64,000 bases of DNA from a virus. This document shows positions 1 to 64,000 of this stretch, piece by piece. The notes under the pieces were generated by a model, which had not been told where the DNA came from, made no database searches, and saw only the letters and a list, made by a program, of their open reading frames with translations. The position numbers were made by a program, and so were the translations under genes. Positions within the stretch are counted from its first letter, which is position 1, and every line of letters begins with the position of its first letter. The DNA lies in the IMG/VR virus record IMGVR_UViG_3300037808_001018; one strand, given 5' to 3'.

Positions 1-19
1 TTGGTTTGGTGTTCTAAAC
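1..19 (-). promoter_or_regulatory. truncated copy of the CA-rich (CCAAA)n leader cassette
   Basis: 1..16 ttggtttggtgttcta is identical to 955..970, which lies just upstream (coding sense) of the 697..945 start. This implies another minus-strand gene starting left of the window. Confidence 0.4.
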
Positions 20-84
20 TATTAAGCGTTGTTATCTCGGCAGCCGATTGGCCATCGGCTGTACTCAATGATCGGGGAGGGGCC

Positions 85-375
85 TTATTCCCCCGTCTCG
101 ACGAAGTGCTCGTTGCAGGCTGCCTCCCATGTCGCGCCATAGCGGCTGATATGATGGCTTATGCTCCGTCGGAATCGTCGCCATTCCGCATCCCGAGACG
201 ATATAGACTCCCTCCAGTCACTTCCGGTGCGAAAGTCACTACCCGACGCCACGAAATTATTGCGCTCGGCAGCTGATGCAAACACGTGATAATTGCCAAA
301 GCGCTCGCCTCGGCCATTAGATGCCACTCCGCACCAGTAATTAAATGCAACATATATTCTATTCGGTTCAATCAT
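85..375 (-). CDS. hypothetical small protein (97 aa from ATG 375)
   Basis: Part of ORF 85..444. The ATG at 373-375 is directly preceded on the coding strand by a (CCAAA)n leader. No recognisable domain. Confidence 0.4.
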   Translation of the reverse strand: MIEPNRIYVAFNYWCGVASNGRGERFGNYHVFASAAERNNFVASGSDFRTGSDWRESISSRDAEWRRFRRSISHHISRYGATWEAACNEHFVETGE

Positions 376-406
376 TTGTTTGGTTTGTTTGGTTTGGTTT
401 GGTTTA
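376..406 (-). promoter_or_regulatory. (CCAAA)n CA-rich 5' leader abutting a start codon
   Basis: Coding-strand sequence is taaaccaaaccaaaccaaacaaaccaaacaaATG. It is a pentanucleotide repeat with no purine-rich SD. Confidence 0.5.
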
Positions 407-661
407 CCTATCAATCCTAACGTGTGAGGATACCGTTTCCTCATCCCATAGCTTAGGCTCTGGAAATAAAACGGGCCTGCAGAAACCTTCCAAGATGTAG
501 CCGGCCTCTTGGCGCTCTCCTACCATAAAATGGTTGGAAATAGTGCAATCTGCCCCATGAAAATTAGTTCGATTTGGTACCCTAAACTGCAGGATATGGG
601 TGATCATTAAACCTTTCGATTTCTCTATCATTCGCACAATTGCTCTAGTTTTACTGTCCAT
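404..661 (-). CDS. hypothetical protein
   Basis: 85-aa ORF in the same orientation as its neighbours. No motif recognised. Confidence 0.4.
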   Translation of the reverse strand: MDSKTRAIVRMIEKSKGLMITHILQFRVPNRTNFHGADCTISNHFMVGERQEAGYILEGFCRPVLFPEPKLWDEETVSSHVRIDR

Positions 662-696
662 TCTCTTAAATGCTTAGGTTGTTGGTATGCTAGCGC

Positions 697-945
697 TTAA
701 CTATTGGTCCCTGTGATTGAATCAAGTTGAGGAACCCCGTAGTGGCTCCCAATAGCCACGGTGACTTCCTTCCCTTCGTAATTTTGGATAGAGTACCCAT
801 GCGAATGATCGACTTGAGTACGGAATTTGAATCCATGATTTACGCCTTCTTCGACGTAGGCTTCAAACCTCGGGTTACCTCTCCATGATGACGGTAAGCG
901 TTTGATGTTTTTCAGAACGCCCGTGTGCGATGTTATGTTTTTCAT
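697..945 (-). CDS. hypothetical protein
   Basis: 82-aa ORF. The ATG at 943-945 is preceded by a CCAAA-repeat leader. Confidence 0.5.
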   Translation of the reverse strand: MKNITSHTGVLKNIKRLPSSWRGNPRFEAYVEEGVNHGFKFRTQVDHSHGYSIQNYEGKEVTVAIGSHYGVPQLDSITGTNS

Positions 946-975
946 TTGTTTGGTTTGGTTTGGTGTTCTAGTGTT
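946..975 (-). promoter_or_regulatory. (CCAAA)n CA-rich 5' leader
   Basis: Coding-strand sequence is ctagaacaccaaaccaaaccaaacaaATG. It shares a 16-nt identity with 1..16. Confidence 0.5.
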
Positions 976-1345
976 TAGCTATTTCCTTAATTTGTGCCTT
1001 GCTAGGATTCTCGGCGAGGATCCCCCATTCCCACGACAAGATGCGATTCCCGCAATTTCCCCCGCAAATTGTGTCTTGTTCCGAAATTTCCCAAGCTTCC
1101 TCTTCACTCTTTCCCTCTGCTAGTGCTTCTTTAAAAGCTTCTTCTACTTGCTCGTTGCAGAGCAAGCCGGGCTCATTCTCTGCGATCCAATCGATACTTT
1201 CGTCGAGAGCTTCTTGAAGATTGTCGGCCCAAACCATAAGGCTTGTTTGGCCATAAGCGCCAAATTGAAGGATAAAACGGTTTTTAGTCCAGTGGCGATC
1301 ATCTCTGTTGATATAAGTAGGTTTCATTTCGTTTGTTGTTTTCAT
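968..1345 (-). CDS. hypothetical acidic protein
   Basis: 125-aa ORF, Glu/Asp-rich, tightly packed with neighbours. Confidence 0.5.
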   Translation of the reverse strand: MKTTNEMKPTYINRDDRHWTKNRFILQFGAYGQTSLMVWADNLQEALDESIDWIAENEPGLLCNEQVEEAFKEALAEGKSEEEAWEISEQDTICGGNCGNRILSWEWGILAENPSKAQIKEIAKH

Positions 1346-1349
1346 AATA

Positions 1350-1970
1350 TTATGCTGCTCTTAGTTGTTTTATGGTTAGTTTGATTTGTCCTAATTCGTT
1401 GCGCAATGCTTTCCACAACTGACAAGTTGTCGAGAAACCTATAGCTTCCGCCATGAAATCGGGTGCCAATCCTCCCTTGGCGGAAAAGGCGTTATTAAGG
1501 CCGCTTATATCGTCAGGATAAAACGCACGTTCCGCGATGGTTGCTCTAGAGCGTGCCTTGATTCGCCCTAAATGCTTTACCCGTCCTAGTGTTGAGGAAT
1601 CCCTAAGCGCTCTTTCTATCTCGGAAACGCCTTGCGCTTTGTATTGCGCCTTATCGCGTGCCATCGCTTGCACGTCTCTCAAATCTTGCCATGCAATACG
1701 CATGGCAATCGACATCGTGAGAGCGTAGGCTAAGCGCAATTGCCAAGCGCGACGCATGACGCCAGACAAATCAGAGACGCCATTGAACTTTGAATAGTCG
1801 AAATCGAATTCTGCTAGGGTTTCATTGCTTTCTTCCCAGTCGCGGTATTCCGTCCAAGCGATTTTTAAAGCCTGAGATAGGCTTGTTAAGCCGAATGGGT
1901 CGTCCTTAACTAGTTCCCAAGCGCGCTTCATGATAAGCGCCTTATATTGGGAATGGTTTAAACGGTTCAT
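1350..1970 (-). CDS. hypothetical protein with internal duplication
   Basis: 206-aa ORF. MKRAWELVKD..LKIAWTEYRD is repeated as MRRAWQLRLA..MRIAWQDLRD. The start abuts a GGTCTTACC motif. Confidence 0.55.
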   Translation of the reverse strand: MNRLNHSQYKALIMKRAWELVKDDPFGLTSLSQALKIAWTEYRDWEESNETLAEFDFDYSKFNGVSDLSGVMRRAWQLRLAYALTMSIAMRIAWQDLRDVQAMARDKAQYKAQGVSEIERALRDSSTLGRVKHLGRIKARSRATIAERAFYPDDISGLNNAFSAKGGLAPDFMAEAIGFSTTCQLWKALRNELGQIKLTIKQLRAA

Positions 1971-2125
1971 TGGTAAGACCAGTTTATACCAATTCTTACC
2001 ATAAGCAAATTAAAAGGCCCCTTTTATCGAAATAAATTAGGCCCTTTTTTCGCTATAAGTATAGCTATAGCAATAGCGCTATACTTACATATGCATAATA
2101 ATGTATAACTGCTAGGATATCCGAC

Positions 2126-2800
2126 TTAAACCGTAGCAACTGATGGTTGCGTGTGTGTGGTCGCTTGTCGTTGTCGTAGTGCCTTCTTCAGTCGTTTGCG
2201 TTGTGGTGACTGGTAAGCGCTCTTGGCTTGCTCCGGTGAGAAGGGAGCGCCGGTAGGGTCAAACTGGCCTTGCCGATTGCGTGGTCTGCCATCGGCGAAA
2301 TTGTAGTAGTGTTGTGCCGCTCTCCGCAGCACGTTGAAATCCGTGTCCCGCTCGTTGATAGCCCAACGGCGCAGGTCTTCAAATTCTGGTCGGCGCTCAC
2401 GCACTTTAGGCTTCTGTCTGGTCATGCCACCAGCTCGGCGTTTACGTTTCCAGGCAGCGGCTTGACCCGTGCGTTTGGATCGGGCTCGCTTGAAAAATTC
2501 ATCCTGCTTTCGCTTGGTCTTAAGGGCTTCGTTTTGTTTCTGGTAGTCGGCTAGTATCTTGGCGTTCTCTTTCCGCTCACTAGCTAGAGTGTGCCGCGTC
2601 TTCTTGGTCCTGGCCTGACGTGGTGGTGCCGTGGCTTTGCTGCCTTGGCTTGTGGTGAGTCTGGGTGCCGTCCGTGTGGTGGCTCGCAGTGGTGCGCGGC
2701 CACGCCTTCCACGGAGTAACTTCGCGATCAATAGCGACGATGCCGCTCCCCCAGATAAGAGAGCGGCATCGCGTTTTGAAATGCTATCGCGTGTGGCCAC
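2126..2800 (-). CDS. Arg/Lys-rich protein, member of the Gly/Ala-zipper-plus-basic family
   Basis: 224 aa. The N-terminus AALLSGGAASSLLIAKLLRGRRGR is followed by a long K/R-rich tail. Confidence 0.5.
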   Translation of the reverse strand: MATRDSISKRDAALLSGGAASSLLIAKLLRGRRGRAPLRATTRTAPRLTTSQGSKATAPPRQARTKKTRHTLASERKENAKILADYQKQNEALKTKRKQDEFFKRARSKRTGQAAAWKRKRRAGGMTRQKPKVRERRPEFEDLRRWAINERDTDFNVLRRAAQHYYNFADGRPRNRQGQFDPTGAPFSPEQAKSAYQSPQRKRLKKALRQRQATTHTQPSVATV

Positions 2801-2806
2801 GACTAA

Positions 2807-3238
2807 CTACGACCTGAACTGAGGAAGCCCTTTACGGCGCAAACGAAGGGCTGCTCGCAGCTTCGCCGCAACCGTAGCTGCCCGGCCTGAGACTGCGGCT
2901 TTCACTTGTCGACCGGTTTCCGCGACTTTGCGTCCCACTACGGTCGCGTTCTGACGCATGCCTGCAACGCTGGTGTTGCGACGGATTTTGCTTTTCATCA
3001 TTCTCTCAGCTTTTTCCGGCTTGATGCCCTTGTCAGTGTAGCTCTTAATCCCCGCATTGTAGCGCTTCTGGCCATATTTATACGCTCCATACCCACCTAC
3101 TCCAACGGCGACCTTCTTTCCAGTTCTGTCCTCCTCCTCTTCCTCCTTCCGTCGGAATTCATGAAACCCTCCGTTTGTGTTTTCAGCAAATTCCAATGCC
3201 TCATGGGCAATCGCAGCAAGTTCGGTGTAATCATTCAT
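2807..3238 (-). CDS. basic family protein with shared N-terminal peptide MNDYTELAAIAHEALEF
   Basis: 143 aa. The first 17 codons are nucleotide-identical to those of 3263..3532. Also has a GVGGYGAY Gly-rich segment and a basic C-terminus. Confidence 0.6.
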   Translation of the reverse strand: MNDYTELAAIAHEALEFAENTNGGFHEFRRKEEEEEDRTGKKVAVGVGGYGAYKYGQKRYNAGIKSYTDKGIKPEKAERMMKSKIRRNTSVAGMRQNATVVGRKVAETGRQVKAAVSGRAATVAAKLRAALRLRRKGLPQFRS

Positions 3239-3262
3239 GGTGTGTATGTTGTGTATGTTGTG

Positions 3263-3532
3263 TTACGAGGTTACTTTGACAACCTTGGCACGCTTGGGTT
3301 TCTGTCCTTTGCGATGCTTGCGGAAAGCCTCGGCTTTGCGCCTGACCTCGCCTGTGCGTCCCGTGTATTGATCAAGGCGAAGACGCTTCCCACCTTTTTT
3401 TACATGCCTAATAAGCAACGCCGCGCCCGTTAGTCCCGTCGCTGCCGTCGCTGCCTTAGCGGCTTTGTTATCCTTTTTCTCAAATTCCAATGCCTCATGG
3501 GCAATCGCAGCAAGTTCGGTGTAATCATTCAT
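3263..3532 (-). CDS. basic family protein with shared N-terminal peptide MNDYTELAAIAHEALEF
   Basis: 89 aa. AATAATGLTGAALLIRHVKKGGKR aligns with 14733..15074. Confidence 0.6.
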   Translation of the reverse strand: MNDYTELAAIAHEALEFEKKDNKAAKAATAATGLTGAALLIRHVKKGGKRLRLDQYTGRTGEVRRKAEAFRKHRKGQKPKRAKVVKVTS

Positions 3533-3563
3533 GACGTTAAGTTAGTTTCGTTGTCAAGCAAGG

Positions 3564-5033
3564 CTAGTTCCGTCCGTTAATTAACAGCAGTCTGTTAGAA
3601 GCTCGATTTGCTATCGGTGTACGCCCTCGATTTGCTATCGGTGTAGGCCCCGTTGTCTTTATAATTTTACTCCTACGCCTTCTCCGTGATGATCGCATTG
3701 CAGCGGGTTTTTTATTCACACTTTCTGATGGAGGCGTTGCCCCCGGTTTTTCGCGATTGCCACGTTGTTCGGTGCCACGGGGGCGGGTTGCTTCCCTTTG
3801 CGAGACTTGCTCTTTTCTTAGAGCGCTTCTAGCTGTTCTTTCGCCTGCCTCGGCTGCTTCGACTTTTTTCATTAAAGCATTCATTTTGCGGCGTGACATT
3901 CCTCGAACCACAAGGCCACTTGCTAGTATTCCACCTATCGTGGTTGCCATTGCAATCTTGTCCCTGTTAGCTTTTTTCTCTGACCATGTCTTTTCCCGGC
4001 GATTCCGTTTACGGGCTCCAGGGGCGCGGACACGGGCCACACGGCGCGAAACCGGCGTAATCTCCCAGTCTTCTTTGCTGGCGAATTCTAACAAACGCTC
4101 TGGCCCCGTCTTTTGCGGTAAAGCTTCAAATCCCATAACTCGACGACGAACGCTCCTAACGATGCGGTTACGGGCGTTGCGCTTTCCAATTGGTGTGGAT
4201 AGAGTCTTTTTCAACCAATCAAAATCTTCTTTAGCTGCCTTCTTGAGTCCACGGCGACCATTGCCTTTCCGATTAGCGGCGATGTAAGCCCCACTAGCTA
4301 ACCCAGCAACCACGGCAGCATCAAGCACGCCATCCTTGAAACGGGCGGATTCCCAAACACGCTTCTTTTCGCGTCCCGCTAAGTCTTTGCGCCGTCCGCG
4401 CCCGCGCGCAACGTCGCTGACATCTTGCGCGAGACGTTTGGACCGTTTAAGCGAGCCGCGCACCCTAGAAGACTCCGCACCCTTGAAATCATCTTCAAGA
4501 CGGTCGAATTCTGTCATAAGTTGGCCTTGATCAAATCTAAATATCTTTCGCCTAGCTTTTCTAAAGGACGGGAATGTGGTGAACTGCTCTTTCAAGGTCG
4601 CCCTCAACTTTCGCCTAATACTGCGAGGCATTTGCTTGGCCTGTTCCGCCGCTTTTGACACTTTTCGTAACTCATCCCTGGCAAGACTTGCCGTCTTCTG
4701 CATTTCATCATTAAATGCTTTGCTTGACTTGTTGGCTGCTTTGCTCGACTTTTTGGCCGCTTTGCTAGTTTCCTTGACGCTGGAGTTAAACGCATCGCTT
4801 GAGCGGCGAGCGGATCGCGCAACGTCTTTTGCCGTTGAATCAATTCCTTTGCTCAACTTGCCAAAGGATCGAGACGTGCGAAGCGCAGAGACACCTACAA
4901 GCGTCCCGCCCGCTCCAATACCTAGACCACCAACAATAGCAGCCCCATCACGGGCTTGCTCTAAGCGGCTACGTCTACGCGCTTCCTTCTTGTTAGCGCG
5001 GCGTTTCTTTCGTCTAGCGTTGCGGCTGGCCAT
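3564..5033 (-). CDS. large Arg/Lys-rich protein with three Gly/Ala-zipper-plus-basic blocks, directly downstream of the portal gene
   Basis: ORF 3564..5102. The ATG at 5031-5033 (MASRNARRKKRR) gives a 20-nt overlap with the portal stop. The blocks are GAAIVGGLGIGAGGTLVGVSALR, LDAAVVAGLASGAYIAANRKGNGRR and IAMATTIGGILASGLVVRGMSRRK. Confidence 0.55.
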   Translation of the reverse strand: MASRNARRKKRRANKKEARRRSRLEQARDGAAIVGGLGIGAGGTLVGVSALRTSRSFGKLSKGIDSTAKDVARSARRSSDAFNSSVKETSKAAKKSSKAANKSSKAFNDEMQKTASLARDELRKVSKAAEQAKQMPRSIRRKLRATLKEQFTTFPSFRKARRKIFRFDQGQLMTEFDRLEDDFKGAESSRVRGSLKRSKRLAQDVSDVARGRGRRKDLAGREKKRVWESARFKDGVLDAAVVAGLASGAYIAANRKGNGRRGLKKAAKEDFDWLKKTLSTPIGKRNARNRIVRSVRRRVMGFEALPQKTGPERLLEFASKEDWEITPVSRRVARVRAPGARKRNRREKTWSEKKANRDKIAMATTIGGILASGLVVRGMSRRKMNALMKKVEAAEAGERTARSALRKEQVSQREATRPRGTEQRGNREKPGATPPSESVNKKPAAMRSSRRRRRSKIIKTTGPTPIANRGRTPIANRASNRLLLINGRN

Positions 5034-6687
5034 TGATCGTTGGATTGTTTGCTTTCTGTGGGACCATCGCTTGAGCTTGTGGCAACGGCACTCCGAATAC
5101 ACTCACAAGATTGTTAATGGCCGAGTTCCGGTCAATAACGCCGGTCCCCACCTTCTCCAACAAGTCAAGTAACTCGGCAACACCCTTGTCCCCAATCTGC
5201 CCATGAATGGTAGGCTCTTCCGGCTCGCTGTTCGCGGCGGCTAGCATTTCCGTGGCCTGAACCATGTCCCGATTGATCATCTCAATAGGCACTTGATGAT
5301 CCCCGGCGATGTCGCGCATTTGCACAACCTCATCCGCCAGTTGTTCCGTGACATCGCGGAAATCTCCCCCTTGTTCCTCGATCATTTGACGACGTGTAAT
5401 GATACCCGCGTTAAGCAACGAGAGGTTGGCCGTGACTTCGTGGCCAATATCAGCGGTGATATGGCTAGCAAATTGCCAGTTCCCTTGACGCCATTCAGGG
5501 TGGCTTGGGATGTGCTTCAAAGCGATACCATTGGCGATCACTTTGTTTTTGATCCTGTCAAGCGCCTTATCGACTAGCATAGTCTGCCACCGATTGATAG
5601 CCCGCATGACTTGTTGACTTTCAAGCCTTGCCGTGACTCCTCCGAAACGTGAGAAGTCTGTAACAAATCCAATCGGGAGCCCTAAACCTTGCGCTATCTC
5701 AACCCGTAGAGTTTCTACCAGGTTCATAAAAGCGTTATTAGGCCGGTCTGGCCCATTGGCGAATGAGATGTCTTCACCTTCCCCTAACCGGACAATCTTG
5801 CCGGAAAAGGCGTCCATTTCCCCGGGGTTGGTTGGCGTTGGGTTCGTGTTCCATTGGTTCGCGCCCGTGTTCGCAAACGGATTCTTGCCCGAAATGAAAC
5901 CGGCGTAACTGGAAGCGAACTTGGCCGCTACCTTCTCGAAGTTTAGGACTTCATAGAGGTCACGGATGTGATTAATGACAGGAGCAAAGTAACTAACGCC
6001 ACGATAATCGTCAGCACGGTCAGGATCCCATAAATGCACAAAGTCATCGCGCTTAACTTCCCGATCCAACTCCATCCGACCGTGTGCCGTTCGTCTGTAA
6101 ATCCTGTAGCTAGAAACTTTCCCGCTCTTCTCGATGGTGAGACCAGCAAAGTAGGTTTTTCCTTTCTCAATCTCAACAGTCAGTTGGGGTTCATCGGGTG
6201 ATCCAATCCGGTCTCCCTCGATCAGTTCAAGGCCAACGGTGTTCCCGTTAGTGATGATGGCTAAACCACAATCGCCATCCCTAAGTAGCCCCCTAAAGGC
6301 TAAGCTCATCATTTTTTTGAAAGTGAAGCGGCCTGTGATGTCGGCGCTTTCCTTCGACCACGCATGGAAATAGTCTTCGTAGGCTCTGTCTGTCCTGGCG
6401 TCGCCCGTGCGGCTTTGATAAGATAATGTCCCTACCGTGTAGAGCGCGAGTTTATCAAGCAACCCCGACACAACCGGCGAATTACAGTCGGCACGCCTCG
6501 CCTCGGCCATGAGCTGGAGTTGCTCAGTACGGGCCGAGTAGTCAATCGGGTTGCTATACTCCCATCCGTTCGCTGGCTTGCGATCAGTAGAGTACTGATC
6601 CGCGCCGTCATACCGTGCAAACTGATAATTCTGGTGACGCTGCCGGTCTGCCTTCGACGGGGCCATGTAGATGGTTGACGTGTCCAT
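5014..6687 (-). CDS. phage portal protein, lambda gpB-like family
   Basis: 557 aa. Its size, its position after a gpW-like gene and downstream of a GpA-type terminase, and its overall sequence character match lambda-family portals. Confidence 0.75.
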   Translation of the reverse strand: MDTSTIYMAPSKADRQRHQNYQFARYDGADQYSTDRKPANGWEYSNPIDYSARTEQLQLMAEARRADCNSPVVSGLLDKLALYTVGTLSYQSRTGDARTDRAYEDYFHAWSKESADITGRFTFKKMMSLAFRGLLRDGDCGLAIITNGNTVGLELIEGDRIGSPDEPQLTVEIEKGKTYFAGLTIEKSGKVSSYRIYRRTAHGRMELDREVKRDDFVHLWDPDRADDYRGVSYFAPVINHIRDLYEVLNFEKVAAKFASSYAGFISGKNPFANTGANQWNTNPTPTNPGEMDAFSGKIVRLGEGEDISFANGPDRPNNAFMNLVETLRVEIAQGLGLPIGFVTDFSRFGGVTARLESQQVMRAINRWQTMLVDKALDRIKNKVIANGIALKHIPSHPEWRQGNWQFASHITADIGHEVTANLSLLNAGIITRRQMIEEQGGDFRDVTEQLADEVVQMRDIAGDHQVPIEMINRDMVQATEMLAAANSEPEEPTIHGQIGDKGVAELLDLLEKVGTGVIDRNSAINNLVSVFGVPLPQAQAMVPQKANNPTINGQPQR

Positions 6688-6932
6688 TAGCAGTTTAGGT
6701 TGACTCGGCCAACAGCCCCTCCACCATGGTTTCCGGCTTGGGATCGACGGGATAATTCAACTGCAAGAGCCTGGAGTCGGGTTTCAGTCTCCTCAACGCT
6801 CCTTTGATAGCTTTTCGACCCCACCGCTTGGCTCATAAAAGGCGTTGCAAGGACCTTGAGCAGGCGAGAACGCTCCTCGGCCAGTTCTTCGGCGGTGAAG
6901 TGCTGATAGAACTGCTCGAAACCGGATGCCAT
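6687..6932 (-). CDS. gpW-like head-to-tail joining protein
   Basis: 81 aa. The stop overlaps the portal start, as in the lambda W-B arrangement. Helical, EEL..R..L pattern. Confidence 0.45.
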   Translation of the reverse strand: MASGFEQFYQHFTAEELAEERSRLLKVLATPFMSQAVGSKSYQRSVEETETRLQALAVELSRRSQAGNHGGGAVGRVNLNC

Positions 6933-6970
6933 ATAGGTGCGCCAACGTCAATCTAGCTCATTCCAGACAT

Positions 6971-7327
6971 TTAAGCGTCAAGAGACGGCAACCCTTTGAT
7001 GACGCTTGCTGCATTGTCATCATCGCATTGTCCCTCGCGCTCAAGCATGAGTATTTCCGATTCAATCCGTGCCCGTTCCGCAGCAAGTTCGTTCTGCTTG
7101 GCGTTGTTCTCGCGGGCTTTCTCGGCTCTAACTTTCGAGTCCTGTATTCTGGCCAAAGTGACAAGCCTACCGGGTAGCCCTTGAATATTGTCAGAGACTT
7201 CGGCTAAATCGAAGAGACTGATGTTCGGATTTTTAAGCGTGGCGGAAGCTTCATCCAGCAACTTTGCGATTGTTAACAAGCGTCGGTTAATCTCGCCTTC
7301 GGGGATCGTTTCAGCTTCGATGTCCAT
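6971..7327 (-). CDS. hypothetical coiled-coil protein
   Basis: 118-aa ORF with a heptad-like charged C-terminal half. Confidence 0.45.
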   Translation of the reverse strand: MDIEAETIPEGEINRRLLTIAKLLDEASATLKNPNISLFDLAEVSDNIQGLPGRLVTLARIQDSKVRAEKARENNAKQNELAAERARIESEILMLEREGQCDDDNAASVIKGLPSLDA

Positions 7328-7343
7328 GTCTTTTCAATACGTG

Positions 7344-7778
7344 TCAACGGGCAGTCACACGGAATCCCCAGACAAGATTTATAATCTTGTCTTTGTCGAG
7401 CAGGGTGGGCCTTTCAGAACCTTTGCTTTGCTTGGCTAACAGCGTTTCAAATTCTTCCAGCCACCTTGCCAACTCCTCAAAGTGATCCTTGATCGAATTC
7501 GAGTAATCTCCAAGGCTAGGGAGCCCTGCCACCAGTTCGGCGGCTAGATACTTAGACAGAGCGGCTTTTGTGATCGGGTCCTCTACCCCCGTGAGATGCC
7601 CTTCAGGCAAATACCCCCGATTAATTAGCTCGCATTGCGCCAACCGGGTCATCGTGGTGGCACTTTGTGGGCGGCGGTCGGGGATAACACCCAACTGTTT
7701 CTCAGGTAACGGCTTCGGGTGTTTCTTCGATAGCAAAGTAACATCCGAAGCATCCGATACGGGGGTAAAAGGGTTCAC
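7344..7778 (-). CDS. hypothetical protein
   Basis: 144-aa ORF in the operon orientation. Confidence 0.45.
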   Translation of the reverse strand: MNPFTPVSDASDVTLLSKKHPKPLPEKQLGVIPDRRPQSATTMTRLAQCELINRGYLPEGHLTGVEDPITKAALSKYLAAELVAGLPSLGDYSNSIKDHFEELARWLEEFETLLAKQSKGSERPTLLDKDKIINLVWGFRVTAR

Positions 7779-7785
7779 GGGCTTG

Positions 7786-8094
7786 CTATTGAGCTAGTGG
7801 ACTGTCACTAACCGGCATGCCGTTAACCGTTGTAACCGGCGCAGGACTAGCTAGCGGGGATGCAGCAGCTTTCTTCTTCGCAGCCGCTTTCTTCTTCGCA
7901 ATTGGCTTTTCTCCAACAGGAATATCGACGCCGAGCTTGGCCCCCACATCTTGTAGTGTCCCTATGACGGCACAAGATGTGCTGGTGAGGGATAGGACGC
8001 ATTGACCCTCCCCCGATGCGGCGACCTGGACGATAGCCTCGGTGTTCAGGATAATATCGGCCCCGGTCGGTGATTTAAAATGTGCGTGTGACAT
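7786..8094 (-). CDS. hypothetical protein with AKKK-rich tail
   Basis: ORF 7786..8115 begins at a TTG. The first ATG is at 8092-8094 (MSHAHFKSP). The C-terminus is KPIAKKKAAAKKKAAASP. Confidence 0.4.
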   Translation of the reverse strand: MSHAHFKSPTGADIILNTEAIVQVAASGEGQCVLSLTSTSCAVIGTLQDVGAKLGVDIPVGEKPIAKKKAAAKKKAAASPLASPAPVTTVNGMPVSDSPLAQ

Positions 8095-8121
8095 ATAAGA
8101 CACACTCGTTGTCAAAAAGAA

Positions 8122-8162
8122 CGGCTCGTCCCAGGGAAATGAAAGAAACCTAGGACGAGCCG
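8122..8162. promoter_or_regulatory. 10-bp inverted repeat in a divergent intergenic region
   Basis: cggctcgtcc (8122-8131) pairs with ggacgagccg (8153-8162) across a 21-nt loop, between divergent starts at 8094 and 8241. Confidence 0.35.
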
Positions 8163-8240
8163 GGACTAACTTATGAACAGCGATAGACTGTTAGTTCGTC
8201 TTATGCGGTAAGTCAAGAACTTTGACGGGCGGTAAAAGGC

Positions 8241-8684
8241 ATGATCGAAAGTCTTGCCCTTCAAGTTCTTAGCCGAATCACCGAATCAAGCGTGATCGGT
8301 GGGACTGTTACGAGCCATACTCATTCGATTATGGTGCCGTTGGCAACCTCGGTCCAGGGGTTGTCGTCTGTTTACTCTGCCCAATGGGCAACGGCGACAT
8401 CCGTGACCCTCGATGCCGTCACCGATGCTTGTGGGAATGCTCTCAACATGTCAGGTGCCAAGCTTCGCCACTTCGCCCTCCAAGCGCCTGCCGCGAATGT
8501 TGCCGTGGTCGACTTTACGGGCAATTTCCACGGTGATGCCTTCGCCGGGCAACTTTGGCCAGGATCAGTCTATTCCGTGACCTTCCCACAACACGCCTCC
8601 CAAGCGGTGATCGATAACACGTTCGCCGTCGCTACCACCAGCGCGGATGCGAATAGCGTGATCAATGTGTTAGCGCTGGCCTAA
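8241..8684 (+). CDS. hypothetical protein (plus-strand island)
   Basis: 147-aa ORF rich in Ser/Thr/Ala/Val. Preceded by GGTAAG and GGTAAAAGG motifs. Confidence 0.45.
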   Translation: MIESLALQVLSRITESSVIGGTVTSHTHSIMVPLATSVQGLSSVYSAQWATATSVTLDAVTDACGNALNMSGAKLRHFALQAPAANVAVVDFTGNFHGDAFAGQLWPGSVYSVTFPQHASQAVIDNTFAVATTSADANSVINVLALA

Positions 8685-8697
8685 CTCTAATTATTGT

Positions 8698-9432
8698 ATG
8701 GCTAGTTTCAAAAGGCGAGGCGCTGCCCTCCGTAGGCTCAGACAAAACCAACGGCGACGGGCACTAAGGGATAAGGTTAAGGGCATTGATAGTAATAGCG
8801 GCATGCCTGCTGCTATTAGGGGCGCTTACGACAAATACGCCGATGGTTCGCTCCGTCGAGGTCGCGGGCTTTCAATGGGAACAACGAAACGCCTACGCCG
8901 GAACACGAAGATCAAAGCCAAGCGTTATCAAGATCAAAGCCAAGTCATCGTGGATGATCGCGACAAGCTTCGAGCTATCGTTTCCAAGGGTAGTTTCAAT
9001 ACGGAAATCGAACAAGCTATGCTAGGCGGAAATCGGCGCAGCATTCTCGCCCATGAGATCGGCCACATGAAAGATCGGGGGATGAAGAAGACTCTCAAGC
9101 GCAACACCCGCGTTCAAATTTCCGCAGTAATGGGCGAAATCAATGCCGCTAGCCTCTACGGCAGCCGCAATGCAAGATTTGCAAAGAGCATTCTCACGCG
9201 AGAGCGTACCGCTAACCGCAACGCCCTACGTGAACTCGTTCGGGCCAAGGCTAGCCGCCGCGAGATCGAGGATTTTAAAATCCAAGCACGACAAGGGTTC
9301 AATACCTATCGTCGCCAGCAAATCGGAGCCATCGTTGGCGACGATCAGGCGATTTTGTCAGCGTCAGACACTAAAAAGGTGATGAGGAAATTCCCTCACC
9401 TCCGAGAGGTTAAGGCGTTTTCCTCTCTCTAG
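8698..9432 (+). CDS. basic protein with HExxH zinc-metallopeptidase motif
   Basis: 244 aa. Contains SILAHEIGHMKD, an HEIGH motif of the style seen in ImmA/IrrE or M48 peptidases. The rest is very Arg/Lys-rich. Confidence 0.4.
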   Translation: MASFKRRGAALRRLRQNQRRRALRDKVKGIDSNSGMPAAIRGAYDKYADGSLRRGRGLSMGTTKRLRRNTKIKAKRYQDQSQVIVDDRDKLRAIVSKGSFNTEIEQAMLGGNRRSILAHEIGHMKDRGMKKTLKRNTRVQISAVMGEINAASLYGSRNARFAKSILTRERTANRNALRELVRAKASRREIEDFKIQARQGFNTYRRQQIGAIVGDDQAILSASDTKKVMRKFPHLREVKAFSSL

Positions 9433-9664
9433 CAATCGCCTCAATTGGTTTTGTCATGTCTCGAATGATGTTCTGATTCCCTAACGCGCTACGGACGAAG
9501 TACGTGCGAAGCATTTCGTCAGTTTCCATATCCTCGGTAACATCCGAAAGAATCGCGAAAATAAGCTTTTCTACAGAGCAATCAAGGCCATCAACTAGCC
9601 CCTCACATCGGTCCATAAGTTTGGGTGGAATGGAAAGTTCAAGGGTGTTTTTTTGGGGGGTCAT
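9410..9664 (-). CDS. ribbon-helix-helix-like small protein
   Basis: 84 aa. The N-terminus NTLELSIPPKLMDRCEGLV fits a beta-strand plus helix RHH pattern. Confidence 0.4.
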   Translation of the reverse strand: MTPQKNTLELSIPPKLMDRCEGLVDGLDCSVEKLIFAILSDVTEDMETDEMLRTYFVRSALGNQNIIRDMTKPIEAIARERKTP

Positions 9665-9780
9665 AAGTAGTATTAAATTTTAGGTGTTCTGTATTATCTA
9701 CTCATACCAGGTAAGCCCGGTCAAAGCTAAATCCAGCAAAATAATTCCTTTTTTGTTCTCGAAAATTGGGGAAAGAGTCA

Positions 9781-9824
9781 GATGAAAGGTTGTTCTTAGC
9801 ATTATTCAATAACCAAGCGTGAAT
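9781..9824 (+). repeat. 44-bp direct repeat, copy 1 (relic of an XRE-gene 3' end)
   Basis: gatgaaaggttgttcttagcattattcaataaccaagcgtgaat matches 10296..10339 with 2 mismatches. Confidence 0.9.
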
Positions 9825-9980
9825 GGAAACCTTTGTTTCTTCATCCATTGAAGGCGATATTCCACCACTTCGGGTTTGCCCTTTTTCGAAAAGAACGTGA
9901 ATCCAAGGACACCCCCACCTAACTCCGTACCGAAATGGCCGATTGACTTTGGTTTAGTTCTCTTTAGCGTAAGCAGACAT

Positions 9981-10337
9981 ATGCAAACCCCCTCGCTAGG
10001 CGACAAGATCAAGGAACTTCGTGCCGGTCTTAAGATATCTCTCCGAGAACTTTCCAGGCGGGCTGAGATTTCTGCGCCACATCTGTCAGACATTGAACTC
10101 GGAAGAAGGTACCCCTCTAAAGACGCTCTGGAAAGACTATCAAAAGAGTTAAAGGTTGAAGTTTCCCTCTTGAGTCAACTTGATACCCGTGATTCGCTAG
10201 GTGATCTGAAGCGGATGATGACGAAAGATCCGGCATGGGGCGTAGCTTTTCGACAGATGGCGGAGGACGGGAAACAAGGGAAGCTAACGCCCGAAGATGT
10301 AAGGTTGTTCTTAGCATCATTCAATAACCAAGCGTGA
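9981..10337 (+). CDS. XRE-family helix-turn-helix transcriptional regulator (repressor candidate)
   Basis: ATG at 9981. LGDKIKELRAGLKISLRELSRRAEISAPHLSDIELGRRYPS is a classic HTH_XRE pattern. Confidence 0.75.
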   Translation: MQTPSLGDKIKELRAGLKISLRELSRRAEISAPHLSDIELGRRYPSKDALERLSKELKVEVSLLSQLDTRDSLGDLKRMMTKDPAWGVAFRQMAEDGKQGKLTPEDVRLFLASFNNQA

Positions 10338-10339
10338 AT
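10296..10339 (+). repeat. 44-bp direct repeat, copy 2 (true 3' end of the XRE gene)
   Basis: See 9781..9824. Confidence 0.9.
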
Positions 10340-10404
10340 TTGGTTAAAAATGTGTCACTAATCCTCATAATTCAGGAAAAACTGGATCCATCAATCTCTA
10401 GAGC

Positions 10405-12189
10405 TTAAAGCAAATCGCACGCTTTAGCCACGACTAATAAACACGCAAAACAGTCCGCATCGTGATCGTTTCTCCCTAGCGTTTTGTCATACCACGCCCA
10501 CTGAGCGACTCCCGTGGCTGAGTTTACTTTCTTACGCCTTTCGTAGGCGCAAATGCTGCTTTGAAACTGCTTTGGAACGTCGCTCATGACCTGGATTTCA
10601 CCCGCTTCTCCCGAAAGAAACTGATTTGCCATGGCTAAAGCTGAAGGTTTTGCAATTTGAAAGACTTTTATAAATACCCGCCCAGATCCAGCCGTTCCAA
10701 TCTCTGGATCAACCACAGCAAATTTAAACACCTGTTTAAGGCCGTGTCCGACCTCAAACGTCTCCCGATTCACTCCGCGAAACGGCGTGAACCCGTGACT
10801 CATGTGCATTGAGTAAATGTCAGACGTCCCCCAGGCGCAGTCAATGACCACATCAGCGGCCTGAACCTCCCATCTAGTCGCCAACTCGCTCAACTCATCT
10901 GCGGAATTCACGTAACGACCGTAATCCAACAAGCGCAGCCTGCCACCAGCTCCCACGGACCAACATTGGTGTACAAAGTGCCGCCCACCTTTGGCTTGGT
11001 AGTCGCAGATCAAGAACCGTCGCCATGTTGGAGATTTACCAGCTAACGGCTCAACCTCCCACTCGATGGGATCAACAACCGGATCGTAATCATGTAGGAA
11101 CGGTTCCATTTTCTTGGTCACGTCTAGCATTGCGTAATCCAATGACCACGATAACCCCCGCGTCTCGGTGATATGATCCTTCATTGGCGCAATGTCGCCT
11201 AACGCTAATGCTGCCTTCGCTTTTAAATACTCCGTCAGAACACTCTCATACGTCGACCAATATGGTAAAAGACTAGACCATGAGTAGCTTCGATGATTGC
11301 GTGGCGCACCTGGGTTTTCCTGCACCCACTTCCCATTCCTGGAAATGTGCTTTCGGTCCGCTGGCACGTCCCAATACTTCTCTCCGCATTCAGAACATTC
11401 TACCCGTGCCGTCGCGCACGTCTCATCAAACAAGATGTTTCCATCATCGTCCTTCTTAATGTCATACTTAAAACACTTCCACTGTTGGTCCAAGTGGAAG
11501 TAACCCCCGCAATGCCGACATTTCACATGCCACTGATTCTGATCGCCAGACTGATAACTAATATCCATCTCGTCATCAACCTCATGCGGCGTCGAGATCA
11601 TTGCGACCTTAGCAGAACGGCCAAATGACCGTACGCGCTTCAGGATCATTGCTAGTCGCCCTGGAGGATAGGATCGGCACTCGTCCAAAAACAGTGCCTT
11701 AAACGCCGTAGACTGCACAGCGTGTTTTGATGTAGCGCCACACACGACGAAGAACGATCCTGGCATATACGCCTCCGTTGTTAGTCGTTTTGTCTTGTCA
11801 GTTGGAAGTTTCTTCTCAATCGGTTCGCACGACTCAAACATTGGCCAGATACGATTCTTGGCAATCTTCTTAGCCTCTTCCGTGTTCGCGCAAACCCATA
11901 ACAAATTACACGGATCCTCCGCTAGTTGCCAACATAACAGGCAAAGGATTTGCAGCGTCTTGCCCGATTGGGCACTTGTCCTACACGTCAGAAAGTTAAC
12001 CAGGGGATCGGCGTAAGCCTCCATCGGTTCTCTAACGAAACAAGCGTCCTCCGTATCATACGGAACAAGATCGACCGGGTTTATGCAGTAACGCTCTGCC
12101 CATCTCCACGGTCGACGATCCGTGAAAGGTCTAATACTGTTTCTAACAGCATCCGATAAGCGTGTTGATTTTTTTTTTGACCTAACCAC
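10405..12189 (-). CDS. terL: terminase large subunit, lambda GpA family
   Basis: 594 aa. The N-terminus (LSDAVRNSIRPF..WAERYC) is like gpA. Walker-like RTSAQSGKT, FLDECRSYP, and Cys clusters HVKCRHCGG and VECSECGEKYW are present. The start is GTG at 12187-12189, with no ATG for 55 codons. Confidence 0.85.
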   Translation of the reverse strand: MVRSKKKSTRLSDAVRNSIRPFTDRRPWRWAERYCINPVDLVPYDTEDACFVREPMEAYADPLVNFLTCRTSAQSGKTLQILCLLCWQLAEDPCNLLWVCANTEEAKKIAKNRIWPMFESCEPIEKKLPTDKTKRLTTEAYMPGSFFVVCGATSKHAVQSTAFKALFLDECRSYPPGRLAMILKRVRSFGRSAKVAMISTPHEVDDEMDISYQSGDQNQWHVKCRHCGGYFHLDQQWKCFKYDIKKDDDGNILFDETCATARVECSECGEKYWDVPADRKHISRNGKWVQENPGAPRNHRSYSWSSLLPYWSTYESVLTEYLKAKAALALGDIAPMKDHITETRGLSWSLDYAMLDVTKKMEPFLHDYDPVVDPIEWEVEPLAGKSPTWRRFLICDYQAKGGRHFVHQCWSVGAGGRLRLLDYGRYVNSADELSELATRWEVQAADVVIDCAWGTSDIYSMHMSHGFTPFRGVNRETFEVGHGLKQVFKFAVVDPEIGTAGSGRVFIKVFQIAKPSALAMANQFLSGEAGEIQVMSDVPKQFQSSICAYERRKKVNSATGVAQWAWYDKTLGRNDHDADCFACLLVVAKACDLL

Positions 12190-12725
12190 GCGCCTTTCGA
12201 TAGGTCGTCGAGAACACCACCAATTGCTTTTCGTATCCTCTCTTGCGCCTCCACCTCAGTCACGCCAACTACCGACTTTGCTAAACCGCGATCAAGCTTC
12301 TGAAGTTGGGCTTTCAATGTCTCTGCAAATTCCGACATGGTCAGCACCACCTCATCGTAATTTATCAGCTTTGCTTCACGCTCTGCTACAATAATTTCCG
12401 CCAATTGGCGCTTGGCTTTCTTCTCCCTCCATCGCTCCCTGGCGTACTCTTCACTAACGGTATCTAGATCAAGGTCCTCGTCATCGAGGTCGTTATCATC
12501 ATCCTCCGTAGCTACTACCGTCGCGCCTTGCGTGTCGTTACGGTTTGGGGGGCGTTCATAGAGCAGGTCCACCGCTTCTTTCCACTCCTTCAAGCCTTCA
12601 TACTTGCCGTTGACCTTATCGAGCGGCACCGACTTTCGCCAGTTCCCAATCGTGCCAACCGTGACGCCGAAACGACCCGCGATTTCTTTTATCGTTTTCA
12701 TAGGACCTTCAGATGTCTTCCCCAA
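12081..12725 (-). CDS. terS: terminase small subunit candidate with N-terminal HTH
   Basis: 214 aa. IKEIAGRFGVTVGTIGNWRKS is an HTH, followed by an acidic linker and a coiled coil. The gene lies immediately upstream of terL and overlaps it by 109 nt. Confidence 0.55.
   Translation of the reverse strand: MGKTSEGPMKTIKEIAGRFGVTVGTIGNWRKSVPLDKVNGKYEGLKEWKEAVDLLYERPPNRNDTQGATVVATEDDDNDLDDEDLDLDTVSEEYARERWREKKAKRQLAEIIVAEREAKLINYDEVVLTMSEFAETLKAQLQKLDRGLAKSVVGVTEVEAQERIRKAIGGVLDDLSKGAWLGQKKNQHAYRMLLETVLDLSRIVDRGDGQSVTA
12169..12178 (-). other. A10 homopolymer (T10 on the plus strand) in the terS/terL overlap
   Basis: The coding strand reads ggtcaaaaaaaaaatcaac. This is CAA AAA AAA AAT in the terS frame and TCA AAA AAA AAA in the terL frame. 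Confidence 0.95.
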
Positions 12726-12768
12726 TTATACGCGTAGCCGATTCTCTAGTTCTACCATTCGGCGTAGT

Positions 12769-13209
12769 TCACTGACTGATAGGTAATGACTTAACACCCC
12801 ATGACCGAAATCTTTGACCGGCGCGTTTTGCAGTTTCGCCCCCCCACTCCCAGCCAACTAATTCTGACTTCCTAGTTTCGTCATTGTAACGCGCCAACAC
12901 AAAGATATCAGCAAATTCTTTGCCTTGCTTGTGTAACAAATAGTGAGGGAGGCGGGCCGTCTTTACATCCACGGTAAATCGAATAGGTACCGTAAAATCA
13001 ATTCCACCATCTCCGCTTACTAATGTTTTTGTATTAGGCCATATCCCGGTTAACTCCGCAAAGGCAAATTCACCGGATAGCCCAACCATGTTATGCCCTT
13101 CAGAAAAAATCGTCTCAGAAGCGCACCCATTCTTATTCTCTGCTCGCGCCGCCCCTAAATCCAAATAGCGATCACTATGATTGGACATAGGATCAATTAG
13201 CCGCATCAC
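12769..13209 (-). CDS. possible PD-(D/E)xK-type nuclease
   Basis: 146 aa. The spacing GEFAFAE .. GDGGIDF .. VDVKT resembles an E..D..(D/E)xK catalytic arrangement. This is a weak call. Confidence 0.3.
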   Translation of the reverse strand: MMRLIDPMSNHSDRYLDLGAARAENKNGCASETIFSEGHNMVGLSGEFAFAELTGIWPNTKTLVSGDGGIDFTVPIRFTVDVKTARLPHYLLHKQGKEFADIFVLARYNDETRKSELVGWEWGGETAKRAGQRFRSWGVKSLPISQ

Positions 13210-13393
13210 ACTCTAAGCGACCCTCCATCTCGTTCCAGATCCTTTTCCTCACCTCCTTGGCAAATGCCCCGCCATCTTCCCACCCAAAAGTTTCGGCAAA
13301 CTCGGCAAATTCCTCTTGATGCTCTTTTACAAATAAACCGAGAACATCCAAATCTTGCCAATCTAAACCGCATAACGCTTTCATTATAGGCAA
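13193..13393 (-). CDS. hypothetical acidic protein
   Basis: 66-aa ORF overlapping the next gene's start by 17 nt. Confidence 0.4.
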   Translation of the reverse strand: MPIMKALCGLDWQDLDVLGLFVKEHQEEFAEFAETFGWEDGGAFAKEVRKRIWNEMEGRLECDAAN

Positions 13394-13597
13394 TTAAAAA
13401 AAAATAACAAAAATCGAGAGAGCACTTGCCCGCTTCGCTTAGATAAGTGCTAGTCCTAACGGGAGCCTTCTGACCCACCACCACGGTTTTTCAAGGGGTT
13501 GAGTTAATTCGCCCTTATTCCTCACGTACGCAGCCCTTTTAATTTGACTTGACACAAACACACGTTGTCTTACCGGGTAAGCGCTGTCAACTTAATT

Positions 13598-14119
13598 ATG
13601 CCATCCGAGAAAGAAATATACGAGAAATGGATAAAAGGCTTATCGTTTGAAGAAAGGGCGCAATTATCCCCTGAACTTTTAGAGTTCGCTGATGATCATG
13701 GCCGAGTCTCTGGTGGGCTCCATGAAGAGCATGATCCCGCCAGTATGGCTGTAGGTGACGCCAATGATAAAGGCCCGGTCAGTAGCGAAGAGGACAAAAT
13801 GAAGTATGAAATTGTTGACCGACTCATCACGGGGTTACTCGATAGCGCCAATCCCCGTATCAGCGCACTGGGCCTATGCTACGCGATGAACCTCCCCGCT
13901 ATTGCTGGCCTCGGCACGATGAAGCAGGCCGCTACTAGATTCGCCACTAGCAAGGCCAGCATTTCCAAGGCAGCTCGCCTTTGGGTCGATATTCTCGATT
14001 TGCACGATTTCGTGTCACCTCACCTCAAGTCTCGTAAGCGTTGTGATGCCTGCCGGGTGAGTCAAAAGCGCTCCCATTGGCGCAAATCCAAATACAAAAA
14101 GAAACGTACCTGTTTATGA
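13598..14119 (+). CDS. hypothetical protein, possible HTH near C-terminus
   Basis: ORF 13565..14119 begins at a TTG. The first ATG is at 13598 (MPSEKEIYEKW), downstream of the palindrome cttaccgggtaag. Confidence 0.45.
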   Translation: MPSEKEIYEKWIKGLSFEERAQLSPELLEFADDHGRVSGGLHEEHDPASMAVGDANDKGPVSSEEDKMKYEIVDRLITGLLDSANPRISALGLCYAMNLPAIAGLGTMKQAATRFATSKASISKAARLWVDILDLHDFVSPHLKSRKRCDACRVSQKRSHWRKSKYKKKRTCL

Positions 14120-14736
14120 ACCTTTCACTGTCCTTTGTTAATACCCCCCGTGGTAATGGCCTTAGCATCCCTGCTGAAACCAATCTGAAAGATTGGACTC
14201 AGCTCATGCATGGGCTCGCCCAGGTTAAGGCCCAATATCACTCTTGCCTGGGGGATGCGATCCGGTTCGGCAGGAAGAAGTTCGTCTCGGATGCCGATGA
14301 TGTTATTGAGCAAATGGAACTGCCCTTTGACGATGTTCAGCGTGCTGAGAGCGCTGCTTTGGCCCCTGCTTCCAAGCGAACGCTGCCGGCTGAGATTTAC
14401 CATGTCGCCAACAAAGAGGCTAAGGAGGACGTAGACCGCGATCAGTGGCTTGAGAAGGCAAAGAAGGAAGGACTTAGCGCCCGTGAGCTTCAGCACTCGA
14501 TGCGTATGGGCCGCGTAATACGGCAGGGTGAGATTGATAGCCTAAATGGCAAAGATAGCGCCATCCCTACTCTGCGGCCAGTGGGGACCGGCTTTGAGCG
14601 GTGGTTTCGTAGTGTTGGTGGCACTGCGGCTATTGCCCAACTACCTGAAGAAAACAAGGCGTCAATATTATTGCAACTTCAACCAATTTACGATTTGTGC
14701 TGGGGTATTGACCCTGAGTTGGCCGACGAAGATTAA
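14116..14736 (+). CDS. hypothetical protein
   Basis: The ATG at 14116 overlaps the upstream stop (ATGA), suggesting translational coupling. Confidence 0.45.
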   Translation: MNLSLSFVNTPRGNGLSIPAETNLKDWTQLMHGLAQVKAQYHSCLGDAIRFGRKKFVSDADDVIEQMELPFDDVQRAESAALAPASKRTLPAEIYHVANKEAKEDVDRDQWLEKAKKEGLSARELQHSMRMGRVIRQGEIDSLNGKDSAIPTLRPVGTGFERWFRSVGGTAAIAQLPEENKASILLQLQPIYDLCWGIDPELADED

Positions 14737-15074
14737 GAACGCTTACTCTTCTTAATTACGGCTTTGATCCGCTTTTCAGAGTCGGAGAGGATTTCGTTTT
14801 GTTTCTTCGCTGCCCGGTCCATCCCTTCCGCGAACCCCTTTTTGCGGGCTTTAGCTTTTTGGGAAGCCATATTGCCGCGCCTGCTGAAAGCCTTGCGTTC
14901 TGAACGCTCTCCTTGCCTTGTTCCACGTTTCTTGCCCACTCGGAAGGCTCGCTTTTTATCGAGCTTACCGCGCTTCAAAGCGCGTTTCAGGCGATTGCGA
15001 TAAACGAGGGCAGTGATCCCGGTCAACCCCGTGACTGTTCCTGCTGCTTTTTCGCGTTCAGTGATTTCGAACAT
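14733..15074 (-). CDS. basic family protein (Gly/Ala-zipper plus Arg/Lys tail)
   Basis: ATG at 15072-15074 (MFEITEREKAAGTVTGLTGITALVYRNRLKR). Aligns with residues 16-55 of 3263..3532. Confidence 0.5.
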   Translation of the reverse strand: MFEITEREKAAGTVTGLTGITALVYRNRLKRALKRGKLDKKRAFRVGKKRGTRQGERSERKAFSRRGNMASQKAKARKKGFAEGMDRAAKKQNEILSDSEKRIKAVIKKSKRS

Positions 15075-15099
15075 GTAATCCACATCACTACTCAAAACG

Positions 15100-15435
15100 T
15101 CAAAGGGAGGCCGCTTCCTTGGTCTCACGCCACCCGTCTGTGATGATGGTCTCGCTCAGTTCGCACATCCGTTCACCTTCCTCGGTGACAGAAATGACCC
15201 CGGCTGCACGGTCGATTCTAAGCGACTTCGTATCGATCATTTCGCGAATTAGTTCAGAGACGCGGAGACGGGCAAATTCGCTTTGTGGTGAATAATAGGC
15301 ATAAGCTTCCTCAATGACCATGACCCGAATGGCTTCCCGGTTGGATGGGTGCTTCTTCACGGCCTTAATTATCGTGGCAAACATCATCGCCTGCTTTTGG
15401 CGATTCTTGGTTGAGTCGAATTTCTTAAACTGCAT
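15100..15435 (-). CDS. hypothetical protein
   Basis: 111-aa ORF. The stop and start are coupled with 15435..16127. Confidence 0.45.
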   Translation of the reverse strand: MQFKKFDSTKNRQKQAMMFATIIKAVKKHPSNREAIRVMVIEEAYAYYSPQSEFARLRVSELIREMIDTKSLRIDRAAGVISVTEEGERMCELSETIITDGWRETKEAASL

Positions 15436-16127
15436 TAGAGCACTCCTTGTGATTTAAGGAACTGGACAAGGTCCAAGCAACGATCATCCACTGCTGCTCT
15501 CTCCACTACTGACATCCCCTTGTAAGTGTTACCGGCAGTTTTAGCGAAGCGCCCTTCTTTTGTGTTGTAAGCAGGCACAAGGACAACTACCGGCTTTTGT
15601 CTCTTCGTAGGATTCGACCTGACGTGGTCTACCCTGAACGATATCCATGGTGCCTCGGTTACCATGTCATTCCAGGAAACAAGCAAATTCGGATAATCTA
15701 CATGAATAGCTTTAGGCTTGAACTCGCAATCTTGGTCGAGCGACTCACCTATTTTCGTGGCAATAGTTTTCACCTTTGCGTAGGCAGCTTCTTTCATGAG
15801 CCATGTGGTTGTGGACGGAAACGCAGCATGATTGGAGAAGCGTTCCTTATCGAGACTGTAACCAATCTTGTACCATTCCCAGTCTTTTGAGGCCACGCCG
15901 TCAGTCTTCACGCTTCGCCCTATGTGGAAGGTTAACCATCTTCCTTCCCTTGATGAAATATTGTCGAAAGAGACAAAAAACTTATCCAGGCCATCGGGAT
16001 CAGCGTGCGCTTCCTTGATTTGCTTGGCGAACCTAAGAAAAGTGTGACTATCCGATATTGTAAAGTTCTCCGGTGGAACTTGCTTTAGTTGTTCTAGCAG
16101 TGAATTTGCTTCTAGTGTGGCAGACAT
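15435..16127 (-). CDS. hypothetical protein
   Basis: 230-aa ORF, the first gene downstream of the large non-coding region. Confidence 0.5.
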   Translation of the reverse strand: MSATLEANSLLEQLKQVPPENFTISDSHTFLRFAKQIKEAHADPDGLDKFFVSFDNISSREGRWLTFHIGRSVKTDGVASKDWEWYKIGYSLDKERFSNHAAFPSTTTWLMKEAAYAKVKTIATKIGESLDQDCEFKPKAIHVDYPNLLVSWNDMVTEAPWISFRVDHVRSNPTKRQKPVVVLVPAYNTKEGRFAKTAGNTYKGMSVVERAAVDDRCLDLVQFLKSQGVL

Positions 16128-16131
16128 GATA

Positions 16132-16200
16132 AAGGCTCAATAGAACTGGGGAGAAACATGGTTTGCGCTATCCGCAACCATCCCAGCTCAATTGAGCCTT
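16132..16200. other. 69-nt long imperfect hairpin
   Basis: Outer stem is aaggctcaat/attgagcctt, middle stem ctggg/cccag, inner stem atgg(t)ttgcg/cgcaaccat with a 5-nt loop. It abuts the start codon at 16127. Confidence 0.6.
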
Positions 16201-16370
16201 TTGGCCTGAAGGGTTTCTCGTCCTACAGCGTGAGACCAAGTTGGCCCCGGTAAGAACATTTGCAACTCCTTTTCATCTTTTCTTCATTTTCTTGAATCGC
16301 TAGGATTTTAGCGTCGCGCCAAGACTTTGCCAGCGCCATTCTTTTTGCGCCTTTCGGGTGTGTGATGATT

Positions 16371-16420
16371 CTGCCTTTTCCCTCTTTTCCGCCTTTTTCT
16401 CCTTCTCTCCTCATTCCTTC
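16371..16420. repeat. polypyrimidine (plus strand) / polypurine (minus strand) tract
   Basis: ctgccttttccctcttttccgcctttttctccttctctcctcattccttc contains only three purines in 50 nt. Confidence 0.8.
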
Positions 16421-16580
16421 AGTTGGGTACGTTTAGCTGGCCCGTCCCGATGCTCCCAGTCAGTTAGGGAGGTGGGTAAGAAAAGACTACGTCCTTACCC
16501 ACCTACCCTACCCAACTGGATCGGGATGCCTGGCTAAACTTACCTAGGTAGGTTTATAAACTTACCTACCTAACTGGATT
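16420..16580. promoter_or_regulatory. dense inverted and direct repeat cluster, putative replication origin
   Basis: cagttgggta (16420-29) pairs with tacccaactg (16509-18). ggtgggtaag (16471-80) pairs with cttacccacc (16494-503). The direct repeats are aaacttaccta x2 and aactggat x2. The cluster lies directly downstream of the helicase and primase genes. Confidence 0.35.
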
Positions 16581-16594
16581 ACGGTTAAAAACAA

Positions 16595-17983
16595 CTATCC
16601 AGAAGGTTGGCCTTTTGACTTTTCAGTCTCATCATCCACTAACTGAATGGCGTTAAAAGAGCCGATTGCGATGGAGCCTCTGGCCCGTTTGAACTTGGAT
16701 TCGACTACGATTTTTCTATCCAACACGTCAGAAATACACCGTTTCAACGTCTTTTCGGAAGGCGCTTTGCCCTCAATGTTACTCTCGATAAAGTTGGCTA
16801 GGCTTATGATCATTTCACTCTTGCTAGAAAAAATATCAGATTTTTCCTCTAACATCCGCTCAACCCACCCCTTCAACTCGTCAATGTCCCATCCTTGGCC
16901 TCTGCCTCCACACGCTGGCCCGGTCGCCTTACCCTCGGTTTCGGCCTTGTCTTCGTGTGTTGCCGCCTCCCAATAAATGGTGTTTTCGGCATGCTTGAAT
17001 ACTTGTATATCTTCGATATGGCCCACTTCATCTTGCCATCCTAAGCGGCGTCCACGCTTGGCTCCTATAAACTTAAAATACTTCCGGTCGATTGGATCGA
17101 TCACCAGGATGGCGCGTGCCCAGTTCGTTAAAGCCGCTGATCCGGCCCCGGCATACATCCAATCATTGGCCTTCCAATCGTCTGTGTTACGGTTGCTGGT
17201 CTTCGGCGTATGGTGGTTGATAATGATGGCGCAACCTGTGTTAAGACTGACCTTCCGACACCGATTTAGCCATGGTTGCAGGTAGTCCTCGTTCTTCAAA
17301 TCGAACCCGGCGAATGCTCCCAATGGGTCTATTCGAAGGATATCAAGCTCACGCTCATTGATCACCTGCTCGATGTATTCGAGGAACTCGTCACCCATAC
17401 TGTAGACGGGCTCGATATGGGTATTCTCCATTATTAGGTCGCGTTCTTCCTGGGTGAAAGCGCCTTCACGCTCTGTCACCCCTCGCACGGTCCCCCGTGC
17501 TGCCTCGATAACATCACCGTCGTCGTTCTCTGCTTGGCACGTAAATATCTTCAGGGGGCGACTAGGATCGATCCCAAAGGCAGCTCGGCCACACGCCCAG
17601 AGCAGGTCTTGCTGAACGGAAGCGGAGGACTTGCCGATACCGCTAGGACCGATAAACAGCATGGCCCCTTCTTCGCAGAGGAAGCGCTCACCGAGCAGCG
17701 TCTTGGAATGGTCGATATCGCGTTCGGAGTAGTCGAGGATCGACGCGCCTTTGAACTCTAGCGGTATATCGGCAACCTTATCGTCATCGACGACTTCAAG
17801 CCCAGTGCTATCGGCATCATCGGTCAGGCCCTCCTTCACGCACTCCTCGTAAGGCTTGGCCATGAGTTCCTTATCGTACTCCATCATGGCGCGGATATAG
17901 GACAGCATCGAAGGCGCTTCTGGTTTCGTTTCCTCTGACTTATTGGGACCAGCATCTTTGCTGGTAGCTTTGATACTGGCCAT
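16595..17983 (-). CDS. RecA-fold replicative helicase-like ATPase (AAA_25 / RepA-like)
   Basis: 462 aa. Walker A is FIGPSGIGKSS. DILRIDPL and IIINHHTPKT motifs are typical of RepA/DnaB-like P-loop proteins. Confidence 0.65.
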   Translation of the reverse strand: MASIKATSKDAGPNKSEETKPEAPSMLSYIRAMMEYDKELMAKPYEECVKEGLTDDADSTGLEVVDDDKVADIPLEFKGASILDYSERDIDHSKTLLGERFLCEEGAMLFIGPSGIGKSSASVQQDLLWACGRAAFGIDPSRPLKIFTCQAENDDGDVIEAARGTVRGVTEREGAFTQEERDLIMENTHIEPVYSMGDEFLEYIEQVINERELDILRIDPLGAFAGFDLKNEDYLQPWLNRCRKVSLNTGCAIIINHHTPKTSNRNTDDWKANDWMYAGAGSAALTNWARAILVIDPIDRKYFKFIGAKRGRRLGWQDEVGHIEDIQVFKHAENTIYWEAATHEDKAETEGKATGPACGGRGQGWDIDELKGWVERMLEEKSDIFSSKSEMIISLANFIESNIEGKAPSEKTLKRCISDVLDRKIVVESKFKRARGSIAIGSFNAIQLVDDETEKSKGQPSG

Positions 17984-17984
17984 G

Positions 17985-18995
17985 TTATCGGATTGGTTTG
18001 GTGGGGTTTAGGTAGAGTAAAGGTTGGCGTTTGCCGTTTTCACGGGTGCCGTTTGGAAGTCTGGCCCATTGGTTGGGGGTAAGCATGGCAGGGTCAGCAC
18101 CTAGTTTACTGGCCTGCTCCATCCATGATTCGAGATTGTCTGGTCTATGACCGATATAGAACCACCCATGAGCGCCTTTGCCGCCCGTTGCGACGACCAT
18201 GGTGAGGTGCATGTTAAGCGCGAGTTCATTGATCACGGTCATGCACTGATCGATAGGCGTGACGAAGGAATCGGCACTGAACTCATCGATGTCGACCACG
18301 AAATAGGCTTTGCGATCCACATTCAGCCGTTGGCGACGCCCATCGAGGGACTTCATGGGGTTGGGGCAAATGAACTGCCATGTATTCATGGCTAGGCAAT
18401 TCCGCCATTTGGGCGTCTTACGGATCAAAGAGTGGCGGACATCGCGACCGGCGCAAACGAGGTCATCGGGGTCGAACAAATCCTCGATCAATTCGCGTGG
18501 GTGTTGGTCGAGGGGCACGGGTGACGACGCCTTCATTTCCTGCACGGTGGTTGGCGTTATTTCGTCCCTGAGTTGCCAATCGATGACGGCTTTAACGGGC
18601 TCGATAATGCCCCGTGCGGTTTTCTTGGAGGGTTGTTTGTAGCTGGCGGTTCCTCGTTGAGGATCGATGCCGAGTGCCTTAGCGACCAAGAGAGGCGCAT
18701 CCTTGCGGGTGTAGCCTTGGAACTTCTCAGCAAAGTCGATGATATCTCCTGACGTGGCGCATGCGGAGTGACATTGCCAGCGCCATACTCCTTGGTGGAA
18801 ACTTACTTTGAAGCTAGTGTTATTGTTCCCGTTGTGAAGTGGACACTTGCCGCGCCGATTGGACTCTGGCCCGTGGAAAACGGTGCCGCTGACCTTGGCG
18901 ATATAGTCTTCGAGGTCGATTTCTCGCAGGTGGGCGCGTAAAGCTTCCCAATCGTATCTTGGCCCGTGTTTGGCCATTGCTTTACAGACTGCCAT
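17985..18995 (-). CDS. DNA primase: N-terminal CHC2 zinc finger fused to an AEP prim-pol-like domain
   Basis: CPLHNGNNNTSFKVSF..WQCHSACATSGDIIDF is a zf-CHC2 pattern. The C-terminal VVDIDE (DxD) and GGKGAHGWFYI (sGxGxH) are prim-pol motifs. Confidence 0.65.
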   Translation of the reverse strand: MAVCKAMAKHGPRYDWEALRAHLREIDLEDYIAKVSGTVFHGPESNRRGKCPLHNGNNNTSFKVSFHQGVWRWQCHSACATSGDIIDFAEKFQGYTRKDAPLLVAKALGIDPQRGTASYKQPSKKTARGIIEPVKAVIDWQLRDEITPTTVQEMKASSPVPLDQHPRELIEDLFDPDDLVCAGRDVRHSLIRKTPKWRNCLAMNTWQFICPNPMKSLDGRRQRLNVDRKAYFVVDIDEFSADSFVTPIDQCMTVINELALNMHLTMVVATGGKGAHGWFYIGHRPDNLESWMEQASKLGADPAMLTPNQWARLPNGTRENGKRQPLLYLNPTKPIR

Positions 18996-18996
18996 G

Positions 18997-19239
18997 CTAT
19001 TCTTGAGCCGCTATAGACTCAATGTAACAACGTAAAATGGAATCGTATTGGGACCTAGGCATTCCTAGCGTATCCATGGCACTGACGAACACGGCGCACA
19101 GTTGATAGATTTCTTTGCCGATAGCATCGGAATAAGCGTCCATGAGCACCTCAACTTGATCGGATGTCAGGGATTCCCATTCAGGGTTATCGGCGTGGAA
19201 GTTAGCCATATCGGGGTAATCGCTGTTGAAATTGACCAT
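18997..19239 (-). CDS. hypothetical acidic protein
   Basis: 80-aa ORF, tightly packed. Confidence 0.4.
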   Translation of the reverse strand: MVNFNSDYPDMANFHADNPEWESLTSDQVEVLMDAYSDAIGKEIYQLCAVFVSAMDTLGMPRSQYDSILRCYIESIAAQE

Positions 19240-19280
19240 GATATTTATTTTGCAGTCGTTAGTCTTCTTGTTGGCGCTTG

Positions 19281-20813
19281 TCAGCGTTGGTGATAATGAG
19301 CGAACCGCTGCGAAATAACGTCGGAAGCTTGTTCAAAAGTGAATTGCCCCGCGTTAGGTGTTTTCCATTGCCGTAAAAGGCGCAGTTGTTTCACGGAGCA
19401 AAGGCCCATACCCTTGCGTTGGAGCAACCGATCCATGAGCGCACTGGCGTGGCCGCGTGACTCGACCATTGCTGAATCGACGCCTAATCTTTCAAGCGTC
19501 TCCAACTGTTTTGGTGATGCCGGTTCCGTTTCCCATCCGAAACGAGGGGCGTATTCGGCAAGTTCGACATCGCCTAGTTCAGCGGCCAGGGCGATTGGGT
19601 CAAAGGTCCGTGATTTGTTTTGGCGTTTGCGGTCTAGCTCACGCTTAATTTTTAGGAGGCGAGCCTCTTTCAGTTCAGCGGCGAGTTCTAGCAAGTCCTC
19701 TTGTTCTTCCAGGTCAATGGTATGGTCATGATCCTCGATAGCCTCGCTGATTTCCTTGGCCTCCTCTTGCGATCCGGCAACAAGATGCGCGGGGGTAATT
19801 AGCGAGTGCTTGGATGTTAGGTAGAGAGGGTCCAATATTTGGCAATCCTCCTTGCCGGGATGCATTCGTAATCCTCGGCCAATGGCTTGTTGGAAAAATG
19901 CCAACGACTCGGTAGGTCTCAGCATGAGAACCTGATCAATGACGGTAGCGTCGAAACCTTCTGTAAGAACACTACAATTGGCCATCACGCCCCCGTCTGG
20001 CATGTTTTTGCACCACTCAACGGTTTCGGCCCGATCATCACTCATCCCATCGACATGTTTGGCTTCAATCCCTGCTTCCTGGCAGAGCGTCACGAACGTC
20101 TTGGAGACATCGACCAAAGGAAGGAACACCAATGTGCGACGGCTTTGCAGGTAGGGCTTTAGTGCCTCGACGCATGGTTGAAGCACTGGACGAACGGCGT
20201 CACCACAAGACTTGGCTGTGTAATCCCCGGCAGCTTTTTTTAGGTTGGATAGGTCTATCTCGATAGGGAAATTGATAACCTTTGGCCTAACCAGAAACCC
20301 TTGTTTAACAAGATCAGCGAGACCGACTTGGTAGGCTAGTTCATCACAAATCTCGCCCATTCGTTTGTGTGGCGTGGCCGTGATAGCTAGTTTCTTCCCT
20401 GACCAATACGTATAAACCTCGCGCCACTTATCCGAAGACGCGTAGTGATGCGCCTCATCGGCTATCACAAGGCCCCAATGATCGACAGGGAACCGTTCCT
20501 TTCGCGTTAGCAATGTTTGAGCGCTGGCAACCACAACATCAGCGTTCATCGGTGCCCGGTGCTCTGCTTTTTCCAGGTGAGCAGTGATACCTACCCGACC
20601 GAAAGCATCAATAGCTTGATTCGCTAATTCTTGTCGGTGAACGATGAATAACACCCGCTTACCGACAGCTAAACACCTCTGAGCAATGCTAATGCTCATG
20701 TAAGTTTTACCAGCGCCAGTAGCGGCGACGAGTAACAGGCTATTGTGTTCCTTAAACTTGGATAACACCGACTGAATGGCCTCGGTTTGATACGGTCTAA
20801 CGCTAAAACTCAT
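19281..20813 (-). CDS. superfamily 2 DNA helicase (DEAH box, ResIII plus Helicase_C)
   Basis: The ATG at 20811-20813 overlaps the HNH stop (ATGA). Motifs are RPYQTEAI, AATGAGKT, IADEAHHY and QAIGRGLR. Confidence 0.8.
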   Translation of the reverse strand: MSFSVRPYQTEAIQSVLSKFKEHNSLLLVAATGAGKTYMSISIAQRCLAVGKRVLFIVHRQELANQAIDAFGRVGITAHLEKAEHRAPMNADVVVASAQTLLTRKERFPVDHWGLVIADEAHHYASSDKWREVYTYWSGKKLAITATPHKRMGEICDELAYQVGLADLVKQGFLVRPKVINFPIEIDLSNLKKAAGDYTAKSCGDAVRPVLQPCVEALKPYLQSRRTLVFLPLVDVSKTFVTLCQEAGIEAKHVDGMSDDRAETVEWCKNMPDGGVMANCSVLTEGFDATVIDQVLMLRPTESLAFFQQAIGRGLRMHPGKEDCQILDPLYLTSKHSLITPAHLVAGSQEEAKEISEAIEDHDHTIDLEEQEDLLELAAELKEARLLKIKRELDRKRQNKSRTFDPIALAAELGDVELAEYAPRFGWETEPASPKQLETLERLGVDSAMVESRGHASALMDRLLQRKGMGLCSVKQLRLLRQWKTPNAGQFTFEQASDVISQRFAHYHQR

Positions 20814-21253
20814 AAATCTACACTCCTCCACGTTTCACCGCCTATCACATCGCAAATGGTTGCATAGCTAACATTATACTTTTTAGCCAACTCCCTGTAA
20901 GAGGTATCCCGTGCTCGGTCTCGGATTTCCTCAACCTCGGCAACGGTAAGTTTCTGCGGGCGCGTGGCGGGAGTCCACTCAAGATTCTCGGCGCGGTTAT
21001 CCCACAAATCGCCGTTTAGGTGCTTTACGTAAGTATGCCCATCGGGATTATCGCAGAACGCCTCGGCAACAAGCTTGTGCAACGGTTTCTGAACGTTTGT
21101 GTAAGGTTTGACTTCGATGCATAGCGCGACGTAGGCGTAAGGTGATGTCGCCTTGATCGTTGTGTGTATTTGTTTGCGTCGCCATTTGCGAAACACTTTC
21201 CCCTCTTCAGTGATTTCGTAATCGGCAAATCCTTCAATATCTCTGGTTTTCAT
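20810..21253 (-). CDS. HNH homing endonuclease (NUMOD4 / HNH_3-like) with C-terminal HTH
   Basis: ATG at 21251-21253. Contains EGFADYEITEEGKVFRK and KHLNGDLWDNRAENLEW, plus a C-terminal region RELAKKYNVSYATICDV. Confidence 0.7.
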   Translation of the reverse strand: MKTRDIEGFADYEITEEGKVFRKWRRKQIHTTIKATSPYAYVALCIEVKPYTNVQKPLHKLVAEAFCDNPDGHTYVKHLNGDLWDNRAENLEWTPATRPQKLTVAEVEEIRDRARDTSYRELAKKYNVSYATICDVIGGETWRSVDL

Positions 21254-21260
21254 GTTAGAA

Positions 21261-21306
21261 TGGTATGCCTTGGCCTTGCATTTCACCGAGAGACCAAGGC
21301 ATACCA
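21261..21306. other. perfect 13-bp stem hairpin upstream of the HNH gene
   Basis: tggtatgccttgg (21261-73) pairs with ccaaggcatacca (21294-306) across a 20-nt loop. A GTCTTACC motif follows at 21308-15. Confidence 0.7.
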
Positions 21307-21321
21307 AGTCTTACCGTTAGT

Positions 21322-21738
21322 TTAAAATGACGATTCGTTATTTGAAGATGAAGGTGTTGGAGCTTTTTCGTTGGGGTCCAATGGGTCAAGGTAACGCTCT
21401 ACTTTATTGTAGTTCTTATCGTTGTATTTCTCGACGATGACTTTGGCAAGCAGTGCCATCCCAATGACATCATTGGGTGTGATGTCGATATCTTCTCCTT
21501 CTTCGATGCGTGCACCCGTTCCGCGCATAAACTGGCTAACCCTCCACGCTGCTGCCTCGCTAAAAACGAGGTTATCAGTCACGTAGGTGTTTGGATCGGG
21601 CGTCTTCATGACCATTTGGAATGTGTCATGACCGCTCTTAGTTTGACTTTCCTTGCAATCGGTCACGATAAGTTCGTAAGTTCCCGGCTTAAGGGTAACG
21701 ATTGGTTGTTGTTTGCTAGTAGCTTTGACGTGTGCCAT
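21322..21738 (-). CDS. DUF669-like phage protein (ssDNA-binding-like)
   Basis: 138 aa. The pattern PGTYELIVTDCKESQTKSG..FQMVMK, and the context next to AAA_24 and nuclease genes, are typical of DUF669. Confidence 0.5.
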   Translation of the reverse strand: MAHVKATSKQQPIVTLKPGTYELIVTDCKESQTKSGHDTFQMVMKTPDPNTYVTDNLVFSEAAAWRVSQFMRGTGARIEEGEDIDITPNDVIGMALLAKVIVEKYNDKNYNKVERYLDPLDPNEKAPTPSSSNNESSF

Positions 21739-21743
21739 GATTA

Positions 21744-22103
21744 TTATTTATTTCGGTTAGTTTCTTCTTTCGTTTCTTTGGTTTGATCTACTTTTTTCCA
21801 TACGGAAGCTGGCCGCGCATGTGAAACGGGCTGGACGGTCTTACGATACCCGCCCGACTCTATATAGCCCGCCCGTCGGGCTCGGTTGATAACGGCTCCC
21901 CACGCCCTGCCGTCGGGAGGGTGGGGTAACCCTCTAGCATGAGCCCAGGTGCGCAACTCCTCCGTCATGAACGACTCTCGCGGATAATGCATAAGCGCAC
22001 TAAACGCGTGGTCGGCCCACTCTTCCCCAGCCTTGCTTGCGGCAATCTCGGCTCCTTCATCGGCCAGTTGCTCACTTAATCTCATCAGTTCAGCTACACT
22101 CAT
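21744..22103 (-). CDS. hypothetical protein
   Basis: The ATG at 22101-22103 is preceded by the CA-rich leader aaacaaaaccaATG. The longer ORF version begins at a GTG. Confidence 0.45.
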   Translation of the reverse strand: MSVAELMRLSEQLADEGAEIAASKAGEEWADHAFSALMHYPRESFMTEELRTWAHARGLPHPPDGRAWGAVINRARRAGYIESGGYRKTVQPVSHARPASVWKKVDQTKETKEETNRNK

Positions 22104-22546
22104 TGGTTTTGTTTCCTGGCGACCCACGCAAGTAGGAGGGCGTCACAGTTGGTTGTGGTTACTTTGCAGCCGGGGAACAGCCGTTCGGCGGCTTCTTTGT
22201 TGGCATGTTTACGCTTCTTGGAATCACTTACGGGCGGCAAGCCCAACTCGCTACGCCATGCACGGGCGCGGGACACTTGAAATGGAACGCCTAACATGTA
22301 GCAAATCCCTTCCAACTGCCCATTGTGATAGACCAACTTGTCACGGCCTTTCTGTCTAGGCATGACATCGACGCGTTCTAAAGCGCCTCTTACCAAACCT
22401 GACCACTCTTGCAATTGCTGACCCATGCTTGCCACGGTGCAATCCTTGAACGGCTCCCAGTGTGGGTGGATGGCATCGTCGTCGGTGATGACCGCCCATG
22501 CGCCGTTCGTGGTTCCTGGATCGATCCCGTAATAGTATCGACCCAT
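22100..22546 (-). CDS. RuvC-like Holliday junction resolvase
   Basis: The N-terminus YYYGIDPGTTNGAWAVI is a RuvC-fold signature. 148 aa. Confidence 0.6.
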   Translation of the reverse strand: MGRYYYGIDPGTTNGAWAVITDDDAIHPHWEPFKDCTVASMGQQLQEWSGLVRGALERVDVMPRQKGRDKLVYHNGQLEGICYMLGVPFQVSRARAWRSELGLPPVSDSKKRKHANKEAAERLFPGCKVTTTNCDALLLAWVARKQNQ

Positions 22547-22761
22547 TAAATCACCTCTTCTGGCCCGTATTTCGTAGCTAGTGGGCGATAGCTATTGGGC
22601 GCTTTCTTGCCGCACTCAGGACACTCGAACGTGGGGATGACGTTGCGATGGTAATTGTCATCGTCGTAGCCAGATATAAAAGTTTCATGGCCACAATGCT
22701 CGCACTCTATTGTTGCTGTGAAGTCTCTGCGATATTGCGTTAATATTGTTTTTATTCTCAT
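22546..22761 (-). CDS. zinc-ribbon protein
   Basis: 71 aa with CEHCGH .. CPECGKK. Confidence 0.5.
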   Translation of the reverse strand: MRIKTILTQYRRDFTATIECEHCGHETFISGYDDDNYHRNVIPTFECPECGKKAPNSYRPLATKYGPEEVI

Positions 22762-23582
22762 TATTTCTTGGTTGTCTTAAAGTTGAACCGCCCATAAAGG
22801 ACGGTGAAGTTATCTAGTTCTAACTCTTTCTCTTTCACGTAGTCTTTGGCTATAGTTTCGTATTTCCTGACCAAGCGAGCGCCCATCAGAAAAGCGTTGA
22901 TCCGGCGTGGACTCTTCAGCGCCTGATCGAACGTGATTTCATCCGTCGCGTCTAACAAAGTGTCTTTCGCGGCATTATTAGCAACCTCGCATGACACTAG
23001 CTTGGCGCACTTTGCGCAGAAGGCACAAACGGACGGCTTGTGGTCGGTCTTGGCAACGTAAGCGTCTACGATCCCCCGCACCTTTTCCGTTGCTTCGGTT
23101 CGCGAAAAGGAGAACGCTTGATCGAAACGCGAATCCACTTGAACAACACGTATTGTCCAGGCATCAGCGTTGCACTGATCCATACACCCTAGTGCCAAAG
23201 CGGCAGCATAGGGGCGTAGATCATAGTAAGCTCGGCCAAAGCGATACTGAACTGCTGAACAATATTCAGGGAACATTAAATGAACACGCGACACCCGTGG
23301 AAGAAGCGAACACTGGATGTCTTGCTGACGCGCTACTAGAGCTTCGCCATAGATAGTATCGGTGTGTGCTCTTGCCCATGATACGGCCTTATCATCCGCA
23401 TCACTTAAGCCATAAGCGGTAGCCTGATAACTGGGTGCCACGATGGCTTCAACCAAGGAATCGGTGCGGGCGAACATCGCCGTCTTCTTCTCTTCTTCTT
23501 TCGGGCTCGATGGTGGGTCATTGCGCCATTCGAAGTGAACGCACTGATCCAGTTGAGCTAACAGTATATCAGAGATAGCCAT
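22761..23582 (-). CDS. Cas4/RecB-like PD-(D/E)xK exonuclease candidate
   Basis: ATG at 23580-23582, 1 nt after the upstream stop. The C-terminal Cys cluster CAFCAKCAKLVSC is of the Cas4 type. Context is AAA_24 plus DUF669. Confidence 0.45.
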   Translation of the reverse strand: MAISDILLAQLDQCVHFEWRNDPPSSPKEEEKKTAMFARTDSLVEAIVAPSYQATAYGLSDADDKAVSWARAHTDTIYGEALVARQQDIQCSLLPRVSRVHLMFPEYCSAVQYRFGRAYYDLRPYAAALALGCMDQCNADAWTIRVVQVDSRFDQAFSFSRTEATEKVRGIVDAYVAKTDHKPSVCAFCAKCAKLVSCEVANNAAKDTLLDATDEITFDQALKSPRRINAFLMGARLVRKYETIAKDYVKEKELELDNFTVLYGRFNFKTTKK

Positions 23583-23583
23583 G

Positions 23584-24588
23584 TTACATCGGAATGGCAT
23601 CCTCCGCATCGATGAACGCAGAAACGGCGTTGAGAAACGCTTGCGGATTGGTAATGACCTTGTCCATGTATTCCTCGCAGGCAAGGTCATCCAAGCTCTC
23701 GTCGGCACTCAACTCGTTGCGGTCGATAAGGAACCGTTGAATTTCTTTCTTATTGCCCCCGGCAATGGCATCCATGAACGCCTCTTTCACGGAAACCTTG
23801 GCAGGCGCGTTTTCGTACTTCTCCTCAGAAACTTTGGAAGGCGTAGCAGGCGCAGTCAATGCTGCAACCCCTCGGCGTAGTGGAGGGAAATGCTCGGCAA
23901 CCTCCTTGAACTCGAATGGAAGAGTTGGCTTTAGCCCTAGCCGATTCTTCCCGTCATAGGCCGCGCAGCGATCAGTATGAAGCAAACGACGCTTGCCGCC
24001 CACGGCTTTCTTTTTCCCGTCTCGCTCGACAATTTTGGTTTCGTAATTAGCGAAAAACACCGCATCCGCCCACTCCATGGTGATCGGCTGGGCACGCTTT
24101 GGAAGCTTAAGAAGGTAACGATCATAGGACCCCTGATCATCTGGCATTTCGTGCTTGCGAACCTCGGCGTGCCCGATCAACACGACGTGAATATTAGCGG
24201 CCTGAAGCGCGTTAAGCTGCCGAAGGAAATCAGTCCAAAGTTCCCCTTGGCGAGAGTAACCTTTGCCGTAGCCATAGTCTTCGACCGACTGCTTATCATC
24301 ATCGGCCAGCATCCACGTAGTCATGTGGTCGCACGCCCAATCCACGGAGTCGATGATCAGGGTTTGGTAGTCCAACGATGGCAACGCTCGCACAACTTCA
24401 AGCAAATCTGGCCACTTCTGGCAGACGACACGATCCACGTCTAACTGATCCGTGCCACCTTCCGTGTCGGCAAACAAAGGCTTAGGGAATTTGGAGGCGA
24501 AAGTGCTCTTGCCGACCCCGGCAATCCCATACAAAACCACGCGTTGTGCGCGTATTATTTTTCCTGTTTTAATCGGTAAGCTCATCAC
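23584..24588 (-). CDS. AAA_24 / Sak4-like recombination ATPase
   Basis: VVLYGIAGVGKSTFASKFPKPLFADTEGG is the AAA_24 N-terminal signature. Confidence 0.7.
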   Translation of the reverse strand: MMSLPIKTGKIIRAQRVVLYGIAGVGKSTFASKFPKPLFADTEGGTDQLDVDRVVCQKWPDLLEVVRALPSLDYQTLIIDSVDWACDHMTTWMLADDDKQSVEDYGYGKGYSRQGELWTDFLRQLNALQAANIHVVLIGHAEVRKHEMPDDQGSYDRYLLKLPKRAQPITMEWADAVFFANYETKIVERDGKKKAVGGKRRLLHTDRCAAYDGKNRLGLKPTLPFEFKEVAEHFPPLRRGVAALTAPATPSKVSEEKYENAPAKVSVKEAFMDAIAGGNKKEIQRFLIDRNELSADESLDDLACEEYMDKVITNPQAFLNAVSAFIDAEDAIPM

Positions 24589-24856
24589 TGGTGGTGGTTG
24601 GTGTTGTTTTGGTTTGCTTGATGGTGGCGATAATTGCCTCCGCGCAGGTTTCTGCGTGCTTTTTCAGTCGTGCCTCTTGGTAGAAGGACACCCACGCTTC
24701 CGTAAGGCCAACTAGGACCAGGATGGTGTAGGCAATGAGCAAGACCCACCAAGGCCACGTCATCGTGTGCCCCAGCAAGAATGTTAGCATTAGAGTTTGG
24801 GTTATTCTGGTCATGGTTTTTTGGTCTGAAGGAGACACCCCTTCGGTATGCCCCAT
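24569..24856 (-). CDS. small membrane protein
   Basis: 95 aa with two hydrophobic helices (LMLTFLLGHTMTWPWWVLLIAYTILVLVGL). Confidence 0.45.
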   Translation of the reverse strand: MGHTEGVSPSDQKTMTRITQTLMLTFLLGHTMTWPWWVLLIAYTILVLVGLTEAWVSFYQEARLKKHAETCAEAIIATIKQTKTTPTTTSDELTD

Positions 24857-24889
24857 TTACTATTCGGTCTTACCGAAGGCAACCAGATT

Positions 24890-24909
24890 CTTCATAATAT
24901 TTTATGAAG
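24890..24909. promoter_or_regulatory. 20-bp palindrome, operator candidate
   Basis: cttcataa tatt ttatgaag, in the divergent region between 24856 and 25000. Confidence 0.4.
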
Positions 24910-24946
24910 CGCAGGTTCACAAAAACGGGCGAACAAGTCTAAATAC

Positions 24947-24975
24947 TTGACTTGCTCAATGAGACAGGGTAAAAC
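24947..24975 (+). promoter_or_regulatory. sigma70-like promoter candidate
   Basis: TTGACT, a 17-nt spacer, then TAAAAC, 24 nt upstream of the ATG at 25000. Confidence 0.3.
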
Positions 24976-24999
24976 TCCCCGAATGATTAACTACGAATT

Positions 25000-25203
25000 A
25001 TGGCTAAGCCCACTCAAAAGACAATAATTACTCCTCCTTCTTCGCATCGGACCCCAGAGCAAACGACCCTCACCATATCCATGACAAAGTTGCTTCGTGA
25101 GCAGATTCAGGTAGCTGCCAGCGAAGACGCACGGAATGTTTCAAATTGGTGCAGTGTTATCCTGACTGAGGCAGTTTCCTCAAAAAGAAAAAAACGGTAC
25201 TAA
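25000..25203 (+). CDS. ribbon-helix-helix (Arc/CopG-like) DNA-binding protein
   Basis: 67 aa. TLTISMTKLLREQIQVAASEDARNVSNWCSVILTEAV fits the RHH pattern. Confidence 0.55.
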   Translation: MAKPTQKTIITPPSSHRTPEQTTLTISMTKLLREQIQVAASEDARNVSNWCSVILTEAVSSKRKKRY

Positions 25204-25358
25204 GGCACTTGCAGGCTCAGTTGAGTTTGCTCCAGGATAACTTCCAACTCGCCCGTAAGAGAACGGCGATTGACTTCGGCCCTTTTAACTAGCCAAGCGT
25301 GGTGTGCTGCGGATAAACGGACTGCTTTGCCCGGTTGTTTTTTATTACGCGTCGCCAT
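25200..25358 (-). CDS. unlisted 52-aa ribbon-helix-helix protein
   Basis: Hand translation gives MATRNKKQPGKAVRLSAAHHAWLVKRAEVNRRSLTGELEVILEQTQLSLQVP. ATG at 25356-58 and TAG at 25200-02. It is below the 60-aa cutoff of the ORF track and is convergent with 25000..25203, overlapping it by 4 nt. Confidence 0.5.
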   Translation of the reverse strand: MATRNKKQPGKAVRLSAAHHAWLVKRAEVNRRSLTGELEVILEQTQLSLQVP

Positions 25359-25476
25359 TTATGGTTAATTGTTAACACTTGTAACCTAACGTCAATTCGG
25401 GTGGTGCGTCGACTTCGGTTTACCGCTTCCTGATTGTCGCCCTCTATTAATTTCCCGGTAAGACCGGGTAAGTTTC

Positions 25477-25713
25477 ATGGATCAGAAATTACCGCCCAAA
25501 CATTACTGTGTCGTTGCTGCGACACGCTCACACCAAACTGGCAAAGTGCTCCTTTATACCGGCCTTAGTCCAAGACCATTCGAGATGGATTGTCACTATG
25601 ACGTGTTCGATAAGGATTTAGCATCTGCTATCACGGAGGCATCAGAATACCTTAATGTGCCGCGTGATGATATCGAGCCGGCCATCCAACGCTTCCGCGA
25701 TGAGATGCTATAA
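25477..25713 (+). CDS. hypothetical early protein
   Basis: 78-aa ORF. The tandem motif ggtaagaccgggtaag ends 5 nt before the ATG. Confidence 0.5.
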   Translation: MDQKLPPKHYCVVAATRSHQTGKVLLYTGLSPRPFEMDCHYDVFDKDLASAITEASEYLNVPRDDIEPAIQRFRDEML

Positions 25714-25769
25714 AAAGACATCTTTTTGTTTGCATACCTGGTAAGACCTGGTAATCCCCAGTAACACCA

Positions 25770-26006
25770 ATGAATAATTCTCCAACAACACGTTTAATAA
25801 AGTGCCTCAAAGAGGGAGGCGATGAACTCACATTACTCGAAGTCGCCCAATTAGTCGGTTACCCCAAGATCAGAACCGCCCAAATGTTACGGGTGCTCCG
25901 TGATCTGGGTTACATCGAAACGACTAACTATCGATACGGCGACTCCAAAAAGCCAAACTATCACTACAGCCTGTCCCGAAAGGGGGAAGAATTTATCGCG
26001 ACATGA
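25770..26006 (+). CDS. winged-helix DNA-binding protein
   Basis: LLEVAQLVGYPKIRTAQMLRVLRDLGYIETT...YSLSRKGEEFI is a wHTH pattern. Confidence 0.5.
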   Translation: MNNSPTTRLIKCLKEGGDELTLLEVAQLVGYPKIRTAQMLRVLRDLGYIETTNYRYGDSKKPNYHYSLSRKGEEFIAT

Positions 26007-26239
26007 CTTGCCCCAAGTGCTCTAACCGATCTGCGGTTTACCGAACAAAGCCCCGTTTTATCGACGATAACACTGCTGTTATCGAGCGGGTCCATGAGTG
26101 TTACCAGTGCCAATATAAATGGCGTGGTATTGAATTTATCGCGCCAATGAGCATGCCTCGATCAAAGCGTGACGTGCTGATTAAGCAAGTCGATGCGCTA
26201 ACTTCCATCATGGAAGATGCCCGTTTAATCAAGGGATGA
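26003..26239 (+). CDS. zinc-ribbon protein
   Basis: CPKCSNRS .. CYQCQYKW. The start overlaps the upstream stop. Confidence 0.5.
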   Translation: MTCPKCSNRSAVYRTKPRFIDDNTAVIERVHECYQCQYKWRGIEFIAPMSMPRSKRDVLIKQVDALTSIMEDARLIKG

Positions 26240-26619
26240 AAGCCAAGTGCATTCACCAGCTACCCACTGGCGAGAGACTAACCACGCGTGAATTGTGCGA
26301 TAAATTCGACATTCCTATGCAGTGGACTTGTGGCCGCAACACTGGGGAAATCCTTGGTTATCATTCGCGGCGTAAGAGACTCAAATTCGCCCTGGATGGC
26401 GTCACCGCTACTGCAAAACAGTGGGCATTCACGCTAGGTGTATCACACACGCATTTCAAAAAATGCGTTTATGGTAGCGAGAAGTTCGGCGCGACGAGAC
26501 AGCAAGCGATGATCGCCTCTGTCCGGTTCATAACAAAACAAAACGAAGGCAAAAAATCTAGCATCGCTACAGAAACAGAAAAACTACTCAAACAACACAA
26601 AAGCATACTAACTAACTAA
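26236..26619 (+). CDS. hypothetical protein
   Basis: 127-aa ORF, coupled by ATGA to the upstream gene. Confidence 0.45.
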   Translation: MKAKCIHQLPTGERLTTRELCDKFDIPMQWTCGRNTGEILGYHSRRKRLKFALDGVTATAKQWAFTLGVSHTHFKKCVYGSEKFGATRQQAMIASVRFITKQNEGKKSSIATETEKLLKQHKSILTN

Positions 26620-26637
26620 CAACAACCGACAAACGAA

Positions 26638-28398
26638 ATGAATGCATTTAGCTTACCAGAAGAATATACCCGTCGCCCTAACCCGAGAATACTTGAGGCT
26701 ACAATAGAACCATCCGAACCATCCCACAAACCGCCTTGTCCGGTTACAATGGGGGAGAAGCATAACTTCCTGCTCATTGAAATCTTATCGTTCGTGGCAT
26801 GTGGAGCATTGACCGTCTTTAGCTTTTATTCATCTGCTTTGGAATATCTCAACAACCTCGGTAACGCCCATACGGCTGGGATTAGGACAATTGGCATACA
26901 ATTAGGAATTATCGTTTTTGGTGCCTTGGCGGTTATGCAGCTTTTCACGGTGAGGCGAGTGAGCGGACTAACAAGAATGGGATGTGTATTCGGATCGATT
27001 ATCTCTGTCTTGCTAACCGCCTTCCTTTTTGCCGATAGCGCCTCTACGAGCTACTCGTATCAGGATTACAAGCTACGGAGCCGAACGGCCCCAGAAAGGC
27101 AACTAGAAGCGAGCATCCATCAGTACGATGCTGACGTGAGTAGGCTCCAATCCAGATTCGAAAATTTACTTACAGCAAACGCATCCAGGCGAGCCAATTT
27201 GATGGAAGAGAAAGCACGCCTTGATGCCATTGTCGGTCCAGCCGTTAAGGCAGGAACGAACCTCAAAAAGGGCTACTCAGATGCCCTGGCGACCGTGACT
27301 AGCGAATTGGCTAGCAACGCGACGGCGACCAGTCGACTGAAGGAAGAAGAGCATCGACAACTCACTAGGCTCGACATGCGCCGATCAGAAGCGTCGGCCA
27401 AGCTACGCGCCTCGAATTCCTCCGGTGCTAGCAACGTTGGCCGGATGTTTGGCATATCGACATCGACGGTACTTATGTTGCGGACGGGAATGTGTGAGGC
27501 GGCTTTGGTAGCCTTGGCAGTCATGTTTGGTGTTGGCTTGTTTTACGCTAGCAACTCAACCAAACAGGACCGAATGAGAAACTACGGCATGAGCGCCTTC
27601 CATGGTAGTGGGTTCCTTATCATCTTTGGGATCGCTTGGGCCTTGTTTATGGCCGAGGCGGCAACGGGAAGCGCGATACCGTTGGACGCACCACTTAGTA
27701 ATATGAAACCAAGCGACAATTACGAACCGGATGATGACATGTGGGATGTTGAAATCCAGACTGAACTCATGCCGCTGCCCTACACCGATGATCCTGTCGG
27801 GCTACCCCAAGCAGCATCTTTCCCTAGCTGGGATTTTGAGCAGATGGGAGACGGCAACGGACTCAAGATGGACGCAAAGTATCCGCCTAAGCTTTACTGT
27901 AGCGCACGTAAGGAGCAGGTTCAGCCAGTAGCTATTTCTGCGATTTCAACTGCACCTGCAATTTATCCACAAGGATGCCCGATCCCTGAAGACGTTTGGA
28001 CGGCAATTAATGATATGCCTGTATCTTCTAAAGTGAAAGGTATTTTGGGTGGATTTGGTGAGGTTGAATCACGCTGGGATGTCAATTGCCATCACTACGA
28101 TAACCATGGAGGCTACTCTCATGGTTGGTTACAACTACACGGCAAATGGAGAAAGAAAGATGTAGACTGGATGAAACGCCTCCCCGGTGGATGGCGTTGC
28201 CCAAAGAATAATCTTGCGGCATTCCTTCGAACAATCATCGAACACCAGAAATATTACCCATCCAGCAAACATTCATGGATGAACGCTGCCGCTCATTATA
28301 ATGGAGGATCAAAGCCTAACTACAAATACGCTAACAAGGTCATGAGTAGCGCGAAGCGGCTGGAGCAATGGTTTCAGTCACAAGGGAGAATGTTTTAA
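26638..28398 (+). CDS. polytopic membrane protein with coiled coil and C-terminal lytic transglycosylase (SLT)-like domain
   Basis: 586 aa with several hydrophobic helices (residues ~45-130 and ~275-345). The C-terminus has GEVESRWD .. GYSHGWLQLHG .. AAAHYNGG, which resembles the SLT E-S / GLMQ / AYNxG motifs. Confidence 0.55.
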   Translation: MNAFSLPEEYTRRPNPRILEATIEPSEPSHKPPCPVTMGEKHNFLLIEILSFVACGALTVFSFYSSALEYLNNLGNAHTAGIRTIGIQLGIIVFGALAVMQLFTVRRVSGLTRMGCVFGSIISVLLTAFLFADSASTSYSYQDYKLRSRTAPERQLEASIHQYDADVSRLQSRFENLLTANASRRANLMEEKARLDAIVGPAVKAGTNLKKGYSDALATVTSELASNATATSRLKEEEHRQLTRLDMRRSEASAKLRASNSSGASNVGRMFGISTSTVLMLRTGMCEAALVALAVMFGVGLFYASNSTKQDRMRNYGMSAFHGSGFLIIFGIAWALFMAEAATGSAIPLDAPLSNMKPSDNYEPDDDMWDVEIQTELMPLPYTDDPVGLPQAASFPSWDFEQMGDGNGLKMDAKYPPKLYCSARKEQVQPVAISAISTAPAIYPQGCPIPEDVWTAINDMPVSSKVKGILGGFGEVESRWDVNCHHYDNHGGYSHGWLQLHGKWRKKDVDWMKRLPGGWRCPKNNLAAFLRTIIEHQKYYPSSKHSWMNAAAHYNGGSKPNYKYANKVMSSAKRLEQWFQSQGRMF

Positions 28399-28401
28399 TC
28401 G

Positions 28402-28662
28402 ATGGGAACCAATAACAAAAAAGCAATACGTTACGGAGATAGAACCTTCATCGGGTGGGCGTCTTACTATCAAGCATGGGGAGTACGCAAACCAAGCAAG
28501 CGAACCATTTGTTCGCATTATGCTAAATGCAAAGCCGAGGGAATGAGCGATGACGAAATCATTGCCGCCCAGAAAATGTTGTGGATCGATAATGTCACCG
28601 AATTGGATATAAAATCTGCAAGGAAAGCGATAGCAGAAAAGGAAGCGAAACAGGATAAGTAA
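28402..28662 (+). CDS. hypothetical protein
   Basis: 86-aa ORF. Confidence 0.45.
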   Translation: MGTNNKKAIRYGDRTFIGWASYYQAWGVRKPSKRTICSHYAKCKAEGMSDDEIIAAQKMLWIDNVTELDIKSARKAIAEKEAKQDK

Positions 28663-28684
28663 CCAACTTAATACCCACACAAAC

Positions 28685-29548
28685 ATGAAACTTAAGAACG
28701 CGATTGAAGACTATATCTTGCATGCGGCGACAATACAGAGGAGGTTTGCCACCAGGTTACCCGCCATCTACCCACTCGGGTCTGTTGATGCCAACAAGAA
28801 CCTAGATGGGATTTACTACGATGGGACTTTGGACTGCTTGACTCTACCATTATCTCAAGCGTGCGGATTTCCTGGGACTGTCGAGAAAGGGTGGGAGGGG
28901 ATCACTATTAGGCACATGCGTCAGGTCCCAGCGAAAGCGACGAGAGGGCTCCCACTGCGAGGCCGATACTTCGCGAAGGAGACCTACCGAGGGGTCTCTA
29001 ACAGTAGACGTAATGAAGCCCTGAGTTGCGATTTATATTACGCGTCCATGGATGGAAAGAATTGGAGGTGTTGCAACAAACACGGAGTCGACCTGACCAC
29101 TAAAGTCGCTAACGACGATTACCACGACTACGGAATCAAAGCCGCAGACAACGCCTCTAGTATGGTTGGGGCTGCCTGTGGGCTTCAGACGTTTCGTGAA
29201 TACAGTTGGCACATCCAGTTTCAGTTTGACTCTGAGGCAGCACCTATCATTATCGCCGTCGATAGAAAGTCACTGAGATATGCCCTCCGTCTCCGAGATG
29301 TTCCTGAAGGTAAGAAGAGGAGGGCAGCCGCACTTCACTTAGTATCAGCCCATAAAAGAGAACTCGAAGATAAAGAAATCGATGTCCGCCGCCACATACG
29401 CGGTGCCGTCTGTCACTTATGGCAGGGATGCTCTATGAAGGTGCTACCACCTGTGAATGATTTGAAGGGCCTCAAGCGCTCTGAGAAGACCGAGGAAGTC
29501 GCGCTCCACCTCTTACAAAATTACATCACAGCAGAAGAGCTAGTATGA
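28685..29548 (+). CDS. hypothetical protein
   Basis: 287-aa ORF, the last gene before the integrase. No motif recognised. Confidence 0.5.
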   Translation: MKLKNAIEDYILHAATIQRRFATRLPAIYPLGSVDANKNLDGIYYDGTLDCLTLPLSQACGFPGTVEKGWEGITIRHMRQVPAKATRGLPLRGRYFAKETYRGVSNSRRNEALSCDLYYASMDGKNWRCCNKHGVDLTTKVANDDYHDYGIKAADNASSMVGAACGLQTFREYSWHIQFQFDSEAAPIIIAVDRKSLRYALRLRDVPEGKKRRAAALHLVSAHKRELEDKEIDVRRHIRGAVCHLWQGCSMKVLPPVNDLKGLKRSEKTEEVALHLLQNYITAEELV

Positions 29549-29662
29549 CGGAATACGCGGTTCTCTGCGTCGCTTTGTTAGGTTTTTGCGCAATGTGGAG
29601 AATTGAGCACCATAGCTTACCCGGCTACCTATACGCTGCGAGTTTCGCGAGGACAGAGGCAC

Positions 29663-30856
29663 CTAACCCGGCCCAAACCCGACCGCGATACGCTGCCGAG
29701 TTACCACGTAGGTCGAGGACGCCACGGAAATATCTGAATGGCCGAGCATTTCCATGGTCGCGTGCAATCCCCCTTGGGCGTTAACCGACGAACCAAACTC
29801 CTTGCGGAGGGTGTGATAGGGTTGAGTATCCGTGATGCCTTGTTTCCGCAACCATTTCCCTAGCGCCCGCCATAAGGGGTCACATCGATAGACACGATGC
29901 TTGGACGGCACGGGGGGACGCCCTGGAAGAACGAACGGCCCATTCGTTCCTTTGAATACCTCTACTAGGAACCCCACAACCTCTTGAGCCAAGGGGATGC
30001 ACCGATGCGAGGACGCCGACTTTGGGCGGAAACAATCCGTCGTTTTGATCTCCACATAAGGCGCGGGACCGGCTAGATAGACCTGCGACCACTGAAGCCG
30101 ATCCGCTTCTTCTTTTCGGAGCCCGCAACACGCGGCCAAGACGACAGCGGTTCGTTGTGGGGTAGGCAATTCCTTCTCAGCCGCCAAGAGGATCATTCCA
30201 ATATTGATTCCTCCATGGTAACGTCGCGCCTTCCATGGTTGGATATCGATCCCAGCGAAGGGCAAAGGGGCCGGCGCGGGTAAATTAACCAGCTTCAGGC
30301 GCTTTGCGGAAAATAGGTTACGGGCGTTGCGCAGACATCCATAAACGGATGATCTGGCCTTATCCACCTGCTCACGCGGCACATCCTTGAGCGTCTCGCG
30401 GATGTAACTGGTCACCGCAGCCGTGGTAATCTTGGGCAAGGGGATGGCGTTGACCTTATCGGCCCACTCGATTCGGCGTGGATAAGCTTCATGGGTGACC
30501 TTCTCAATCCTGGCAGCGACGCGTCGAAGGCAACCCGCGTACATGGTCACTGTGCGCTGATCGAGTTGAGCGGATTCGCTGAATGCCTCGATCCACTCAC
30601 CAACGGTAACGGACCCTCGTTGTGACACTCTAGGACCACCAATTGCATCACGGGCCTGGACCCAATCCCCGTTGGTTTTGCAGAGTGATTCCCAGACAAC
30701 GGCAGCTCGACTTGCGGCCTCTGTTTTGTTCCCGGTTCCCAGCTTTATCCAAGACTGCTTGTTCTGGTAGCTCACCCTCACATAGAATTCGCTATTCTTG
30801 TAACGATCCACAACCCGTGGTAGCCAGTGCTTGGAGTTGTCTTTGGCATATTTCAC
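29663..30856 (-). CDS. int: tyrosine recombinase / phage integrase
   Basis: 397 aa. Contains CCGLRKEEADRL (Arg I), HTLRKEFGS (HxxR) and LGHSDISVASSTY (His/Tyr). It lies adjacent to the tRNA-derived att core. Confidence 0.85.
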   Translation of the reverse strand: MKYAKDNSKHWLPRVVDRYKNSEFYVRVSYQNKQSWIKLGTGNKTEAASRAAVVWESLCKTNGDWVQARDAIGGPRVSQRGSVTVGEWIEAFSESAQLDQRTVTMYAGCLRRVAARIEKVTHEAYPRRIEWADKVNAIPLPKITTAAVTSYIRETLKDVPREQVDKARSSVYGCLRNARNLFSAKRLKLVNLPAPAPLPFAGIDIQPWKARRYHGGINIGMILLAAEKELPTPQRTAVVLAACCGLRKEEADRLQWSQVYLAGPAPYVEIKTTDCFRPKSASSHRCIPLAQEVVGFLVEVFKGTNGPFVLPGRPPVPSKHRVYRCDPLWRALGKWLRKQGITDTQPYHTLRKEFGSSVNAQGGLHATMEMLGHSDISVASSTYVVTRQRIAVGFGPG

Positions 30857-30895
30857 GTCTCAAGAAATGCCAAACAGCTCTAGCCTGTCAACTTT

Positions 30896-30917
30896 TTCAG
30901 GTCTGGATTAGGTCTAG
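30896..30917 (+). repeat. 22-bp direct repeat, left arm of attP (arm-type site candidate)
   Basis: ttcaggtctggattaggtctag matches 31125..31146 with 1 mismatch. It has an internal duplication, aggtctgg/aggtctag. Confidence 0.85.
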
Positions 30918-31015
30918 TTTTAAATGTCAGCATGTAGCCCTACACCTAGATATAGGGCTACGGAGGAAATGAACTACCATATATAGCGTACCAGGGGGCT
31001 ATACAGCTACGGCTT

Positions 31016-31061
31016 CAAGCTTCCCAAGCTTGACACGAGGGTTCGATTCCCTTCACCCGCT
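31016..31061 (+). tRNA. 3' half of tRNA-Gly(CCC) only (anticodon arm to acceptor 3' strand); probable attP core, not a complete tRNA gene
   Basis: Anticodon stem caagc/gcttg, loop ttCCCaa, variable region acac, T-arm gaggg-ttcgatt-ccctt, acceptor 3' strand cacccgc plus discriminator t. The ACGAGGGTTCGATTCCCTTC(G/A)CCCGCTC stretch differs from the E. coli tRNA-Gly(CCC) 3' half as I recall it at one position. The upstream sequence cannot form an acceptor or D arm. Confidence 0.7.
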
Positions 31062-31124
31062 CTCTCCTTTATGTCCCTAAGCATTAACAAGTTATGGAAC
31101 TACAACTGTGATTCCTGAAGTTGC

Positions 31125-31146
31125 TTCAGGTCTGGATCAGGTCTAG
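31125..31146 (+). repeat. 22-bp direct repeat, right arm of attP
   Basis: ttcaggtctggatcaggtctag. Confidence 0.85.
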
Positions 31147-31173
31147 AAAGAAACTCGACGAAGAGCTTTTTGG

Positions 31174-31866
31174 CTAGCCCTTAATAATGTTATCCAACAT
31201 CTCAATCGAGTCATGCAGAGAACGGATCACGTCTTTAATCTCGCGGGACTCCACAACCAGCACTTCCTTGGATGCGATCACCCCATCGGGGGGACTAGGC
31301 ACCGGTTTGGGATCAGGCTTTTCCACTTCTACGTTGCAGCCGAGAAGGAGGGCCTGGGCAATAGCTTCAAGATTTTTGTCTTGGGCCAACCATGCGGCAT
31401 CCGCGCCATTGGTTATGAATCCCAGCTCGACGAGAACGGCAGGCATCCGCGTATGCGTCAGTACCGTGTAATTGGCGTGCTTCACGCCCCGATCAGGGTA
31501 GTCGAACGGCAGGACCGTCATGACCTGATCGTGGACGCTCCGCGTGAGTTCCGCGCCTTTCGTAGATCCCGATGCGTGGAAATCCTCATATCCACGGGCC
31601 GATGGGTCATGGTAACCGTTGCAGTGCAGGCTCAAAAAGATTTCAGCCTCGGCAGCGTTTGCAATGTCTGCCCGTCTCGTCAAGGCAAGATTTACATCTT
31701 TCGACCTAGTCATTCGCACCACGTCAGGCGCGAGATCACGCAGCTTCAGTCCTAGGCGTAGTGCTAGGTCTTTCTCGATTAGGCCATTACCCGTGGCCCC
31801 ATAGTTCAGTCCAGGCGCGGGCGGGCCTCCATGGCCAGGATCGACCATGAGACGGGTTACGGCCAT
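31174..31866 (-). CDS. N-acetylmuramoyl-L-alanine amidase (Amidase_3) endolysin
   Basis: Contains MVDPGHGG, LSLHCNG and VLVELGFITN signatures. Confidence 0.85.
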   Translation of the reverse strand: MAVTRLMVDPGHGGPPAPGLNYGATGNGLIEKDLALRLGLKLRDLAPDVVRMTRSKDVNLALTRRADIANAAEAEIFLSLHCNGYHDPSARGYEDFHASGSTKGAELTRSVHDQVMTVLPFDYPDRGVKHANYTVLTHTRMPAVLVELGFITNGADAAWLAQDKNLEAIAQALLLGCNVEVEKPDPKPVPSPPDGVIASKEVLVVESREIKDVIRSLHDSIEMLDNIIKG

Positions 31867-32282
31867 TTGTTGGTATGAGTCAAACTCGCATCGTCACGCG
31901 GCGAAGAAGAGAATCCTAGAGGGCGGGTTGGCGGAATCGAAGGCAACCCTGATCCTGCCCCGATCAATGGTGCCCGCTCGATTGGAACCGGATCATTTTC
32001 GTCTGGTGGAAACTCCGCACCCTTCCCACGGGTCTTCCCTTCCGCATAGGCAATCCCCATTTTAAGGGCAGAGCGGCCAATAGTGTAAGCGATCCCACTA
32101 CCAAATCCAAGAGAGAGGGCCAGATCAATATCTACCCCTAAGTCGACGCCTAACCATAGTTTTCCGACCACCTGACAGGCGATGACGACAAGCGAGGCAA
32201 TCATAGTTTTCCATGTAACGTTGTGCTCGGTGCTGTTTGCTCCGTCAGTTTTTCCAATGATAGGGGTAGAGTTACTCTTCAT
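31857..32282 (-). CDS. holin-like two-TM membrane protein
   Basis: 141 aa with helices MIASLVVIACQVVGKLWLGV and LALSLGFGSGIAYTIG. It lies immediately upstream of the amidase and overlaps it. Confidence 0.45.
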   Translation of the reverse strand: MKSNSTPIIGKTDGANSTEHNVTWKTMIASLVVIACQVVGKLWLGVDLGVDIDLALSLGFGSGIAYTIGRSALKMGIAYAEGKTRGKGAEFPPDENDPVPIERAPLIGAGSGLPSIPPTRPLGFSSSPRDDASLTHTNKWP

Positions 32283-32475
32283 TTTGCCTCCTCAGTCGTT
32301 TGGCGTTTTCCCAAAACTTTCTAACGTTATCTTCATGAATTTCAGCGTTCGGCCCTCTGTAGTCTTTTATCAAAGGCATTTGCCCTCGCCTGCCAAAGGC
32401 GCAACCGCTCATGCAAAGCGTTGAGGTGAGTAGCATGAGGCTTAAAATTAGGGTCCATTTGTGCAGTCCAATCAT
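32272..32475 (-). CDS. small lipoprotein, o-spanin candidate
   Basis: The signal peptide has the lipobox LCMSGC. The mature part is about 42 aa. The start lies inside ORF 32342..32623. Confidence 0.5.
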   Translation of the reverse strand: MIGLHKWTLILSLMLLTSTLCMSGCAFGRRGQMPLIKDYRGPNAEIHEDNVRKFWENAKRLRRQNEE

Positions 32476-32623
32476 TGATTTCTCGGTGGATGGTTAGTAT
32501 TTGCGCCTCGCAACGAATTACGTCTCGCAAGGCAACACTGACGGCAGTTGCAGTTTTGAACAGGCCGTAGCCGTAAAGTGCTGTTCCCGTTCCCGTAATA
32601 ACTGCTTTGATTGTTCCCGTCAT
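32342..32623 (-). CDS. i-spanin candidate (helical, embedded across two lipoprotein ORFs)
   Basis: 93 aa with a weak N-terminal hydrophobic segment (AVITGTGTALYGYGLF) followed by helical charged sequence. It is in an alternative frame to 32472..32783 and 32272..32475. Confidence 0.35.
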   Translation of the reverse strand: MTGTIKAVITGTGTALYGYGLFKTATAVSVALRDVIRCEAQILTIHREINDWTAQMDPNFKPHATHLNALHERLRLWQARANAFDKRLQRAER

Positions 32624-32783
32624 AGTGTGTTAGCCGTTGGATGTCGGCCTCTATGTCCTCCTCTACGTCAAAGTAGAGGTCGACGCCAGGTAGCCAGTTC
32701 GGTGATTTTACGACCAGTTTATCGAGGGTGAGGGTATTGGAACAACTCACCATGGCGAGAAAGAGTAAGAAAAGAAGCTTCAA
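32472..32783 (-). CDS. lipoprotein (second o-spanin-like candidate)
   Basis: MKLLFLLFLAMVSC is a lipobox. ATGA junctions occur at both ends. The C-terminal half overlaps 32342..32623 and looks low-quality. Confidence 0.4.
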   Translation of the reverse strand: MKLLFLLFLAMVSCSNTLTLDKLVVKSPNWLPGVDLYFDVEEDIEADIQRLTHYDGNNQSSYYGNGNSTLRLRPVQNCNCRQCCLARRNSLRGANTNHPPRNQ

Positions 32784-33370
32784 GAGGCTAAGTCATCAGG
32801 GATAGCAATTCCCGAGATTCCAATAGGATCCTTGATCCCGTCCGCGTATCGTGGGTATTTGATAGTTCTAATGTAAGCGATTTTTCCGTTTACGCTTATT
32901 GGTTCTTTTAGGTCGTGTATCTTTCGCGTCTTCCAAACAAGATCATCGCTTTTCCTAAAAGCCTCGGCTATTTCTTCCGGCCAAACATTTCTATCTGTCT
33001 TGTGGAGGCAGTCTTTTAATGTAAGTCCGTTAGGAATTAAAAAGGTTTTTTCGTAAGCTCTATTTAACGATAACATTTTACCGTTTTCATCTTTCACCCA
33101 CTGCGGAAGGGGGCTACTATCATGAGCTGAAGAGAGGGCTATAAATTGAGTTAAGAGCCTGGAATTTTCCCTCTCTAGAAGATGAACTTTTTCGGCCAAG
33201 CATTTATTTTGCTCTTCTAGGTTTTTCTGTTTCTTTTCCAGCTTTTCTAATTGGACTTTAAGGTCCACCTGGATAGCTCCGTAGGTTTTTAGCTGGATTT
33301 TCCACACAAAAACAAGGGCTCCCGCTACGGCTGCAACCGCCCCAGCTAGCATTGTTTCTATTCCTGTCAT
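32780..33370 (-). CDS. membrane-anchored coiled-coil PAS-domain protein
   Basis: 196 aa. TM helix is LAGAVAAVAGALVFVW. The coiled coil is LEKLEKKQKNLEEQNKCLAEKVHLLERENSRL. The PAS-like region is WVKDENGKMLSLNRAYEKTF..KTDRNVWPEEIAEAFRKSDDLVWKT..IKYPRYADG..GISGIAIPD. Confidence 0.6.
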   Translation of the reverse strand: MTGIETMLAGAVAAVAGALVFVWKIQLKTYGAIQVDLKVQLEKLEKKQKNLEEQNKCLAEKVHLLERENSRLLTQFIALSSAHDSSPLPQWVKDENGKMLSLNRAYEKTFLIPNGLTLKDCLHKTDRNVWPEEIAEAFRKSDDLVWKTRKIHDLKEPISVNGKIAYIRTIKYPRYADGIKDPIGISGIAIPDDLAS

Positions 33371-33462
33371 TATTCGCCGCTTTTAAATGCCGCCGTTAAA
33401 ACGAGTATGGCAATCGCAATTAACCCCCAAAAGATCAATGCTGATCCGAAATCGAAGCTCAC
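33370..33462 (-). CDS. possible 30-aa hydrophobic peptide
   Basis: The GTG start overlaps the upstream stop (GTGTGA). Sequence is (M)SFDFGSALIFWGLIAIAILVLTAAFKSGE. Its TAA overlaps the next ATG. Speculative. Confidence 0.25.
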   Translation of the reverse strand: MSFDFGSALIFWGLIAIAILVLTAAFKSGE

Positions 33463-33920
33463 ACTAAATCCTCCACGGGCTCTATTTTCTTCCAATCTCC
33501 AGGCTCCCCATCCTTTGCGCAAACGATCCTCCAGGCTTCCCCGTCGTCGTAATCAGAGACCAATTCCCAGGACCATCCTTTAGGACCGTTACTAACATTA
33601 AAACGGCTACAGACGGTTAACTCCTTCACTCCTTCGATGACTTCGATAGGGTAAAGAAACTCCTCTTCCGTTGCCTCCTCGTCTTCTGTCGCCGTTCCAG
33701 GGCGAACACCTCGCCAGAAATCCTCGTAATTATGCGCCTGATCGGAAGGCTTGACGCTAGTGTCTACAGGGGTTGGCGTGACACCGTCAGGGAGTTTGGC
33801 ATGAGTTGATAGACCCTGGAAATACTTCCCGTAGTGATTTAGGTAGTTCTCCTGTAGAGCTGTGATCGTGGGCAGGAGTTCCGTTAGACGGTCAGTGATG
33901 GCTTGTTGTTTGGCGTTCAT
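33459..33920 (-). CDS. hypothetical protein downstream of the fibre gene
   Basis: 153-aa ORF, coupled to 33917..37351. Confidence 0.45.
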   Translation of the reverse strand: MNAKQQAITDRLTELLPTITALQENYLNHYGKYFQGLSTHAKLPDGVTPTPVDTSVKPSDQAHNYEDFWRGVRPGTATEDEEATEEEFLYPIEVIEGVKELTVCSRFNVSNGPKGWSWELVSDYDDGEAWRIVCAKDGEPGDWKKIEPVEDLV

Positions 33921-36900
33921 GAGAAGTAAGATGTTAGAGCCGCTTTTTCTACGTTTGTTAATACGCGGTCAAAAACAAGCACCGCCTCAATCGTGCCGTC
34001 CCATGAGCCGGTTAGTGACTGATTGTGATACCCCCCTATAGACAAGCCTACCATCCCGTCAGGCGTGGCAGAAGTGTTTTGAAATGTCTCCCCGCCCACT
34101 TTTGCCGTGATGCTACTGGGCGTGTATTCAGCATACAAACCAAATCGATCATGACCATCATTAGTTGTGGCGGCATGATCACCGCTAGAGGAATACGCTC
34201 TCAGATTGTCAGAAACCAAATAAACCAAGTGCCTTAAAATGGGGTCATCGCTATCCACTAGCCCAGCTCCAGATGGGCCGTCCGAATCTGCTCTCGCAAC
34301 AACGTAAATCGCCGAATCGGGCGTCACCGTGCCAGTTGCGGTGTACAGGCTCGCGGTGTTCGCGCCGTCCCATGTGGGTATTCCGCTGATAAATTGCGGT
34401 GCTTTTAGGGCTGTAGGCGTCACCACATCCGCGAACGGACTAGCATCAGTCCCTTGATTCGACCATTTTGTAATTCCGGCATATTGCGTAGCCTCATACT
34501 CTACAGCCCCATGAGCCGCCGCAACGGTGTTATTGTCAGTTAGATGATTCTGTGAGTGTGAATCATAGCGAGTTCCGCGAGGCTCGTTGAGGTTCCAAAA
34601 GCTCACAAGATCCGTTTTCAGTCCTGCATTGAGTTTCTGGTAGCTTAATGGACTGCCAGAATTATAAAGTTCGGTGATCTCGGAGTCAAGTAAGGCTCTA
34701 TGCCAAGCTGCGGCATTAGCTATCCAGGCATCACAGCTAGAACCCAAGCCGCTTGAAGCGGCCAACGCAAATCGAACAGAACGGTCAACGCTGGCACCCT
34801 GCAAAGCCGCACCCACAAATACACCATTAAGAAATGCTTGAAAACTACCGGCTGCATCTCGGCGCATAGAAATGTTATGCCAAACTCCAGCAGCAATTCC
34901 GCCCATGCTTATTTGCACACCCAATAGGTTAGCGTCGACTAAACGGCAGTAAATGATAGAGCCAGCTCTGAACGCAGTGAAACCAACTGTTGCTGTATTC
35001 TCTGCACCCTTTGCAAGAATCCACTGAGTGCCGCTAATAGACACAGGGTAAACCCACAGGGAAATCGTAAACTCCCCGCTACCAAAATCTAGACCCGTTT
35101 GGGCCGCGTCCTCAATGCTAAGGCTTTCACTGTTAGCACTATCAAAACTCGCAACCAAATCCGTCTTGAGGCTGATAGCATCCTCTGACACTGCCGCCAC
35201 CTCCCCTAACGCAGTGCCAACAGTGTTGTTGTCTGTAAATGTGTTAGAGCCGTGAGAGTCTGCACGGCTACCCCCTTCCTCATCGAGGTTCCAGAAGCTA
35301 ACAATGTCCACCTTTTCGGCTGTTGTTAGGTCATGGTAGTAACGTGGCGCGCCTGAGTTATAAAGGGCTGTAATTTCAGCAGATGTCAGCGCTCTATCCC
35401 ATGCAGCCGTTGGCCCAATGTCAAAATCAGAAGACCTACCAAGTCGGAATTCCCGAGCCGGGCCTTGCACCGTTGTTGTTCTCGCAAACGTCGTCACCAC
35501 GCCATTTATGCTGGCAACCATGTTTGAGCCATCCCACCCGAGCGTCAAGAATTGCCAGTTTCCATCGAGTGCGCCATTGATTTCGTAGGTTTGAGTCGTA
35601 AGCTCCCAAAAAAGCCGCCCGTCGCCTAACGCTAACAAACGGTAGCCGCCCAGGTTCGATACGAAATTCTCGATAATATTTTGGTTCGATCCAACGCCGC
35701 CTGCCGCCCCTTTCACCCAAGTCGAAAACGTGAATTCGCCGCTTGGGTGCAATTCATGTCCAAGCGGGGTATAGGAAGATAACGATTCTGCATTGGCCCT
35801 ATCAAAACTCGCAACCAGATCCGCCGCCACAACCGCCGCGTCCTCTGCGCCCCTGTTAGGTGTTCCCATGTAACCCACAGGCCCCACCACACTGGCGACC
35901 GTGCCGCTATCGGTGAGATTGTTAGAGCCCCACGCATCCCTACGTTCCACCGCGCTGGTTCCATCACTCTCCTCGTCCAGAGGCCAAAATGAAACGCCTC
36001 CCGTTTTGACCGAATCGGGAATTGGGCCAACCGTTCCTCCACGGTAAATGGCAAGAATTTCCTGCGTTGTCAGGACTCGATCCCAGAAGCCTACATTCGA
36101 GATTTGGCCATCGTGAGAAGTGCCCTGCCTGCCAATTACTAGAGGCGACGATGAGGGTTTAACGCTAGACGTTGCAGTGACGCTCCTAACGCCCCCATCA
36201 ATAACCATAAATAGCTGGGTTCCATTAAACCCCGCAGCGATATGAACCCAATCTCCATCGCTGGCATTTACGGGCGGCAAGACGACTTTCATCGCACCGT
36301 TATCGTCGAAAGCGTAAAACCTCCACTGCCCCGTGCTGCCAATTTGGATCAGCCTGAAGCCGCTATCACCCCATATCGTTAGCATGGAGTTATTACTAAC
36401 CCTATTAGTGGTCCGCACCCATCCCGCCACGGTGAATGGCGCGGTAATATCAATCCCTGTTATATCAATCGCGGCCCTGGAGAGACTCTCACCGCTTGCG
36501 CTGTTAAATGACGAAACGTTAGGCGAGCTAGGGACTATCGCTTTCGTGTCATACCATCCTTTAGCATCAGCCGTTAGCAAGGGGATTTGATTCGTGTTTA
36601 TGGTCCACCCACGCCCTTCAAGGGCTACTAGGCTATCATACCCATCATCAGAAGGCGCTTGATTAGTGCCGCCATCGATATCCAGGGTTCCATTGCTGGT
36701 CCCGGCGTCATCGATTGATGTCAATATATCATTGATAGCGTCCTGGGTTAATGAGCATCCCGTGAAAGCATTGGTGTAATCAGTGCAAGGCGAACGCCCA
36801 AATAAGTATTTTGATATGGCGGTGAGGGAAGAAACGTCTTTCCAAGCCTCTGTTAAGTCCGTGGCTACCGTAAAGTCGTTGTCGCCTTCAAAGATTGTCA

Positions 36901-37351
36901 ATATCGAGGCAATCTCACCTTGGGTAAGCGCCCTCCCGATGAGCGCGATCCCGTAAACCGCTTTTACTGAGGCATCGAAATAATCCCCGAAACCAAACCC
37001 ACTAAGGTTTGCCGACCCGGCATCGAGCGTGATAGAGGCGGCGAAGGCTCCCTCATTCGTAGCCATGACGATAGTGCCCGTGAAGGCAGGCGCTACGGAT
37101 GACATGTAAGCACCAGCGCCAAACCCAACCCCGCCCTCTAGCGCCACTGGTCGGGTGCCATCGGCTGCGGTCAGGGTCCCGAATGGATTGGCGGCGAGGC
37201 CCTTGTTTGTCCATGCCGTGATTTCCCCGTCATCGGTGGTGATACCGTCCGGGGACGCGACATCAAACCACCCTTGAGCTAGTAGCAAAAGGTCGTCTTT
37301 GGAGATGTAACGCTCGGCTTGTTCAAGCTGAGTTGGGAGAAGTGTAAACAT
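33917..37351 (-). CDS. tail fibre / receptor-binding protein with three tandem LamG (concanavalin A-like) domains
   Basis: 1144 aa. It has three repeats of the pattern FT(V/F/I)xxWV .. W(V/Q/H)xI.. NG .. followed by a LamG_3-like tail such as FWDRVLTTQEILAIY, AWDRALTSAEITALYNSG or AWHRALLDSEITELYNSG. Confidence 0.65.
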   Translation of the reverse strand: MFTLLPTQLEQAERYISKDDLLLLAQGWFDVASPDGITTDDGEITAWTNKGLAANPFGTLTAADGTRPVALEGGVGFGAGAYMSSVAPAFTGTIVMATNEGAFAASITLDAGSANLSGFGFGDYFDASVKAVYGIALIGRALTQGEIASILTIFEGDNDFTVATDLTEAWKDVSSLTAISKYLFGRSPCTDYTNAFTGCSLTQDAINDILTSIDDAGTSNGTLDIDGGTNQAPSDDGYDSLVALEGRGWTINTNQIPLLTADAKGWYDTKAIVPSSPNVSSFNSASGESLSRAAIDITGIDITAPFTVAGWVRTTNRVSNNSMLTIWGDSGFRLIQIGSTGQWRFYAFDDNGAMKVVLPPVNASDGDWVHIAAGFNGTQLFMVIDGGVRSVTATSSVKPSSSPLVIGRQGTSHDGQISNVGFWDRVLTTQEILAIYRGGTVGPIPDSVKTGGVSFWPLDEESDGTSAVERRDAWGSNNLTDSGTVASVVGPVGYMGTPNRGAEDAAVVAADLVASFDRANAESLSSYTPLGHELHPSGEFTFSTWVKGAAGGVGSNQNIIENFVSNLGGYRLLALGDGRLFWELTTQTYEINGALDGNWQFLTLGWDGSNMVASINGVVTTFARTTTVQGPAREFRLGRSSDFDIGPTAAWDRALTSAEITALYNSGAPRYYHDLTTAEKVDIVSFWNLDEEGGSRADSHGSNTFTDNNTVGTALGEVAAVSEDAISLKTDLVASFDSANSESLSIEDAAQTGLDFGSGEFTISLWVYPVSISGTQWILAKGAENTATVGFTAFRAGSIIYCRLVDANLLGVQISMGGIAAGVWHNISMRRDAAGSFQAFLNGVFVGAALQGASVDRSVRFALAASSGLGSSCDAWIANAAAWHRALLDSEITELYNSGSPLSYQKLNAGLKTDLVSFWNLNEPRGTRYDSHSQNHLTDNNTVAAAHGAVEYEATQYAGITKWSNQGTDASPFADVVTPTALKAPQFISGIPTWDGANTASLYTATGTVTPDSAIYVVARADSDGPSGAGLVDSDDPILRHLVYLVSDNLRAYSSSGDHAATTNDGHDRFGLYAEYTPSSITAKVGGETFQNTSATPDGMVGLSIGGYHNQSLTGSWDGTIEAVLVFDRVLTNVEKAALTSYFS

Positions 37352-39250
37352 CTAAGGCTCGTGAGTAATCCAACAATAGATTTTGCTAGCATCGCTATCG
37401 TATTCCCAGGCCAGGAAGCTTCGTTTGCCCGCGCCTTGATCCGCGACTTCTTCAACCAGTCCTGAGACAACAACGTAATCCGTGGCGAGAATCAAGTCGC
37501 GCCCACCTGCTGCGTCTTGGATGATTGTCAGTTGGCCGGTTTGGCTATCCTCGACATTGGTTAGCGCTGCTAGCGTCCGGTTCCCGGCCAGGGTAACCTT
37601 GGCCTTAACCCCATTGTCCACGTTGTAAACGATGGTAGCGGCATCGGTCAAGGTTTGCCTGTCCGTGTACTTCTTCCCCACCTCAGAAGCGAGGTTAGAA
37701 GCCGTGACGCGGAACTCGGCAGTGCCCGCCGCGTTTAGACCAGCGATTTCATCATCGTCATCAAGGGTGGTGACCACTCCAAACCCTTTGAACCCGCTAT
37801 CTAGCAAAGTAACCGTGCCTGCTGAGTCAACCCAATACACATGAGTAGGCGTGTCTGAGGACGTGTCATTTCCGGTGTAGTAGACTACGCCATCCGTTAG
37901 CGTGTTGGATGTAACGTAAGTTTGGATTTCGCCCGTGGTAGGTTGGCCAGTAACAGCCGGGTTCACGGTGGTATCGTCCGCGAAGACGCGAGGACTACCG
38001 GCGACGGCAACGGAAGAATAGAGCAAGGTAACCGCGCCTGCCTTATCGACGTGAAAGACGTAAGTGACCGCATTGGCGGGCGTGTCATCGCCCGTGTAAT
38101 AAACGATCCGGTTAATGTGAGAATTCGCCGTGGTCCAGACTTCAATCTCGGCTGCGGTCGGCCTCCCATCGATGTTAGGGCCGATGCTGGTGTCGTCAGC
38201 ATGGATACGTTCAACGCCTGGAGCCGCCCAGGCGATGTCAGTGCCATCGCTGGTAAGAACGCCCCCTGCATCACCTACGGGCAACCGTTGATTGGCGTTG
38301 TTGGAGTCCCTGAAGAGAATGTCTCCACGGGTCGTCATTGGGTCATTCAGCCCTAAGCTGATCCATGCCGTGGCATTTGGGTTCCATAAGAACGATCCCT
38401 GCGTGGCCGTATTAAGGAAAAGGCAAGGCCGCGAGTTGTTTGCAGCCGTATCGAGGGTAGCCGGGTAACTGGCCCCTGGATCGGATGCCCCATAAAGAGT
38501 GTAGACATTGAGCCCAAACCAAGCCGTTGAAGCCGGATCCCAATAATAAAAAGTGTCATTATTGGTATCAACGTAGCCGTAAGCCTTGGCGTTATCGGCG
38601 TCCGAGTTGATCGCGCTTGGTGACGTTATTGGTGCGCCTGCCCCAAAGAGAAGTGCTCCTAGTGGTGTCTTCCAAATAACATCCGAGCCATCGCTGACGA
38701 GTGCTTGGCCGACATTACCTAGGGCAAGGCGTGCATCGTTATTCAAAGTGTTCCTGACAAGGATATCTCCGCGTGTAGTGAGCGGATTTGTGAACCCTGT
38801 GCTCACCCATAACGTGCTTACGGGGTTCCAGACAAAGAGCCCACTTGTTGTCGTGTTAATATAAATGGCAGCAACCGTGTCATCGGCGTTTGCGTCAATG
38901 GTTGAGGGTGCCGTGCTAGGGTTCGCCGCTCCACTAAAAGCGTTTGGCGTGTTGACTATTGACCAACTCGCCCCGGTGGGATCCCAAGCGTAAAGTTCGC
39001 CCGTTGCGTCATCGAGCGCCGTGTGCGGGATGGCGTCATCGGCGTTTGCGTCAAGTGAGCTAGGAATGCCGCCCGGTGCCCCTGTGACAAGGAAAGTGGA
39101 GGCGGCTTTGATTGCTTCATAGACCGCCTTGTTTTGCAATGCGCGTGTGCTGGAAGGACTGGTGGTTGTGTCTAGCCCCGTGAACGTTGCGCCCGTGGTA
39201 TCCACGTACGTTGCCACTTTGAGTTTATCAATGAGTCTAGGACTTGCCAT
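37352..39250 (-). CDS. tail fibre protein with internal repeats
   Basis: 632 aa. Four units of D(A/S)xADx..(F/Y)xW(N/D)Pxx(T/S)xW, two TTRGDIL(V/F)R..G..G..L.SDG.D..W units, and two duplicated C-terminal domains. Confidence 0.6.
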   Translation of the reverse strand: MASPRLIDKLKVATYVDTTGATFTGLDTTTSPSSTRALQNKAVYEAIKAASTFLVTGAPGGIPSSLDANADDAIPHTALDDATGELYAWDPTGASWSIVNTPNAFSGAANPSTAPSTIDANADDTVAAIYINTTTSGLFVWNPVSTLWVSTGFTNPLTTRGDILVRNTLNNDARLALGNVGQALVSDGSDVIWKTPLGALLFGAGAPITSPSAINSDADNAKAYGYVDTNNDTFYYWDPASTAWFGLNVYTLYGASDPGASYPATLDTAANNSRPCLFLNTATQGSFLWNPNATAWISLGLNDPMTTRGDILFRDSNNANQRLPVGDAGGVLTSDGTDIAWAAPGVERIHADDTSIGPNIDGRPTAAEIEVWTTANSHINRIVYYTGDDTPANAVTYVFHVDKAGAVTLLYSSVAVAGSPRVFADDTTVNPAVTGQPTTGEIQTYVTSNTLTDGVVYYTGNDTSSDTPTHVYWVDSAGTVTLLDSGFKGFGVVTTLDDDDEIAGLNAAGTAEFRVTASNLASEVGKKYTDRQTLTDAATIVYNVDNGVKAKVTLAGNRTLAALTNVEDSQTGQLTIIQDAAGGRDLILATDYVVVSGLVEEVADQGAGKRSFLAWEYDSDASKIYCWITHEP

Positions 39251-39271
39251 ACTAAATAGTGGGCGTCAAAC

Positions 39272-39991
39272 CTAGCTAGTGGCGGCTCGCATCGCCTCTA
39301 GAACCTTGCTACGGTTGCTTTCATAGCCAAAGTTGGTGAAAACACCAGAAGGCATTCTGCCCGTGGCGTGATCATAATTCGCCACGATAGGCAGTGCCTG
39401 GGACGTGAGTAGCCACCGATTAGGATCCGGTGTAAGCATTTGCGTAATTAAGCTGATCGTCTCGTCTTCCGGCCATTTCACTGGTCCAGGATTTCTGGAT
39501 AGGAGATTTCGTGAGTAATCGTCTGCTGCCCTAAGTAGATTGGTGGGCTTATACTCAATCATCCGGTCGATTATCGAACGAGAAAGCATGTAAGCGTGGC
39601 CGAGGGCGTAGGGATAGGAGTGGAAAGGATTACCTTCCGCGTCACTGACGCTGATAGTTTGCTTTTGCCCAATGAGATCATAGTCGCCAAACCGGATGTG
39701 CTCGATGCTGCCGGTTAGGACAGTGTCGCAATCCATTTTGAGCACGGTCGCCGCATGGATATGAGAAATAGCCTCAATCATTCCGGCGACGCATTCAAGA
39801 GATTCGTTGAGAGAGTGCCCACGGGGAAAGTTAGTAACCAACCGAGCAGTTGATTCTGGTGTGGGGCAATTATCAGCTTGGTCGAAAGCGACCGTAACAG
39901 GGATTCCGTAATTAAGCAGGCTCCTGGCGGCTATGTCGAGATGCTCCCGATCCCGCTCACACGCAAAGATAATAGCAGCAATGTTATCCAT
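39272..39991 (-). CDS. glycosyltransferase-like protein (GT-A-like, DxD)
   Basis: 239 aa. Has an N-terminal beta-alpha start (IAAIIFACERD) and KMDCDTV as a DxD candidate. Weak call. Confidence 0.35.
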   Translation of the reverse strand: MDNIAAIIFACERDREHLDIAARSLLNYGIPVTVAFDQADNCPTPESTARLVTNFPRGHSLNESLECVAGMIEAISHIHAATVLKMDCDTVLTGSIEHIRFGDYDLIGQKQTISVSDAEGNPFHSYPYALGHAYMLSRSIIDRMIEYKPTNLLRAADDYSRNLLSRNPGPVKWPEDETISLITQMLTPDPNRWLLTSQALPIVANYDHATGRMPSGVFTNFGYESNRSKVLEAMRAATS

Positions 39992-40562
39992 AAAATTCGA
40001 CTAGGGTGTGCTTTTCGCATTCACGCATGAGTGCATCACGACTAATTTCACTTTCCCTTGGCAGCAATCTCTCGTGAAACTCAACATAAAGATGATCAAT
40101 GAGCGCAATGGATCCATCTTTTAAAAGATGCCGGAGAACAGGAAATTCAGCGCCTTCGATATCCATTTTGATATGTATCATCCGTTCGGGCAATAAGCGC
40201 AAGAGTCGAGCAAGATCAAACGCGGGAACCATGCATGAACGAGATAGCCCTGGGTGCTGGTTTTCCGCGATGATAGTCGATCCGAAGCCGTCGAACTTAT
40301 TAATGTGTTCGAGCACTGGCGAAGCACTCTTCGATTCCTCCCAATTCTCTTGACGCATAAAAAGTGACTCTGCTTTTGTCCATACTGCCTTCGGAGAGTA
40401 ATGCCACCCATGCTTACAAAAGTCAGGGAAATATCGGTGGCAGGCAGGGTTTGGCTCAAATGCAAAGATGTCCCAAGACGCATCCAATGAAAGTCGTTTC
40501 TTGAAAAAGCGCAACCCGCCACCTTGATGATAACCACAATCGATGAAGACTGGTTTGTTCAT
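39984..40562 (-). CDS. FkbM-family methyltransferase
   Basis: VFIDCGYHQGG .. IHIKMDIEGAEFPVLRHLL .. YVEFHE matches the FkbM-family pattern. Confidence 0.6.
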   Translation of the reverse strand: MNKPVFIDCGYHQGGGLRFFKKRLSLDASWDIFAFEPNPACHRYFPDFCKHGWHYSPKAVWTKAESLFMRQENWEESKSASPVLEHINKFDGFGSTIIAENQHPGLSRSCMVPAFDLARLLRLLPERMIHIKMDIEGAEFPVLRHLLKDGSIALIDHLYVEFHERLLPRESEISRDALMRECEKHTLVEFYG

Positions 40563-40606
40563 ATAGAAAAGTAACTCGCTGATTTGAGGTTCGCAAGTAT
40601 GGTTAA

Positions 40607-43600
40607 TTAAGTGTTAAATGTTACACTACCACCCGATATAGTAAACCCGGTATAAGTGCCGTCTCCTGGAGATGTCTTGGGCCACCACAATGGAATTTCG
40701 CCAATATCAGTTAGCTGAGATTGTGTAACGAATTTTCTGGATGCCGTTTGTGATACATGATCGGCTGAAACGCCGCCATAGGTGCCGTCATCTTTCTTGT
40801 ATGTTGACCCCGACCCATTGCTTATGAGGTTACCAACCTCATTAAGGTCGCCCTGCGTGATGGTATCAAGGATGGTACGGTTAACATTGTCGGTATGGCG
40901 AGCCGTTGTGTTGTCCGCAATATCATCAAGGTCGGCCTGCGTGATGGTATCAAGGATGGTACGGTTAACATTGTCGGTATGGCGAGCCGTTGTGTTGTCC
41001 GCAATATCAGTTAGCTGAGATTGTGTAACGAATTTTCTGGATGCCGTTTGTGATACATGATCGGCTGAAACGCTACCATAGGTGCCGTCATCTTTCTTGT
41101 ATGTTGACCCCGACCCATTGCTTATGAGGTTACCAACCTCATCAAGGTCGGCCTGTGTGATGAATTTTCTGGATGTCGTCTCCGCAATATCATTGGCGTC
41201 GCCAAACGGGATGTTGAGATTATAGGGGACGGCATCAGACGGGTCCACCGTCAAATTGCGCGTGCCGTTGTCCCAAGTGACGGTGTATTTTGTGTTCTCA
41301 TCAGGAATAACGATGCTTTTGATCGTAACCCCATCCTTTCTGAAATCGAAAGCGCCTGACGCGGGCGAATAAGCAATATTATACTGTGGGATGAAAATGG
41401 TGGTAATTGTGCTTCCGTTCTCTCTGAGATCAAAAGCGCCTGACGTAGGCGAAAAAGCGATGTCATAGAGCGTATCAGGCGGTGCCGAGTAGCCACCAGA
41501 ATCATTTTTCCACGTTGACCCCGACCCATTGCTTATGAGGTTACCAACCTCATCAAGGTCGCCCTGTGTGATGGTATCAAGGACGGCGCGGTTCGCATTA
41601 TCGGTATGGCGATCCGCTGTATTGGCTGCGATATCAGTTAGCTGAGATTGTGTAACGAATTTATTGGATGCCGTTTGTGATACATGATCGGCTGAAACGC
41701 TACCATAGGTGCCGTCATCTTTCTTGTATGTTGACCCCGACCCATTGCTTATGAGGTTACCAACCTCATCAAGGTCGGCCTGTGTGATGGTATCAAGGAC
41801 GGCGCGGTTCGCATTATCGGTATGGCGATCCGCTGTATTGGCTGCGATAGCCGTTTGTTCAGCATCCGTTAACCAGTTATGATCTACCGTTTCCGTGATG
41901 TCATCTGCGTCCAGGTCATGCACCACACGATCCCAGTAAGTAGCCCAACTTGCCCCCGCGCCGGGTTTGGTCGTCATCGATGACGTGTGGCCGAGTTCGA
42001 CGATGTAAATAACACCATCAACACGAACCATCTCGCCTTCGGTATAATCATAAGATGATGCGCTCCAATTTTTATAGTGAGGACTTGGCGGCTCGGAATA
42101 GTTACCCGAATCGTCATACCATAGCGAACCCGTTCCGGTTGCGATGATGCCATCAAGGATAGCGCGGTTCGCATTATCGGTATGGCGATCCGTTGTATTG
42201 GCAGCGATGGCCGTTTGCTCGGCATCCGTTAACCAGTTGTGATCAACCGTTTCGGTGATGTCATCCGCGTCCGGTGCCGTGTAGCCGCCTGAATCGTTAA
42301 GCCATGTCGACGCTGTTCCGGTTGCGATAATGCCATCAAGGATAGCGCGGTTCGCATTGTTGGTATGGCGATCCGTTGTATTGGCCGCGATGGCCGTTTG
42401 TTCGGCATCCGTTAGCCAGTTGTGATCAACCGTTTCGGTGATGTCATCGCCATCCAGGGTGACCACTCCTGTCTTACCCGCTACCGAATCAACGGGGTAA
42501 TCCGGGTTGCTGTAAACCCCGTCATTTCCCAGGTAAGCGTCGCCCGATCCACTATCAATAAGCCCATCTAGAAGGGCCTTGTTAGTGTGCATGTGGCGAT
42601 CCATTGTATTGGTCGCGATAGCCGTTTGTTCAGCATCCGTTAACCAGTTGTGGTCTACCGTTTCGGTGATGTCATCGGCGTCCAGGGTGACCACTCCCGT
42701 CTTACCCGCTACTGAATCAACCGGGGCGCTTGGTGGTGCCGTGTAGCCGCCTGAATCGTTAAGCCATGTCGACGCCGTTCCGGTTGCGATGATGCCATCA
42801 AGGACGGCGCGATTCGCATTATCGGTATGGCGATCCGTTGTATTGGCAGCGATGGCCGTTTGCTCGGCATCCGTTAACCAGTTGTGATCAACCGTTTCGG
42901 TGATGTCATCGCCATCCAGGGTGACCACGCCCGTCTTGCCCGCTACCGAATCAACGGGAGCACTTGGCGGTTCCGTGTAAGCACCCGAATCGTCATACCA
43001 TTTCGAGCCGGTTCCCGTATCGATGATCCCATCGAGGATGGCCTTGTTAGCATGGGTGTGCGCGGCGGGTGGTGCGGAATAAGCACCTGTGTCGTCTAAC
43101 CATGTCGACGCCGACCCCGTGTCGATGATGCCATCGAGAAGCGTCTTGTTTGTATGGGTATGTGCGGCGGGCGGTGCGGAATAAGCACCTGAATCATCTA
43201 GCCATGTCGACGCCGACCCTGTGTCGATGATGCCATCAAGGATGGCGCGGTTCGCATTATTGGTATGGCGATCCGTCGTGTTGGCCGCGATAGCCGTTTG
43301 TTCGGCATCCGTTAACCAGTTGTGGTCTACCGTTTCCGTGATGTCATCGGCATCCAGGGTGACCACGCCCGTCTTGCCCGCTACTGAATCAACCGGGGCG
43401 CTTGGTGGTGCCGTGTAGCCGCCTGAATCGTTAAGCCATGTCGACGCCGTTCCGGTTGCGATAATGCCATCAAGGATAGCGCGGTTCGCATTGTTGGTAT
43501 GGCGATCCGTTGTATTGGCCGCGATGGCCGTTTGTTCGGCATCCGTTAGCCAGTTGTGATCAACCGTTTCGGTGATGTCATCGCCATCCAGGGTGACCAC

Positions 43601-46120
43601 GCCCGTCTTGCCCGCTACCGAATCAACGGGGTAATCCGGGTTGCTGTAAACCCCGTCATTTCCCAGGTAAGCGTCGCCCGATCCACTATCAAGAAGCCCA
43701 TCTAGAAGGGCCTTGTTAGTGTGCATGTGGCGATCCATTGTATTGGTCGCGATAGCCGTTTGTTCAGCATCCGTTAACCAGTTGTGGTCTACCGTTTCGG
43801 TGATGTCATCGGCATCGAGCGTCACCGTGCCGGTTTTGCCCGCTACCGAATCAACGGGAGCGCTTGGCGGTGACGTGTAAGCACCCGAATCGTCTAGCCA
43901 TGACGAGCCCGATCCGCTATCGATAATACCATCAAGGATGGCGCGGTTCGCGTTATTGGTATGGCGATCCGCTGTATTGGCCGCGATGGCCGTTTGCTCG
44001 GCATCCGTTAACCAGTTGTGATCAATCGTTTCGGTGATGTCATCGCCATCCAGGGTGACCACTCCTGTCTTACCCGCTACCGAATCAACGGGGGCATCCT
44101 CGGCCAACCATGGGGGAGCATCCGAAACAATGAACTCGCCATACCCGTCGTCGGATTCCTTTTTCTTGTACCAAGTAACCTCTTCGGTATCCGGGTCCGT
44201 GTGATGAATGTAATCCCCCACACCACCGGGGGAAAGGCGTCCACTGAGAACAGGCTCATCCCCCACCGACTCAATCACCTGACTACTGAAATCAGCAGTC
44301 AGCGCGGGCGTCATGATCCCCTTTATCGCATCCAGGGTCATGATATTCCATTCAGCGGGGGCAAACTCGTTAGTCGGGTCCAGGGGTTCCTTCTTCCAAA
44401 TGTTCCCGTGCTCGTCTTCGTAAATTGCACCACGAAACCCTAACGAAGCGTCAGGCGGTCCAGTTCCTTCGAAGTGAGGCGTGACCGTTATTGTTGGCTT
44501 CGTTTTGTAAGGAACACTGCCTAATGGTGCTTTAAGATCGGTTGGAGGCTTTTTAGTTTCACTCCATGAAGCATCTCCATCCTTACCCGCCTTCCGCTCG
44601 TAGGATTTTGATGCAGGATTGGTAGGCGGGCCTTCAACCTCCGACCATTGTTCTGGAGTGAACCCGCCATTAGGCTTTTCAAGTCTTGGAATCCACTTAT
44701 ACCACTTCCCATTGTCCATGAGAAGTAAATCACCAACTTCTGGATTCGCAGGCTTGTTAGATTCAGTATAAAAGCCTTCTTGATCAAGCGCGTCAGAATC
44801 CACATAAGGAACTCTTGGCCAGGGGCTATCCACATCCAGCGGAACCTTGCCGACAAGGGGTTTCCCGTTAGTCTGGGGCGGCTTGTCTAGCTTAAGCTCA
44901 ACGCCGTCTAGCTTAGTCTTAGGCCCGTCGCCATCGTCCTCGACGACAACCTTGGCAGTGACCGTGCCCCCTCCAGGCGTGGTTACCGCGTCGCCTGCCC
45001 CAGGTCCATTACACTTGGCCACCTCGACTGAATCAGACTTGGTTTTCTCCCAGCTAATGACTCGCGAGACGCCGCCTTTGCCAACGCGCTTTCCCCCAGT
45101 GGTTTTCACGAAGAGCACACGCTGCTGAATCTTCAGCTCGCGATTTTCCCAAGAAAGCTTAACGCAATCCCCTTTAGTGTCAGCGGTAAACGCAGACGTT
45201 AGCGGAAGCTTCCCAACTTTCCCGAAGTCGACAAAGCCCAAATCTGAAATATCGAGTAACTTCTTTGGCTCTTGATCAAACAGCCCGCCACCGTCATCGC
45301 CTCCCCCGGCTGCGGCACCTCCACCACCATCACCATCGTCGAAGTTGTCCTCTTCATCGACTTCTTCAGGGTCACTACACTCAATCTTATTGGGTGGCGA
45401 GCTTGGGGATAACCAGACATCGCTAGATAGGTCTTGTTGGCGATCCGTGCCGTCCGTGGTCGTCACAATGCCCGCGCCTGTGTCTATCTTGCCAATGGGT
45501 ATAAATATCTGCCCTTCTTTCCCCTCAAAGTCTTCTAGCTTGGACTTTGATCTGCCTTGTCCGCCTGAGATGGTGGGATCATCCTCACAATGCACCTCCA
45601 AGGGTGGCGCTTCAGGCAATTTATCTGGGGGAAGCTTGCCTTCTGCTTTTATAGAAATGGGCGTCTCATGCTCGGCGTCCATAAGCCACTCGCTTTTGCC
45701 GAAAATAACCTGTACCTCCATGAACACGATATCACCATCACTGACTTCAATGAAGTTCTGACCGGCATCGATGCTCGCTTGGGTGTGAATGTCCGCAAAA
45801 AATGGCCGCGCCCGGTTTACGCCTTCCTGGCAGAACACGGTGCCGTGCTCAATAAAAGCCTTCCAACCGTTGCCTTTTGCCAGCGTAATCTGAAAAGGAT
45901 GGCGGCTGTTTCGGGCCACATCGCCTTCCGTGGTGTGTAACGTTATGTTCCCCCCGGCATCCGTGCTTTTAATGATTCCAGGCCCAGTGTTTACCTGTGC
46001 AAAGGCACTTTTGCCCTCAAGAGCGGCCTCTTGCAAGGCATTGATACGCGTTGCTGTAACGACATCCAGTAGCGGTTGCCCTGGCGTAACGGGTGTTAGT
46101 TTGCTTTTCTTGTCTGGCAT
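40607..46120 (-). CDS. giant repeat-rich tail fibre protein (1837 aa)
   Basis: More than ten ~70-aa units of PVDSVAGKTGVVTLDGDDITETVDHNWLTDAEQTAIAANTTDRHTNNANRAILDGII, with HTH(T/A)NK variants. It also has a C-terminal ADHVSQTASRKFVTQSQLTDIA repeat family. Confidence 0.7.
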   Translation of the reverse strand: MPDKKSKLTPVTPGQPLLDVVTATRINALQEAALEGKSAFAQVNTGPGIIKSTDAGGNITLHTTEGDVARNSRHPFQITLAKGNGWKAFIEHGTVFCQEGVNRARPFFADIHTQASIDAGQNFIEVSDGDIVFMEVQVIFGKSEWLMDAEHETPISIKAEGKLPPDKLPEAPPLEVHCEDDPTISGGQGRSKSKLEDFEGKEGQIFIPIGKIDTGAGIVTTTDGTDRQQDLSSDVWLSPSSPPNKIECSDPEEVDEEDNFDDGDGGGGAAAGGGDDGGGLFDQEPKKLLDISDLGFVDFGKVGKLPLTSAFTADTKGDCVKLSWENRELKIQQRVLFVKTTGGKRVGKGGVSRVISWEKTKSDSVEVAKCNGPGAGDAVTTPGGGTVTAKVVVEDDGDGPKTKLDGVELKLDKPPQTNGKPLVGKVPLDVDSPWPRVPYVDSDALDQEGFYTESNKPANPEVGDLLLMDNGKWYKWIPRLEKPNGGFTPEQWSEVEGPPTNPASKSYERKAGKDGDASWSETKKPPTDLKAPLGSVPYKTKPTITVTPHFEGTGPPDASLGFRGAIYEDEHGNIWKKEPLDPTNEFAPAEWNIMTLDAIKGIMTPALTADFSSQVIESVGDEPVLSGRLSPGGVGDYIHHTDPDTEEVTWYKKKESDDGYGEFIVSDAPPWLAEDAPVDSVAGKTGVVTLDGDDITETIDHNWLTDAEQTAIAANTADRHTNNANRAILDGIIDSGSGSSWLDDSGAYTSPPSAPVDSVAGKTGTVTLDADDITETVDHNWLTDAEQTAIATNTMDRHMHTNKALLDGLLDSGSGDAYLGNDGVYSNPDYPVDSVAGKTGVVTLDGDDITETVDHNWLTDAEQTAIAANTTDRHTNNANRAILDGIIATGTASTWLNDSGGYTAPPSAPVDSVAGKTGVVTLDADDITETVDHNWLTDAEQTAIAANTTDRHTNNANRAILDGIIDTGSASTWLDDSGAYSAPPAAHTHTNKTLLDGIIDTGSASTWLDDTGAYSAPPAAHTHANKAILDGIIDTGTGSKWYDDSGAYTEPPSAPVDSVAGKTGVVTLDGDDITETVDHNWLTDAEQTAIAANTTDRHTDNANRAVLDGIIATGTASTWLNDSGGYTAPPSAPVDSVAGKTGVVTLDADDITETVDHNWLTDAEQTAIATNTMDRHMHTNKALLDGLIDSGSGDAYLGNDGVYSNPDYPVDSVAGKTGVVTLDGDDITETVDHNWLTDAEQTAIAANTTDRHTNNANRAILDGIIATGTASTWLNDSGGYTAPDADDITETVDHNWLTDAEQTAIAANTTDRHTDNANRAILDGIIATGTGSLWYDDSGNYSEPPSPHYKNWSASSYDYTEGEMVRVDGVIYIVELGHTSSMTTKPGAGASWATYWDRVVHDLDADDITETVDHNWLTDAEQTAIAANTADRHTDNANRAVLDTITQADLDEVGNLISNGSGSTYKKDDGTYGSVSADHVSQTASNKFVTQSQLTDIAANTADRHTDNANRAVLDTITQGDLDEVGNLISNGSGSTWKNDSGGYSAPPDTLYDIAFSPTSGAFDLRENGSTITTIFIPQYNIAYSPASGAFDFRKDGVTIKSIVIPDENTKYTVTWDNGTRNLTVDPSDAVPYNLNIPFGDANDIAETTSRKFITQADLDEVGNLISNGSGSTYKKDDGTYGSVSADHVSQTASRKFVTQSQLTDIADNTTARHTDNVNRTILDTITQADLDDIADNTTARHTDNVNRTILDTITQGDLNEVGNLISNGSGSTYKKDDGTYGGVSADHVSQTASRKFVTQSQLTDIGEIPLWWPKTSPGDGTYTGFTISGGSVTFNT
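40700..44110 (-). repeat. array of long near-identical coding tandem repeats inside the fibre gene
   Basis: For example, 40862-40924 vs 40934-40996 and ~40704 vs ~41006 are near-perfect DNA copies. Units of ~200-210 nt recur from ~41800 to ~44100. Confidence 0.85.
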
Positions 46121-46908
46121 TAGGTGATAGAGCGGTAAATATCAGAATCCCATTCCCCTAGCATATATTCAATCGTTGCTTCATAGGATGTTCCTACCTG
46201 ACGATAAGACACGCCGACCTTAAGCCATGAATAGCCACTAGGAGTCGCTGGCCTGCCTTCTACTGAGGAGCCGCTAAATCGTTTTCCTATACCGGCGTTT
46301 GATGGTTTTGACCTCCGTTGCTGATTGACCTTCCATCGCGCCCCATTAAAATTAAGGAAGCTTTGGACGCCCGCAAATTTGCTCTTCGTGCGGCCATCAT
46401 AACCAAACCTCGAAAAGTAGCCTTCACCCTTGGGATTCGCGCCCTTAACGACTTCATGCGTGTGCGCGTCGAGGAAGATAGCCCCATTCTTTGGGGTGCC
46501 TGGCTCACCGGCAAATTTCTTAAAATCGGGATGAAGCTGGATAGGGCTTTCACCTACCCCCGCCACCCATTCATACGTCTCTTTCTCAACCGAATCATCA
46601 TCTGACTCATTGGTTACACCTTTATAAGACGCCGAGACAATAATAAGTTGCTCTTCGTAGGTGTGCGCCCATGACTCTAATGTCAGGTTGTAAGCACCAC
46701 GGATCGATTCAACGTGAAAGGCGGATATGCTCTTCTTTACATCAGGAAGTACCCCCGTGTATTCATCTGGCGTGATGAAGTATTCCTTGCTGCCTTGATA
46801 GACACAATTAAGAGTAACAGGTTGTGATATGGAATCAGACAAGGTCCACCCTGGCTGCAATGTTAGCGCCGGGTTGCCATAACTTATGATGTCGGTTCGT
46901 GTGCTCAT
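46120..46908 (-). CDS. distal tail / baseplate-position protein
   Basis: 262 aa, between the Dit-like gene and the fibre gene, with coupled stops and starts. Confidence 0.4.
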   Translation of the reverse strand: MSTRTDIISYGNPALTLQPGWTLSDSISQPVTLNCVYQGSKEYFITPDEYTGVLPDVKKSISAFHVESIRGAYNLTLESWAHTYEEQLIIVSASYKGVTNESDDDSVEKETYEWVAGVGESPIQLHPDFKKFAGEPGTPKNGAIFLDAHTHEVVKGANPKGEGYFSRFGYDGRTKSKFAGVQSFLNFNGARWKVNQQRRSKPSNAGIGKRFSGSSVEGRPATPSGYSWLKVGVSYRQVGTSYEATIEYMLGEWDSDIYRSIT

Positions 46909-48083
46909 TAGGTGTATTCAACGATGGCTTGCCAGTAGATGTATCGCGTTTCACCAGCCGGGACAGGCGAATCCAATATGACTACCATTCCTTTCTCCGT
47001 AACACTGCTAACAATAATACTTGCGTCAATGCTATCGCTAGTTTCATTTGGCTTGCTTACATTAACCTTCTGAAAGGCGGGTGGAGATTGCCACCCCTGC
47101 GAACTATAATCAATCGCCTTCCGTTCCTCTCCTGGGCCTAGTGTAACATACCCGAAAGCCATTAGGTCATCTTCCTCGTTAACATCCCTTACGATCCAGG
47201 CCAATTGCCCCGAAGTCTCGGCAGGCGCATCGAATTCAAACGTAAATCCAGTTGTCGAAAGTGAGTTTTCTGTAATATGCCCTTCGATAATGGTCCCGCC
47301 TGGGGGGATAACTAGACTCCAGTTCCACCATGCATCAGTGACCGCTGTATGGGTAACCGCTACGCTCGACTGATTTACCGCGATATTCTCAACGCCCCAC
47401 TGATAGCTAGTTGAGCCAGTGTAGACGCCGTTTTCATCGGCCCGATACGAAAGCGCGTAATTGAGTCCTGCTTGCGGAGTCGCTTCGAGAAGGAATGTCG
47501 CTACGCCATCCACGAAGTTTTGGAAATGACCCTTGATCGTTGGGCTTCCGCTTGGCCCACTAAGATCAACTAACGAATTAACTGGAGTGCCGACAAATTC
47601 AGGAGGCATAGCAACGGTAACGATTTGCCCGTCCACCACGGGCGTGCTTCCAAGCGCAGCACCATCTTGATTAATAAATATGTCAGGCAAAATCACCATG
47701 GAATATGCTGACCCTGTAATCACACAAGTAATGTAATCGGTGTTGGATCGGTCAATGGATCGCTCTTCAACGAAAAATGAAACACCGTTATAGCGAAAGC
47801 CTTGGGCTTCGTTGAAGAGAGTCTCACAATGCAAGAACCCTTCAATCCGATAAGTGGAGTAATCAGGCCCAATCACTCGAAAAATAGTGTTGCCATCCGC
47901 ATCTGTGTTCTGATGCTTGTATTCCGGCTGGACCTGAATCGACATCGATGTGGGATACATCCCCACGTTGGCAACAATCTTTTGGATGTCTTCGACTCTA
48001 TCAAAGCCGAACATGTAATCAGGATTACCACCAATGGCAGCGCCACTGCTAACGAGAGAGTTGAAATGTGATTGATTGAACAT
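46908..48083 (-). CDS. distal tail (Dit-like) protein, paralogous to the tail tube at its N-terminus
   Basis: 391 aa, directly downstream of the tape measure. Its N-terminal ~130 aa align with 52389..53000. Confidence 0.5.
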   Translation of the reverse strand: MFNQSHFNSLVSSGAAIGGNPDYMFGFDRVEDIQKIVANVGMYPTSMSIQVQPEYKHQNTDADGNTIFRVIGPDYSTYRIEGFLHCETLFNEAQGFRYNGVSFFVEERSIDRSNTDYITCVITGSAYSMVILPDIFINQDGAALGSTPVVDGQIVTVAMPPEFVGTPVNSLVDLSGPSGSPTIKGHFQNFVDGVATFLLEATPQAGLNYALSYRADENGVYTGSTSYQWGVENIAVNQSSVAVTHTAVTDAWWNWSLVIPPGGTIIEGHITENSLSTTGFTFEFDAPAETSGQLAWIVRDVNEEDDLMAFGYVTLGPGEERKAIDYSSQGWQSPPAFQKVNVSKPNETSDSIDASIIVSSVTEKGMVVILDSPVPAGETRYIYWQAIVEYT

Positions 48084-48084
48084 C

Positions 48085-51000
48085 TTACTCTTTTAACGTC
48101 AGTGGTGATTTGTTGTTCGTCTTATTAGCCTTTTCTAACTCGGTTAACATGCGCTCTTGGATCGAGTTGCTCTTCTCTTGTTGCGCTACCATTGGATCAA
48201 TAGTCAACGGGCCACTGACATTACGAGCGCCACCAATCCGCGTTAGGTCATCCGTCACGGCGAGGAGACGCCCTCGCGCTTCCATGTTCTTATTGTTTCG
48301 CTCCCGCGCCCTTTCGCTAGTACGTTGCTGTTGCTCCGCATCGACTAACCTCTGAGCGACTTCAGGCTTGAGTCGCTGGTTTACCCTTAGATCAAACAAG
48401 CGTTGCTGCATTTCAATCTGATCCCTCATGGCATCCGCCTCTTCTCTGAGACGATCCGCAACTTTGTGATTGCCTAACAACTCTTGACGCCTTGCCGCGA
48501 TGGACTTGAATTCAGCCGCCGCTGAACGCATGGCCTCTTGCTGCTTGGCTTGGTTCTCTTTATCGAAGGTATCCAGGCGGCTTTTTATTTCTCCCTCTTG
48601 TTGCTTGGCTGGAACGGTAGCCTTGACCTTGTCGATGATGTCTTTCCTAGCCCTCTCATCAATCTTATCTCTTATCTTGGCAAGCCTCTCCGCACTCTTC
48701 AGGTTAGCGTTAGCAAGCCTTTCTTGGCCTGACAGTGAGTTTATAGTCGCCTCTGCGATGAGTGAACGGATTCTGAACTCGGCCCGTGCCGTCTCCAATA
48801 GCTTGTTGGCCGTTTTCTCAGCATAAGCTCTTTCGATTTGAAGTTGTTTTATCCTTTCATCGGCAACCCCGCTCCTAGCTGGATCAGTTTCATTGAGGCG
48901 TTCAAGGGTCTTAATGTCCTCGTCGAAATTGATAAGCTGTGCCTCTATTCCTTTTTTCGTCCCAAGGCGCTCAAGCCTTTTCGTTATTGCCTTCTCATGC
49001 TCTTTTTCTAGCTTGATCTGCCTTTCCTTCATCCGTGTTTCCATTTTCAGATCCGCATGAGCTTGCATGCCAAGGTCGCGATCCTCCGTGGCCTTGGCTT
49101 TCGCCGACGCCGCGTTCACCTCAAGTTTATTAGCTTCCCGTGTTAACGTGCGAAGTCTCTCCCTTGCTTGCTTCTCAGCTTTCTCGTCCTCATTCCCAAT
49201 TGCCCTGTTCAATTCGGCCTGCGCTGCTCGGATGAATGAATTGATCTTGGTCACTTGCCTGTCTGCATCAACAATGTCGCTCTTGAACTTAATGGCGATT
49301 TCTTTCTCGGTCGGCAAGGCGTTAAACTCGTCTTGCTTGGCCTTAAACTCGTTTTTAGTTATGGCCTTTCTAGCGTTAACCTCGGCCATCTGCTTCTTTA
49401 TGTCGTCCAACGCTGCTTTGGGTGTCCCACCAAAATCGGCGCGGGCATCTGACCGCATATTCGCTAACCTGTTTGCTAGCTTATCATATTCTTTGTTGAG
49501 CTTCATTAACTCTTCCGCCTTAGCCGACATCTGGTCCTTAATGACATCACGCTCGGCTCCTACGACCTGAGACTCTCTTCTGAAGTTCTCCGCGTTCTCC
49601 ATGTTCATCGTTGCCTTTTCTACGGCCCTTCCCCATTCCTTTGTCTCGCTCCGCAGATCGTGCAATTGTTGCTTAGGCGTTAAGAACGTGCGCTTAAATG
49701 CCCTTTCCTGGCGCTCCAATGAGCGAATCATGGCCTGTTCCTCTAGCTTACGTGCCTTTTCGTCATCTGTCTTTCGCAATGCGGTGACATTAATTGGATT
49801 TTTGCGTTGAGATTCCACTATCCGGCGAATCGACGCTAGGCCCTCTTTGGCCGCTTTGATCTGCCCTTTATGCCCTTTCGCCTCGGCTTTGGTGAGGCGC
49901 TCCCTCGCTTGGCGTAACTGATTGACCTGCTCCCTATAATAAGCTGTTGCATCCGCCACGCTAGTTATCTCCGATGCCTGTTTAGCCAGCTTCTTCACGG
50001 CTTTGTCTGACGCCTTGTTGATTTCCTCCATCGCTTTACGTGCGGCAACGGCCCGTGCTCTCAACGTAAGCAGCACCCCGGCTAACAAAGTCACCCCTGC
50101 TACTACGCCTCCCACGCCGGTCGTGACTGCCTTAAGCGAGCCAACGATAAACCCTCGAATTCCTCTTCCTACCGCTTTTACTACAGGAACCAAATTTTTA
50201 TAAGTTGTAATCAGAACAGTGAGCGCACCATGGCTTGCTTTTGCCGCCTTGGTCTGACCACGCATTGTCGCCGCCACCCGCTTTTGAAATTTGTTTGTGC
50301 TCGCTCTCTCTTTACTAATCATCGGGTATGGCAACTGCAAAGCCTGCTTGCTTGCCTTGGAACTTGCACCAAAAGCTTGAACCGTCGCCGCGCCAAACCC
50401 TTTCATCGAGTCTTTCCATCCGGCAATGGCACCCTTGATGCCGCCTCCTTTAAACCCCGCAATTAATCCTTTTAAAGATGTCCCGATTTGCTTCATCGGA
50501 CCATCAGTCAAAGCTTTTGCAGACATGCTTGCCGCTGCAAAACCACCTGTGCTTTTCTTTTTAAGCTTTAACAGACTAGCGATCACTCCAGCGATTGACC
50601 CGGCTGATAACGCATACATCGATGAACTGAGCAGTGACACACTGTTCTCAATGAGCCCATTAATACCAAGGAATTTCGCCCCAAAATTAATAACAGAAGC
50701 TTTTGCTTTCTCGATAAAAGTCGGGATTTCTGACAAATCTTTCCCTAACTGTTCTACTCCAGGCGTCATCGCTTCGAACAGATTGGTCATGGCTTTGACA
50801 GATTCCTTCTCCGCATCGAGGAACCCCTGCCCAAACGCGGACTTCATCTTTTCCTTGGTATCCATCAAGTTGCTTTCGAGCGTGACCAAGTTGTTAGACA
50901 TATTCTCCATTGCCCCATTTGTGCGCTCTAGCTCCGTCGCGACAACTTTCCAAATTTCCGAACCCGACTTACCCGCTGCGGTTAACGACTCGATTTGTGA

Positions 51001-51714
51001 TCGTGCCACGCCTGATAACAGTCCTAACTCTTGCATCCGCATGGCGGAAACCCCTGCCGGTCTTCCACTTTGCAAAGCGTCATAGAGGCGACCAATGGTC
51101 CGTGACATCTCAGCAAAACTAACGCCAGCGACCGCTGCGGCATCGCCAACCGTGGTCATCCCTTCTTTTGAAGACATTGCGCCACGCGTTAGTGTCTCCA
51201 GGGTCTTGTTGGCGTTGATTAAATCGCCCAACTCGAATGGCGTGCCAATCGCAAAATCTTCGAGAGAACGCAAGCGTGTCTTGGCTTCTGAGATGCTACC
51301 TAACAACGGAACGAACTCAGTCGTCAGTGCCTCAATGTCAGCGGAAGCGCCAATCGACAAGGCGCGAAACCTATCTGTTAGACGATTGATCCCTTTGATT
51401 GCCGCCGTACTCGCAAACAATATCATCTGGAACCGGCCCAACACGGCCTCTTCCAAGGCTACCCCAATCCCGGTGAGTGCAGCACTTACTTTGCTACCCG
51501 TGGCGGCATACGCCAACATGCTTTCCGTTAGAATAGATATCGCGCCATCCGCTTTGTGCGAGAAGTCCTCGACACTCTTGGCACTCGCTTTGGATGTTTT
51601 TTTAACGTCATCACCGAGCTTCTTGAACTCTTTTTGAGTCTTCTTTACATTTTCGACTAACTGCTTATTATCAAAGCTTCCTTCGACCTTCAGTTCTGGA
51701 TTTTCTTCTGCCAT
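48085..51714 (-). CDS. tail tape measure protein
   Basis: 1209 aa with long coiled coils, central hydrophobic Gly/Ala segments, and the expected position between tube and distal tail genes. Confidence 0.8.
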   Translation of the reverse strand: MAEENPELKVEGSFDNKQLVENVKKTQKEFKKLGDDVKKTSKASAKSVEDFSHKADGAISILTESMLAYAATGSKVSAALTGIGVALEEAVLGRFQMILFASTAAIKGINRLTDRFRALSIGASADIEALTTEFVPLLGSISEAKTRLRSLEDFAIGTPFELGDLINANKTLETLTRGAMSSKEGMTTVGDAAAVAGVSFAEMSRTIGRLYDALQSGRPAGVSAMRMQELGLLSGVARSQIESLTAAGKSGSEIWKVVATELERTNGAMENMSNNLVTLESNLMDTKEKMKSAFGQGFLDAEKESVKAMTNLFEAMTPGVEQLGKDLSEIPTFIEKAKASVINFGAKFLGINGLIENSVSLLSSSMYALSAGSIAGVIASLLKLKKKSTGGFAAASMSAKALTDGPMKQIGTSLKGLIAGFKGGGIKGAIAGWKDSMKGFGAATVQAFGASSKASKQALQLPYPMISKERASTNKFQKRVAATMRGQTKAAKASHGALTVLITTYKNLVPVVKAVGRGIRGFIVGSLKAVTTGVGGVVAGVTLLAGVLLTLRARAVAARKAMEEINKASDKAVKKLAKQASEITSVADATAYYREQVNQLRQARERLTKAEAKGHKGQIKAAKEGLASIRRIVESQRKNPINVTALRKTDDEKARKLEEQAMIRSLERQERAFKRTFLTPKQQLHDLRSETKEWGRAVEKATMNMENAENFRRESQVVGAERDVIKDQMSAKAEELMKLNKEYDKLANRLANMRSDARADFGGTPKAALDDIKKQMAEVNARKAITKNEFKAKQDEFNALPTEKEIAIKFKSDIVDADRQVTKINSFIRAAQAELNRAIGNEDEKAEKQARERLRTLTREANKLEVNAASAKAKATEDRDLGMQAHADLKMETRMKERQIKLEKEHEKAITKRLERLGTKKGIEAQLINFDEDIKTLERLNETDPARSGVADERIKQLQIERAYAEKTANKLLETARAEFRIRSLIAEATINSLSGQERLANANLKSAERLAKIRDKIDERARKDIIDKVKATVPAKQQEGEIKSRLDTFDKENQAKQQEAMRSAAAEFKSIAARRQELLGNHKVADRLREEADAMRDQIEMQQRLFDLRVNQRLKPEVAQRLVDAEQQQRTSERARERNNKNMEARGRLLAVTDDLTRIGGARNVSGPLTIDPMVAQQEKSNSIQERMLTELEKANKTNNKSPLTLKE

Positions 51715-52358
51715 TAGAGCTTTCCTTCCTTAATAACGCCATCTGCTTTTAGCTTTTTGATCATGGCGAGGTGTTGCTTATCTTCCTCCGTCACCAACTT
51801 GAAGTCGGCATTCTCTAGACTTTGGAATCCTGCACTGTACCAGTGGAGCTTTCCTAACGGCATTTCCCAAACATCGTCCTCAGCCCAACCAGTGTGTTTG
51901 ATCATGGCGCACGCCATGCTCAACTCATCCGGCAGGCGCTGACCGGTGCCCCCCTTGTCGAGTCGCTTAACCGTGCTTCCCGTGGATTTCACTTCAGGCG
52001 GTGCAAAGATATCGCCTAGATAGGCATCAAACTTCTTGAGTTCCTTGGCAAAGTCATATCGCCACAACCGCCACCACCACTTTGCGTGCGATAGCGTGGT
52101 GCTTCTGCCAATCTTGGAGAGACGGTCTTCAATTTCATGGGGCCGACTAGAACAGACCACTACGGCTTGTTCCAACTGAGGTAGCGAGATTGATTCCGCT
52201 ACTAGCAGAGGTGAAGATAGAACATTGAGGTAAAACTGGTGAGCAAGGCAGAACGGGCGCAATCGACGGCCCAACACCCGGTGCGAGTGTATAGAGAACG
52301 ATTCACGGTAATCTTTCCAATCCATATACACGAAAGGGGTAGCATCCTTCAATGCCAC
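51714..52358 (-). CDS. hypothetical protein in the tail assembly chaperone position
   Basis: 214 aa, between tail tube and tape measure. No slippery site was identified. Confidence 0.4.
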   Translation of the reverse strand: MALKDATPFVYMDWKDYRESFSIHSHRVLGRRLRPFCLAHQFYLNVLSSPLLVAESISLPQLEQAVVVCSSRPHEIEDRLSKIGRSTTLSHAKWWWRLWRYDFAKELKKFDAYLGDIFAPPEVKSTGSTVKRLDKGGTGQRLPDELSMACAMIKHTGWAEDDVWEMPLGKLHWYSAGFQSLENADFKLVTEEDKQHLAMIKKLKADGVIKEGKL

Positions 52359-52388
52359 CCCTTGCGATAGTGTTTTGCCTGTGTCTAA

Positions 52389-53000
52389 TTAGTAACCAGC
52401 ATTACAAGGGTGCTGAATCCAGTCCCATTGACTGCTAGTGTTGTTCCAACGAATGACATCGCCTGGGAGCATGGCTTGACCGCCTGCGGTGCCGCCAACG
52501 CCAGCCGCAGGTGTTCCGGCGACAGTTACAAGGTAAGCGTGGCCTTTGATCTGGTATGCTGGCAGTGCCAAATCGACAGTGGGCACGGCAGCGTCATAAG
52601 TGTCAACGCAGTAATGCGAAATATTCTCGAAAGTCGTACCACTTAAAGAGGCTTGCTGGTAATCTTGGTTCTGGTAGGAAACTTCCCGGCTAGAAACCGT
52701 GAAAAGCTTATCATCAAACCAAAAATAGGTATTGGCGTTCAGCTTGGCTTCGCAAGTCAGGTAGCCTTCCATGGTGAACTCACCACGGCGTGGGCCTATC
52801 ACATTGCTAACCGTGACGCCCGCTGGGTCTTGGGCGTCGGCCTCGAACTCTGGCGTGTAGTTGATTGATAACGAGGTCGGGCTAACGCCAATCTCATTTG
52901 CGATGCCCGTAACCTCAGTGATTACGGCCCCAGTAGTGCCATTAACAAACCCGAATGCGTATTCGAGGGAGCCAGACTGATTGAAAGGTGATCCATCCAT
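52389..53000 (-). CDS. major tail tube protein candidate
   Basis: 203 aa. The call rests on its position and its paralogy to the Dit-like N-terminus. Confidence 0.5.
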   Translation of the reverse strand: MDGSPFNQSGSLEYAFGFVNGTTGAVITEVTGIANEIGVSPTSLSINYTPEFEADAQDPAGVTVSNVIGPRRGEFTMEGYLTCEAKLNANTYFWFDDKLFTVSSREVSYQNQDYQQASLSGTTFENISHYCVDTYDAAVPTVDLALPAYQIKGHAYLVTVAGTPAAGVGGTAGGQAMLPGDVIRWNNTSSQWDWIQHPCNAGY

Positions 53001-53019
53001 ATTCTTCTCCTTGCGTCAA

Positions 53020-53550
53020 TTAGGCTTTTTTGCGTGCCTTCTCATCGGCCACGCGTTTCTTGCCGTTTCTCAAGGCCAAGGCCCCACCTGCTACTGTGCC
53101 TACTAAACCACCTGCTACAGCCCTTCTTAGCATACGCCTGTCTGCCTTTAGCCTGATCCTTGCCTTATTGTGTGCGTCGGACGTGTCATACCCTTCAGGC
53201 ACTTTCGTTAACCCTTTTTTCTTTAATTGCTTATTCACAAACTTGCGTTCAGTCCTGGCCGCTGATCCTGCGCCGGCAACCGCCCCTGCAAGCGACCCGG
53301 CTGTAGTAACAGCCCCATCCTTAGCCGCGTCCCTTTTGCGATAGACCACGCCCGCGTTTTGTGCGCGTGTGGCGTTTATTCCTCCAACGGCTACTCCTGG
53401 GACTCCTCCCGTGAGATAACCTACACCAGCACCCCGTGCGAGATTGCCTCGGGGGGATTGACCTTTTTTATTCTTACGGGTGTATTCTCGGGATGATGCA
53501 GCAAAGTAAAACTCTGCTAACCCTTCTCTTTCAGCGTTTGTAATGTTCAT
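53020..53550 (-). CDS. basic family protein (Gly/Ala-zipper blocks plus Arg/Lys)
   Basis: 176 aa. Blocks are REGLAEFYF, GAGVGYLTGGVPGVAVGGI, AGSLAGAVAGAGSAARTERK and AVAGGLVGTVAGGALALRNGKKR. Confidence 0.5.
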   Translation of the reverse strand: MNITNAEREGLAEFYFAASSREYTRKNKKGQSPRGNLARGAGVGYLTGGVPGVAVGGINATRAQNAGVVYRKRDAAKDGAVTTAGSLAGAVAGAGSAARTERKFVNKQLKKKGLTKVPEGYDTSDAHNKARIRLKADRRMLRRAVAGGLVGTVAGGALALRNGKKRVADEKARKKA

Positions 53551-53552
53551 GG

Positions 53553-53783
53553 TTACTTGTTGTTGGGTTGTACGTTCGGCATGAACACGGCAACCTCGGG
53601 CTTAGGTTTGGGGACTTGACCAGTTGTCGCTGGTCCTGGCTTGTGACCGGGGGCGCAAGTAGGCTTCTCCCCATCAAAAGTAAACTTGCCGGGTGATTTC
53701 GATTTAATTACTCCGAAATACCAATAATCATCGCCCACGGCGTGATCCAACCAAACATGTGAAGGAACTGGAATGGAATACAT
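53553..53783 (-). CDS. hypothetical Pro-rich small protein
   Basis: 76-aa ORF. Confidence 0.4.
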   Translation of the reverse strand: MYSIPVPSHVWLDHAVGDDYWYFGVIKSKSPGKFTFDGEKPTCAPGHKPGPATTGQVPKPKPEVAVFMPNVQPNNK

Positions 53784-53809
53784 AGTTCCATTGACCAGTT
53801 GTCAATAAT

Positions 53810-54349
53810 ATGTCCATTCTCGCTCGCCTCGAAGAATCCTTGGCTACCCATATCAGTTCCAGACTTCCTGGCTTGAACGTTTACGCGGGTGAGTCTGATG
53901 GCTTTCGCACCTTGCCTTTTGCTGCCGTATTCGTTGACTCGGCCACCGAGATCCAAACGACGCTCGGAAACCGGATCAATGAAACCTATCGCGCCAAGGT
54001 CATTGTAGCCGTAGCCACTGATATCGACACGTCCGATCCAAGCGACATCGGTCAATTCACCTATGAAGTGAAATCCGCCATCACCTCGATTATGAACAAT
54101 GGGCAACACCTGGATTCAGAAACAGGGCTCATCATTCATGGGATGGGTATTCCACGTGTGGAAAAAGCGAACCATAGTCAGTCACGCGGATGCCTGATTC
54201 GGATCGATATGGGATGCGCTTATGCGGAACATGCAGCAAACACATCTTGCGCCGTCGAGGAAACAGATTCGAGTCCTTCCGCTGGCATCACTGATCGTGG
54301 CGGGGACTACCTAATTGACCGTCTGGGTAACTATGTCATCACCCGCTAA
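53810..54349 (+). CDS. tail completion / head-tail connector-like protein (DUF3168-like)
   Basis: 179 aa. The N-terminus MSILARLEESLATHISSRLPGLNVYAGE..LPFAAVFV resembles the DUF3168 pattern. Confidence 0.4.
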   Translation: MSILARLEESLATHISSRLPGLNVYAGESDGFRTLPFAAVFVDSATEIQTTLGNRINETYRAKVIVAVATDIDTSDPSDIGQFTYEVKSAITSIMNNGQHLDSETGLIIHGMGIPRVEKANHSQSRGCLIRIDMGCAYAEHAANTSCAVEETDSSPSAGITDRGGDYLIDRLGNYVITR

Positions 54350-54351
54350 TC

Positions 54352-57300
54352 ATGCCGAATACTCCAATCTACAATATTGAGGATACCTGGAACAACGAAA
54401 GCGCCGTCTTCGATGCTATCAAGATCAACGTTACCGACACGGCCAGTGATCCTCTTAGTAAACTCTTAGACCTTAAAGTAGGAGGCATTAGCCAGTTTAA
54501 GGTCGATAAGGCAGGCAACGTAACTGCTTCAGGCACAATCGCTGGCCTCGATCAAGTCGACAATGTTGCGGACTTGGACAAGCCGGTTTCGACCCTGCAA
54601 CAAGCGGCCATCGACGCGGCAGGCGGGGGAGCATTCGACGCAGACGCAGACACATTAATAACGCCATCGACGCCTATTGTATTAGACCAAGCTACTGGCG
54701 ATGAGGCAGCACTGACGCTAGATTACACGACCAATAAGGCGACGAGCGGCGATGATACCGGGTTACTAATTAACCAGACTGACACTAACAGTCCGGGCGC
54801 GAGCAAGTTGGTGGATTTGCAGGTGGGCGGGACGAGTAAGTTTAGCGTGGATACTACGGGGGCGGTAGTCGCTTCGTCCATTAATACCGGAGTAGGTAAC
54901 TACGATGGGTCTGTTTCCTCTTACAAGTTCAGTCAGCTAAACGGGAATTTCAGCTTCAAAGATTATCTGAAGGTCAAAAGGGGTCATGCCTTCGGGTGGA
55001 CTGATAACATAAATCTTGCACTTGATGCTTACCTAACGAGCGACGCGGCGAATACGATAAGCCAACGCAATGGCGTTAACGCGCAGACCTACAACATCTA
55101 TAACGCCTACACAAGTGCCACCAATTACGAGCGGGCGCATATCGGCTGGAATGATACCTCCAACGCCTTCGTCATTGGCACTGAGGAAGGGTCAGGGGGC
55201 GGGGTGGCTCGATCTCTGCTGTTGACGGGAAATAACGATGTTTTAATGGAGGTTAATAACAATACCGGGTCCATGGGGGGGATTCGGACGAACACGGGGG
55301 TGCAATTGATGACCTTTCGAGGGAACAAAACAGGCGTTATAGAGGGCTCGAACCTAACAATAAACTCACTGCCTACTTCAGATCCTTTAACAGCAGGGAA
55401 GCTTTGGAACGACGCAGGGACGCTTAAATTAGGCGGTAGTGGTAGTGGTGGTGGTGGTGGTGGTGCCTTCGCCGCTGACGCGAATACACAGATTACGCCA
55501 AGCACCGCAATCGTCTTAGATCAGGCCACGGGTAACGAGGCGGCACTGTCATTGGATTACACAACCAACAAGCTTACCAGCGGTGACGACACTGGGTTGC
55601 AGATCAATCTGACTGACACTAACAGTCCGGGCACGAGCAAGTTGATGGATTTGCAGGTGGGCGGGGTGAGTAAAGTGTCAGTAGACGCCAATGGACTCAC
55701 GATAAGTAGCGATGCCCCGGCCCCCCAATACGTCAACAAGTCTCTCTTGTCGCCAAGTAGAGTCGGGTATTCATTTGGGTTTTTTGACGGGTATCCATGC
55801 GTTACAGCATCATCTGGCTATGCGGCAACTGAATTTTATGAGGGGGTGAAAGTAAGGTCGGGGGACTCACTCGCCTTCAGTAGCAGCAATACTTCAGCAC
55901 ACGTTGGCTCCGACCTGCTCCTAACCCGATCAGCGGCAGCGACACTCCAGCTAGGCACCGACCACGCGACGACGCCAACCGGGCAGACGATCAAAGCTCA
56001 CGATGTGGCTACTGGAGCAGGCGCAGATTTAACGCTGTCAGGCGGGACTGGGTCAGTTGCGGATGGTGACGTTGTTATTGATGCTAACTTGGCCTCTATC
56101 CATGGGGACAATGAGTTGTTGAGATTGTCTCATATTGGGGCCGCCAACGATCAGGCAACTAGGGCATATGTTACCTATTACCGGGGCGCTGGCACAAACA
56201 GGATAGGGTATTCTGGGTTCAGCGGGTCAAACACATTCGAGATTGCCACAGACTACGCCGCTGGCAAATTCAGGCTAAGGACGGGCAACCAAGTGGAAGC
56301 GCTGCTTGTCGATTCAGCAGGGGATGCCACCTTTGCAAAAAGCGTCGGCATAGGAACGACACCGGATGCCAACGCTGCTCTCGATGTCGCGACTACCTGG
56401 AACAACGCAGCTACTACCTTTACAGGGATCAAGGCCGATGTCACCGACACCGCAAGTGCTGCGGGGAGCAAGCTGATGGATTTGCAGGTGGGCGGGGTCA
56501 GCCAGTTCAGCGTGTCGGATACGGGGAGTTTAAGGGTCGCGACTCAATCGCCGTCCTACTTGACTCCTAGCTTCGGCACCAATGATTACAACAGCGGGCT
56601 GGCGATATGGAGCAACGCTAAATTAACGGCTGTATGCAATGGCACTGGCGTCGCGACCTTTTCACAGTCCGCTAGCTATGGGCTGATGATCAAGGGCACT
56701 TTGCCGTTATCATGGGCTAACAACGATGTTAATGGCGCGTCTGACCTATTCCTAGTCCGAGAATCAGCGGCAACACTCCAACTCGGCCAGGACCACGCGA
56801 CCGTAGCAACCGGGCAGACGATTAAAGCTCACGATGTGGCTTCGGGGACAGGTGCAGATTTAACGCTGTCGGGCGGAACTGGATCAACCGTTGATGGCAA
56901 TGTGCGATTAGTAGCGGGTGGTAGTAGCTCAATCCACCTAGTTGCGGACGGTCTTGCACGACTGACAGTTGATAGAGATAGCATCCTTGCCCGGAAGCCG
57001 TTACGTTTCGCCACTGACAATACTCTCGATATTGGGACTGCCGGGTTTCGGCCTAGATCCGCCTATCTAGGCACCACGCTAGATGTCGCTCAAGGCACCC
57101 TCACTAATGATGCTCAAGCGCTCAACATCACCTCAACCTGGAATGATGCTGCTGATACATTTACGCTGATCAAGGCCGATGTCACCGACACCGCCAGTGC
57201 GGCGGGGAGCAATCTGATGGATTTGCAGGTGGGCGGGACGAGCAAGTTCAGCGTGGACCCGACTGGCACCATCACCATTGATCCCGGCACTAATAATACG

Positions 57301-59109
57301 TTGATCCAAACCTCATCGACAGCCGATCCCGTTATACGCGTAAGGACTGGAGGGTATGGGCACCTACTTTTCGGCATAGGGTCGAGTCCATGGAACTATA
57401 ACACTATAGGCTTCGATGTGGGGTTTAAGACCCATGCGAGCGGGAGCTTCCAATGGTCGTCCGCAAGCGTTGACTCTACTGCTGCAGGCGACCTATTCCT
57501 CACTCGCGACTCAGCTGCAACTCTCCAACTTGGCGAAGACCACGCAACCGTAGCGACCGGGCAAACGATCAAAGCTCATGATGTGGCTACCGGAACCGGC
57601 GCAGACCTGACGCTGTCAGGTGGAACTGGATCAGTTGCTAATGGCGACATTATCCTCAGCGGCAATGTCCGTGCCATGCCGACAGGGGCCGGGACGGATA
57701 ATAACTTCATCGGCTCAAATGCAGGATCGGGCAACAGTGGGAGCCAGAACGCCGGGTTTGGCTTTCAGTCGCTCCGTCTCAACACCGGGGATAACAACAC
57801 AGCGACCGGGTGGCTCTCACTAGATTCCAATACTGGGGATGGCAACACAGCAGACGGCACGCAAACGTTACGCTCTAACTCAGGTAATAACAACTCCGGG
57901 TTCGGTTACTATTCGCTCTATTTCAACACAGGATCTAATAATACCGCTTTCGGTTACCAGTCGCTCCAGAATAACACCGGAAATGACAACACCGCTAGCG
58001 GCTACCTGTCACTCCAGAACAATAGCGGGACTTACAACTCCGCTAGCGGCAACTATTCACTCAGGGGCAACACCGGGACTTACAACACCGCTAGCGGCAG
58101 CTTCTCACTCTATCAAAACACCGGAAATGAGAACACCGCTAGCGGCTACGATTCACTCCGGCAAAACACGGGGACTGGCAACACCGCCAGCGGCAACCAA
58201 TCGGGCACTTATCAGTCAGGCACCACCACTCCGCTGACAACAGCATCTAATTCGGTATTCCTCGGAGCAATTACTAAGGGTGTCCAGGGGGCAACCAATC
58301 AAATCGTTATCGGCGACACTGCCGAATCTATCGGAGCCAACACTGTTGTCCTAGGTAATGACTCTATTGTTACAACGGCTCTCAAGGGGACCGTGACTAC
58401 CGCTAATGTTGATTTTACTAACACTGCGGGCGCGGTATACGCGAAATGGGACGGCGCTTCTAGGGTCTTTTACGCAGGGGGCGACGCTTTCGCTGTGCGC
58501 ACCGACACCGCAGAAACTAGGATCAACAATACAGGGTCGTTCGGTTGGTCTAACTCCGTTGCTTCCAGCGGAAGCATGGATCTAATCCTGCGCAAAGCAG
58601 CAGCAGCAACACTCCAGCTAGGCACTGACCACGCAACCGTAGCGACCGGGCAAACGATCAAAGCCCATGACGTTGTCACAGGGACAGGCGCAGACCTGAC
58701 TCTGTCGGGCGGGACTGGATCAGTTGCGGATGGAAACATCATCCTTGACTGTGCCGATGTGATATTAAAAGGATCGGGCGCGGGGGCAGACGGGACGATT
58801 CGTCTTGGAAGCGGTGGCAACGCTTACCTATACTCGACGTCGGCAGGTGGGGCGTTGCGTTTCGGCGTTGGGGGCTCTACGCGGGGCGCGTGGACCACCA
58901 CAGGGTTAGGCATCGGAACGCCATCACCAAATGCCAACGCGGCTCTCGATGTCTCGTCGACAACCAAGGCGTTCTTACCTCCTCGGATGACGACGACCGA
59001 GAAGAACGCCGTAGCTTCACCCACTGCTGGCATGGTCGTATATGACTCAACGCTCAACAAGCTAGCTGTATATACAGGAGCGGCATGGGAAGCAATCACA
59101 AGCGCCTAA
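54352..59109 (+). CDS. giant modular fibre protein (1585 aa)
   Basis: Five copies of TDT(A/N)S..SKLMDLQVGG(V/T)SKFSVD and five copies of AATLQLG.DHATVATGQTIKAHDVATGTGADLTLSGGTGS. It also has eight to nine 16-residue NTA(S/F)GYxSLxxNTGxx repeats and a C-terminus FLPPRMTTTEKNAV..GMVVYDST.NKLAVYTGAAWEAI. Confidence 0.7.
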   Translation: MPNTPIYNIEDTWNNESAVFDAIKINVTDTASDPLSKLLDLKVGGISQFKVDKAGNVTASGTIAGLDQVDNVADLDKPVSTLQQAAIDAAGGGAFDADADTLITPSTPIVLDQATGDEAALTLDYTTNKATSGDDTGLLINQTDTNSPGASKLVDLQVGGTSKFSVDTTGAVVASSINTGVGNYDGSVSSYKFSQLNGNFSFKDYLKVKRGHAFGWTDNINLALDAYLTSDAANTISQRNGVNAQTYNIYNAYTSATNYERAHIGWNDTSNAFVIGTEEGSGGGVARSLLLTGNNDVLMEVNNNTGSMGGIRTNTGVQLMTFRGNKTGVIEGSNLTINSLPTSDPLTAGKLWNDAGTLKLGGSGSGGGGGGAFAADANTQITPSTAIVLDQATGNEAALSLDYTTNKLTSGDDTGLQINLTDTNSPGTSKLMDLQVGGVSKVSVDANGLTISSDAPAPQYVNKSLLSPSRVGYSFGFFDGYPCVTASSGYAATEFYEGVKVRSGDSLAFSSSNTSAHVGSDLLLTRSAAATLQLGTDHATTPTGQTIKAHDVATGAGADLTLSGGTGSVADGDVVIDANLASIHGDNELLRLSHIGAANDQATRAYVTYYRGAGTNRIGYSGFSGSNTFEIATDYAAGKFRLRTGNQVEALLVDSAGDATFAKSVGIGTTPDANAALDVATTWNNAATTFTGIKADVTDTASAAGSKLMDLQVGGVSQFSVSDTGSLRVATQSPSYLTPSFGTNDYNSGLAIWSNAKLTAVCNGTGVATFSQSASYGLMIKGTLPLSWANNDVNGASDLFLVRESAATLQLGQDHATVATGQTIKAHDVASGTGADLTLSGGTGSTVDGNVRLVAGGSSSIHLVADGLARLTVDRDSILARKPLRFATDNTLDIGTAGFRPRSAYLGTTLDVAQGTLTNDAQALNITSTWNDAADTFTLIKADVTDTASAAGSNLMDLQVGGTSKFSVDPTGTITIDPGTNNTLIQTSSTADPVIRVRTGGYGHLLFGIGSSPWNYNTIGFDVGFKTHASGSFQWSSASVDSTAAGDLFLTRDSAATLQLGEDHATVATGQTIKAHDVATGTGADLTLSGGTGSVANGDIILSGNVRAMPTGAGTDNNFIGSNAGSGNSGSQNAGFGFQSLRLNTGDNNTATGWLSLDSNTGDGNTADGTQTLRSNSGNNNSGFGYYSLYFNTGSNNTAFGYQSLQNNTGNDNTASGYLSLQNNSGTYNSASGNYSLRGNTGTYNTASGSFSLYQNTGNENTASGYDSLRQNTGTGNTASGNQSGTYQSGTTTPLTTASNSVFLGAITKGVQGATNQIVIGDTAESIGANTVVLGNDSIVTTALKGTVTTANVDFTNTAGAVYAKWDGASRVFYAGGDAFAVRTDTAETRINNTGSFGWSNSVASSGSMDLILRKAAAATLQLGTDHATVATGQTIKAHDVVTGTGADLTLSGGTGSVADGNIILDCADVILKGSGAGADGTIRLGSGGNAYLYSTSAGGALRFGVGGSTRGAWTTTGLGIGTPSPNANAALDVSSTTKAFLPPRMTTTEKNAVASPTAGMVVYDSTLNKLAVYTGAAWEAITSA

Positions 59110-59139
59110 TAATCTCATAACCTATACCACAACAACACC

Positions 59140-59223
59140 ATGCCTAAGCCAATTACTCTCACACCAGCAGCTCCAGCGGATCTAGAACAAACGAACAAAC
59201 GAACAAACACAATAACACAATAA
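59140..59223 (+). other. 27-codon upstream ORF duplicating the first 12 codons of the next gene
   Basis: ATGCCTAAGCCAATTACTCTCACACCAGCAGCTCCAGCG compares with ATGCCTACAGCAATTACTCTCACCCCAGCAGCTCCAGCA at 59228. The uORF ends in a gaacaaac x3 / acacaata x2 repeat. Confidence 0.5.
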
Positions 59224-59227
59224 CACA

Positions 59228-59593
59228 ATGCCTACAGCAATTACTCTCACCCCAGCAGCTCCAGCAGCCCCAGAACTAACAACAGCAGAACGGGACGCGC
59301 AACGCGTTGTCGTTGATTCAGACCTAGCGCTTGTGCGCCTTGCAGACTCCATCAAAAAGGGCTTTGAGGCCGTTTGGGGGAACCCTGAAACACCTCGGTC
59401 AAAAGAAGACGCGCAAGCCATCATAGACGCCTTAGGAGAAGACCGGGCTGGGTTGTTTGCTCGACACGCAGCTATCGTGGCCATGCTCGCTTCCGGGGGC
59501 CTAGCAACGTTCGAGCCGTGGGAACTGGTCCCCGCTTACCCTATCGATGAGAGTGGACAGCTCGGGGATTTGGCTCCAGAATGGTCTGAGTAA
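59228..59593 (+). CDS. hypothetical protein
   Basis: 121-aa ORF downstream of the fibre gene, with a CA-rich leader. Confidence 0.5.
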   Translation: MPTAITLTPAAPAAPELTTAERDAQRVVVDSDLALVRLADSIKKGFEAVWGNPETPRSKEDAQAIIDALGEDRAGLFARHAAIVAMLASGGLATFEPWELVPAYPIDESGQLGDLAPEWSE

Positions 59594-59627
59594 CAACCGT
59601 TGGATAAAAATAAAAATACAAACACAA

Positions 59628-59804
59628 ATGAGTAGCCTAAAGGAAGAAAATAAGACTGACGAAATCGCTTTAAATTTAACCACTGAAAACCTGAATTTTT
59701 TGATGGCCGGTTTAAATGCTCTAACGAAAGCCGGAATGGGCTTAAGCGATACGGCTACAGTGGTAGCCCTCGCCAACAAACTTAGCGAGGCGGCTAAAAG
59801 CTAA
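59628..59804 (+). CDS. hypothetical 58-aa protein
   Basis: The ATG at 59628 is preceded by aaaaatacaaacacaaATG. Sequence begins MSSLKEENKTDEIALNLTTENLNFLMAGLNALTKAG. Confidence 0.4.
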   Translation: MSSLKEENKTDEIALNLTTENLNFLMAGLNALTKAGMGLSDTATVVALANKLSEAAKS

Positions 59805-60037
59805 CGCATCGCTTCACGTAAAACTCTCCTCGCACCATCAATGGCCGCTTCAGTTTCTTGCTGGCGGCCATTGTCTGGTTCTAGACCTGTCACTTTTTCG
59901 AAGGTTGTTCGTGAATGCCTTCCTTCCGTGTGTATTTTGGGGTTCGTTCTCTTAAGGTCAGCAACCGCATCCTCAATTTTCTTGATGCTCGCCTCTACCG
60001 TTTTCATGTCTATCTTGAGCGAAAATGGCTTACCCAT
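59801..60037 (-). CDS. short head-tail region protein (HK97 gp10-like N-terminus?)
   Basis: ATG at 60035-60037 (MGKPFSLKIDMKTVEASIKKIEDAVADLKR), 1 nt after the upstream stop. The longer ORF version overlaps 60039..60371. Confidence 0.35.
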   Translation of the reverse strand: MGKPFSLKIDMKTVEASIKKIEDAVADLKRTNPKIHTEGRHSRTTFEKVTGLEPDNGRQQETEAAIDGARRVLREAMR

Positions 60038-60038
60038 A

Positions 60039-60371
60039 TTAGAAAAGTCTTTCCCGGCGTGGGTTCTCCGCACTAATATTAAGACGAATCCCCGCGCCGC
60101 CAAGATAAGTGATCGAAACCACGCGTCCACGGATGCCTTGCCATTGGCAAATAGTCCCTTTGGCAGGCGTGCAGATTGCCTGAGTAGCGGCACTCATGTG
60201 GATTTGATAAGACGCCAATGATGTCTTGCCGCCAACCACAAGTTCATTGGTTTGCTCGACTGGATCCACCACGGCTTGGACTTCAAAGTTGCCCACAATC
60301 ACGGGTTCCGCCATGATGTTGTCCAGCGACTCCAGGTCGGCGGACCATGCGTTGTCGAATATGCTAGGCAA
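60039..60371 (-). CDS. head-tail adaptor-like protein
   Basis: 110 aa. The call rests on its position after the capsid genes and its beta-rich sequence. Confidence 0.4.
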   Translation of the reverse strand: MPSIFDNAWSADLESLDNIMAEPVIVGNFEVQAVVDPVEQTNELVVGGKTSLASYQIHMSAATQAICTPAKGTICQWQGIRGRVVSITYLGGAGIRLNISAENPRRERLF

Positions 60372-60927
60372 ACCTATTCTCCCGATATTCTACATTAGCA
60401 CGTTTGGCGCGTTCGTTCCTTCGCTTCTTGTCGACCATATTGCCCGTTGAAGCACCTACTAGCCCAGCAGTGGCCAATCCAGCCTTTCCAATCTTTCCTT
60501 TCTTGAGCCGTTGGCGTAAGAGTAATGCGGCTGCGGTAGCTGAAACACCACCACTGATCGCACCTGCGTTTCGTTTCGCCGATGCCTTCGCTCCTTTCTC
60601 CTTGCGCAACGAAATCGATGTGCCGACCCTTTGCCCCCGATATTTATGTTCCCCTGCTAAAACCACTCCTTGGTAACCGCCACCTTTAGCCGCTTTGCTT
60701 TTTCGGTATCGGTGCTCAGAAGTGTAAGCGCCCTTCGCCTCAAATTCCGTCTTGTTGTCATTCTTCAGCAACTTGAGCAGGCGTTTCCGTTTCTTGATCA
60801 GAACAGCGGCGATAGTCGCGCCTATCAAGGCTTCAGCCCGGCCTTTGCTCCGGTTGCGCTTGTCCCTTTCTTCAATCTCATTGGCGGAAATGACAGTCTG
60901 ATAATCCTTCTGAGGTAACCGGGCCAT
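60364..60927 (-). CDS. basic family protein
   Basis: 187 aa. Blocks are AEALIGATIAAVLIKKRKRLLK, GAISGGVSATAAALLLRQRLKKGK and AGLATAGLVGASTGNMVDKKRRNERAKR. Confidence 0.5.
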   Translation of the reverse strand: MARLPQKDYQTVISANEIEERDKRNRSKGRAEALIGATIAAVLIKKRKRLLKLLKNDNKTEFEAKGAYTSEHRYRKSKAAKGGGYQGVVLAGEHKYRGQRVGTSISLRKEKGAKASAKRNAGAISGGVSATAAALLLRQRLKKGKIGKAGLATAGLVGASTGNMVDKKRRNERAKRANVEYRENRFA

Positions 60928-60944
60928 AGTTATGTCTAAACGTC

Positions 60945-60978
60945 AAAAAGGCACCAGCCGTTAAGCTGGTGCCTTTTC
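60945..60978 (-). terminator. rho-independent terminator after the major capsid gene
   Basis: ggcaccagc (60950-58) pairs with gctggtgcc (60965-73) across a 6-nt loop. The stem is flanked by an A-run and a T-run, so a U-tract follows on either strand. Confidence 0.65.
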
Positions 60979-60994
60979 ATTAATTTACTATCAA

Positions 60995-61957
60995 TTAAGC
61001 GTAATTGGTGGAAAGCAACTCCACACTATCAGTATCCAGAATCTTTTCAATACTGTTCGTTCGCACTCGAAGGATCGTGCCGAGACGCTCCTTATCATAC
61101 CACGAATCCGTAGTGAAAATCCCCCCCGGTGAATCCGCTTTCCAACACAAAGTCCGGCCAACGCCGCCAGAAGCAAAGTCACCAGTCTCTACATTTGCTA
61201 GGGCAATATAGTCATTGGACCAAACGTTGTTCAGGCTAGCCGACTGGCCTTTGATGGCCGTATCGATGGTTGCAGCCGCGATCATCACGTTCTGGATTCG
61301 GAACGAGCCGCCAACATGTGACAACTCAATCTTACGGTTACCCGTTCCAGCGCCAGTTGGGCCGTATAGGTAGTTCTGCAATTTGGTGGTCCGTGAAATA
61401 CGGTTCCACACTGGTTGCGTCATGATAAGCGTGTTCGCCACAAGCGCCTTACGTTGGAGTCTCTCTTGAGCCTCTAGCAAGTCTTTGGCAAAATCAATCG
61501 TGCCGATGTTAACCTCAGTCAATGCCGTGGTCAATGCCGTGGTGTTGAAGGTGCTAGTATCCTGCACGATGTTCGCCACCCGTTGCTCGCGATTGAGTTG
61601 CATGTAACGATAAATCAATTTCGCTGTAATGCGCTCTTGAGAAAAGAATGAACTCATCTCCTTGGCAACGCCGTCGTCGATACGCTCAGTGATACCGCGC
61701 TCTTCGCACTGGTAGTTATCCCATTCGTGTTTCCGTGAGATTTCTGGGAAACTTCCAGTCACGCCGCGCAAGTCTGCGCCAGCTTTAAGGAGTTCGCCGG
61801 ACTCACGATAAAAACGTGGAAACCGTCCTGCACGCGCTGCCACTTTTTGGGCAGGCATGATCTTATCCGCGATGTAGAATTGATCCGCTTTACGAGACTC
61901 TTCCAGGTAGGAAGAAATCTCCCGGCGACTCACCGCTCCGTCTAAATTACTAGGCAT
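60995..61957 (-). CDS. major capsid protein (lambda gpE-like)
   Basis: 320 aa. Its position after protease/scaffold and decoration genes, and the strong terminator that follows, support the call. The sequence character is like the gpE family. Confidence 0.65.
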   Translation of the reverse strand: MPSNLDGAVSRREISSYLEESRKADQFYIADKIMPAQKVAARAGRFPRFYRESGELLKAGADLRGVTGSFPEISRKHEWDNYQCEERGITERIDDGVAKEMSSFFSQERITAKLIYRYMQLNREQRVANIVQDTSTFNTTALTTALTEVNIGTIDFAKDLLEAQERLQRKALVANTLIMTQPVWNRISRTTKLQNYLYGPTGAGTGNRKIELSHVGGSFRIQNVMIAAATIDTAIKGQSASLNNVWSNDYIALANVETGDFASGGVGRTLCWKADSPGGIFTTDSWYDKERLGTILRVRTNSIEKILDTDSVELLSTNYA

Positions 61958-62007
61958 AGTATTGTGTTATTGAAGTGTTATGCTTATATTGTAAGACTAG
62001 GTCCTAC

Positions 62008-62421
62008 CTAGACTCCGCGATAAATAACGCGAATGATGTCACCGTCCGCAGTGCTCGCTTCGAGCGCCCGGCCAATGGTTGTTCCTGGCACAAACGTTGC
62101 GCCTCCGTCCGTGATTTTGCCGTCAGCGGCAGCATCAATGTAGTTGCCAGCGGCAATCGCGCCGTCCGTGGTCCCGTAGTGCTCACCAAAACCTTTTTGA
62201 GCGATGTCAGCGAAGTAACGGCCACGCGGCGCGCCACGCTCCGATCCTACCGCGCCGGTAACATCAGAGCCAACTAGCGTGCCATCCCAAGCGTTTGGGT
62301 CAGTGCCAGCAACGGTCGCCTCGATGCGTCCATTACTAAGCCCCAACGTCATCCGTCGGTAAATATTTACAACACCAGAACCGTCAGGAACCGGGTATGA
62401 AAGAAGTGAATCGTATTTCAT
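62008..62421 (-). CDS. head decoration-like protein (DUF2190-like)
   Basis: 137 aa, Gly/Ala/Thr-rich, C-terminus GTTIGRALEASTADGDIIRVIY. It lies between the protease and the capsid gene. Confidence 0.45.
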   Translation of the reverse strand: MKYDSLLSYPVPDGSGVVNIYRRMTLGLSNGRIEATVAGTDPNAWDGTLVGSDVTGAVGSERGAPRGRYFADIAQKGFGEHYGTTDGAIAAGNYIDAAADGKITDGGATFVPGTTIGRALEASTADGDIIRVIYRGV

Positions 62422-62432
62422 GTGATAGAGTG

Positions 62433-63659
62433 CTAGGCGCTAAGTTGAGTGATTCCTTTTGATGCGAGGTGCTTGTCGTAAAGCGTCGGGAAGTCCTCAT
62501 TGATTCGCTCGGATGCGTCTGAGAAATTGATATTCTCGGTTTTCATCAGGCTATCAACGCGGGCCTCAAATTCGGTCGCGTTTGGATCGTTTGCCACGTC
62601 ACCCGATCCAATGCTAGGGGCACTGATACCAGCGTCATTGCCCGTGCGAATGGACTCTCGTAGAGCGTCATTCTCTGCAATCGCGACCTTATACTTTTCA
62701 GCCAACTCGGTAACGCTCTCTTCAGCGGCGTTAAATTCAGCCTGGGCTTGATCTTGTTCAGCCGCTGCGATCATCGCCTCACGCTCTTCGAGAAGAAAGT
62801 CGAGTTTGTCGTTCAATGCTGCAAACTCAGCACTTTCACCAGCAAGAACCGGTTCAGCTTCTTGCTCTGCCTCGGCCTCGGAATAGCCTGGCGAGTCGTC
62901 ATAGGAACCGTCATCAGCTTCAGCTTCGGCAGTTCCTTCGACTTCAGCGAGGAGCGCCTCAACGGCGTCGTCGTCCATGTCATCGATGATAGCGTCGATT
63001 TGCTCGTCGCTTAGTTCTTCATCCTCGGCAATGGCTTCGTTAAATCCTGTCAGCACACTGGAACGGAACTCTTCAAGCTCCGTTAGTTTTTCGCCAACAT
63101 GGGATTGAAACTCTGCTAGAGCTTTGAGGATGTCCGCATTACTAGGGTTGCTTGAATCCATATCCACGGGCGAGGCGTCAACATCCTCTTTGGCGGAAAA
63201 TAATCCGGTAGTGTTCGCGGCAGGCGCGGCCACCCAATCCACGCTGACTAATTTGGCGACACGGGCGTATTTTTGATCGCCTATTTGCTCTGGTTGGCCG
63301 CGAAATGATGCGGATAATCCGATTCCTGCGGGCATGCGTTCGGCCATCTCGATGAGGTGATCAAACTTTTCATGCGACTTGAGTAGGTTCAGGTCGGCTC
63401 GGAGCCTGTTATCGTCTTGGCGAAAATTATTGAGATAGCCCACCACGGCATCAGCTCCGCTCCCATGGTTGAGCTTAACGGGCACGCTGCCCATTTCCAC
63501 GGCGAGGTCATGCATTTGGCGCACGCAACAATCGTCAACGTGCAAGCTATGGCCCACTGCTTCGATCCCGCCCTCGATGACTGAGACGCCGCGAATAACG
63601 CCTTCCTTGCGGTTGATCCCGTCAAAGCCGCGTGAAGCCTCTAATTGGTATAGTGACAT
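62433..63659 (-). CDS. prohead protease (HK97 S78-like) fused to an acidic scaffold-like C-terminal domain
   Basis: The N-terminal ~160 aa contain VKLNHG..VVGYL..DDNRLRADLNLL..GLSASF, which fits the S78 His/Ser pattern. The C-terminal ~240 aa are Glu/Asp/Ala-rich and helical. Confidence 0.6.
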   Translation of the reverse strand: MSLYQLEASRGFDGINRKEGVIRGVSVIEGGIEAVGHSLHVDDCCVRQMHDLAVEMGSVPVKLNHGSGADAVVGYLNNFRQDDNRLRADLNLLKSHEKFDHLIEMAERMPAGIGLSASFRGQPEQIGDQKYARVAKLVSVDWVAAPAANTTGLFSAKEDVDASPVDMDSSNPSNADILKALAEFQSHVGEKLTELEEFRSSVLTGFNEAIAEDEELSDEQIDAIIDDMDDDAVEALLAEVEGTAEAEADDGSYDDSPGYSEAEAEQEAEPVLAGESAEFAALNDKLDFLLEEREAMIAAAEQDQAQAEFNAAEESVTELAEKYKVAIAENDALRESIRTGNDAGISAPSIGSGDVANDPNATEFEARVDSLMKTENINFSDASERINEDFPTLYDKHLASKGITQLSA

Positions 63660-63696
63660 ACCACACGACGCGGGTCAACGCGTCGCGCCGTCCTTG

Positions 63697-63771
63697 CGGT
63701 AACTGGTCCCCGAATAGCGGTAACTGGTCCCCGAATAGCGGTAACTGGTCCTCGAATAGCGGTAACTGGCG
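63697..63771. repeat. 21-bp tandem repeat x3.5 (iteron-like)
   Basis: gcggtaactggtccccgaata occurs at 63697, 63718 and 63739 (one C>T change), with a partial copy at 63760-71. The array is 38 nt upstream of the protease/scaffold start. Confidence 0.95.
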
Positions 63772-63822
63772 CAAAGGGGAGACTTTGGGCGCTATTTCTC
63801 CCCTTGTTTGCTGGCGCTATCC

Positions 63823-64000
63823 TTACACAAAAAGGCCGCACCCCTTGCGAGGCGCGCCGTCGGAGTCTTTACACCTCGGACACTCGTAGCCTTCACGGAG
63901 AGTATAGTAAGCAGGTTCCCAATTATGATTGCAGGTCTTGCAAATCTCTATCACTCTCTCCGAAGGTTGCACCCATACGAATTCGCTGAAGTTGAGATTT
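63823..64000 (-). CDS. partial zinc-ribbon protein (5' end outside the window)
   Basis: Hand translation gives ..SERVIEICKTCNHNWEPAYYTLREGYECPRCKDSDGAPRKGCGLFV, with the stop at 63823-25. It is not in the ORF track because fewer than 60 aa lie in the window. Confidence 0.35.
   Translation of the reverse strand, partial: NLNFSEFVWVQPSERVIEICKTCNHNWEPAYYTLREGYECPRCKDSDGAPRKGCGLFV

Follow-up and report, generated by a model that had tools for sequence, protein, structure and literature searches.

Background

How the first minutes of an infection go depends on the proteins that travel in the phage head, which guard the DNA, get across the envelope and disarm host defences. To our knowledge, detailed accounts exist only for a small number of model phages. 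Tape measure proteins, in hydrophobic glycine-rich segments, and the DNA pilot protein H of phiX174 have weakly hydrophobic Gly/Ala helices with charged flanks; these proteins accompany the DNA and are believed to build a conduit through the membrane.

In T4, about 1,000 internal protein molecules are loaded into each head via a capsid targeting sequence, and their lysines contact DNA phosphates (PMC3012670). Phages of the phiKZ/SPN3US type have processed ejection proteins, according to two reports (PMC7411985, PMC10052503). Polyvalent proteins, described by Iyer, Burroughs, Anand, de Souza and Aravind in 2017 (PMC5512222), are predicted to be packaged in virions, and one of their domains, InPase, was defined in that paper; the words 'glycine' and 'transmembrane' do not occur there.

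Here we describe four genes for very basic proteins that follow the portal gene. They belong to a set of genes that is conserved in a group of uncultured phages and has hitherto not been described.

The genes and their common building block

The stretch of viral DNA that we analysed, called the window below, is 64,000 nucleotides long (IMG/VR record IMGVR_UViG_3300037808_001018). We considered that it might be a closed circle and rejected the idea, because L012 runs on past position 64000.

The first-pass annotation had proposed a dispersed family of at least seven Arg/Lys-rich proteins. All seven reading frames are indeed there, all on the minus strand: A (2126..2800, 224 aa), B (2807..3238, 143 aa), C (3263..3532, 89 aa), D (3564..5033, 489 aa), E (14733..15074, 113 aa), F (53020..53550, 176 aa) and G (60364..60927, 187 aa). 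Lysine and arginine together make up 21-33% of these proteins, and the net charge lies between +14 and +84, the last value being that of D. No Pfam or PHROG match above threshold was found for the seven, nor for an eighth ORF at 8698..9432 that had been listed with them. Purifying selection acts on all ORFs of the set that were tested: A differs from its counterpart on the variant contig L002 by 8 synonymous and 0 non-synonymous changes, and dN/dS is 0.27 for D (against L004) and 0.44 for F. These values, together with conservation, rule out the reading of the members as spurious ORFs. A separate scan of positions 1-16000 for promoters and terminators gave no more matches than chance.

The repeated unit is a Gly/Ala-rich helix of 11-22 residues followed by Lys/Arg. 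We counted it strictly, as at least 11 residues of G/A/S/T/V/L/I/M, with at least 35% G+A and at least two K/R within the next 7 residues. Eleven such blocks lie in the seven members (1,421 aa), as against one in the 69 other genes (18,898 aa), which belongs to the tape measure protein; shuffling each member leads one to expect about 0.2 in total. A common building block, as originally suggested, is confirmed by this count. A has its block at the N-terminus, C has one block and a basic tail, F two strict blocks, G three, and E a single weak one; B lacks a strict block and has instead a GYGAYK stretch that includes Tyr. In the wider family, a single protein can contain up to 16 blocks. The unit had been described as a small-residue stretch followed by a basic run. 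That is correct for the downstream side, but the blocks are basic on both flanks and not downstream alone. The aromatic residues W and F are enriched at the block edges.

The hydrophobicity of the blocks is marginal and similar to that of the tape measure segment. Their dGapp ranges from +0.8 to +5.6 kcal/mol, the highest value being that of the E block, while the most hydrophobic segments of the window, which we take as true transmembrane helices, have values from -1.7 to -0.3. The blocks are therefore not classical transmembrane helices; they have neither a favourable insertion energy nor a one-sided positive flank.

One may nevertheless ask whether these are membrane-active glycine-zipper peptides that act in lysis, in superinfection exclusion or as toxins within the producing or lysogenic cell, and are not virion components at all. 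A GxxxG-type pattern is indeed present in 815 of the 925 family blocks, and the giant protein of one relative, L010, has sub-threshold matches to Pfam Gly-zipper_YMGG (PF13441, 18.8 bits, cut-off 28.9) and Gly-zipper_Omp (PF13488, 17.3, cut-off 25), while Pfam Gly-zipper models have no match in the window. But the insertion energies speak against this reading, as do the basic residues on both sides, which in multi-block proteins break the positive-inside rule. Moreover, the genes are tightly packed within the late structural operon, and a separate cluster resembling a lysis cassette is found at 31174-33370. In our opinion it is very improbable that this is the whole explanation; membrane activity of the glycine-zipper blocks may rather be a part of a cargo or ejection mechanism. 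The cluster at 31174-33370, judged from its translations, encodes an amidase-like protein and small hydrophobic proteins.

A giant protein family behind the portal gene

The cluster starts at the stop codon of the portal gene (5014..6687, minus strand; its identical product carries PF05136 Phage_portal_2, and tblastn matches it to portal genes), and D overlaps that stop by 20 nt. As judged from its sequence, D is the orthologue of a giant protein whose gene comes after that of the portal in about 20 related phages from metagenomes. The D family comprises 319 representative clusters at E<=1e-3 and 193 at E<=1e-30. Many of its members are 900-1,888 aa long and have the D-like part at the C-terminus. 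The family has no match in Pfam, PHROG, PDB or isolated phages, and its profile found nothing among PDB sequences. Among INPHARED phages there was no near-identical DNA and no tblastn match to the family member P0005. Single-query scans of IMG/VR with D, G and F found nothing, and the same is true of a first metagenome scan with portal patterns. The one relative found on a contig of a bacterial genome comes from an Akkermansiaceae MAG.

Two modules of D are conserved. The first (4266..4373, minus strand, aa 221-256) consists of GREKKRVWESARFKDG, a Gly/Ala helix and a basic tail; its counterpart in relatives reads GRKKKREWEKSWF+, and a module HMM built without window sequences finds it at iE 7.5e-7. 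The second (3885..4082, minus strand, aa 318-383) begins with LLEF followed by ASKEDWEITPVSRRVARVRAPGARKRNRREKTWSEKKANRDK and again continues into a Gly/Ala helix and a basic tail. Its counterpart in relatives is GWDVRDPRGRSARVFAPGSRxRxRREKxWHEK, with invariant columns; the HMM gives iE 7.4e-6, and a beta hairpin is predicted at aa 324-336. The first block of D (4881..4946, minus strand, aa 30-51), which reads GAAIVGGLGIGAGGTLVGVSAL and then RTSR, is missing from the mosaic variant P0003/L005. An AF2 model of D shows all long helices and one hairpin, at low confidence (pLDDT 61.8, pTM 0.28); compared by Foldseek with the PDB, it gave no fold match, only coiled-coil noise.

While D itself has no Pfam domain and no enzyme domain, several of its larger relatives do. 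Pfam recognises InPase in P0010 (E 8.5e-56), in L034 (E 7.5e-45) and in 6 of 38 long members, and an LRAT-like domain in the L009 relative (E 1.6e-5, above the cut-off). The L006 giant has a HExxH domain at its N-terminus, by motif and pairwise similarity. Most members show at most one recognisable domain (InPase, LRAT, DUF6321 or a ligase OB domain). In the L028 and L035 giants, N-termini with KxDG looked ligase-like to the eye, but Pfam at E<=1e-3 did not bear this out. Enzymes such as InPase, LRAT-like and HExxH domains would be useful only inside the host.

The smaller genes after the portal

An HMM of the B family built from relatives only finds B at E 1e-6 over nearly its full length. 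From the N-terminus on, B consists of a helix that ends in F, an acidic linker, GYGAYKxG and a basic region. C starts with the helix MNDYTELAAIAHEALEF and matches the module HMM at E 3.2e-5 and the B-family HMM at E 0.0036; by these profiles it is related both to B and to the D module. The 5' ends of B and C share 52 identical nucleotides. A has a C-terminal motif, NF followed by ADGRPRNRQGQFDPTGAPFSPEQAKSAY, that is the hallmark of the A family and matches proteins of L027, L033, L029, L010, L009, L001 and L022; in relatives, the A family is the last cluster gene before the protease. Against the A-family HMM itself A is marginal (E 0.1, domain iE 0.028). By profile matches, B and C are orthologues of the smaller genes that follow the D family, and so, more weakly and by motif and position, is A.

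Gene order and the putative protease-scaffold

The order portal, D-family giant, B-like, A-like, protease-scaffold, decoration, major capsid protein is conserved in about 20 loci (L001, L006, L007, L009, L010/L011, L022, L023 and 13 further metagenome loci). The window's major capsid protein gene is at 60995..61957 on the minus strand (phrog_1005 major head protein, E 4.2e-26). It had been pointed out earlier that four members stand after the portal gene, where a protease and scaffold would be expected. A to D do stand there, but in this phage the protease is not directly next to them: several kb of accessory genes lie between.

By position and conservation, the gene at 62433..63659 (minus strand) encodes a putative prohead protease-scaffold. 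A putative protease domain (aa 1-160) is fused to an acidic coiled-coil scaffold domain with 21% D+E, a net charge of -56 and several x-E-F motifs. Residues H37, K62, N64, H65, S116, D141 and PAAN..G.F154 are invariant. Single orthologues only give weak matches to PHROG 'head maturation protease' (E 1e-3 to 2e-3). No match was found in Pfam, NCBIfam or PDB, and a profile search against the PDB and a NCBIfam scan gave coiled-coil noise only; a single-sequence AF2 model of the protease domain (pLDDT 39) is unusable. The S78-like assignment of the first-pass annotation is backed by no library.

The L-x-E-F motif

The short motif L-x-E-F, with a small or acidic residue next to it on the C-terminal side, is overrepresented 3-6 fold in these proteins as well as in the putative protease-scaffold, but in no other place. 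Counted as [LIVMAT]x[EQHND]F[ASGDEQ], it occurs 32 times in the cluster proteins of relatives, where 5.6 are expected, and 17 times in seven protease-scaffolds (5.3 expected), as against 23 times in the other window genes (20.6 expected). Around the Phe, L at -3, T at -2, E at -1 and S/D at +1 are enriched only in these proteins. The motif marks the end of the N-terminal helix in B, C and F, stands between the modules of the giant proteins, and recurs in the scaffold half of the putative protease; B-family relatives also start with a helix ending in L-x-E-F. A, D and G have no L-x-E-F at the N-terminus. It is degenerate: the window members contain only 4 full matches, and Leu replaces Phe in L023. 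The L-x-E part resembles the L/I-x-E rule of T4 gp21.

The A family offers a further view of the motif. In L027 and L033 its segment (A)D(S/G)RPRNxxGxF comes directly behind the initiator Met, whereas in A, L029, L010, L001 and L022 it comes directly behind the F motif, as is expected of a processing site or a domain boundary. The motif could also be simply a helix-capping or packing feature. The idea that an acidic N-terminal targeting peptide is trimmed by the prohead protease thus gains from the statistical enrichment of the motif in both the members and the scaffold half, but the protease that it invoked is not demonstrably of the S78 type.

These observations can be turned into another explanation, in which the proteins serve assembly only. 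They would be core or scaffold proteins that co-assemble with portal and scaffold, are degraded at L-x-E-F, are gone before or during packaging and are absent from mature virions. The location of the genes between portal and protease-scaffold in about 20 loci, the short motif common to members and scaffold domain, and the long-helix, low-complexity character of the proteins all agree with it. However, acidity is the rule for scaffolds and also holds for the scaffold half here, while the members are strongly basic; and fusions to InPase, LRAT-like and HExxH domains make little sense in proteins confined to the producing cell. We therefore find this explanation unlikely.

Members elsewhere in the window

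F, with MNITNAEREGLAEFYF at its N-terminus, lies just upstream of the putative tail tube gene, and G between the genes for the major capsid protein and the head-tail adaptor; in relatives, the adaptor gene follows directly after that of the capsid protein. The F sequence aligns with the ORF after D in L005 (40% identity over 67 aa, E 2e-8), so that F has, by similarity, a post-portal paralogue in a close relative. At its own position F has no counterpart in relatives. F is identical on at least 16 contigs and G on at least 11, from several samples; a word-based homologue search with F found only variants 85-96% identical, and neither protein has relatives outside this phage species. Against the profiles both give bias-dominated domain hits only. 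G shares the architecture, without a significant sequence link to other members. In our opinion, F, and more weakly G, would be extra lineage-specific copies in the late structural operon.

C and E had been said to be homologous. Their blastp alignment (50% over 32 aa, E 0.008 in an 8-sequence database) does exist, but E is not significant against the profiles (E 0.12 and 0.79). E is the last gene of a minus-strand run after a gene with a Pfam AAA_25 ATPase-domain match, a run which may be part of the replication module. The membership of E is doubtful, and it is probably unrelated to the set.

The protein of 8698..9432 (plus strand), originally called compositionally similar, is something else. 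It has no block and is a basic HExxH-motif protein (HEIGH), with a Pfam Peptidase_M48 match below the cut-off (E 0.004) and pairwise similarity to the N-terminus of the L006 giant (E 9e-4), with which it has HExGH and 'E+TAN+NAL' in common. We rejected it as a member.

Could the resemblance then be mostly compositional convergence, with true kinship limited to the post-portal set, and with E, G and perhaps F being small basic proteins of other descent that happen to have a Gly/Ala stretch? The profile results for E, F and G, and the lack of relatives of F and G outside the species, would fit. On the other hand, F does align with the post-portal ORF of L005, blocks are otherwise absent from the 69 genes apart from the tape measure protein, and the blocks and the N-terminal motif are what the variants of F conserve. 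We consider convergence on this scale possible but doubtful. As for the single dispersed family of the first-pass annotation, it stands for D, C, B and, less firmly, A, which are homologous to conserved families, and for F with its post-portal paralogue, but E and G share architecture only.

A purely DNA-condensing role deserves consideration as well. Here the proteins would act as a phage 'protamine' or histone-like protein that neutralises charge in the capsid or on replicating DNA; the helices would serve self-association and there would be no membrane role. The extreme basic charge, the basic flanks on both sides of every block and the precedent of the T4 lysines argue for it, and so does the place of E in a run read as a replication module and not among head genes. 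But W/F at the block edges and the conserved W-x-E-K and W-F elements resemble interfacial anchors, and we think it rather unlikely that condensation is all there is. This explanation is largely compatible with the one that we prefer, and differs from it only on the events after ejection.

Proposed role and significance

We favour, with moderate confidence, the reading that the post-portal proteins D, C, B and A are head-internal cargo or ejection proteins and that the motif is a targeting or cleavage signal. An internal head role had been proposed before, and it is the best-supported reading of those considered, from the conserved order in about 20 loci and the N-terminal enzyme domains of D relatives, among which InPase is typical of polyvalent proteins. 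The four proteins would be packed inside the head and exit with the DNA, as polyvalent-type cargo or ejection proteins. D would be the core member, with conserved C-terminal modules common to larger relatives that have InPase, LRAT-like or HExxH domains at the N-terminus. In the repeated unit, a short glycine-zipper helix of weak hydrophobicity has aromatic residues and Lys/Arg runs on either side; the basic flanks would lie on the packaged DNA, while the Gly/Ala helices would pack on each other and, after ejection, may enter the membrane as oligomers, as is believed of tape measure segments and phiX174 H. L-x-E-F would mark the proteins for co-assembly with the scaffold, for cleavage by the prohead protease, or for both.

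A bolder version can be imagined, which we regard as improbable. The giant post-portal proteins would be polyproteins cut by the prohead protease at L-x-E-F into many small cationic glycine-zipper peptides, and B, C, A, F and G would encode the same units singly. The peptides would neutralise and organise DNA in the head as a 'protamine', and then form oligomeric pores in the host membrane that escort the DNA and the fused enzymes. If true, tailed phages would have a means of delivering DNA that has not been described for them.

A family of 319 clusters that is missing from Pfam, PHROGs, the PDB and all isolated phage genomes searched, yet has a fixed position in a phage lineage, deserves attention. 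Its constant basic glycine-zipper part with swappable enzyme heads is a sequence handle that could help to find injected effectors in metagenomes. L-x-E-F is a candidate packaging or cleavage signal, and it might serve to load foreign proteins into capsids.

Comparison with known systems

T4 IPI-III and the ejection proteins of phiKZ and SPN3US are basic or large, loaded into the procapsid by a short N-terminal signal, cut by the prohead protease, in contact with DNA and injected, all of which is putative here except the charge and size. The members have no homology to IPI, IPII or IPIII and no PHROG or Pfam match. Unlike T4 and phiKZ, this phage has an HK97-like head, a fused protease-scaffold, a siphovirus-like genome and repeated Gly/Ala helix modules.

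The genes for the MuF proteins SPP1 gp7 and Mu gpF, like that for D, come directly after the portal gene; in both cases one would expect a head protein that associates with the portal and binds DNA. No Pfam or PHROG match to MuF (PF04233) was found in the window members or in proteins of 10 relatives, and no other known head-incorporation domain in the window members.

Tape measure proteins and phiX174 H resemble the members in their weakly hydrophobic Gly/Ala helices with charged flanks, and the tape measure of this phage has one block. The members differ in lying in the head module, in being far more basic and in having up to 16 blocks per protein; homology to the tape measure was not found (PHROG tape measure, E 0.029). 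The blocks share the GxxxG-type small-residue periodicity of the Pfam glycine-zipper clan, but match it only below threshold and in one relative.

The polyvalent proteins (PMC5512222) are, like the D family, large, encoded beside portal and terminase genes of tailed phages, and built of variable enzyme domains on a constant part; packaging and injection are predicted for them, as for the D family. D occupies the position next to portal, terminase and virion genes that is typical of them, and the same position is seen in about 20 loci. InPase occurs in P0010, in L034 and in 6 of the 38 long representatives, but not in the window protein, and MuF in none. Where polyvalent proteins have two or more effector or enzyme domains per polypeptide, D has none and most of its relatives show at most one. 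Further, the constant part of the D family is unlike theirs: it is not MuF, portal or any listed domain, but a new C-terminal region of basic glycine-zipper modules.

The block and the ORFs that carry it

Seven basic ORFs on the minus strand, each checked in position, are at issue here: A (2126-2800), B (2807-3238), C (3263-3532) and D (3564-5033), which form the post-portal set, together with E (14733-15074), F (53020-53550) and G (60364-60927). Their products contain 21-33% Lys+Arg and 19-32% Gly+Ala, with net charges of +14 to +84. A block counted as strict when it had 11 or more residues of G/A/S/T/V/L/I/M, of which at least 35% were G+A, and when two or more K/R followed within the next seven residues. 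There are 11 such blocks in A-G (1,421 residues), where about 0.2 in total would be expected after shuffling each member, and one in the 69 other genes scanned (18,898 residues); the shared Gly/Ala-plus-basic block proposed by the first-pass annotation is thus real. B lacks a strict block; all it has is a degenerate stretch with Tyr, GVGGYGAYKYGQKR. The sole block outside A-G belongs to the tape measure protein (48085-51714, minus strand), as ALSAGSIAGVIASLL followed by KLKKK; the same protein has a second, more hydrophobic Gly-rich segment, GGVVAGVTLLAGVLLTL.

An eighth ORF, H (8698-9432, plus strand, position also checked), had been described as similar. No strict block was found in it, and we no longer group it with the others: its basic 244-aa product carries instead a HEIGH zinc-protease motif, with a weak, sub-threshold Pfam M48 match. 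H is a gene by itself, reading in the opposite direction, with the portal-upstream genes on one side and the terminase on the other.

One family or several

All-against-all BLASTP in a database of eight sequences gives little support for a single family. B and C match over their first 22 residues (82% identical, E 5e-10); C/E reaches E 0.008 and A/G E 0.007 in that small database, and the remaining pairs are noise. Profiles of the module and of the B and A families were built from relatives alone, with the window sequences left out. The module model (basic, W-x-E-K, Gly/Ala helix, basic) found two matches in D (iE 7e-7 and 7e-6) and one in C (E 3e-5), with marginal values for B (0.05) and E (0.12); domain matches in F and G were bias-dominated only. 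The B-family model covered nearly all of B (E 1e-6) and also matched C (E 0.0036). A is marginal against the A-family model (E 0.1) and carries a very specific signature, "F-ADGRPRNRQGQF...P....AY", typical of the last cluster gene of the relatives. F aligns (40% identity over 67 residues, E 2e-8) with the L005 ORF that comes next after D, and so has a paralogue within the post-portal cluster; the portals of L005 and of the window are 99% identical.

Hence the one dispersed family originally claimed survives for D, C and B, marginally for A, and through L005 for F; E and G have no significant sequence link to it, and the homology then seen between C and E is weaker than claimed. E and G share the architecture and nothing more. 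Convergence may account for their blocks, in keeping with the bias-dominated match of G and the marginal one of E.

Gene order in relatives

No close relative of this phage was found among 50,697 deposited phage genomes. Relatives came by three routes: portal and major capsid protein (MCP) in IMG/VR (L001, L006, L007, L009, L010), an Akkermansiaceae MAG (L011, the only relative found on a bacterial genome contig), and the D profile in metagenomes (L022, L023, L026-L042). All have the order portal, giant, B-like gene(s) (where present), A-like gene, a protein of about 400 aa, a protein of 120-240 aa, MCP. The giant, present once, is basic, measures 500-1,570 aa and contains 1-8 strict blocks; the ~400-aa protein joins a conserved N-domain to a C-half that is acidic and coiled-coil. 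At the positions of F and G the relatives have no counterpart, and in them an adaptor gene directly follows MCP, with no G in between.

In the window this order is broken, accessory genes coming next after A, and the record runs on past position 64000; what the window shows is accordingly a permuted part of a genome exceeding 67 kb, with the head module split over both ends. The cut falls inside a variable accessory region between A and the protease gene, which in L002 lie 7.5 kb apart (window 1-2125 and 63660-64000; L002 13162-20460; L012 1-2927), whose gene content is unlike in the window, L002 (DUF932, DUF7222) and L012.

Elsewhere in the window, 40607-46120 (minus strand) encodes an acidic, fibre-like protein of 1,837 aa in which a unit of about 60 aa (PVDSVAGKTGVVTLDGDDITETVDHNWLTDAEQTAIAANT...DRHT.N.NRAILDGII) recurs in tandem, in many nearly identical copies. 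A two-gene plus-strand insert (53810-59109) lies within the minus-strand structural operon; one of its genes encodes a 1,585-aa protein matching PTL_trimer (PF26696), and in a related contig (L013/L018) the product called at this position has only 238 aa. By translation alone, 29663-30856 (minus strand) is tyrosine-integrase-like and 31174-33370 (minus strand) a probable lysis cassette with an amidase-like protein and small hydrophobic proteins, which together suggest a temperate phage.

Gene reality and turnover

The block ORFs are real genes. A differs from its copy on the variant contig L002 (97-99% identical) by eight synonymous and no non-synonymous changes; D has a dN/dS of 0.27 against L004 (portal in the same comparison, 0.03) and F one of 0.44, its N-terminus and blocks being the conserved parts; F is identical on at least 16 contigs and G on at least 11, from several samples.

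D evolves fast and in modules. Despite the near-identical portal, the orthologue in L005 (region 736-2449) is a mosaic that has lost block 1 and the Ser/Lys-rich repeat and gained a new ALLAYGAAGGFSAYALIRMLRAKR block, and turnover of the post-portal cluster is far faster than that of the portal. Downstream of this orthologue lie a truncated C-like ORF (MKDYTELAAIAHEALNKK...stop) and an F-like gene. The first 52 nt of B (3187-3238) and C (3481-3532), both on the minus strand, are identical while the remainder of the genes differs, which points to a recent copying of the N-terminal helix, by duplication or by gene conversion.

The D family

Searching for D relatives by word index yielded 11 proteins only, and exhaustive HMMER profile search 319 representative clusters, 193 of them at E<=1e-30. 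The family as such has no match in Pfam, PHROG or PDB, and the member P0005 drew no match from the collection of isolated phages. Lengths of 900-1,888 aa are common, with the D-like region then C-terminal. Two modules, each followed by a Gly/Ala helix, are conserved in the family: "DAADVLRGKPRxxDxSGRKKKREWEKSWF+" and "FSTPAxRLLxFDxxAxxAGWDVRDPRGRSARVFAPGSRxRxRREKxWHEKxENERKLW". The 925 blocks in 151 representatives (median 6 per protein, maximum 16) have a median length of 15 residues and are flanked on both sides by aromatic-rich sequence of about +0.25 charge per residue.

Extensions at the N-terminus bear enzyme domains. InPase occurs in P0010 (E 8.5e-56), in L034 (7.5e-45) and in six of 38 long members; of these 38, five have DUF6321 and one a ligase OB domain (DNA_ligase_OB_2); the L006 giant begins with an HExxH domain, and an LRAT match in the L009 giant (E 1.6e-5) lies above the cut-off. 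KxDG motifs resembling DNA ligase motif I occur at the N-termini of the giants L028 5597-7702 (EPKVDGVYA) and L035 4345-7110 (SPKLDGVYA) and in a separate cluster gene, L009 5478-6407 (EIKWDGYR); Pfam at E<=1e-3 did not confirm a ligase in either giant.

A motif shared with the putative protease-scaffold

Phe residues of these proteins stand in a biased setting, with a 2-3 fold excess of L (-3), T (-2), E (-1) and S/D (+1 and +2), a pattern absent from other window genes. Counted as [LIVMAT]x[EQHND]F[ASGDEQ] against shuffle expectation, this L-x-E-F motif occurs 32 times in the cluster proteins of relatives (5.6 expected), 17 times in seven protease-scaffold orthologues (5.3) and 23 times in other window genes (20.6); "EF" in A-G is seen 9 times (2.0). 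The motif closes the N-terminal helix of B, C, F and of B- and A-family relatives, and lies between modules in giants (four "TPAxxVxxF" copies in L010; LLEF followed by ASKEDWEI in D). L023 has Leu in place of the Phe (RLVEL, then A). The A-family core (A)D(S/G)RPRNxxGxF directly follows the initiator Met in L027 and L033 and the F motif in A, L029, L010, L001 and L022, a placement that a processing site or a domain boundary would produce. Some B-family proteins (L006 6450-6929, L009 6418-7023, L022 4943-5476) carry their N-terminal helix motif a second time, at the very C-terminus (in L009, ELDAELDKALTKF opens the protein and LEAELDQALTKFSAKG closes it), so their basic core is bracketed by two copies.

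The product of 62433-63659 had been labelled S78-like. This label is unproven: no library searched identified the protein, PHROG "head maturation protease" matched single orthologues only, weakly (E 1e-3 to 2e-3), and the putative protease assignment draws on position, invariant residues (H37, K62, N64, H65, S116, D141) and the acidic coiled-coil C-half with its conserved tail. The motif set includes F154, an invariant residue ("PAAN..G.F") where the N-domain ends, and a near-invariant "TEF" about 45 residues before the C-terminus.

Physics of the block

On a position-independent Hessa-scale estimate, the best segment of each member costs +0.8 to +5.6 kcal/mol, against +0.2 for the tape measure segment and -1.7 to -0.3 for the most hydrophobic segments of the window, which we take as true transmembrane helices; so the blocks are no classical transmembrane helices. 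Their flanks, basic on either side, also violate the positive-inside rule. These values weigh against cell-side membrane peptides, a rival to which the glycine-zipper character lends itself. An AF2 model of D, of low confidence (pLDDT 61.8, pTM 0.28), has only long helices and one hairpin at the conserved WEITPVSRRVARVRAP, and Foldseek returned no match to it.

Interpretation and comparison with known systems

In our opinion, the post-portal proteins are best fitted by head-internal cargo or ejection proteins, because their genes are coupled to that of the portal and share their expression with those of the head, the proteins, in contrast to scaffolds, are extremely basic, the family includes fusions to enzymes of use solely in the next host, and a signal-like motif is shared with the scaffold. 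Assembly-only core proteins would share that motif and location as well; the basicity and the enzymes favour cargo. Proteins that only condense DNA would be equally basic, a rival largely compatible with cargo; the aromatic residues at the block edges speak against it. Four steps are our inference, namely packaging, cleavage, binding to DNA and activity at the membrane: by analogy with T4, the motif would serve for loading into the procapsid and/or as a mark for cutting, the basic flanks would probably lie on DNA, and the glycine-zipper helices would probably drive self-association and perhaps conditional membrane insertion, of the sort proposed for tape measure segments and the phiX174 H protein. 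If so, MNDYTELAAIAHEALEF would be a candidate loading signal.

None of the resources searched describes the family, the basic glycine-zipper module that recurs in it or L-x-E-F as a candidate signal; the words "glycine" and "transmembrane" are absent from the polyvalent-protein paper (PMC5512222). Injected internal or polyvalent phage proteins are themselves a known kind. A T4 head takes in about 1,000 molecules of internal protein by means of a capsid targeting sequence, and lysines of these proteins touch the DNA (PMC3012670). The ejection proteins of giant phages, cut by the prohead protease, offer a further analogy (PMC7411985, PMC10052503).

Follow-up and report, generated by a model that had tools for sequence, protein, structure and literature searches.

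What is a sensory domain doing among the lysis genes of a phage? The locus that raises this question lies on a stretch of viral DNA of 64,000 nucleotides (IMG/VR record IMGVR_UViG_3300037808_001018; hereafter the window), and encodes a protein of 196 residues in which a transmembrane (TM) helix, a leucine zipper and a PAS domain follow one another. We refer to this protein as the PAS protein and to its gene as the PAS gene; their position relative to the other genes of the locus is given in Table 1. Comparison with the homologue at the related locus L015, which is 91% identical and has an intact reading frame, with 29 of 49 nucleotide differences at the third position of a codon, indicates that the PAS gene is under purifying selection. 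No competing long ORF is present on the plus strand opposite to it. A preliminary description of this DNA had placed the gene in a translational chain between an ORF for a small membrane peptide and a lipoprotein gene, and the ORFs and their junctions bear this out. The upstream junction is indeed TAATG (33372..33368), whereas the downstream overlap is TTGA, and not ATGA as had been stated, because the lipoprotein gene begins with a TTG codon at 32783 that overlaps the stop codon of the PAS gene. These overlapping junctions, together with the finding that no promoter-like or terminator-like sites were present on the minus strand between 30800 and 34200, suggest that the PAS gene is co-transcribed with the cassette. 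ARAGORN detected no tRNA in the window.

Among the neighbouring genes, the endolysin gene is assigned by profile matches, and its product lacks a signal sequence. The 141-aa protein may be regarded as holin-like on account of its sequence features; it has no profile match in Pfam or PHROG and shows weak similarity (E 0.004) to a two-TMD protein (TMD, transmembrane domain) encoded after the PAS gene at locus L006. The arrangement of the 93-aa and 67-aa genes resembles that of overlapped two-component spanins, which would make them a candidate spanin pair; the 93-aa ORF has no family match in Pfam or PHROG, and is called as a gene and conserved in both L015 and L017. The 103-aa lipoprotein ORF, whose 3' 152 nt overlap the 93-aa ORF, is likewise intact in both relatives, with the lipobox LVGC in L015. 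On the other side of the PAS gene, the 30-aa ORF is intact in L015, with three amino acid changes, and identical in L017, and the 153-aa ORF has no family match in Pfam or PHROG.

Table 1. Features of the PAS gene and its surroundings, in the order in which the minus strand is read; the parts of the PAS protein are given by the positions of their codons.
Feature	Position	Strand	Basis or remark
1144-aa tail-fibre-like protein, directly before the cassette	33917..37351	-	Laminin_G_3 on L017 homologue
153-aa ORF between tail fibre and lysis genes	33459..33920	-	conserved in L015 and L017
30-aa single-TM peptide ORF, GTG start at 33462	33370..33462	-	overlaps stop (TGA) of 153-aa ORF and start of PAS gene
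PAS gene (TM / leucine-zipper / PAS protein, 196 aa)	32780..33370	-	ATG start, TGA stop
Gly/Ala-rich transmembrane helix, residues 7-23, predicted N-out/C-in	33302..33352	-	Kyte-Doolittle
Seven-heptad leucine zipper, residues 30-84	33119..33283	-	heptad pattern, AlphaFold helix
PAS domain, residues 85-192, conserved polar residues K93, Y106, F138, D142, E156, K171	32795..33118	-	Pfam, AlphaFold, Foldseek
103-aa predicted lipoprotein, TTG start	32472..32783	-	signal peptide and lipobox MVSC
93-aa i-spanin-like protein, weakly hydrophobic N-terminal segment and coiled coil	32342..32623	-	sequence features
67-aa o-spanin-like lipoprotein, lipobox MSGC	32272..32475	-	overlaps 93-aa gene by 134 nt
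141-aa two-TMD holin-like protein	31857..32282	-	sequence features; overlaps amidase start
Endolysin, N-acetylmuramoyl-L-alanine amidase (Amidase_3), 230 aa	31174..31866	-	Pfam E 9e-42; PHROG endolysin E 3e-37
Integrase, directly after the lysis cassette	29663..30856	-	Phage_integrase Pfam on L015 and L017 homologues

The architecture that had been read from the letters of the sequence, namely an N-terminal TM helix, a leucine-rich coiled coil and a PAS domain with no kinase or other output domain behind it, was recovered in all its parts. The TM segment has a Kyte-Doolittle 19-residue mean of 2.07; the values for its closest homologues, 1.2-1.9, make the segment a marginal one in those proteins. 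Leucines occupy every seventh position of the zipper (37, 44, 51, 58, 65, 72 and 79), asparagines are found at two of its 'a' positions (55 and 69), and it ends in a conserved junction motif, SSAHDSSPLP. In the AlphaFold model residues 3-84 form one continuous helix, of which the part from residue 24 onwards consists for 36% of D, E, K, R or H. Both the length of the coiled coil and its heptad register relative to the PAS domain are kept in 126 relatives. The N-terminal tail, MTGIET, contains no lysine or arginine, and K24 and K28 come after the helix; among the 126 members the tails have a median length of 5.5 aa and 0.27 K+R, against 3.24 K+R in the 15 residues following the TMD. This N-out/C-in pattern of charges, with an acidic tail of 4-8 residues, is seen in 120 of the 126. 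Thus, as called by a single criterion, the positive-inside rule, the PAS domain is probably cytoplasmic. The module of TM helix and zipper matches phrog_3671, 1863 and 6664 in PHROG, none of which has an assigned function, and tblastn of this module alone gave no match in cultured phages.

The PAS domain itself is well supported. The Pfam entry PAS_4 (PF08448) matches residues 84-186 at 29.6 bits, which exceeds its gathering score (23.1), and is precomputed on all nine of the close homologues. The AlphaFold model (pLDDT 93.9) has the beta2-alpha4-beta3 topology of PAS domains, with a five-stranded antiparallel sheet formed by strands 90-93, 99-102, 152-160, 163-174 and 184-190, and helices in between. 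Foldseek returned 304 PDB matches at E<=0.001, and the best 50 of the 304 are all PAS/LOV domains or PAS-containing proteins, the top ones being PAS domains of BvgS (the best match, with 24% identity), NifL, LOV, DOS and VqmA (6ugl and 7dwm). At the level of sequence, the single protein gave a marginal result when compared with the PDB by phmmer (BvgS, E 0.06), and the best match of the family profile among PDB sequences was VqmA (E 3.3e-5). In the profile alignment, the ligand-site residues K23, Y36, F67, D71, D85 and K101 of VqmA fall on K93, Y106, F/Y138, D142, E156 and K171 of the PAS protein, which are conserved in the family at 98%, 93%, 94%, 97%, 92% and 98%, respectively. We infer that these residues may line a polar pocket for a ligand. 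Such a ligand would not necessarily be DPO, which is bound by the quorum-sensing receptor VqmA, because F99, H87 and H97 of that protein are not conserved in the family, the equivalent of F99 being I or V (T in the window protein). The window protein departs from the family consensus at two conserved positions, C121 in place of Y (90%) and H123 in place of G (83%). Readings of the domain as a LOV/FMN, haem or FAD sensor were not adopted: no diagnostic cofactor motif such as the LOV cysteine or the haem histidine was seen in the family, and identities to such structures are 12-16%. As regards output, searches of Pfam and NCBIfam revealed no HisKA and HATPase_c transmitter and no other output domain, and the LuxR-type HTH DNA-binding domain that is found at the C-terminus in the VqmA family is absent; the protein ends at residue 196, four residues past the last PAS strand.

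The window protein is not an orphan but one of a large family of phage proteins, so far uncharacterised, whose genes recur as accessories in lysis cassettes. About 389 cluster representatives were counted at E<1e-10, nearly all of 190-230 aa and of the same build. NCBIfam holds no dedicated model for this family, and no relative was found in the GTDB representative genomes scanned with close-family patterns. An alignment of 115 family sequences is very diverse, and related loci were sought with two sub-alignments. Counting a peptidoglycan hydrolase when it was Pfam-supported or annotated in the record, we examined about 27 phage lineages, and 14 of these have one within two genes of the PAS gene, against a chance expectation of about 7-10% (binomial p ~1e-8 to 1e-10, computed for 13 of 22 lineages). 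In the window lineage, the hydrolase gene lies five genes from the PAS gene, within the same cassette. The adjoining hydrolases belong to eight unrelated families: Amidase_3, Amidase_2, CHAP, GH19, GH108, Phage_lysozyme, M23 and M15_3. The GH19 neighbour is that of Cellulophaga phage phi14:2, and the neighbour in phi46:3 is an annotated endolysin; these phages represent two of the three cultured phage groups with a family member, the third being Chryseobacterium MA9V-1/2. Two related crAss-like phages both keep the PAS gene but differ in the endolysin downstream of it, one having GH19 and the other Amidase_3. DUF5675 adjoins the PAS gene in two further lineages and a holin in one, and no lysis gene was recognised beside it in about 40-50% of the lineages.

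In at least nine lineages a separate small gene for a multi-TMD, holin-like protein lies beside the PAS gene, the adjacent proteins of L006, L028, L029, L030 and L031 having two or three TMDs. L028/L030 and MA9V-2 possess a complete cassette, with holin-like, endolysin and u-spanin-like genes, and still carry the PAS gene, which is therefore an extra component. The placement among lysis genes that the preliminary description had noted recurs in many unrelated phages, and this recurrence is much stronger evidence for a role in lysis than the single window.

What role might this be? We give an even chance to the reading that the PAS protein belongs with the holin partners that have a single TMD and N-out/C-in topology, and is equipped with a ligand-sensing PAS module that gates the timing of lysis. 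The conserved VqmA-like pocket and the fixed register of the coiled coil suggest that the PAS domain may both sense a signal and act on this timing. The protein would be a dimeric, bitopic protein of the inner membrane; its first six residues would lie in the periplasm and, beyond the single TM helix, a parallel leucine zipper of some seven heptads would lead to the PAS domain in the cytoplasm. It would be made late, together with holin and endolysin, and be placed in the membrane beside the multi-TMD holin, as whose partner it would act, either as a co-holin or as an antiholin of a LysF1b-like class. The rigid coiled coil would transmit the occupancy of the PAS domain by its ligand to the helices in the membrane, and holin triggering would thereby be shifted in time, coupling lysis timing to a small-molecule signal in the cytoplasm. 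A more specific version, which we put forward tentatively and consider possible but rather doubtful when all its elements are taken jointly, is that of a ligand-gated timer: a diffusible or metabolic small molecule would enter the infected cell and bind the PAS domain, whose putative pocket resembles that of the autoinducer receptor VqmA, and would, by way of the zipper and the Gly-rich TMD, advance or delay holin triggering. This would amount to lysis inhibition by a small molecule or to quorum-controlled lysis, exerted post-translationally at the membrane, and it would be widespread among Bacteroidota phages, crAss-like ones included, and among those of other lineages.

The reading as a holin partner has precedents for several of its elements. 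In LysF1b a single N-terminal TMD of N-out/C-in orientation is followed by basic residues and by a cytoplasmic tail that is charged; LysF1b is the partner of a two-TMD protein and controls lysis timing (PMC13056207). Proteins of this class have 92-150 aa and no folded domain, their partner in the cassette has two or four TMDs, and the class is defined by topology, not by homology (PMC13056207; bioRxiv 10.64898/2026.08.27.747656). The PAS protein is like the LysF1b/LysA2b-type proteins of mycobacteriophages in its N-terminal TMD, its predicted N-out/C-in topology, its basic and charged helical region and its location in a lysis cassette that also encodes a holin-like protein of two TMDs, the 141-aa protein. 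The PAS family adds to this a zipper of fixed register and the PAS domain; the likeness is one of topology, and sequence similarity is not expected. In addition, LysF1b-type phages infect mycobacteria, whereas the cultured phages of the PAS family infect Bacteroidota, and the lipoprotein and spanin-like genes in several PAS cassettes point to diderm hosts. Another case of signal-gated lysis timing is that of phage T4. Its holin T has a single TMD and about 200 aa, and receives the lysis-delaying signal through a large soluble domain. T is oriented N-in/C-out, however, with a periplasmic, non-PAS domain, and the signal arrives via a separate protein, RI, one of the antiholins RI and RIII; for the PAS family, by contrast, the prediction is of a sensor on the cytoplasmic side that is part of the protein itself and of a small-molecule-binding type. 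The closest solved sequence relatives of the PAS domain, the DPO receptors VqmA of Vibrio and VqmA_Phage of vibriophage VP882, include, in VqmA_Phage, a case in which a PAS sensor encoded by a phage determines the time of host killing. They are soluble PAS-HTH transcription factors that act on the switch from lysogeny to lysis, whereas the PAS protein is membrane-anchored, has no DNA-binding domain and is encoded in a late lysis cassette.

Two other explanations would keep the PAS protein within lysis. It might be the holin itself, forming the hole, or a co-holin that is structurally indispensable, with zipper and PAS domain as no more than a cytoplasmic scaffold for oligomerisation that senses no ligand; we consider this fairly unlikely. 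PAS domains commonly dimerise, the single TMD is Gly-rich and GGG motifs are common in the relatives, LysF1b-type single-TMD proteins act as holins, and some cassettes have no other clear holin: in phi14:2, whose endolysin has no signal sequence, g076 is the only other TM protein nearby, and in L026, L036 and L045 only a hydrolase adjoins the PAS gene. Yet this explanation has to contend with the holin-like genes that lie alongside in the lineages mentioned above, a length of 196 aa and a folded domain are atypical for holins, and the most conserved residues are polar and align with a known ligand pocket rather than with a generic dimer interface. The spanin-like role that had been proposed in the preliminary description finds less favour and appears improbable to us. 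In such a role (N-in/C-out) both the coiled coil and the PAS domain would be periplasmic, and they would pair with the downstream lipoprotein and disrupt the outer membrane. With i-spanins of the lambda Rz type the PAS protein shares an N-terminal TMD, a coiled coil and, in the window, an adjoining lipoprotein gene with an overlapping junction; the coiled coil gives weak PHROG matches to Rz-like spanins (E 0.015 and 0.098), and in MA9V-2 a lipoprotein gene precedes the PAS gene. However, the acidic tails and the K/R clusters after the TMD predict the topology opposite to that of Rz, which counts against a spanin role, and the folded C-terminus is a further difference from Rz. Moreover, the window carries a separate pair of TM-coiled-coil and lipoprotein genes, u-spanin-like genes are also present in L028 and MA9V-2, and most lineages have no adjacent lipoprotein gene; the lipoprotein is not a conserved partner of the family. 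Finally, the domain is of the PAS_4 type and not of the periplasmic Cache/PDC type. The PAS domains of BvgS, VqmA and ArcB are cytoplasmic.

A role outside lysis is also conceivable. On the one hand, the PAS gene might be a late accessory gene unrelated to lysis, encoding either a kinase-less decoy of ArcB/BvgS-type sensor kinases, which would heterodimerise with these kinases and block host signalling, or a superinfection-exclusion or membrane factor in a cargo hot spot between tail-fibre and lysis genes; we regard this group of explanations, taken together, as unlikely. The order of parts is the same as in ArcB and BvgS, namely membrane helix, dimeric coiled-coil linker and cytoplasmic PAS domain, the PAS protein differing in that it is phage-encoded, has one TMD rather than two and lacks HisKA, HATPase and receiver domains. 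The family repeatedly gives weak NCBIfam matches to ArcB residues ~106-251 (leucine zipper and PAS), BvgS is the best structural match, and cellular multi-PAS sensors are among the phmmer matches. Furthermore, the PAS gene of L006 comes after cargo-like genes, and in two lineages (L001/L002 and L020/L021/L023) the gene lies inside a head-morphogenesis module. A hot spot, however, explains poorly why hydrolases of eight unrelated families adjoin the gene in lytic and temperate phages of different types. The junctions within the cassette are tight and overlapping, which also counts against a role outside lysis, and a signature conserved across phages of very different lineages is unexpected for a decoy of one host kinase. 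PADLOC gave no match for the window protein and only weak coiled-coil noise for its relatives. On the other hand, the protein might serve the endolysin, or else virion assembly, as a chaperone or as a tether to the membrane, its PAS domain binding a phage protein, so that the endolysin would be held inactive at the membrane until holin triggering or an assembly site would be marked. PAS domains can mediate protein-protein contacts, the endolysin gene directly adjoins the PAS gene, often with overlapping codons, and the location in head modules would also fit. Nevertheless, given the strong conservation of the PAS domain at its surface and in its pocket, endolysins of eight unrelated folds are unlikely to share the role of its protein ligand; and the PAS protein is not among the virion proteins detected by MS/MS in phi14:2, although its neighbours are, from which we conclude that it is not a virion protein. 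Taken jointly, these tether and chaperone versions seem highly improbable to us.

If the PAS protein is indeed a holin partner gated by a ligand, a chemical signal would act directly and post-translationally on the moment of host killing. Lysis timing sets burst size and phage fitness; apart from T4-type lysis inhibition and holin/antiholin ratios, however, the routes by which it receives information from outside are, to our knowledge, little understood. In our searches of the literature we met no account of PAS proteins among lysis genes, in agreement with the earlier remark that no described PAS-containing lysis regulator or spanin was known to its author. The family would constitute a fourth recurring gene class in the annotation of lysis cassettes and, possibly, a ligand-controllable lysis module for engineering, and the three cultured phage groups with a member make the idea testable. 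Hundreds of phage lineages have a member of the family, among them crAss-like phages and others of Bacteroidota with poorly understood lysis systems, and the fact that its genes travel with lysis genes in very different phages hints that these phages may tune the timing of lysis to a chemical signal.

All three parts claimed for the PAS protein in the preliminary description, namely a transmembrane (TM) helix, a leucine-rich coiled coil and a C-terminal PAS region, are present, as judged by hydropathy, heptad leucines and a match to PAS_4. The hydrophobic segment M7-W23 has a 19-residue Kyte-Doolittle mean of 2.07; leucines 37, 44, 51, 58, 65, 72 and 79 form a zipper with asparagines at a-positions 55 and 69; and residues 84-186 match Pfam PAS_4 at 29.6 bits, above the curated threshold of 23.1. 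In the AlphaFold2 model obtained with a 115-sequence family alignment (pLDDT 93.9), residues 3-84 form a single uninterrupted helix, followed by a beta2-alpha4-beta3 PAS fold. Foldseek returned 304 PDB matches at E<=0.001, and the best 50 of these consist of PAS/LOV domains or of proteins that contain PAS (BvgS, NifL, LOV proteins, DOS and VqmA). The PAS call thus holds by profile, model and structure comparison and, as had also been stated, the protein has no kinase or other output domain. Relative to the 91%-identical homologue encoded at locus L015, the reading frame is unbroken and substitutions number 9/11/29 at codon positions 1/2/3, which indicates that the ORF is a real gene under purifying selection.

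A word-indexed search gave only nine close homologues. Among 1.84 billion cluster representatives searched exhaustively with phmmer, 389 matched at E<1e-10, nearly all of 190-230 aa, showing that the PAS gene is not an orphan. Family members are built alike: an acidic N-tail of very few residues is followed by a hydrophobic helix rich in Gly/Ala, a K/R cluster, the coiled coil, a junction signature, (L/M/F)ES(A/S)HxDxPxPxW(L/I)KDxxG, and the PAS domain. Similar phage proteins are present in BFVD, labelled merely "PAS domain". At residue 121 the window protein and the two relatives closest to it have Cys, where the other close relatives have the Tyr found in 90% of the family; at residue 123 the window protein, like all nine close relatives, has His instead of the family Gly (83%). 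These departures hint at a change, specific to the subfamily, around the Dalpha/Ealpha region of the PAS domain.

The best PDB sequence match of the family profile is the quorum-sensing receptor VqmA (E 3.3e-5), and VqmA structures of V. cholerae and phage VP882 are also among the Foldseek matches. In VqmA, the DPO site has been probed at K23, Y36, F67, D71, D85, H87, H97, F99, K101 and F116, with F67, F99 and K101 as key residues (bioRxiv 10.1101/2019.12.19.881847). In the profile alignment, six of these positions correspond to residues that rank among the most conserved of the family (K93, 98%; Y106, 93%; F/Y138, 94%; D142, 97%; E156, 92%; K171, 98%), all present in the window protein, whereas at the positions matching H87, H97 and F99 the family has aliphatic or variable residues. 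Throughout the family the a/d register of the coiled coil is preserved, with a narrow distance of 59-79 residues between the TM domain (TMD) and the PAS motif. Such a fixed register and length would be expected if a conformational signal runs along the coil, as in the ArcB/BvgS input modules, to which the PAS protein bears a weak resemblance.

On the minus strand of the window, the genes follow in the order 1144-aa tail-fibre-like protein, 153-aa ORF, 30-aa TM peptide ORF, PAS protein, 103-aa lipoprotein, 93-aa TM-coiled-coil protein, 67-aa lipoprotein, 141-aa two-TMD holin-like protein, Amidase_3 endolysin (E 9e-42; without signal sequence) and integrase. The TAATG overlap reported upstream of the PAS gene was correct; the downstream one, reported as ATGA, is actually TTGA, the lipoprotein gene having a TTG start. 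All small cassette ORFs are intact in the two relatives L015 and L017. The 30-aa ORF, too short for gene calling there, is kept in both, and may be one more small membrane component of lysis. Two tandem pairs of membrane protein and lipoprotein are encoded at 32272-32783 (-), the first made up of the PAS protein and the 103-aa lipoprotein, the second of the 93-aa and 67-aa products. The 67-aa lipoprotein gene overlaps the 93-aa gene by 134 nt, an arrangement like that of overlapped Rz/Rz1 spanins, and the 103-aa ORF overlaps the 93-aa ORF by 152 nt, both frames being unbroken in L015 and L017. No promoter-like or terminator-like site was found on the minus strand throughout the cassette. The tail-fibre-like protein (33917-37351) is 1144 aa long and its L017 counterpart 1142 aa, but that of L015 (3440-4807), an otherwise close relative, has just 455 aa; both forms contain Laminin_G_3, and the difference suggests that receptor-binding repeats are gained or lost as modules. 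From what lies at 1-29000 and 37000-64000, the window appears to be a single phage genome throughout; three very large ORFs (1837, 1209 and 1585 aa) gave no Pfam match where tested. Since the rest of the window also carries phage genes, the PAS cassette, with the integrase at mid-window, is the late-operon end of a temperate phage.

Features of the window, and lysis enzymes near the PAS gene in related loci (L numbers) and phages
Locus	Feature	Position	Strand	Remarks
Window	PAS protein, 196-aa ORF	33370..32780	-	ATG start
Window	30-aa single-TM peptide ORF	33370-33462	-	GTG start; junctions GTGA (153-aa ORF stop) and TAATG (PAS gene)
Window	103-aa lipoprotein	directly after PAS gene	-	lipobox MVSC; LVGC in L015
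Window	lambda-type portal	5014-6687
Window	gpA terminase	10405-12189
Window	DnaB-like helicase	16595-17983
Window	primase	17985-18995
Window	SNF2 helicase	19281-20831
Window, L015, L017	Amidase_3	five genes downstream		same cassette
L043	Amidase_3	+1
L006	Amidase_2			behind holin-like gene
L003	CHAP	+2
Cellulophaga phage phi14:2 (L008)	GH19			crAss-like; endolysin start overlapped by PAS stop
Chryseobacterium phage MA9V-2	GH108	-2
L033	GH108 + PG_binding_3	+1
L010	Phage_lysozyme	-1
L013	Peptidase_M23	+1
L028/L030, L029, L036, L042	Peptidase_M15_3	adjoining or +2
Cellulophaga phage phi46:3 group	annotated endolysin	+2		remote relative

The placement in a lysis cassette, already proposed for the window, extends to other phages. 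Among about 27 distinct lineages (metagenome contigs, IMG/VR contigs and cultured phages), a peptidoglycan hydrolase, Pfam-supported or annotated in the record, is at most two genes away from the PAS gene in 14, and five genes off in the window lineage; a PHROG/Pfam holin adjoins it in one more. A random phage gene would be so placed by chance in about 7-10% of cases, giving a binomial p of ~1e-8 to 1e-10 (computed on 13/22 lineages). DUF5675 directly follows the PAS gene in two independent lineages (L026, 5572-5988; L045, 903-1400); occupying the slot that endolysins hold elsewhere, it may be an unrecognised endolysin family. In the IMG/VR relative L006 (3081-9961), a tail-fibre-like protein whose Gly-Ser/Thr repeats are long and collagen-like is separated from the PAS-holin-amidase genes by a block of cargo-like genes without confirmed family. 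In two lineages the PAS gene lies within the head-morphogenesis module (L001, 8001-9585/L002, 5744-7302; L020, 3592-7211/L021/L023), in the portal-protease interval in one and the protease-capsid interval in the other; in L001 it is followed by the gene of a 133-aa TM protein whose C-terminus is excisionase-like. In several other lineages no neighbour of the PAS gene could be identified.

Several cassettes are complete even without the PAS gene. In L028/L030 it is accompanied by a multi-TMD holin-like gene, an M15 endolysin and a u-spanin-like lipoprotein with a C-terminal TMD; in MA9V-2, by GH108, a lipoprotein, a TM-coiled-coil gene and a u-spanin-like gene; and in the window, by a separate TM/lipoprotein pair and the two-TMD holin-like gene. 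The PAS protein thus appears to be a fourth component of an accessory kind, encoded in most cases beside a holin-like gene. Spanins are rarely annotated in Bacteroidota-type phages; lipoproteins of such cassettes that combine an N-terminal lipobox with a C-terminal TMD (L028, 4984-5442; L009, 5906-6538; L041, 5813-6130) are candidate unimolecular spanins of T1 gp11-like architecture.

Over 126 members, N-tails are 5.5 residues long in the median and carry 0.27 K+R and 1.10 D+E, the 15 residues after the helix have 3.24 K+R, and positive charge is greater on the C-terminal side in 120. By the positive-inside rule, this predicts an N-out/C-in topology, with zipper and PAS domain in the cytoplasm, opposite to that of an i-spanin and of T4 holin T. 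The spanin-like role suggested earlier, despite the TM-coiled-coil build, is thus disfavoured, and we consider an i-spanin analogue very improbable. A tether for the endolysin or for assembly, which adjacency to hydrolases or head genes might suggest, is the least probable explanation. The related crAss-like phages phi14:2 and L043 differ in the endolysin at the same position, GH19 (L008, 5549-6112) in the former and Amidase_3 (3156-3773) in the latter, but both retain the PAS gene and a downstream 191/192-aa N-terminal-TM gene, so the linkage is to lysis function and not to one enzyme. A late accessory protein outside lysis, or a decoy of host kinases, would suit the head-module placements, near which no lysis gene was recognised (L001, L002, L020); set against the hydrolase linkage, it seems improbable. 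The predicted topology class, in which one N-terminal TMD is followed by basic residues, the cytoplasmic tail is charged and the partner has two TMDs, is that of LysF1b of F1-cluster mycobacteriophages and related proteins, recently shown genetically to control lysis (PMC13056207). A co-holin that senses nothing would share this topology, but is unlikely given the conserved pocket; to a holin partner whose PAS domain senses, we give an even chance.

We found no description of a PAS protein of lysis cassettes in the literature, where the only phage PAS sensor we found is the soluble transcription factor VqmA_Phage. We interpret the PAS protein as an accessory membrane protein of lysis cassettes to which a PAS sensor is fused, with a putative role in lysis. 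The ligand of its pocket would be small, polar or heteroaromatic, and need not be DPO; its binding would be signalled on to the pair of Gly-rich TMDs. Putative signal-gated lysis timing is the best available explanation, and both the PAS domain and its placement in the lysis cassette are confirmed for the window and generalise to the family.
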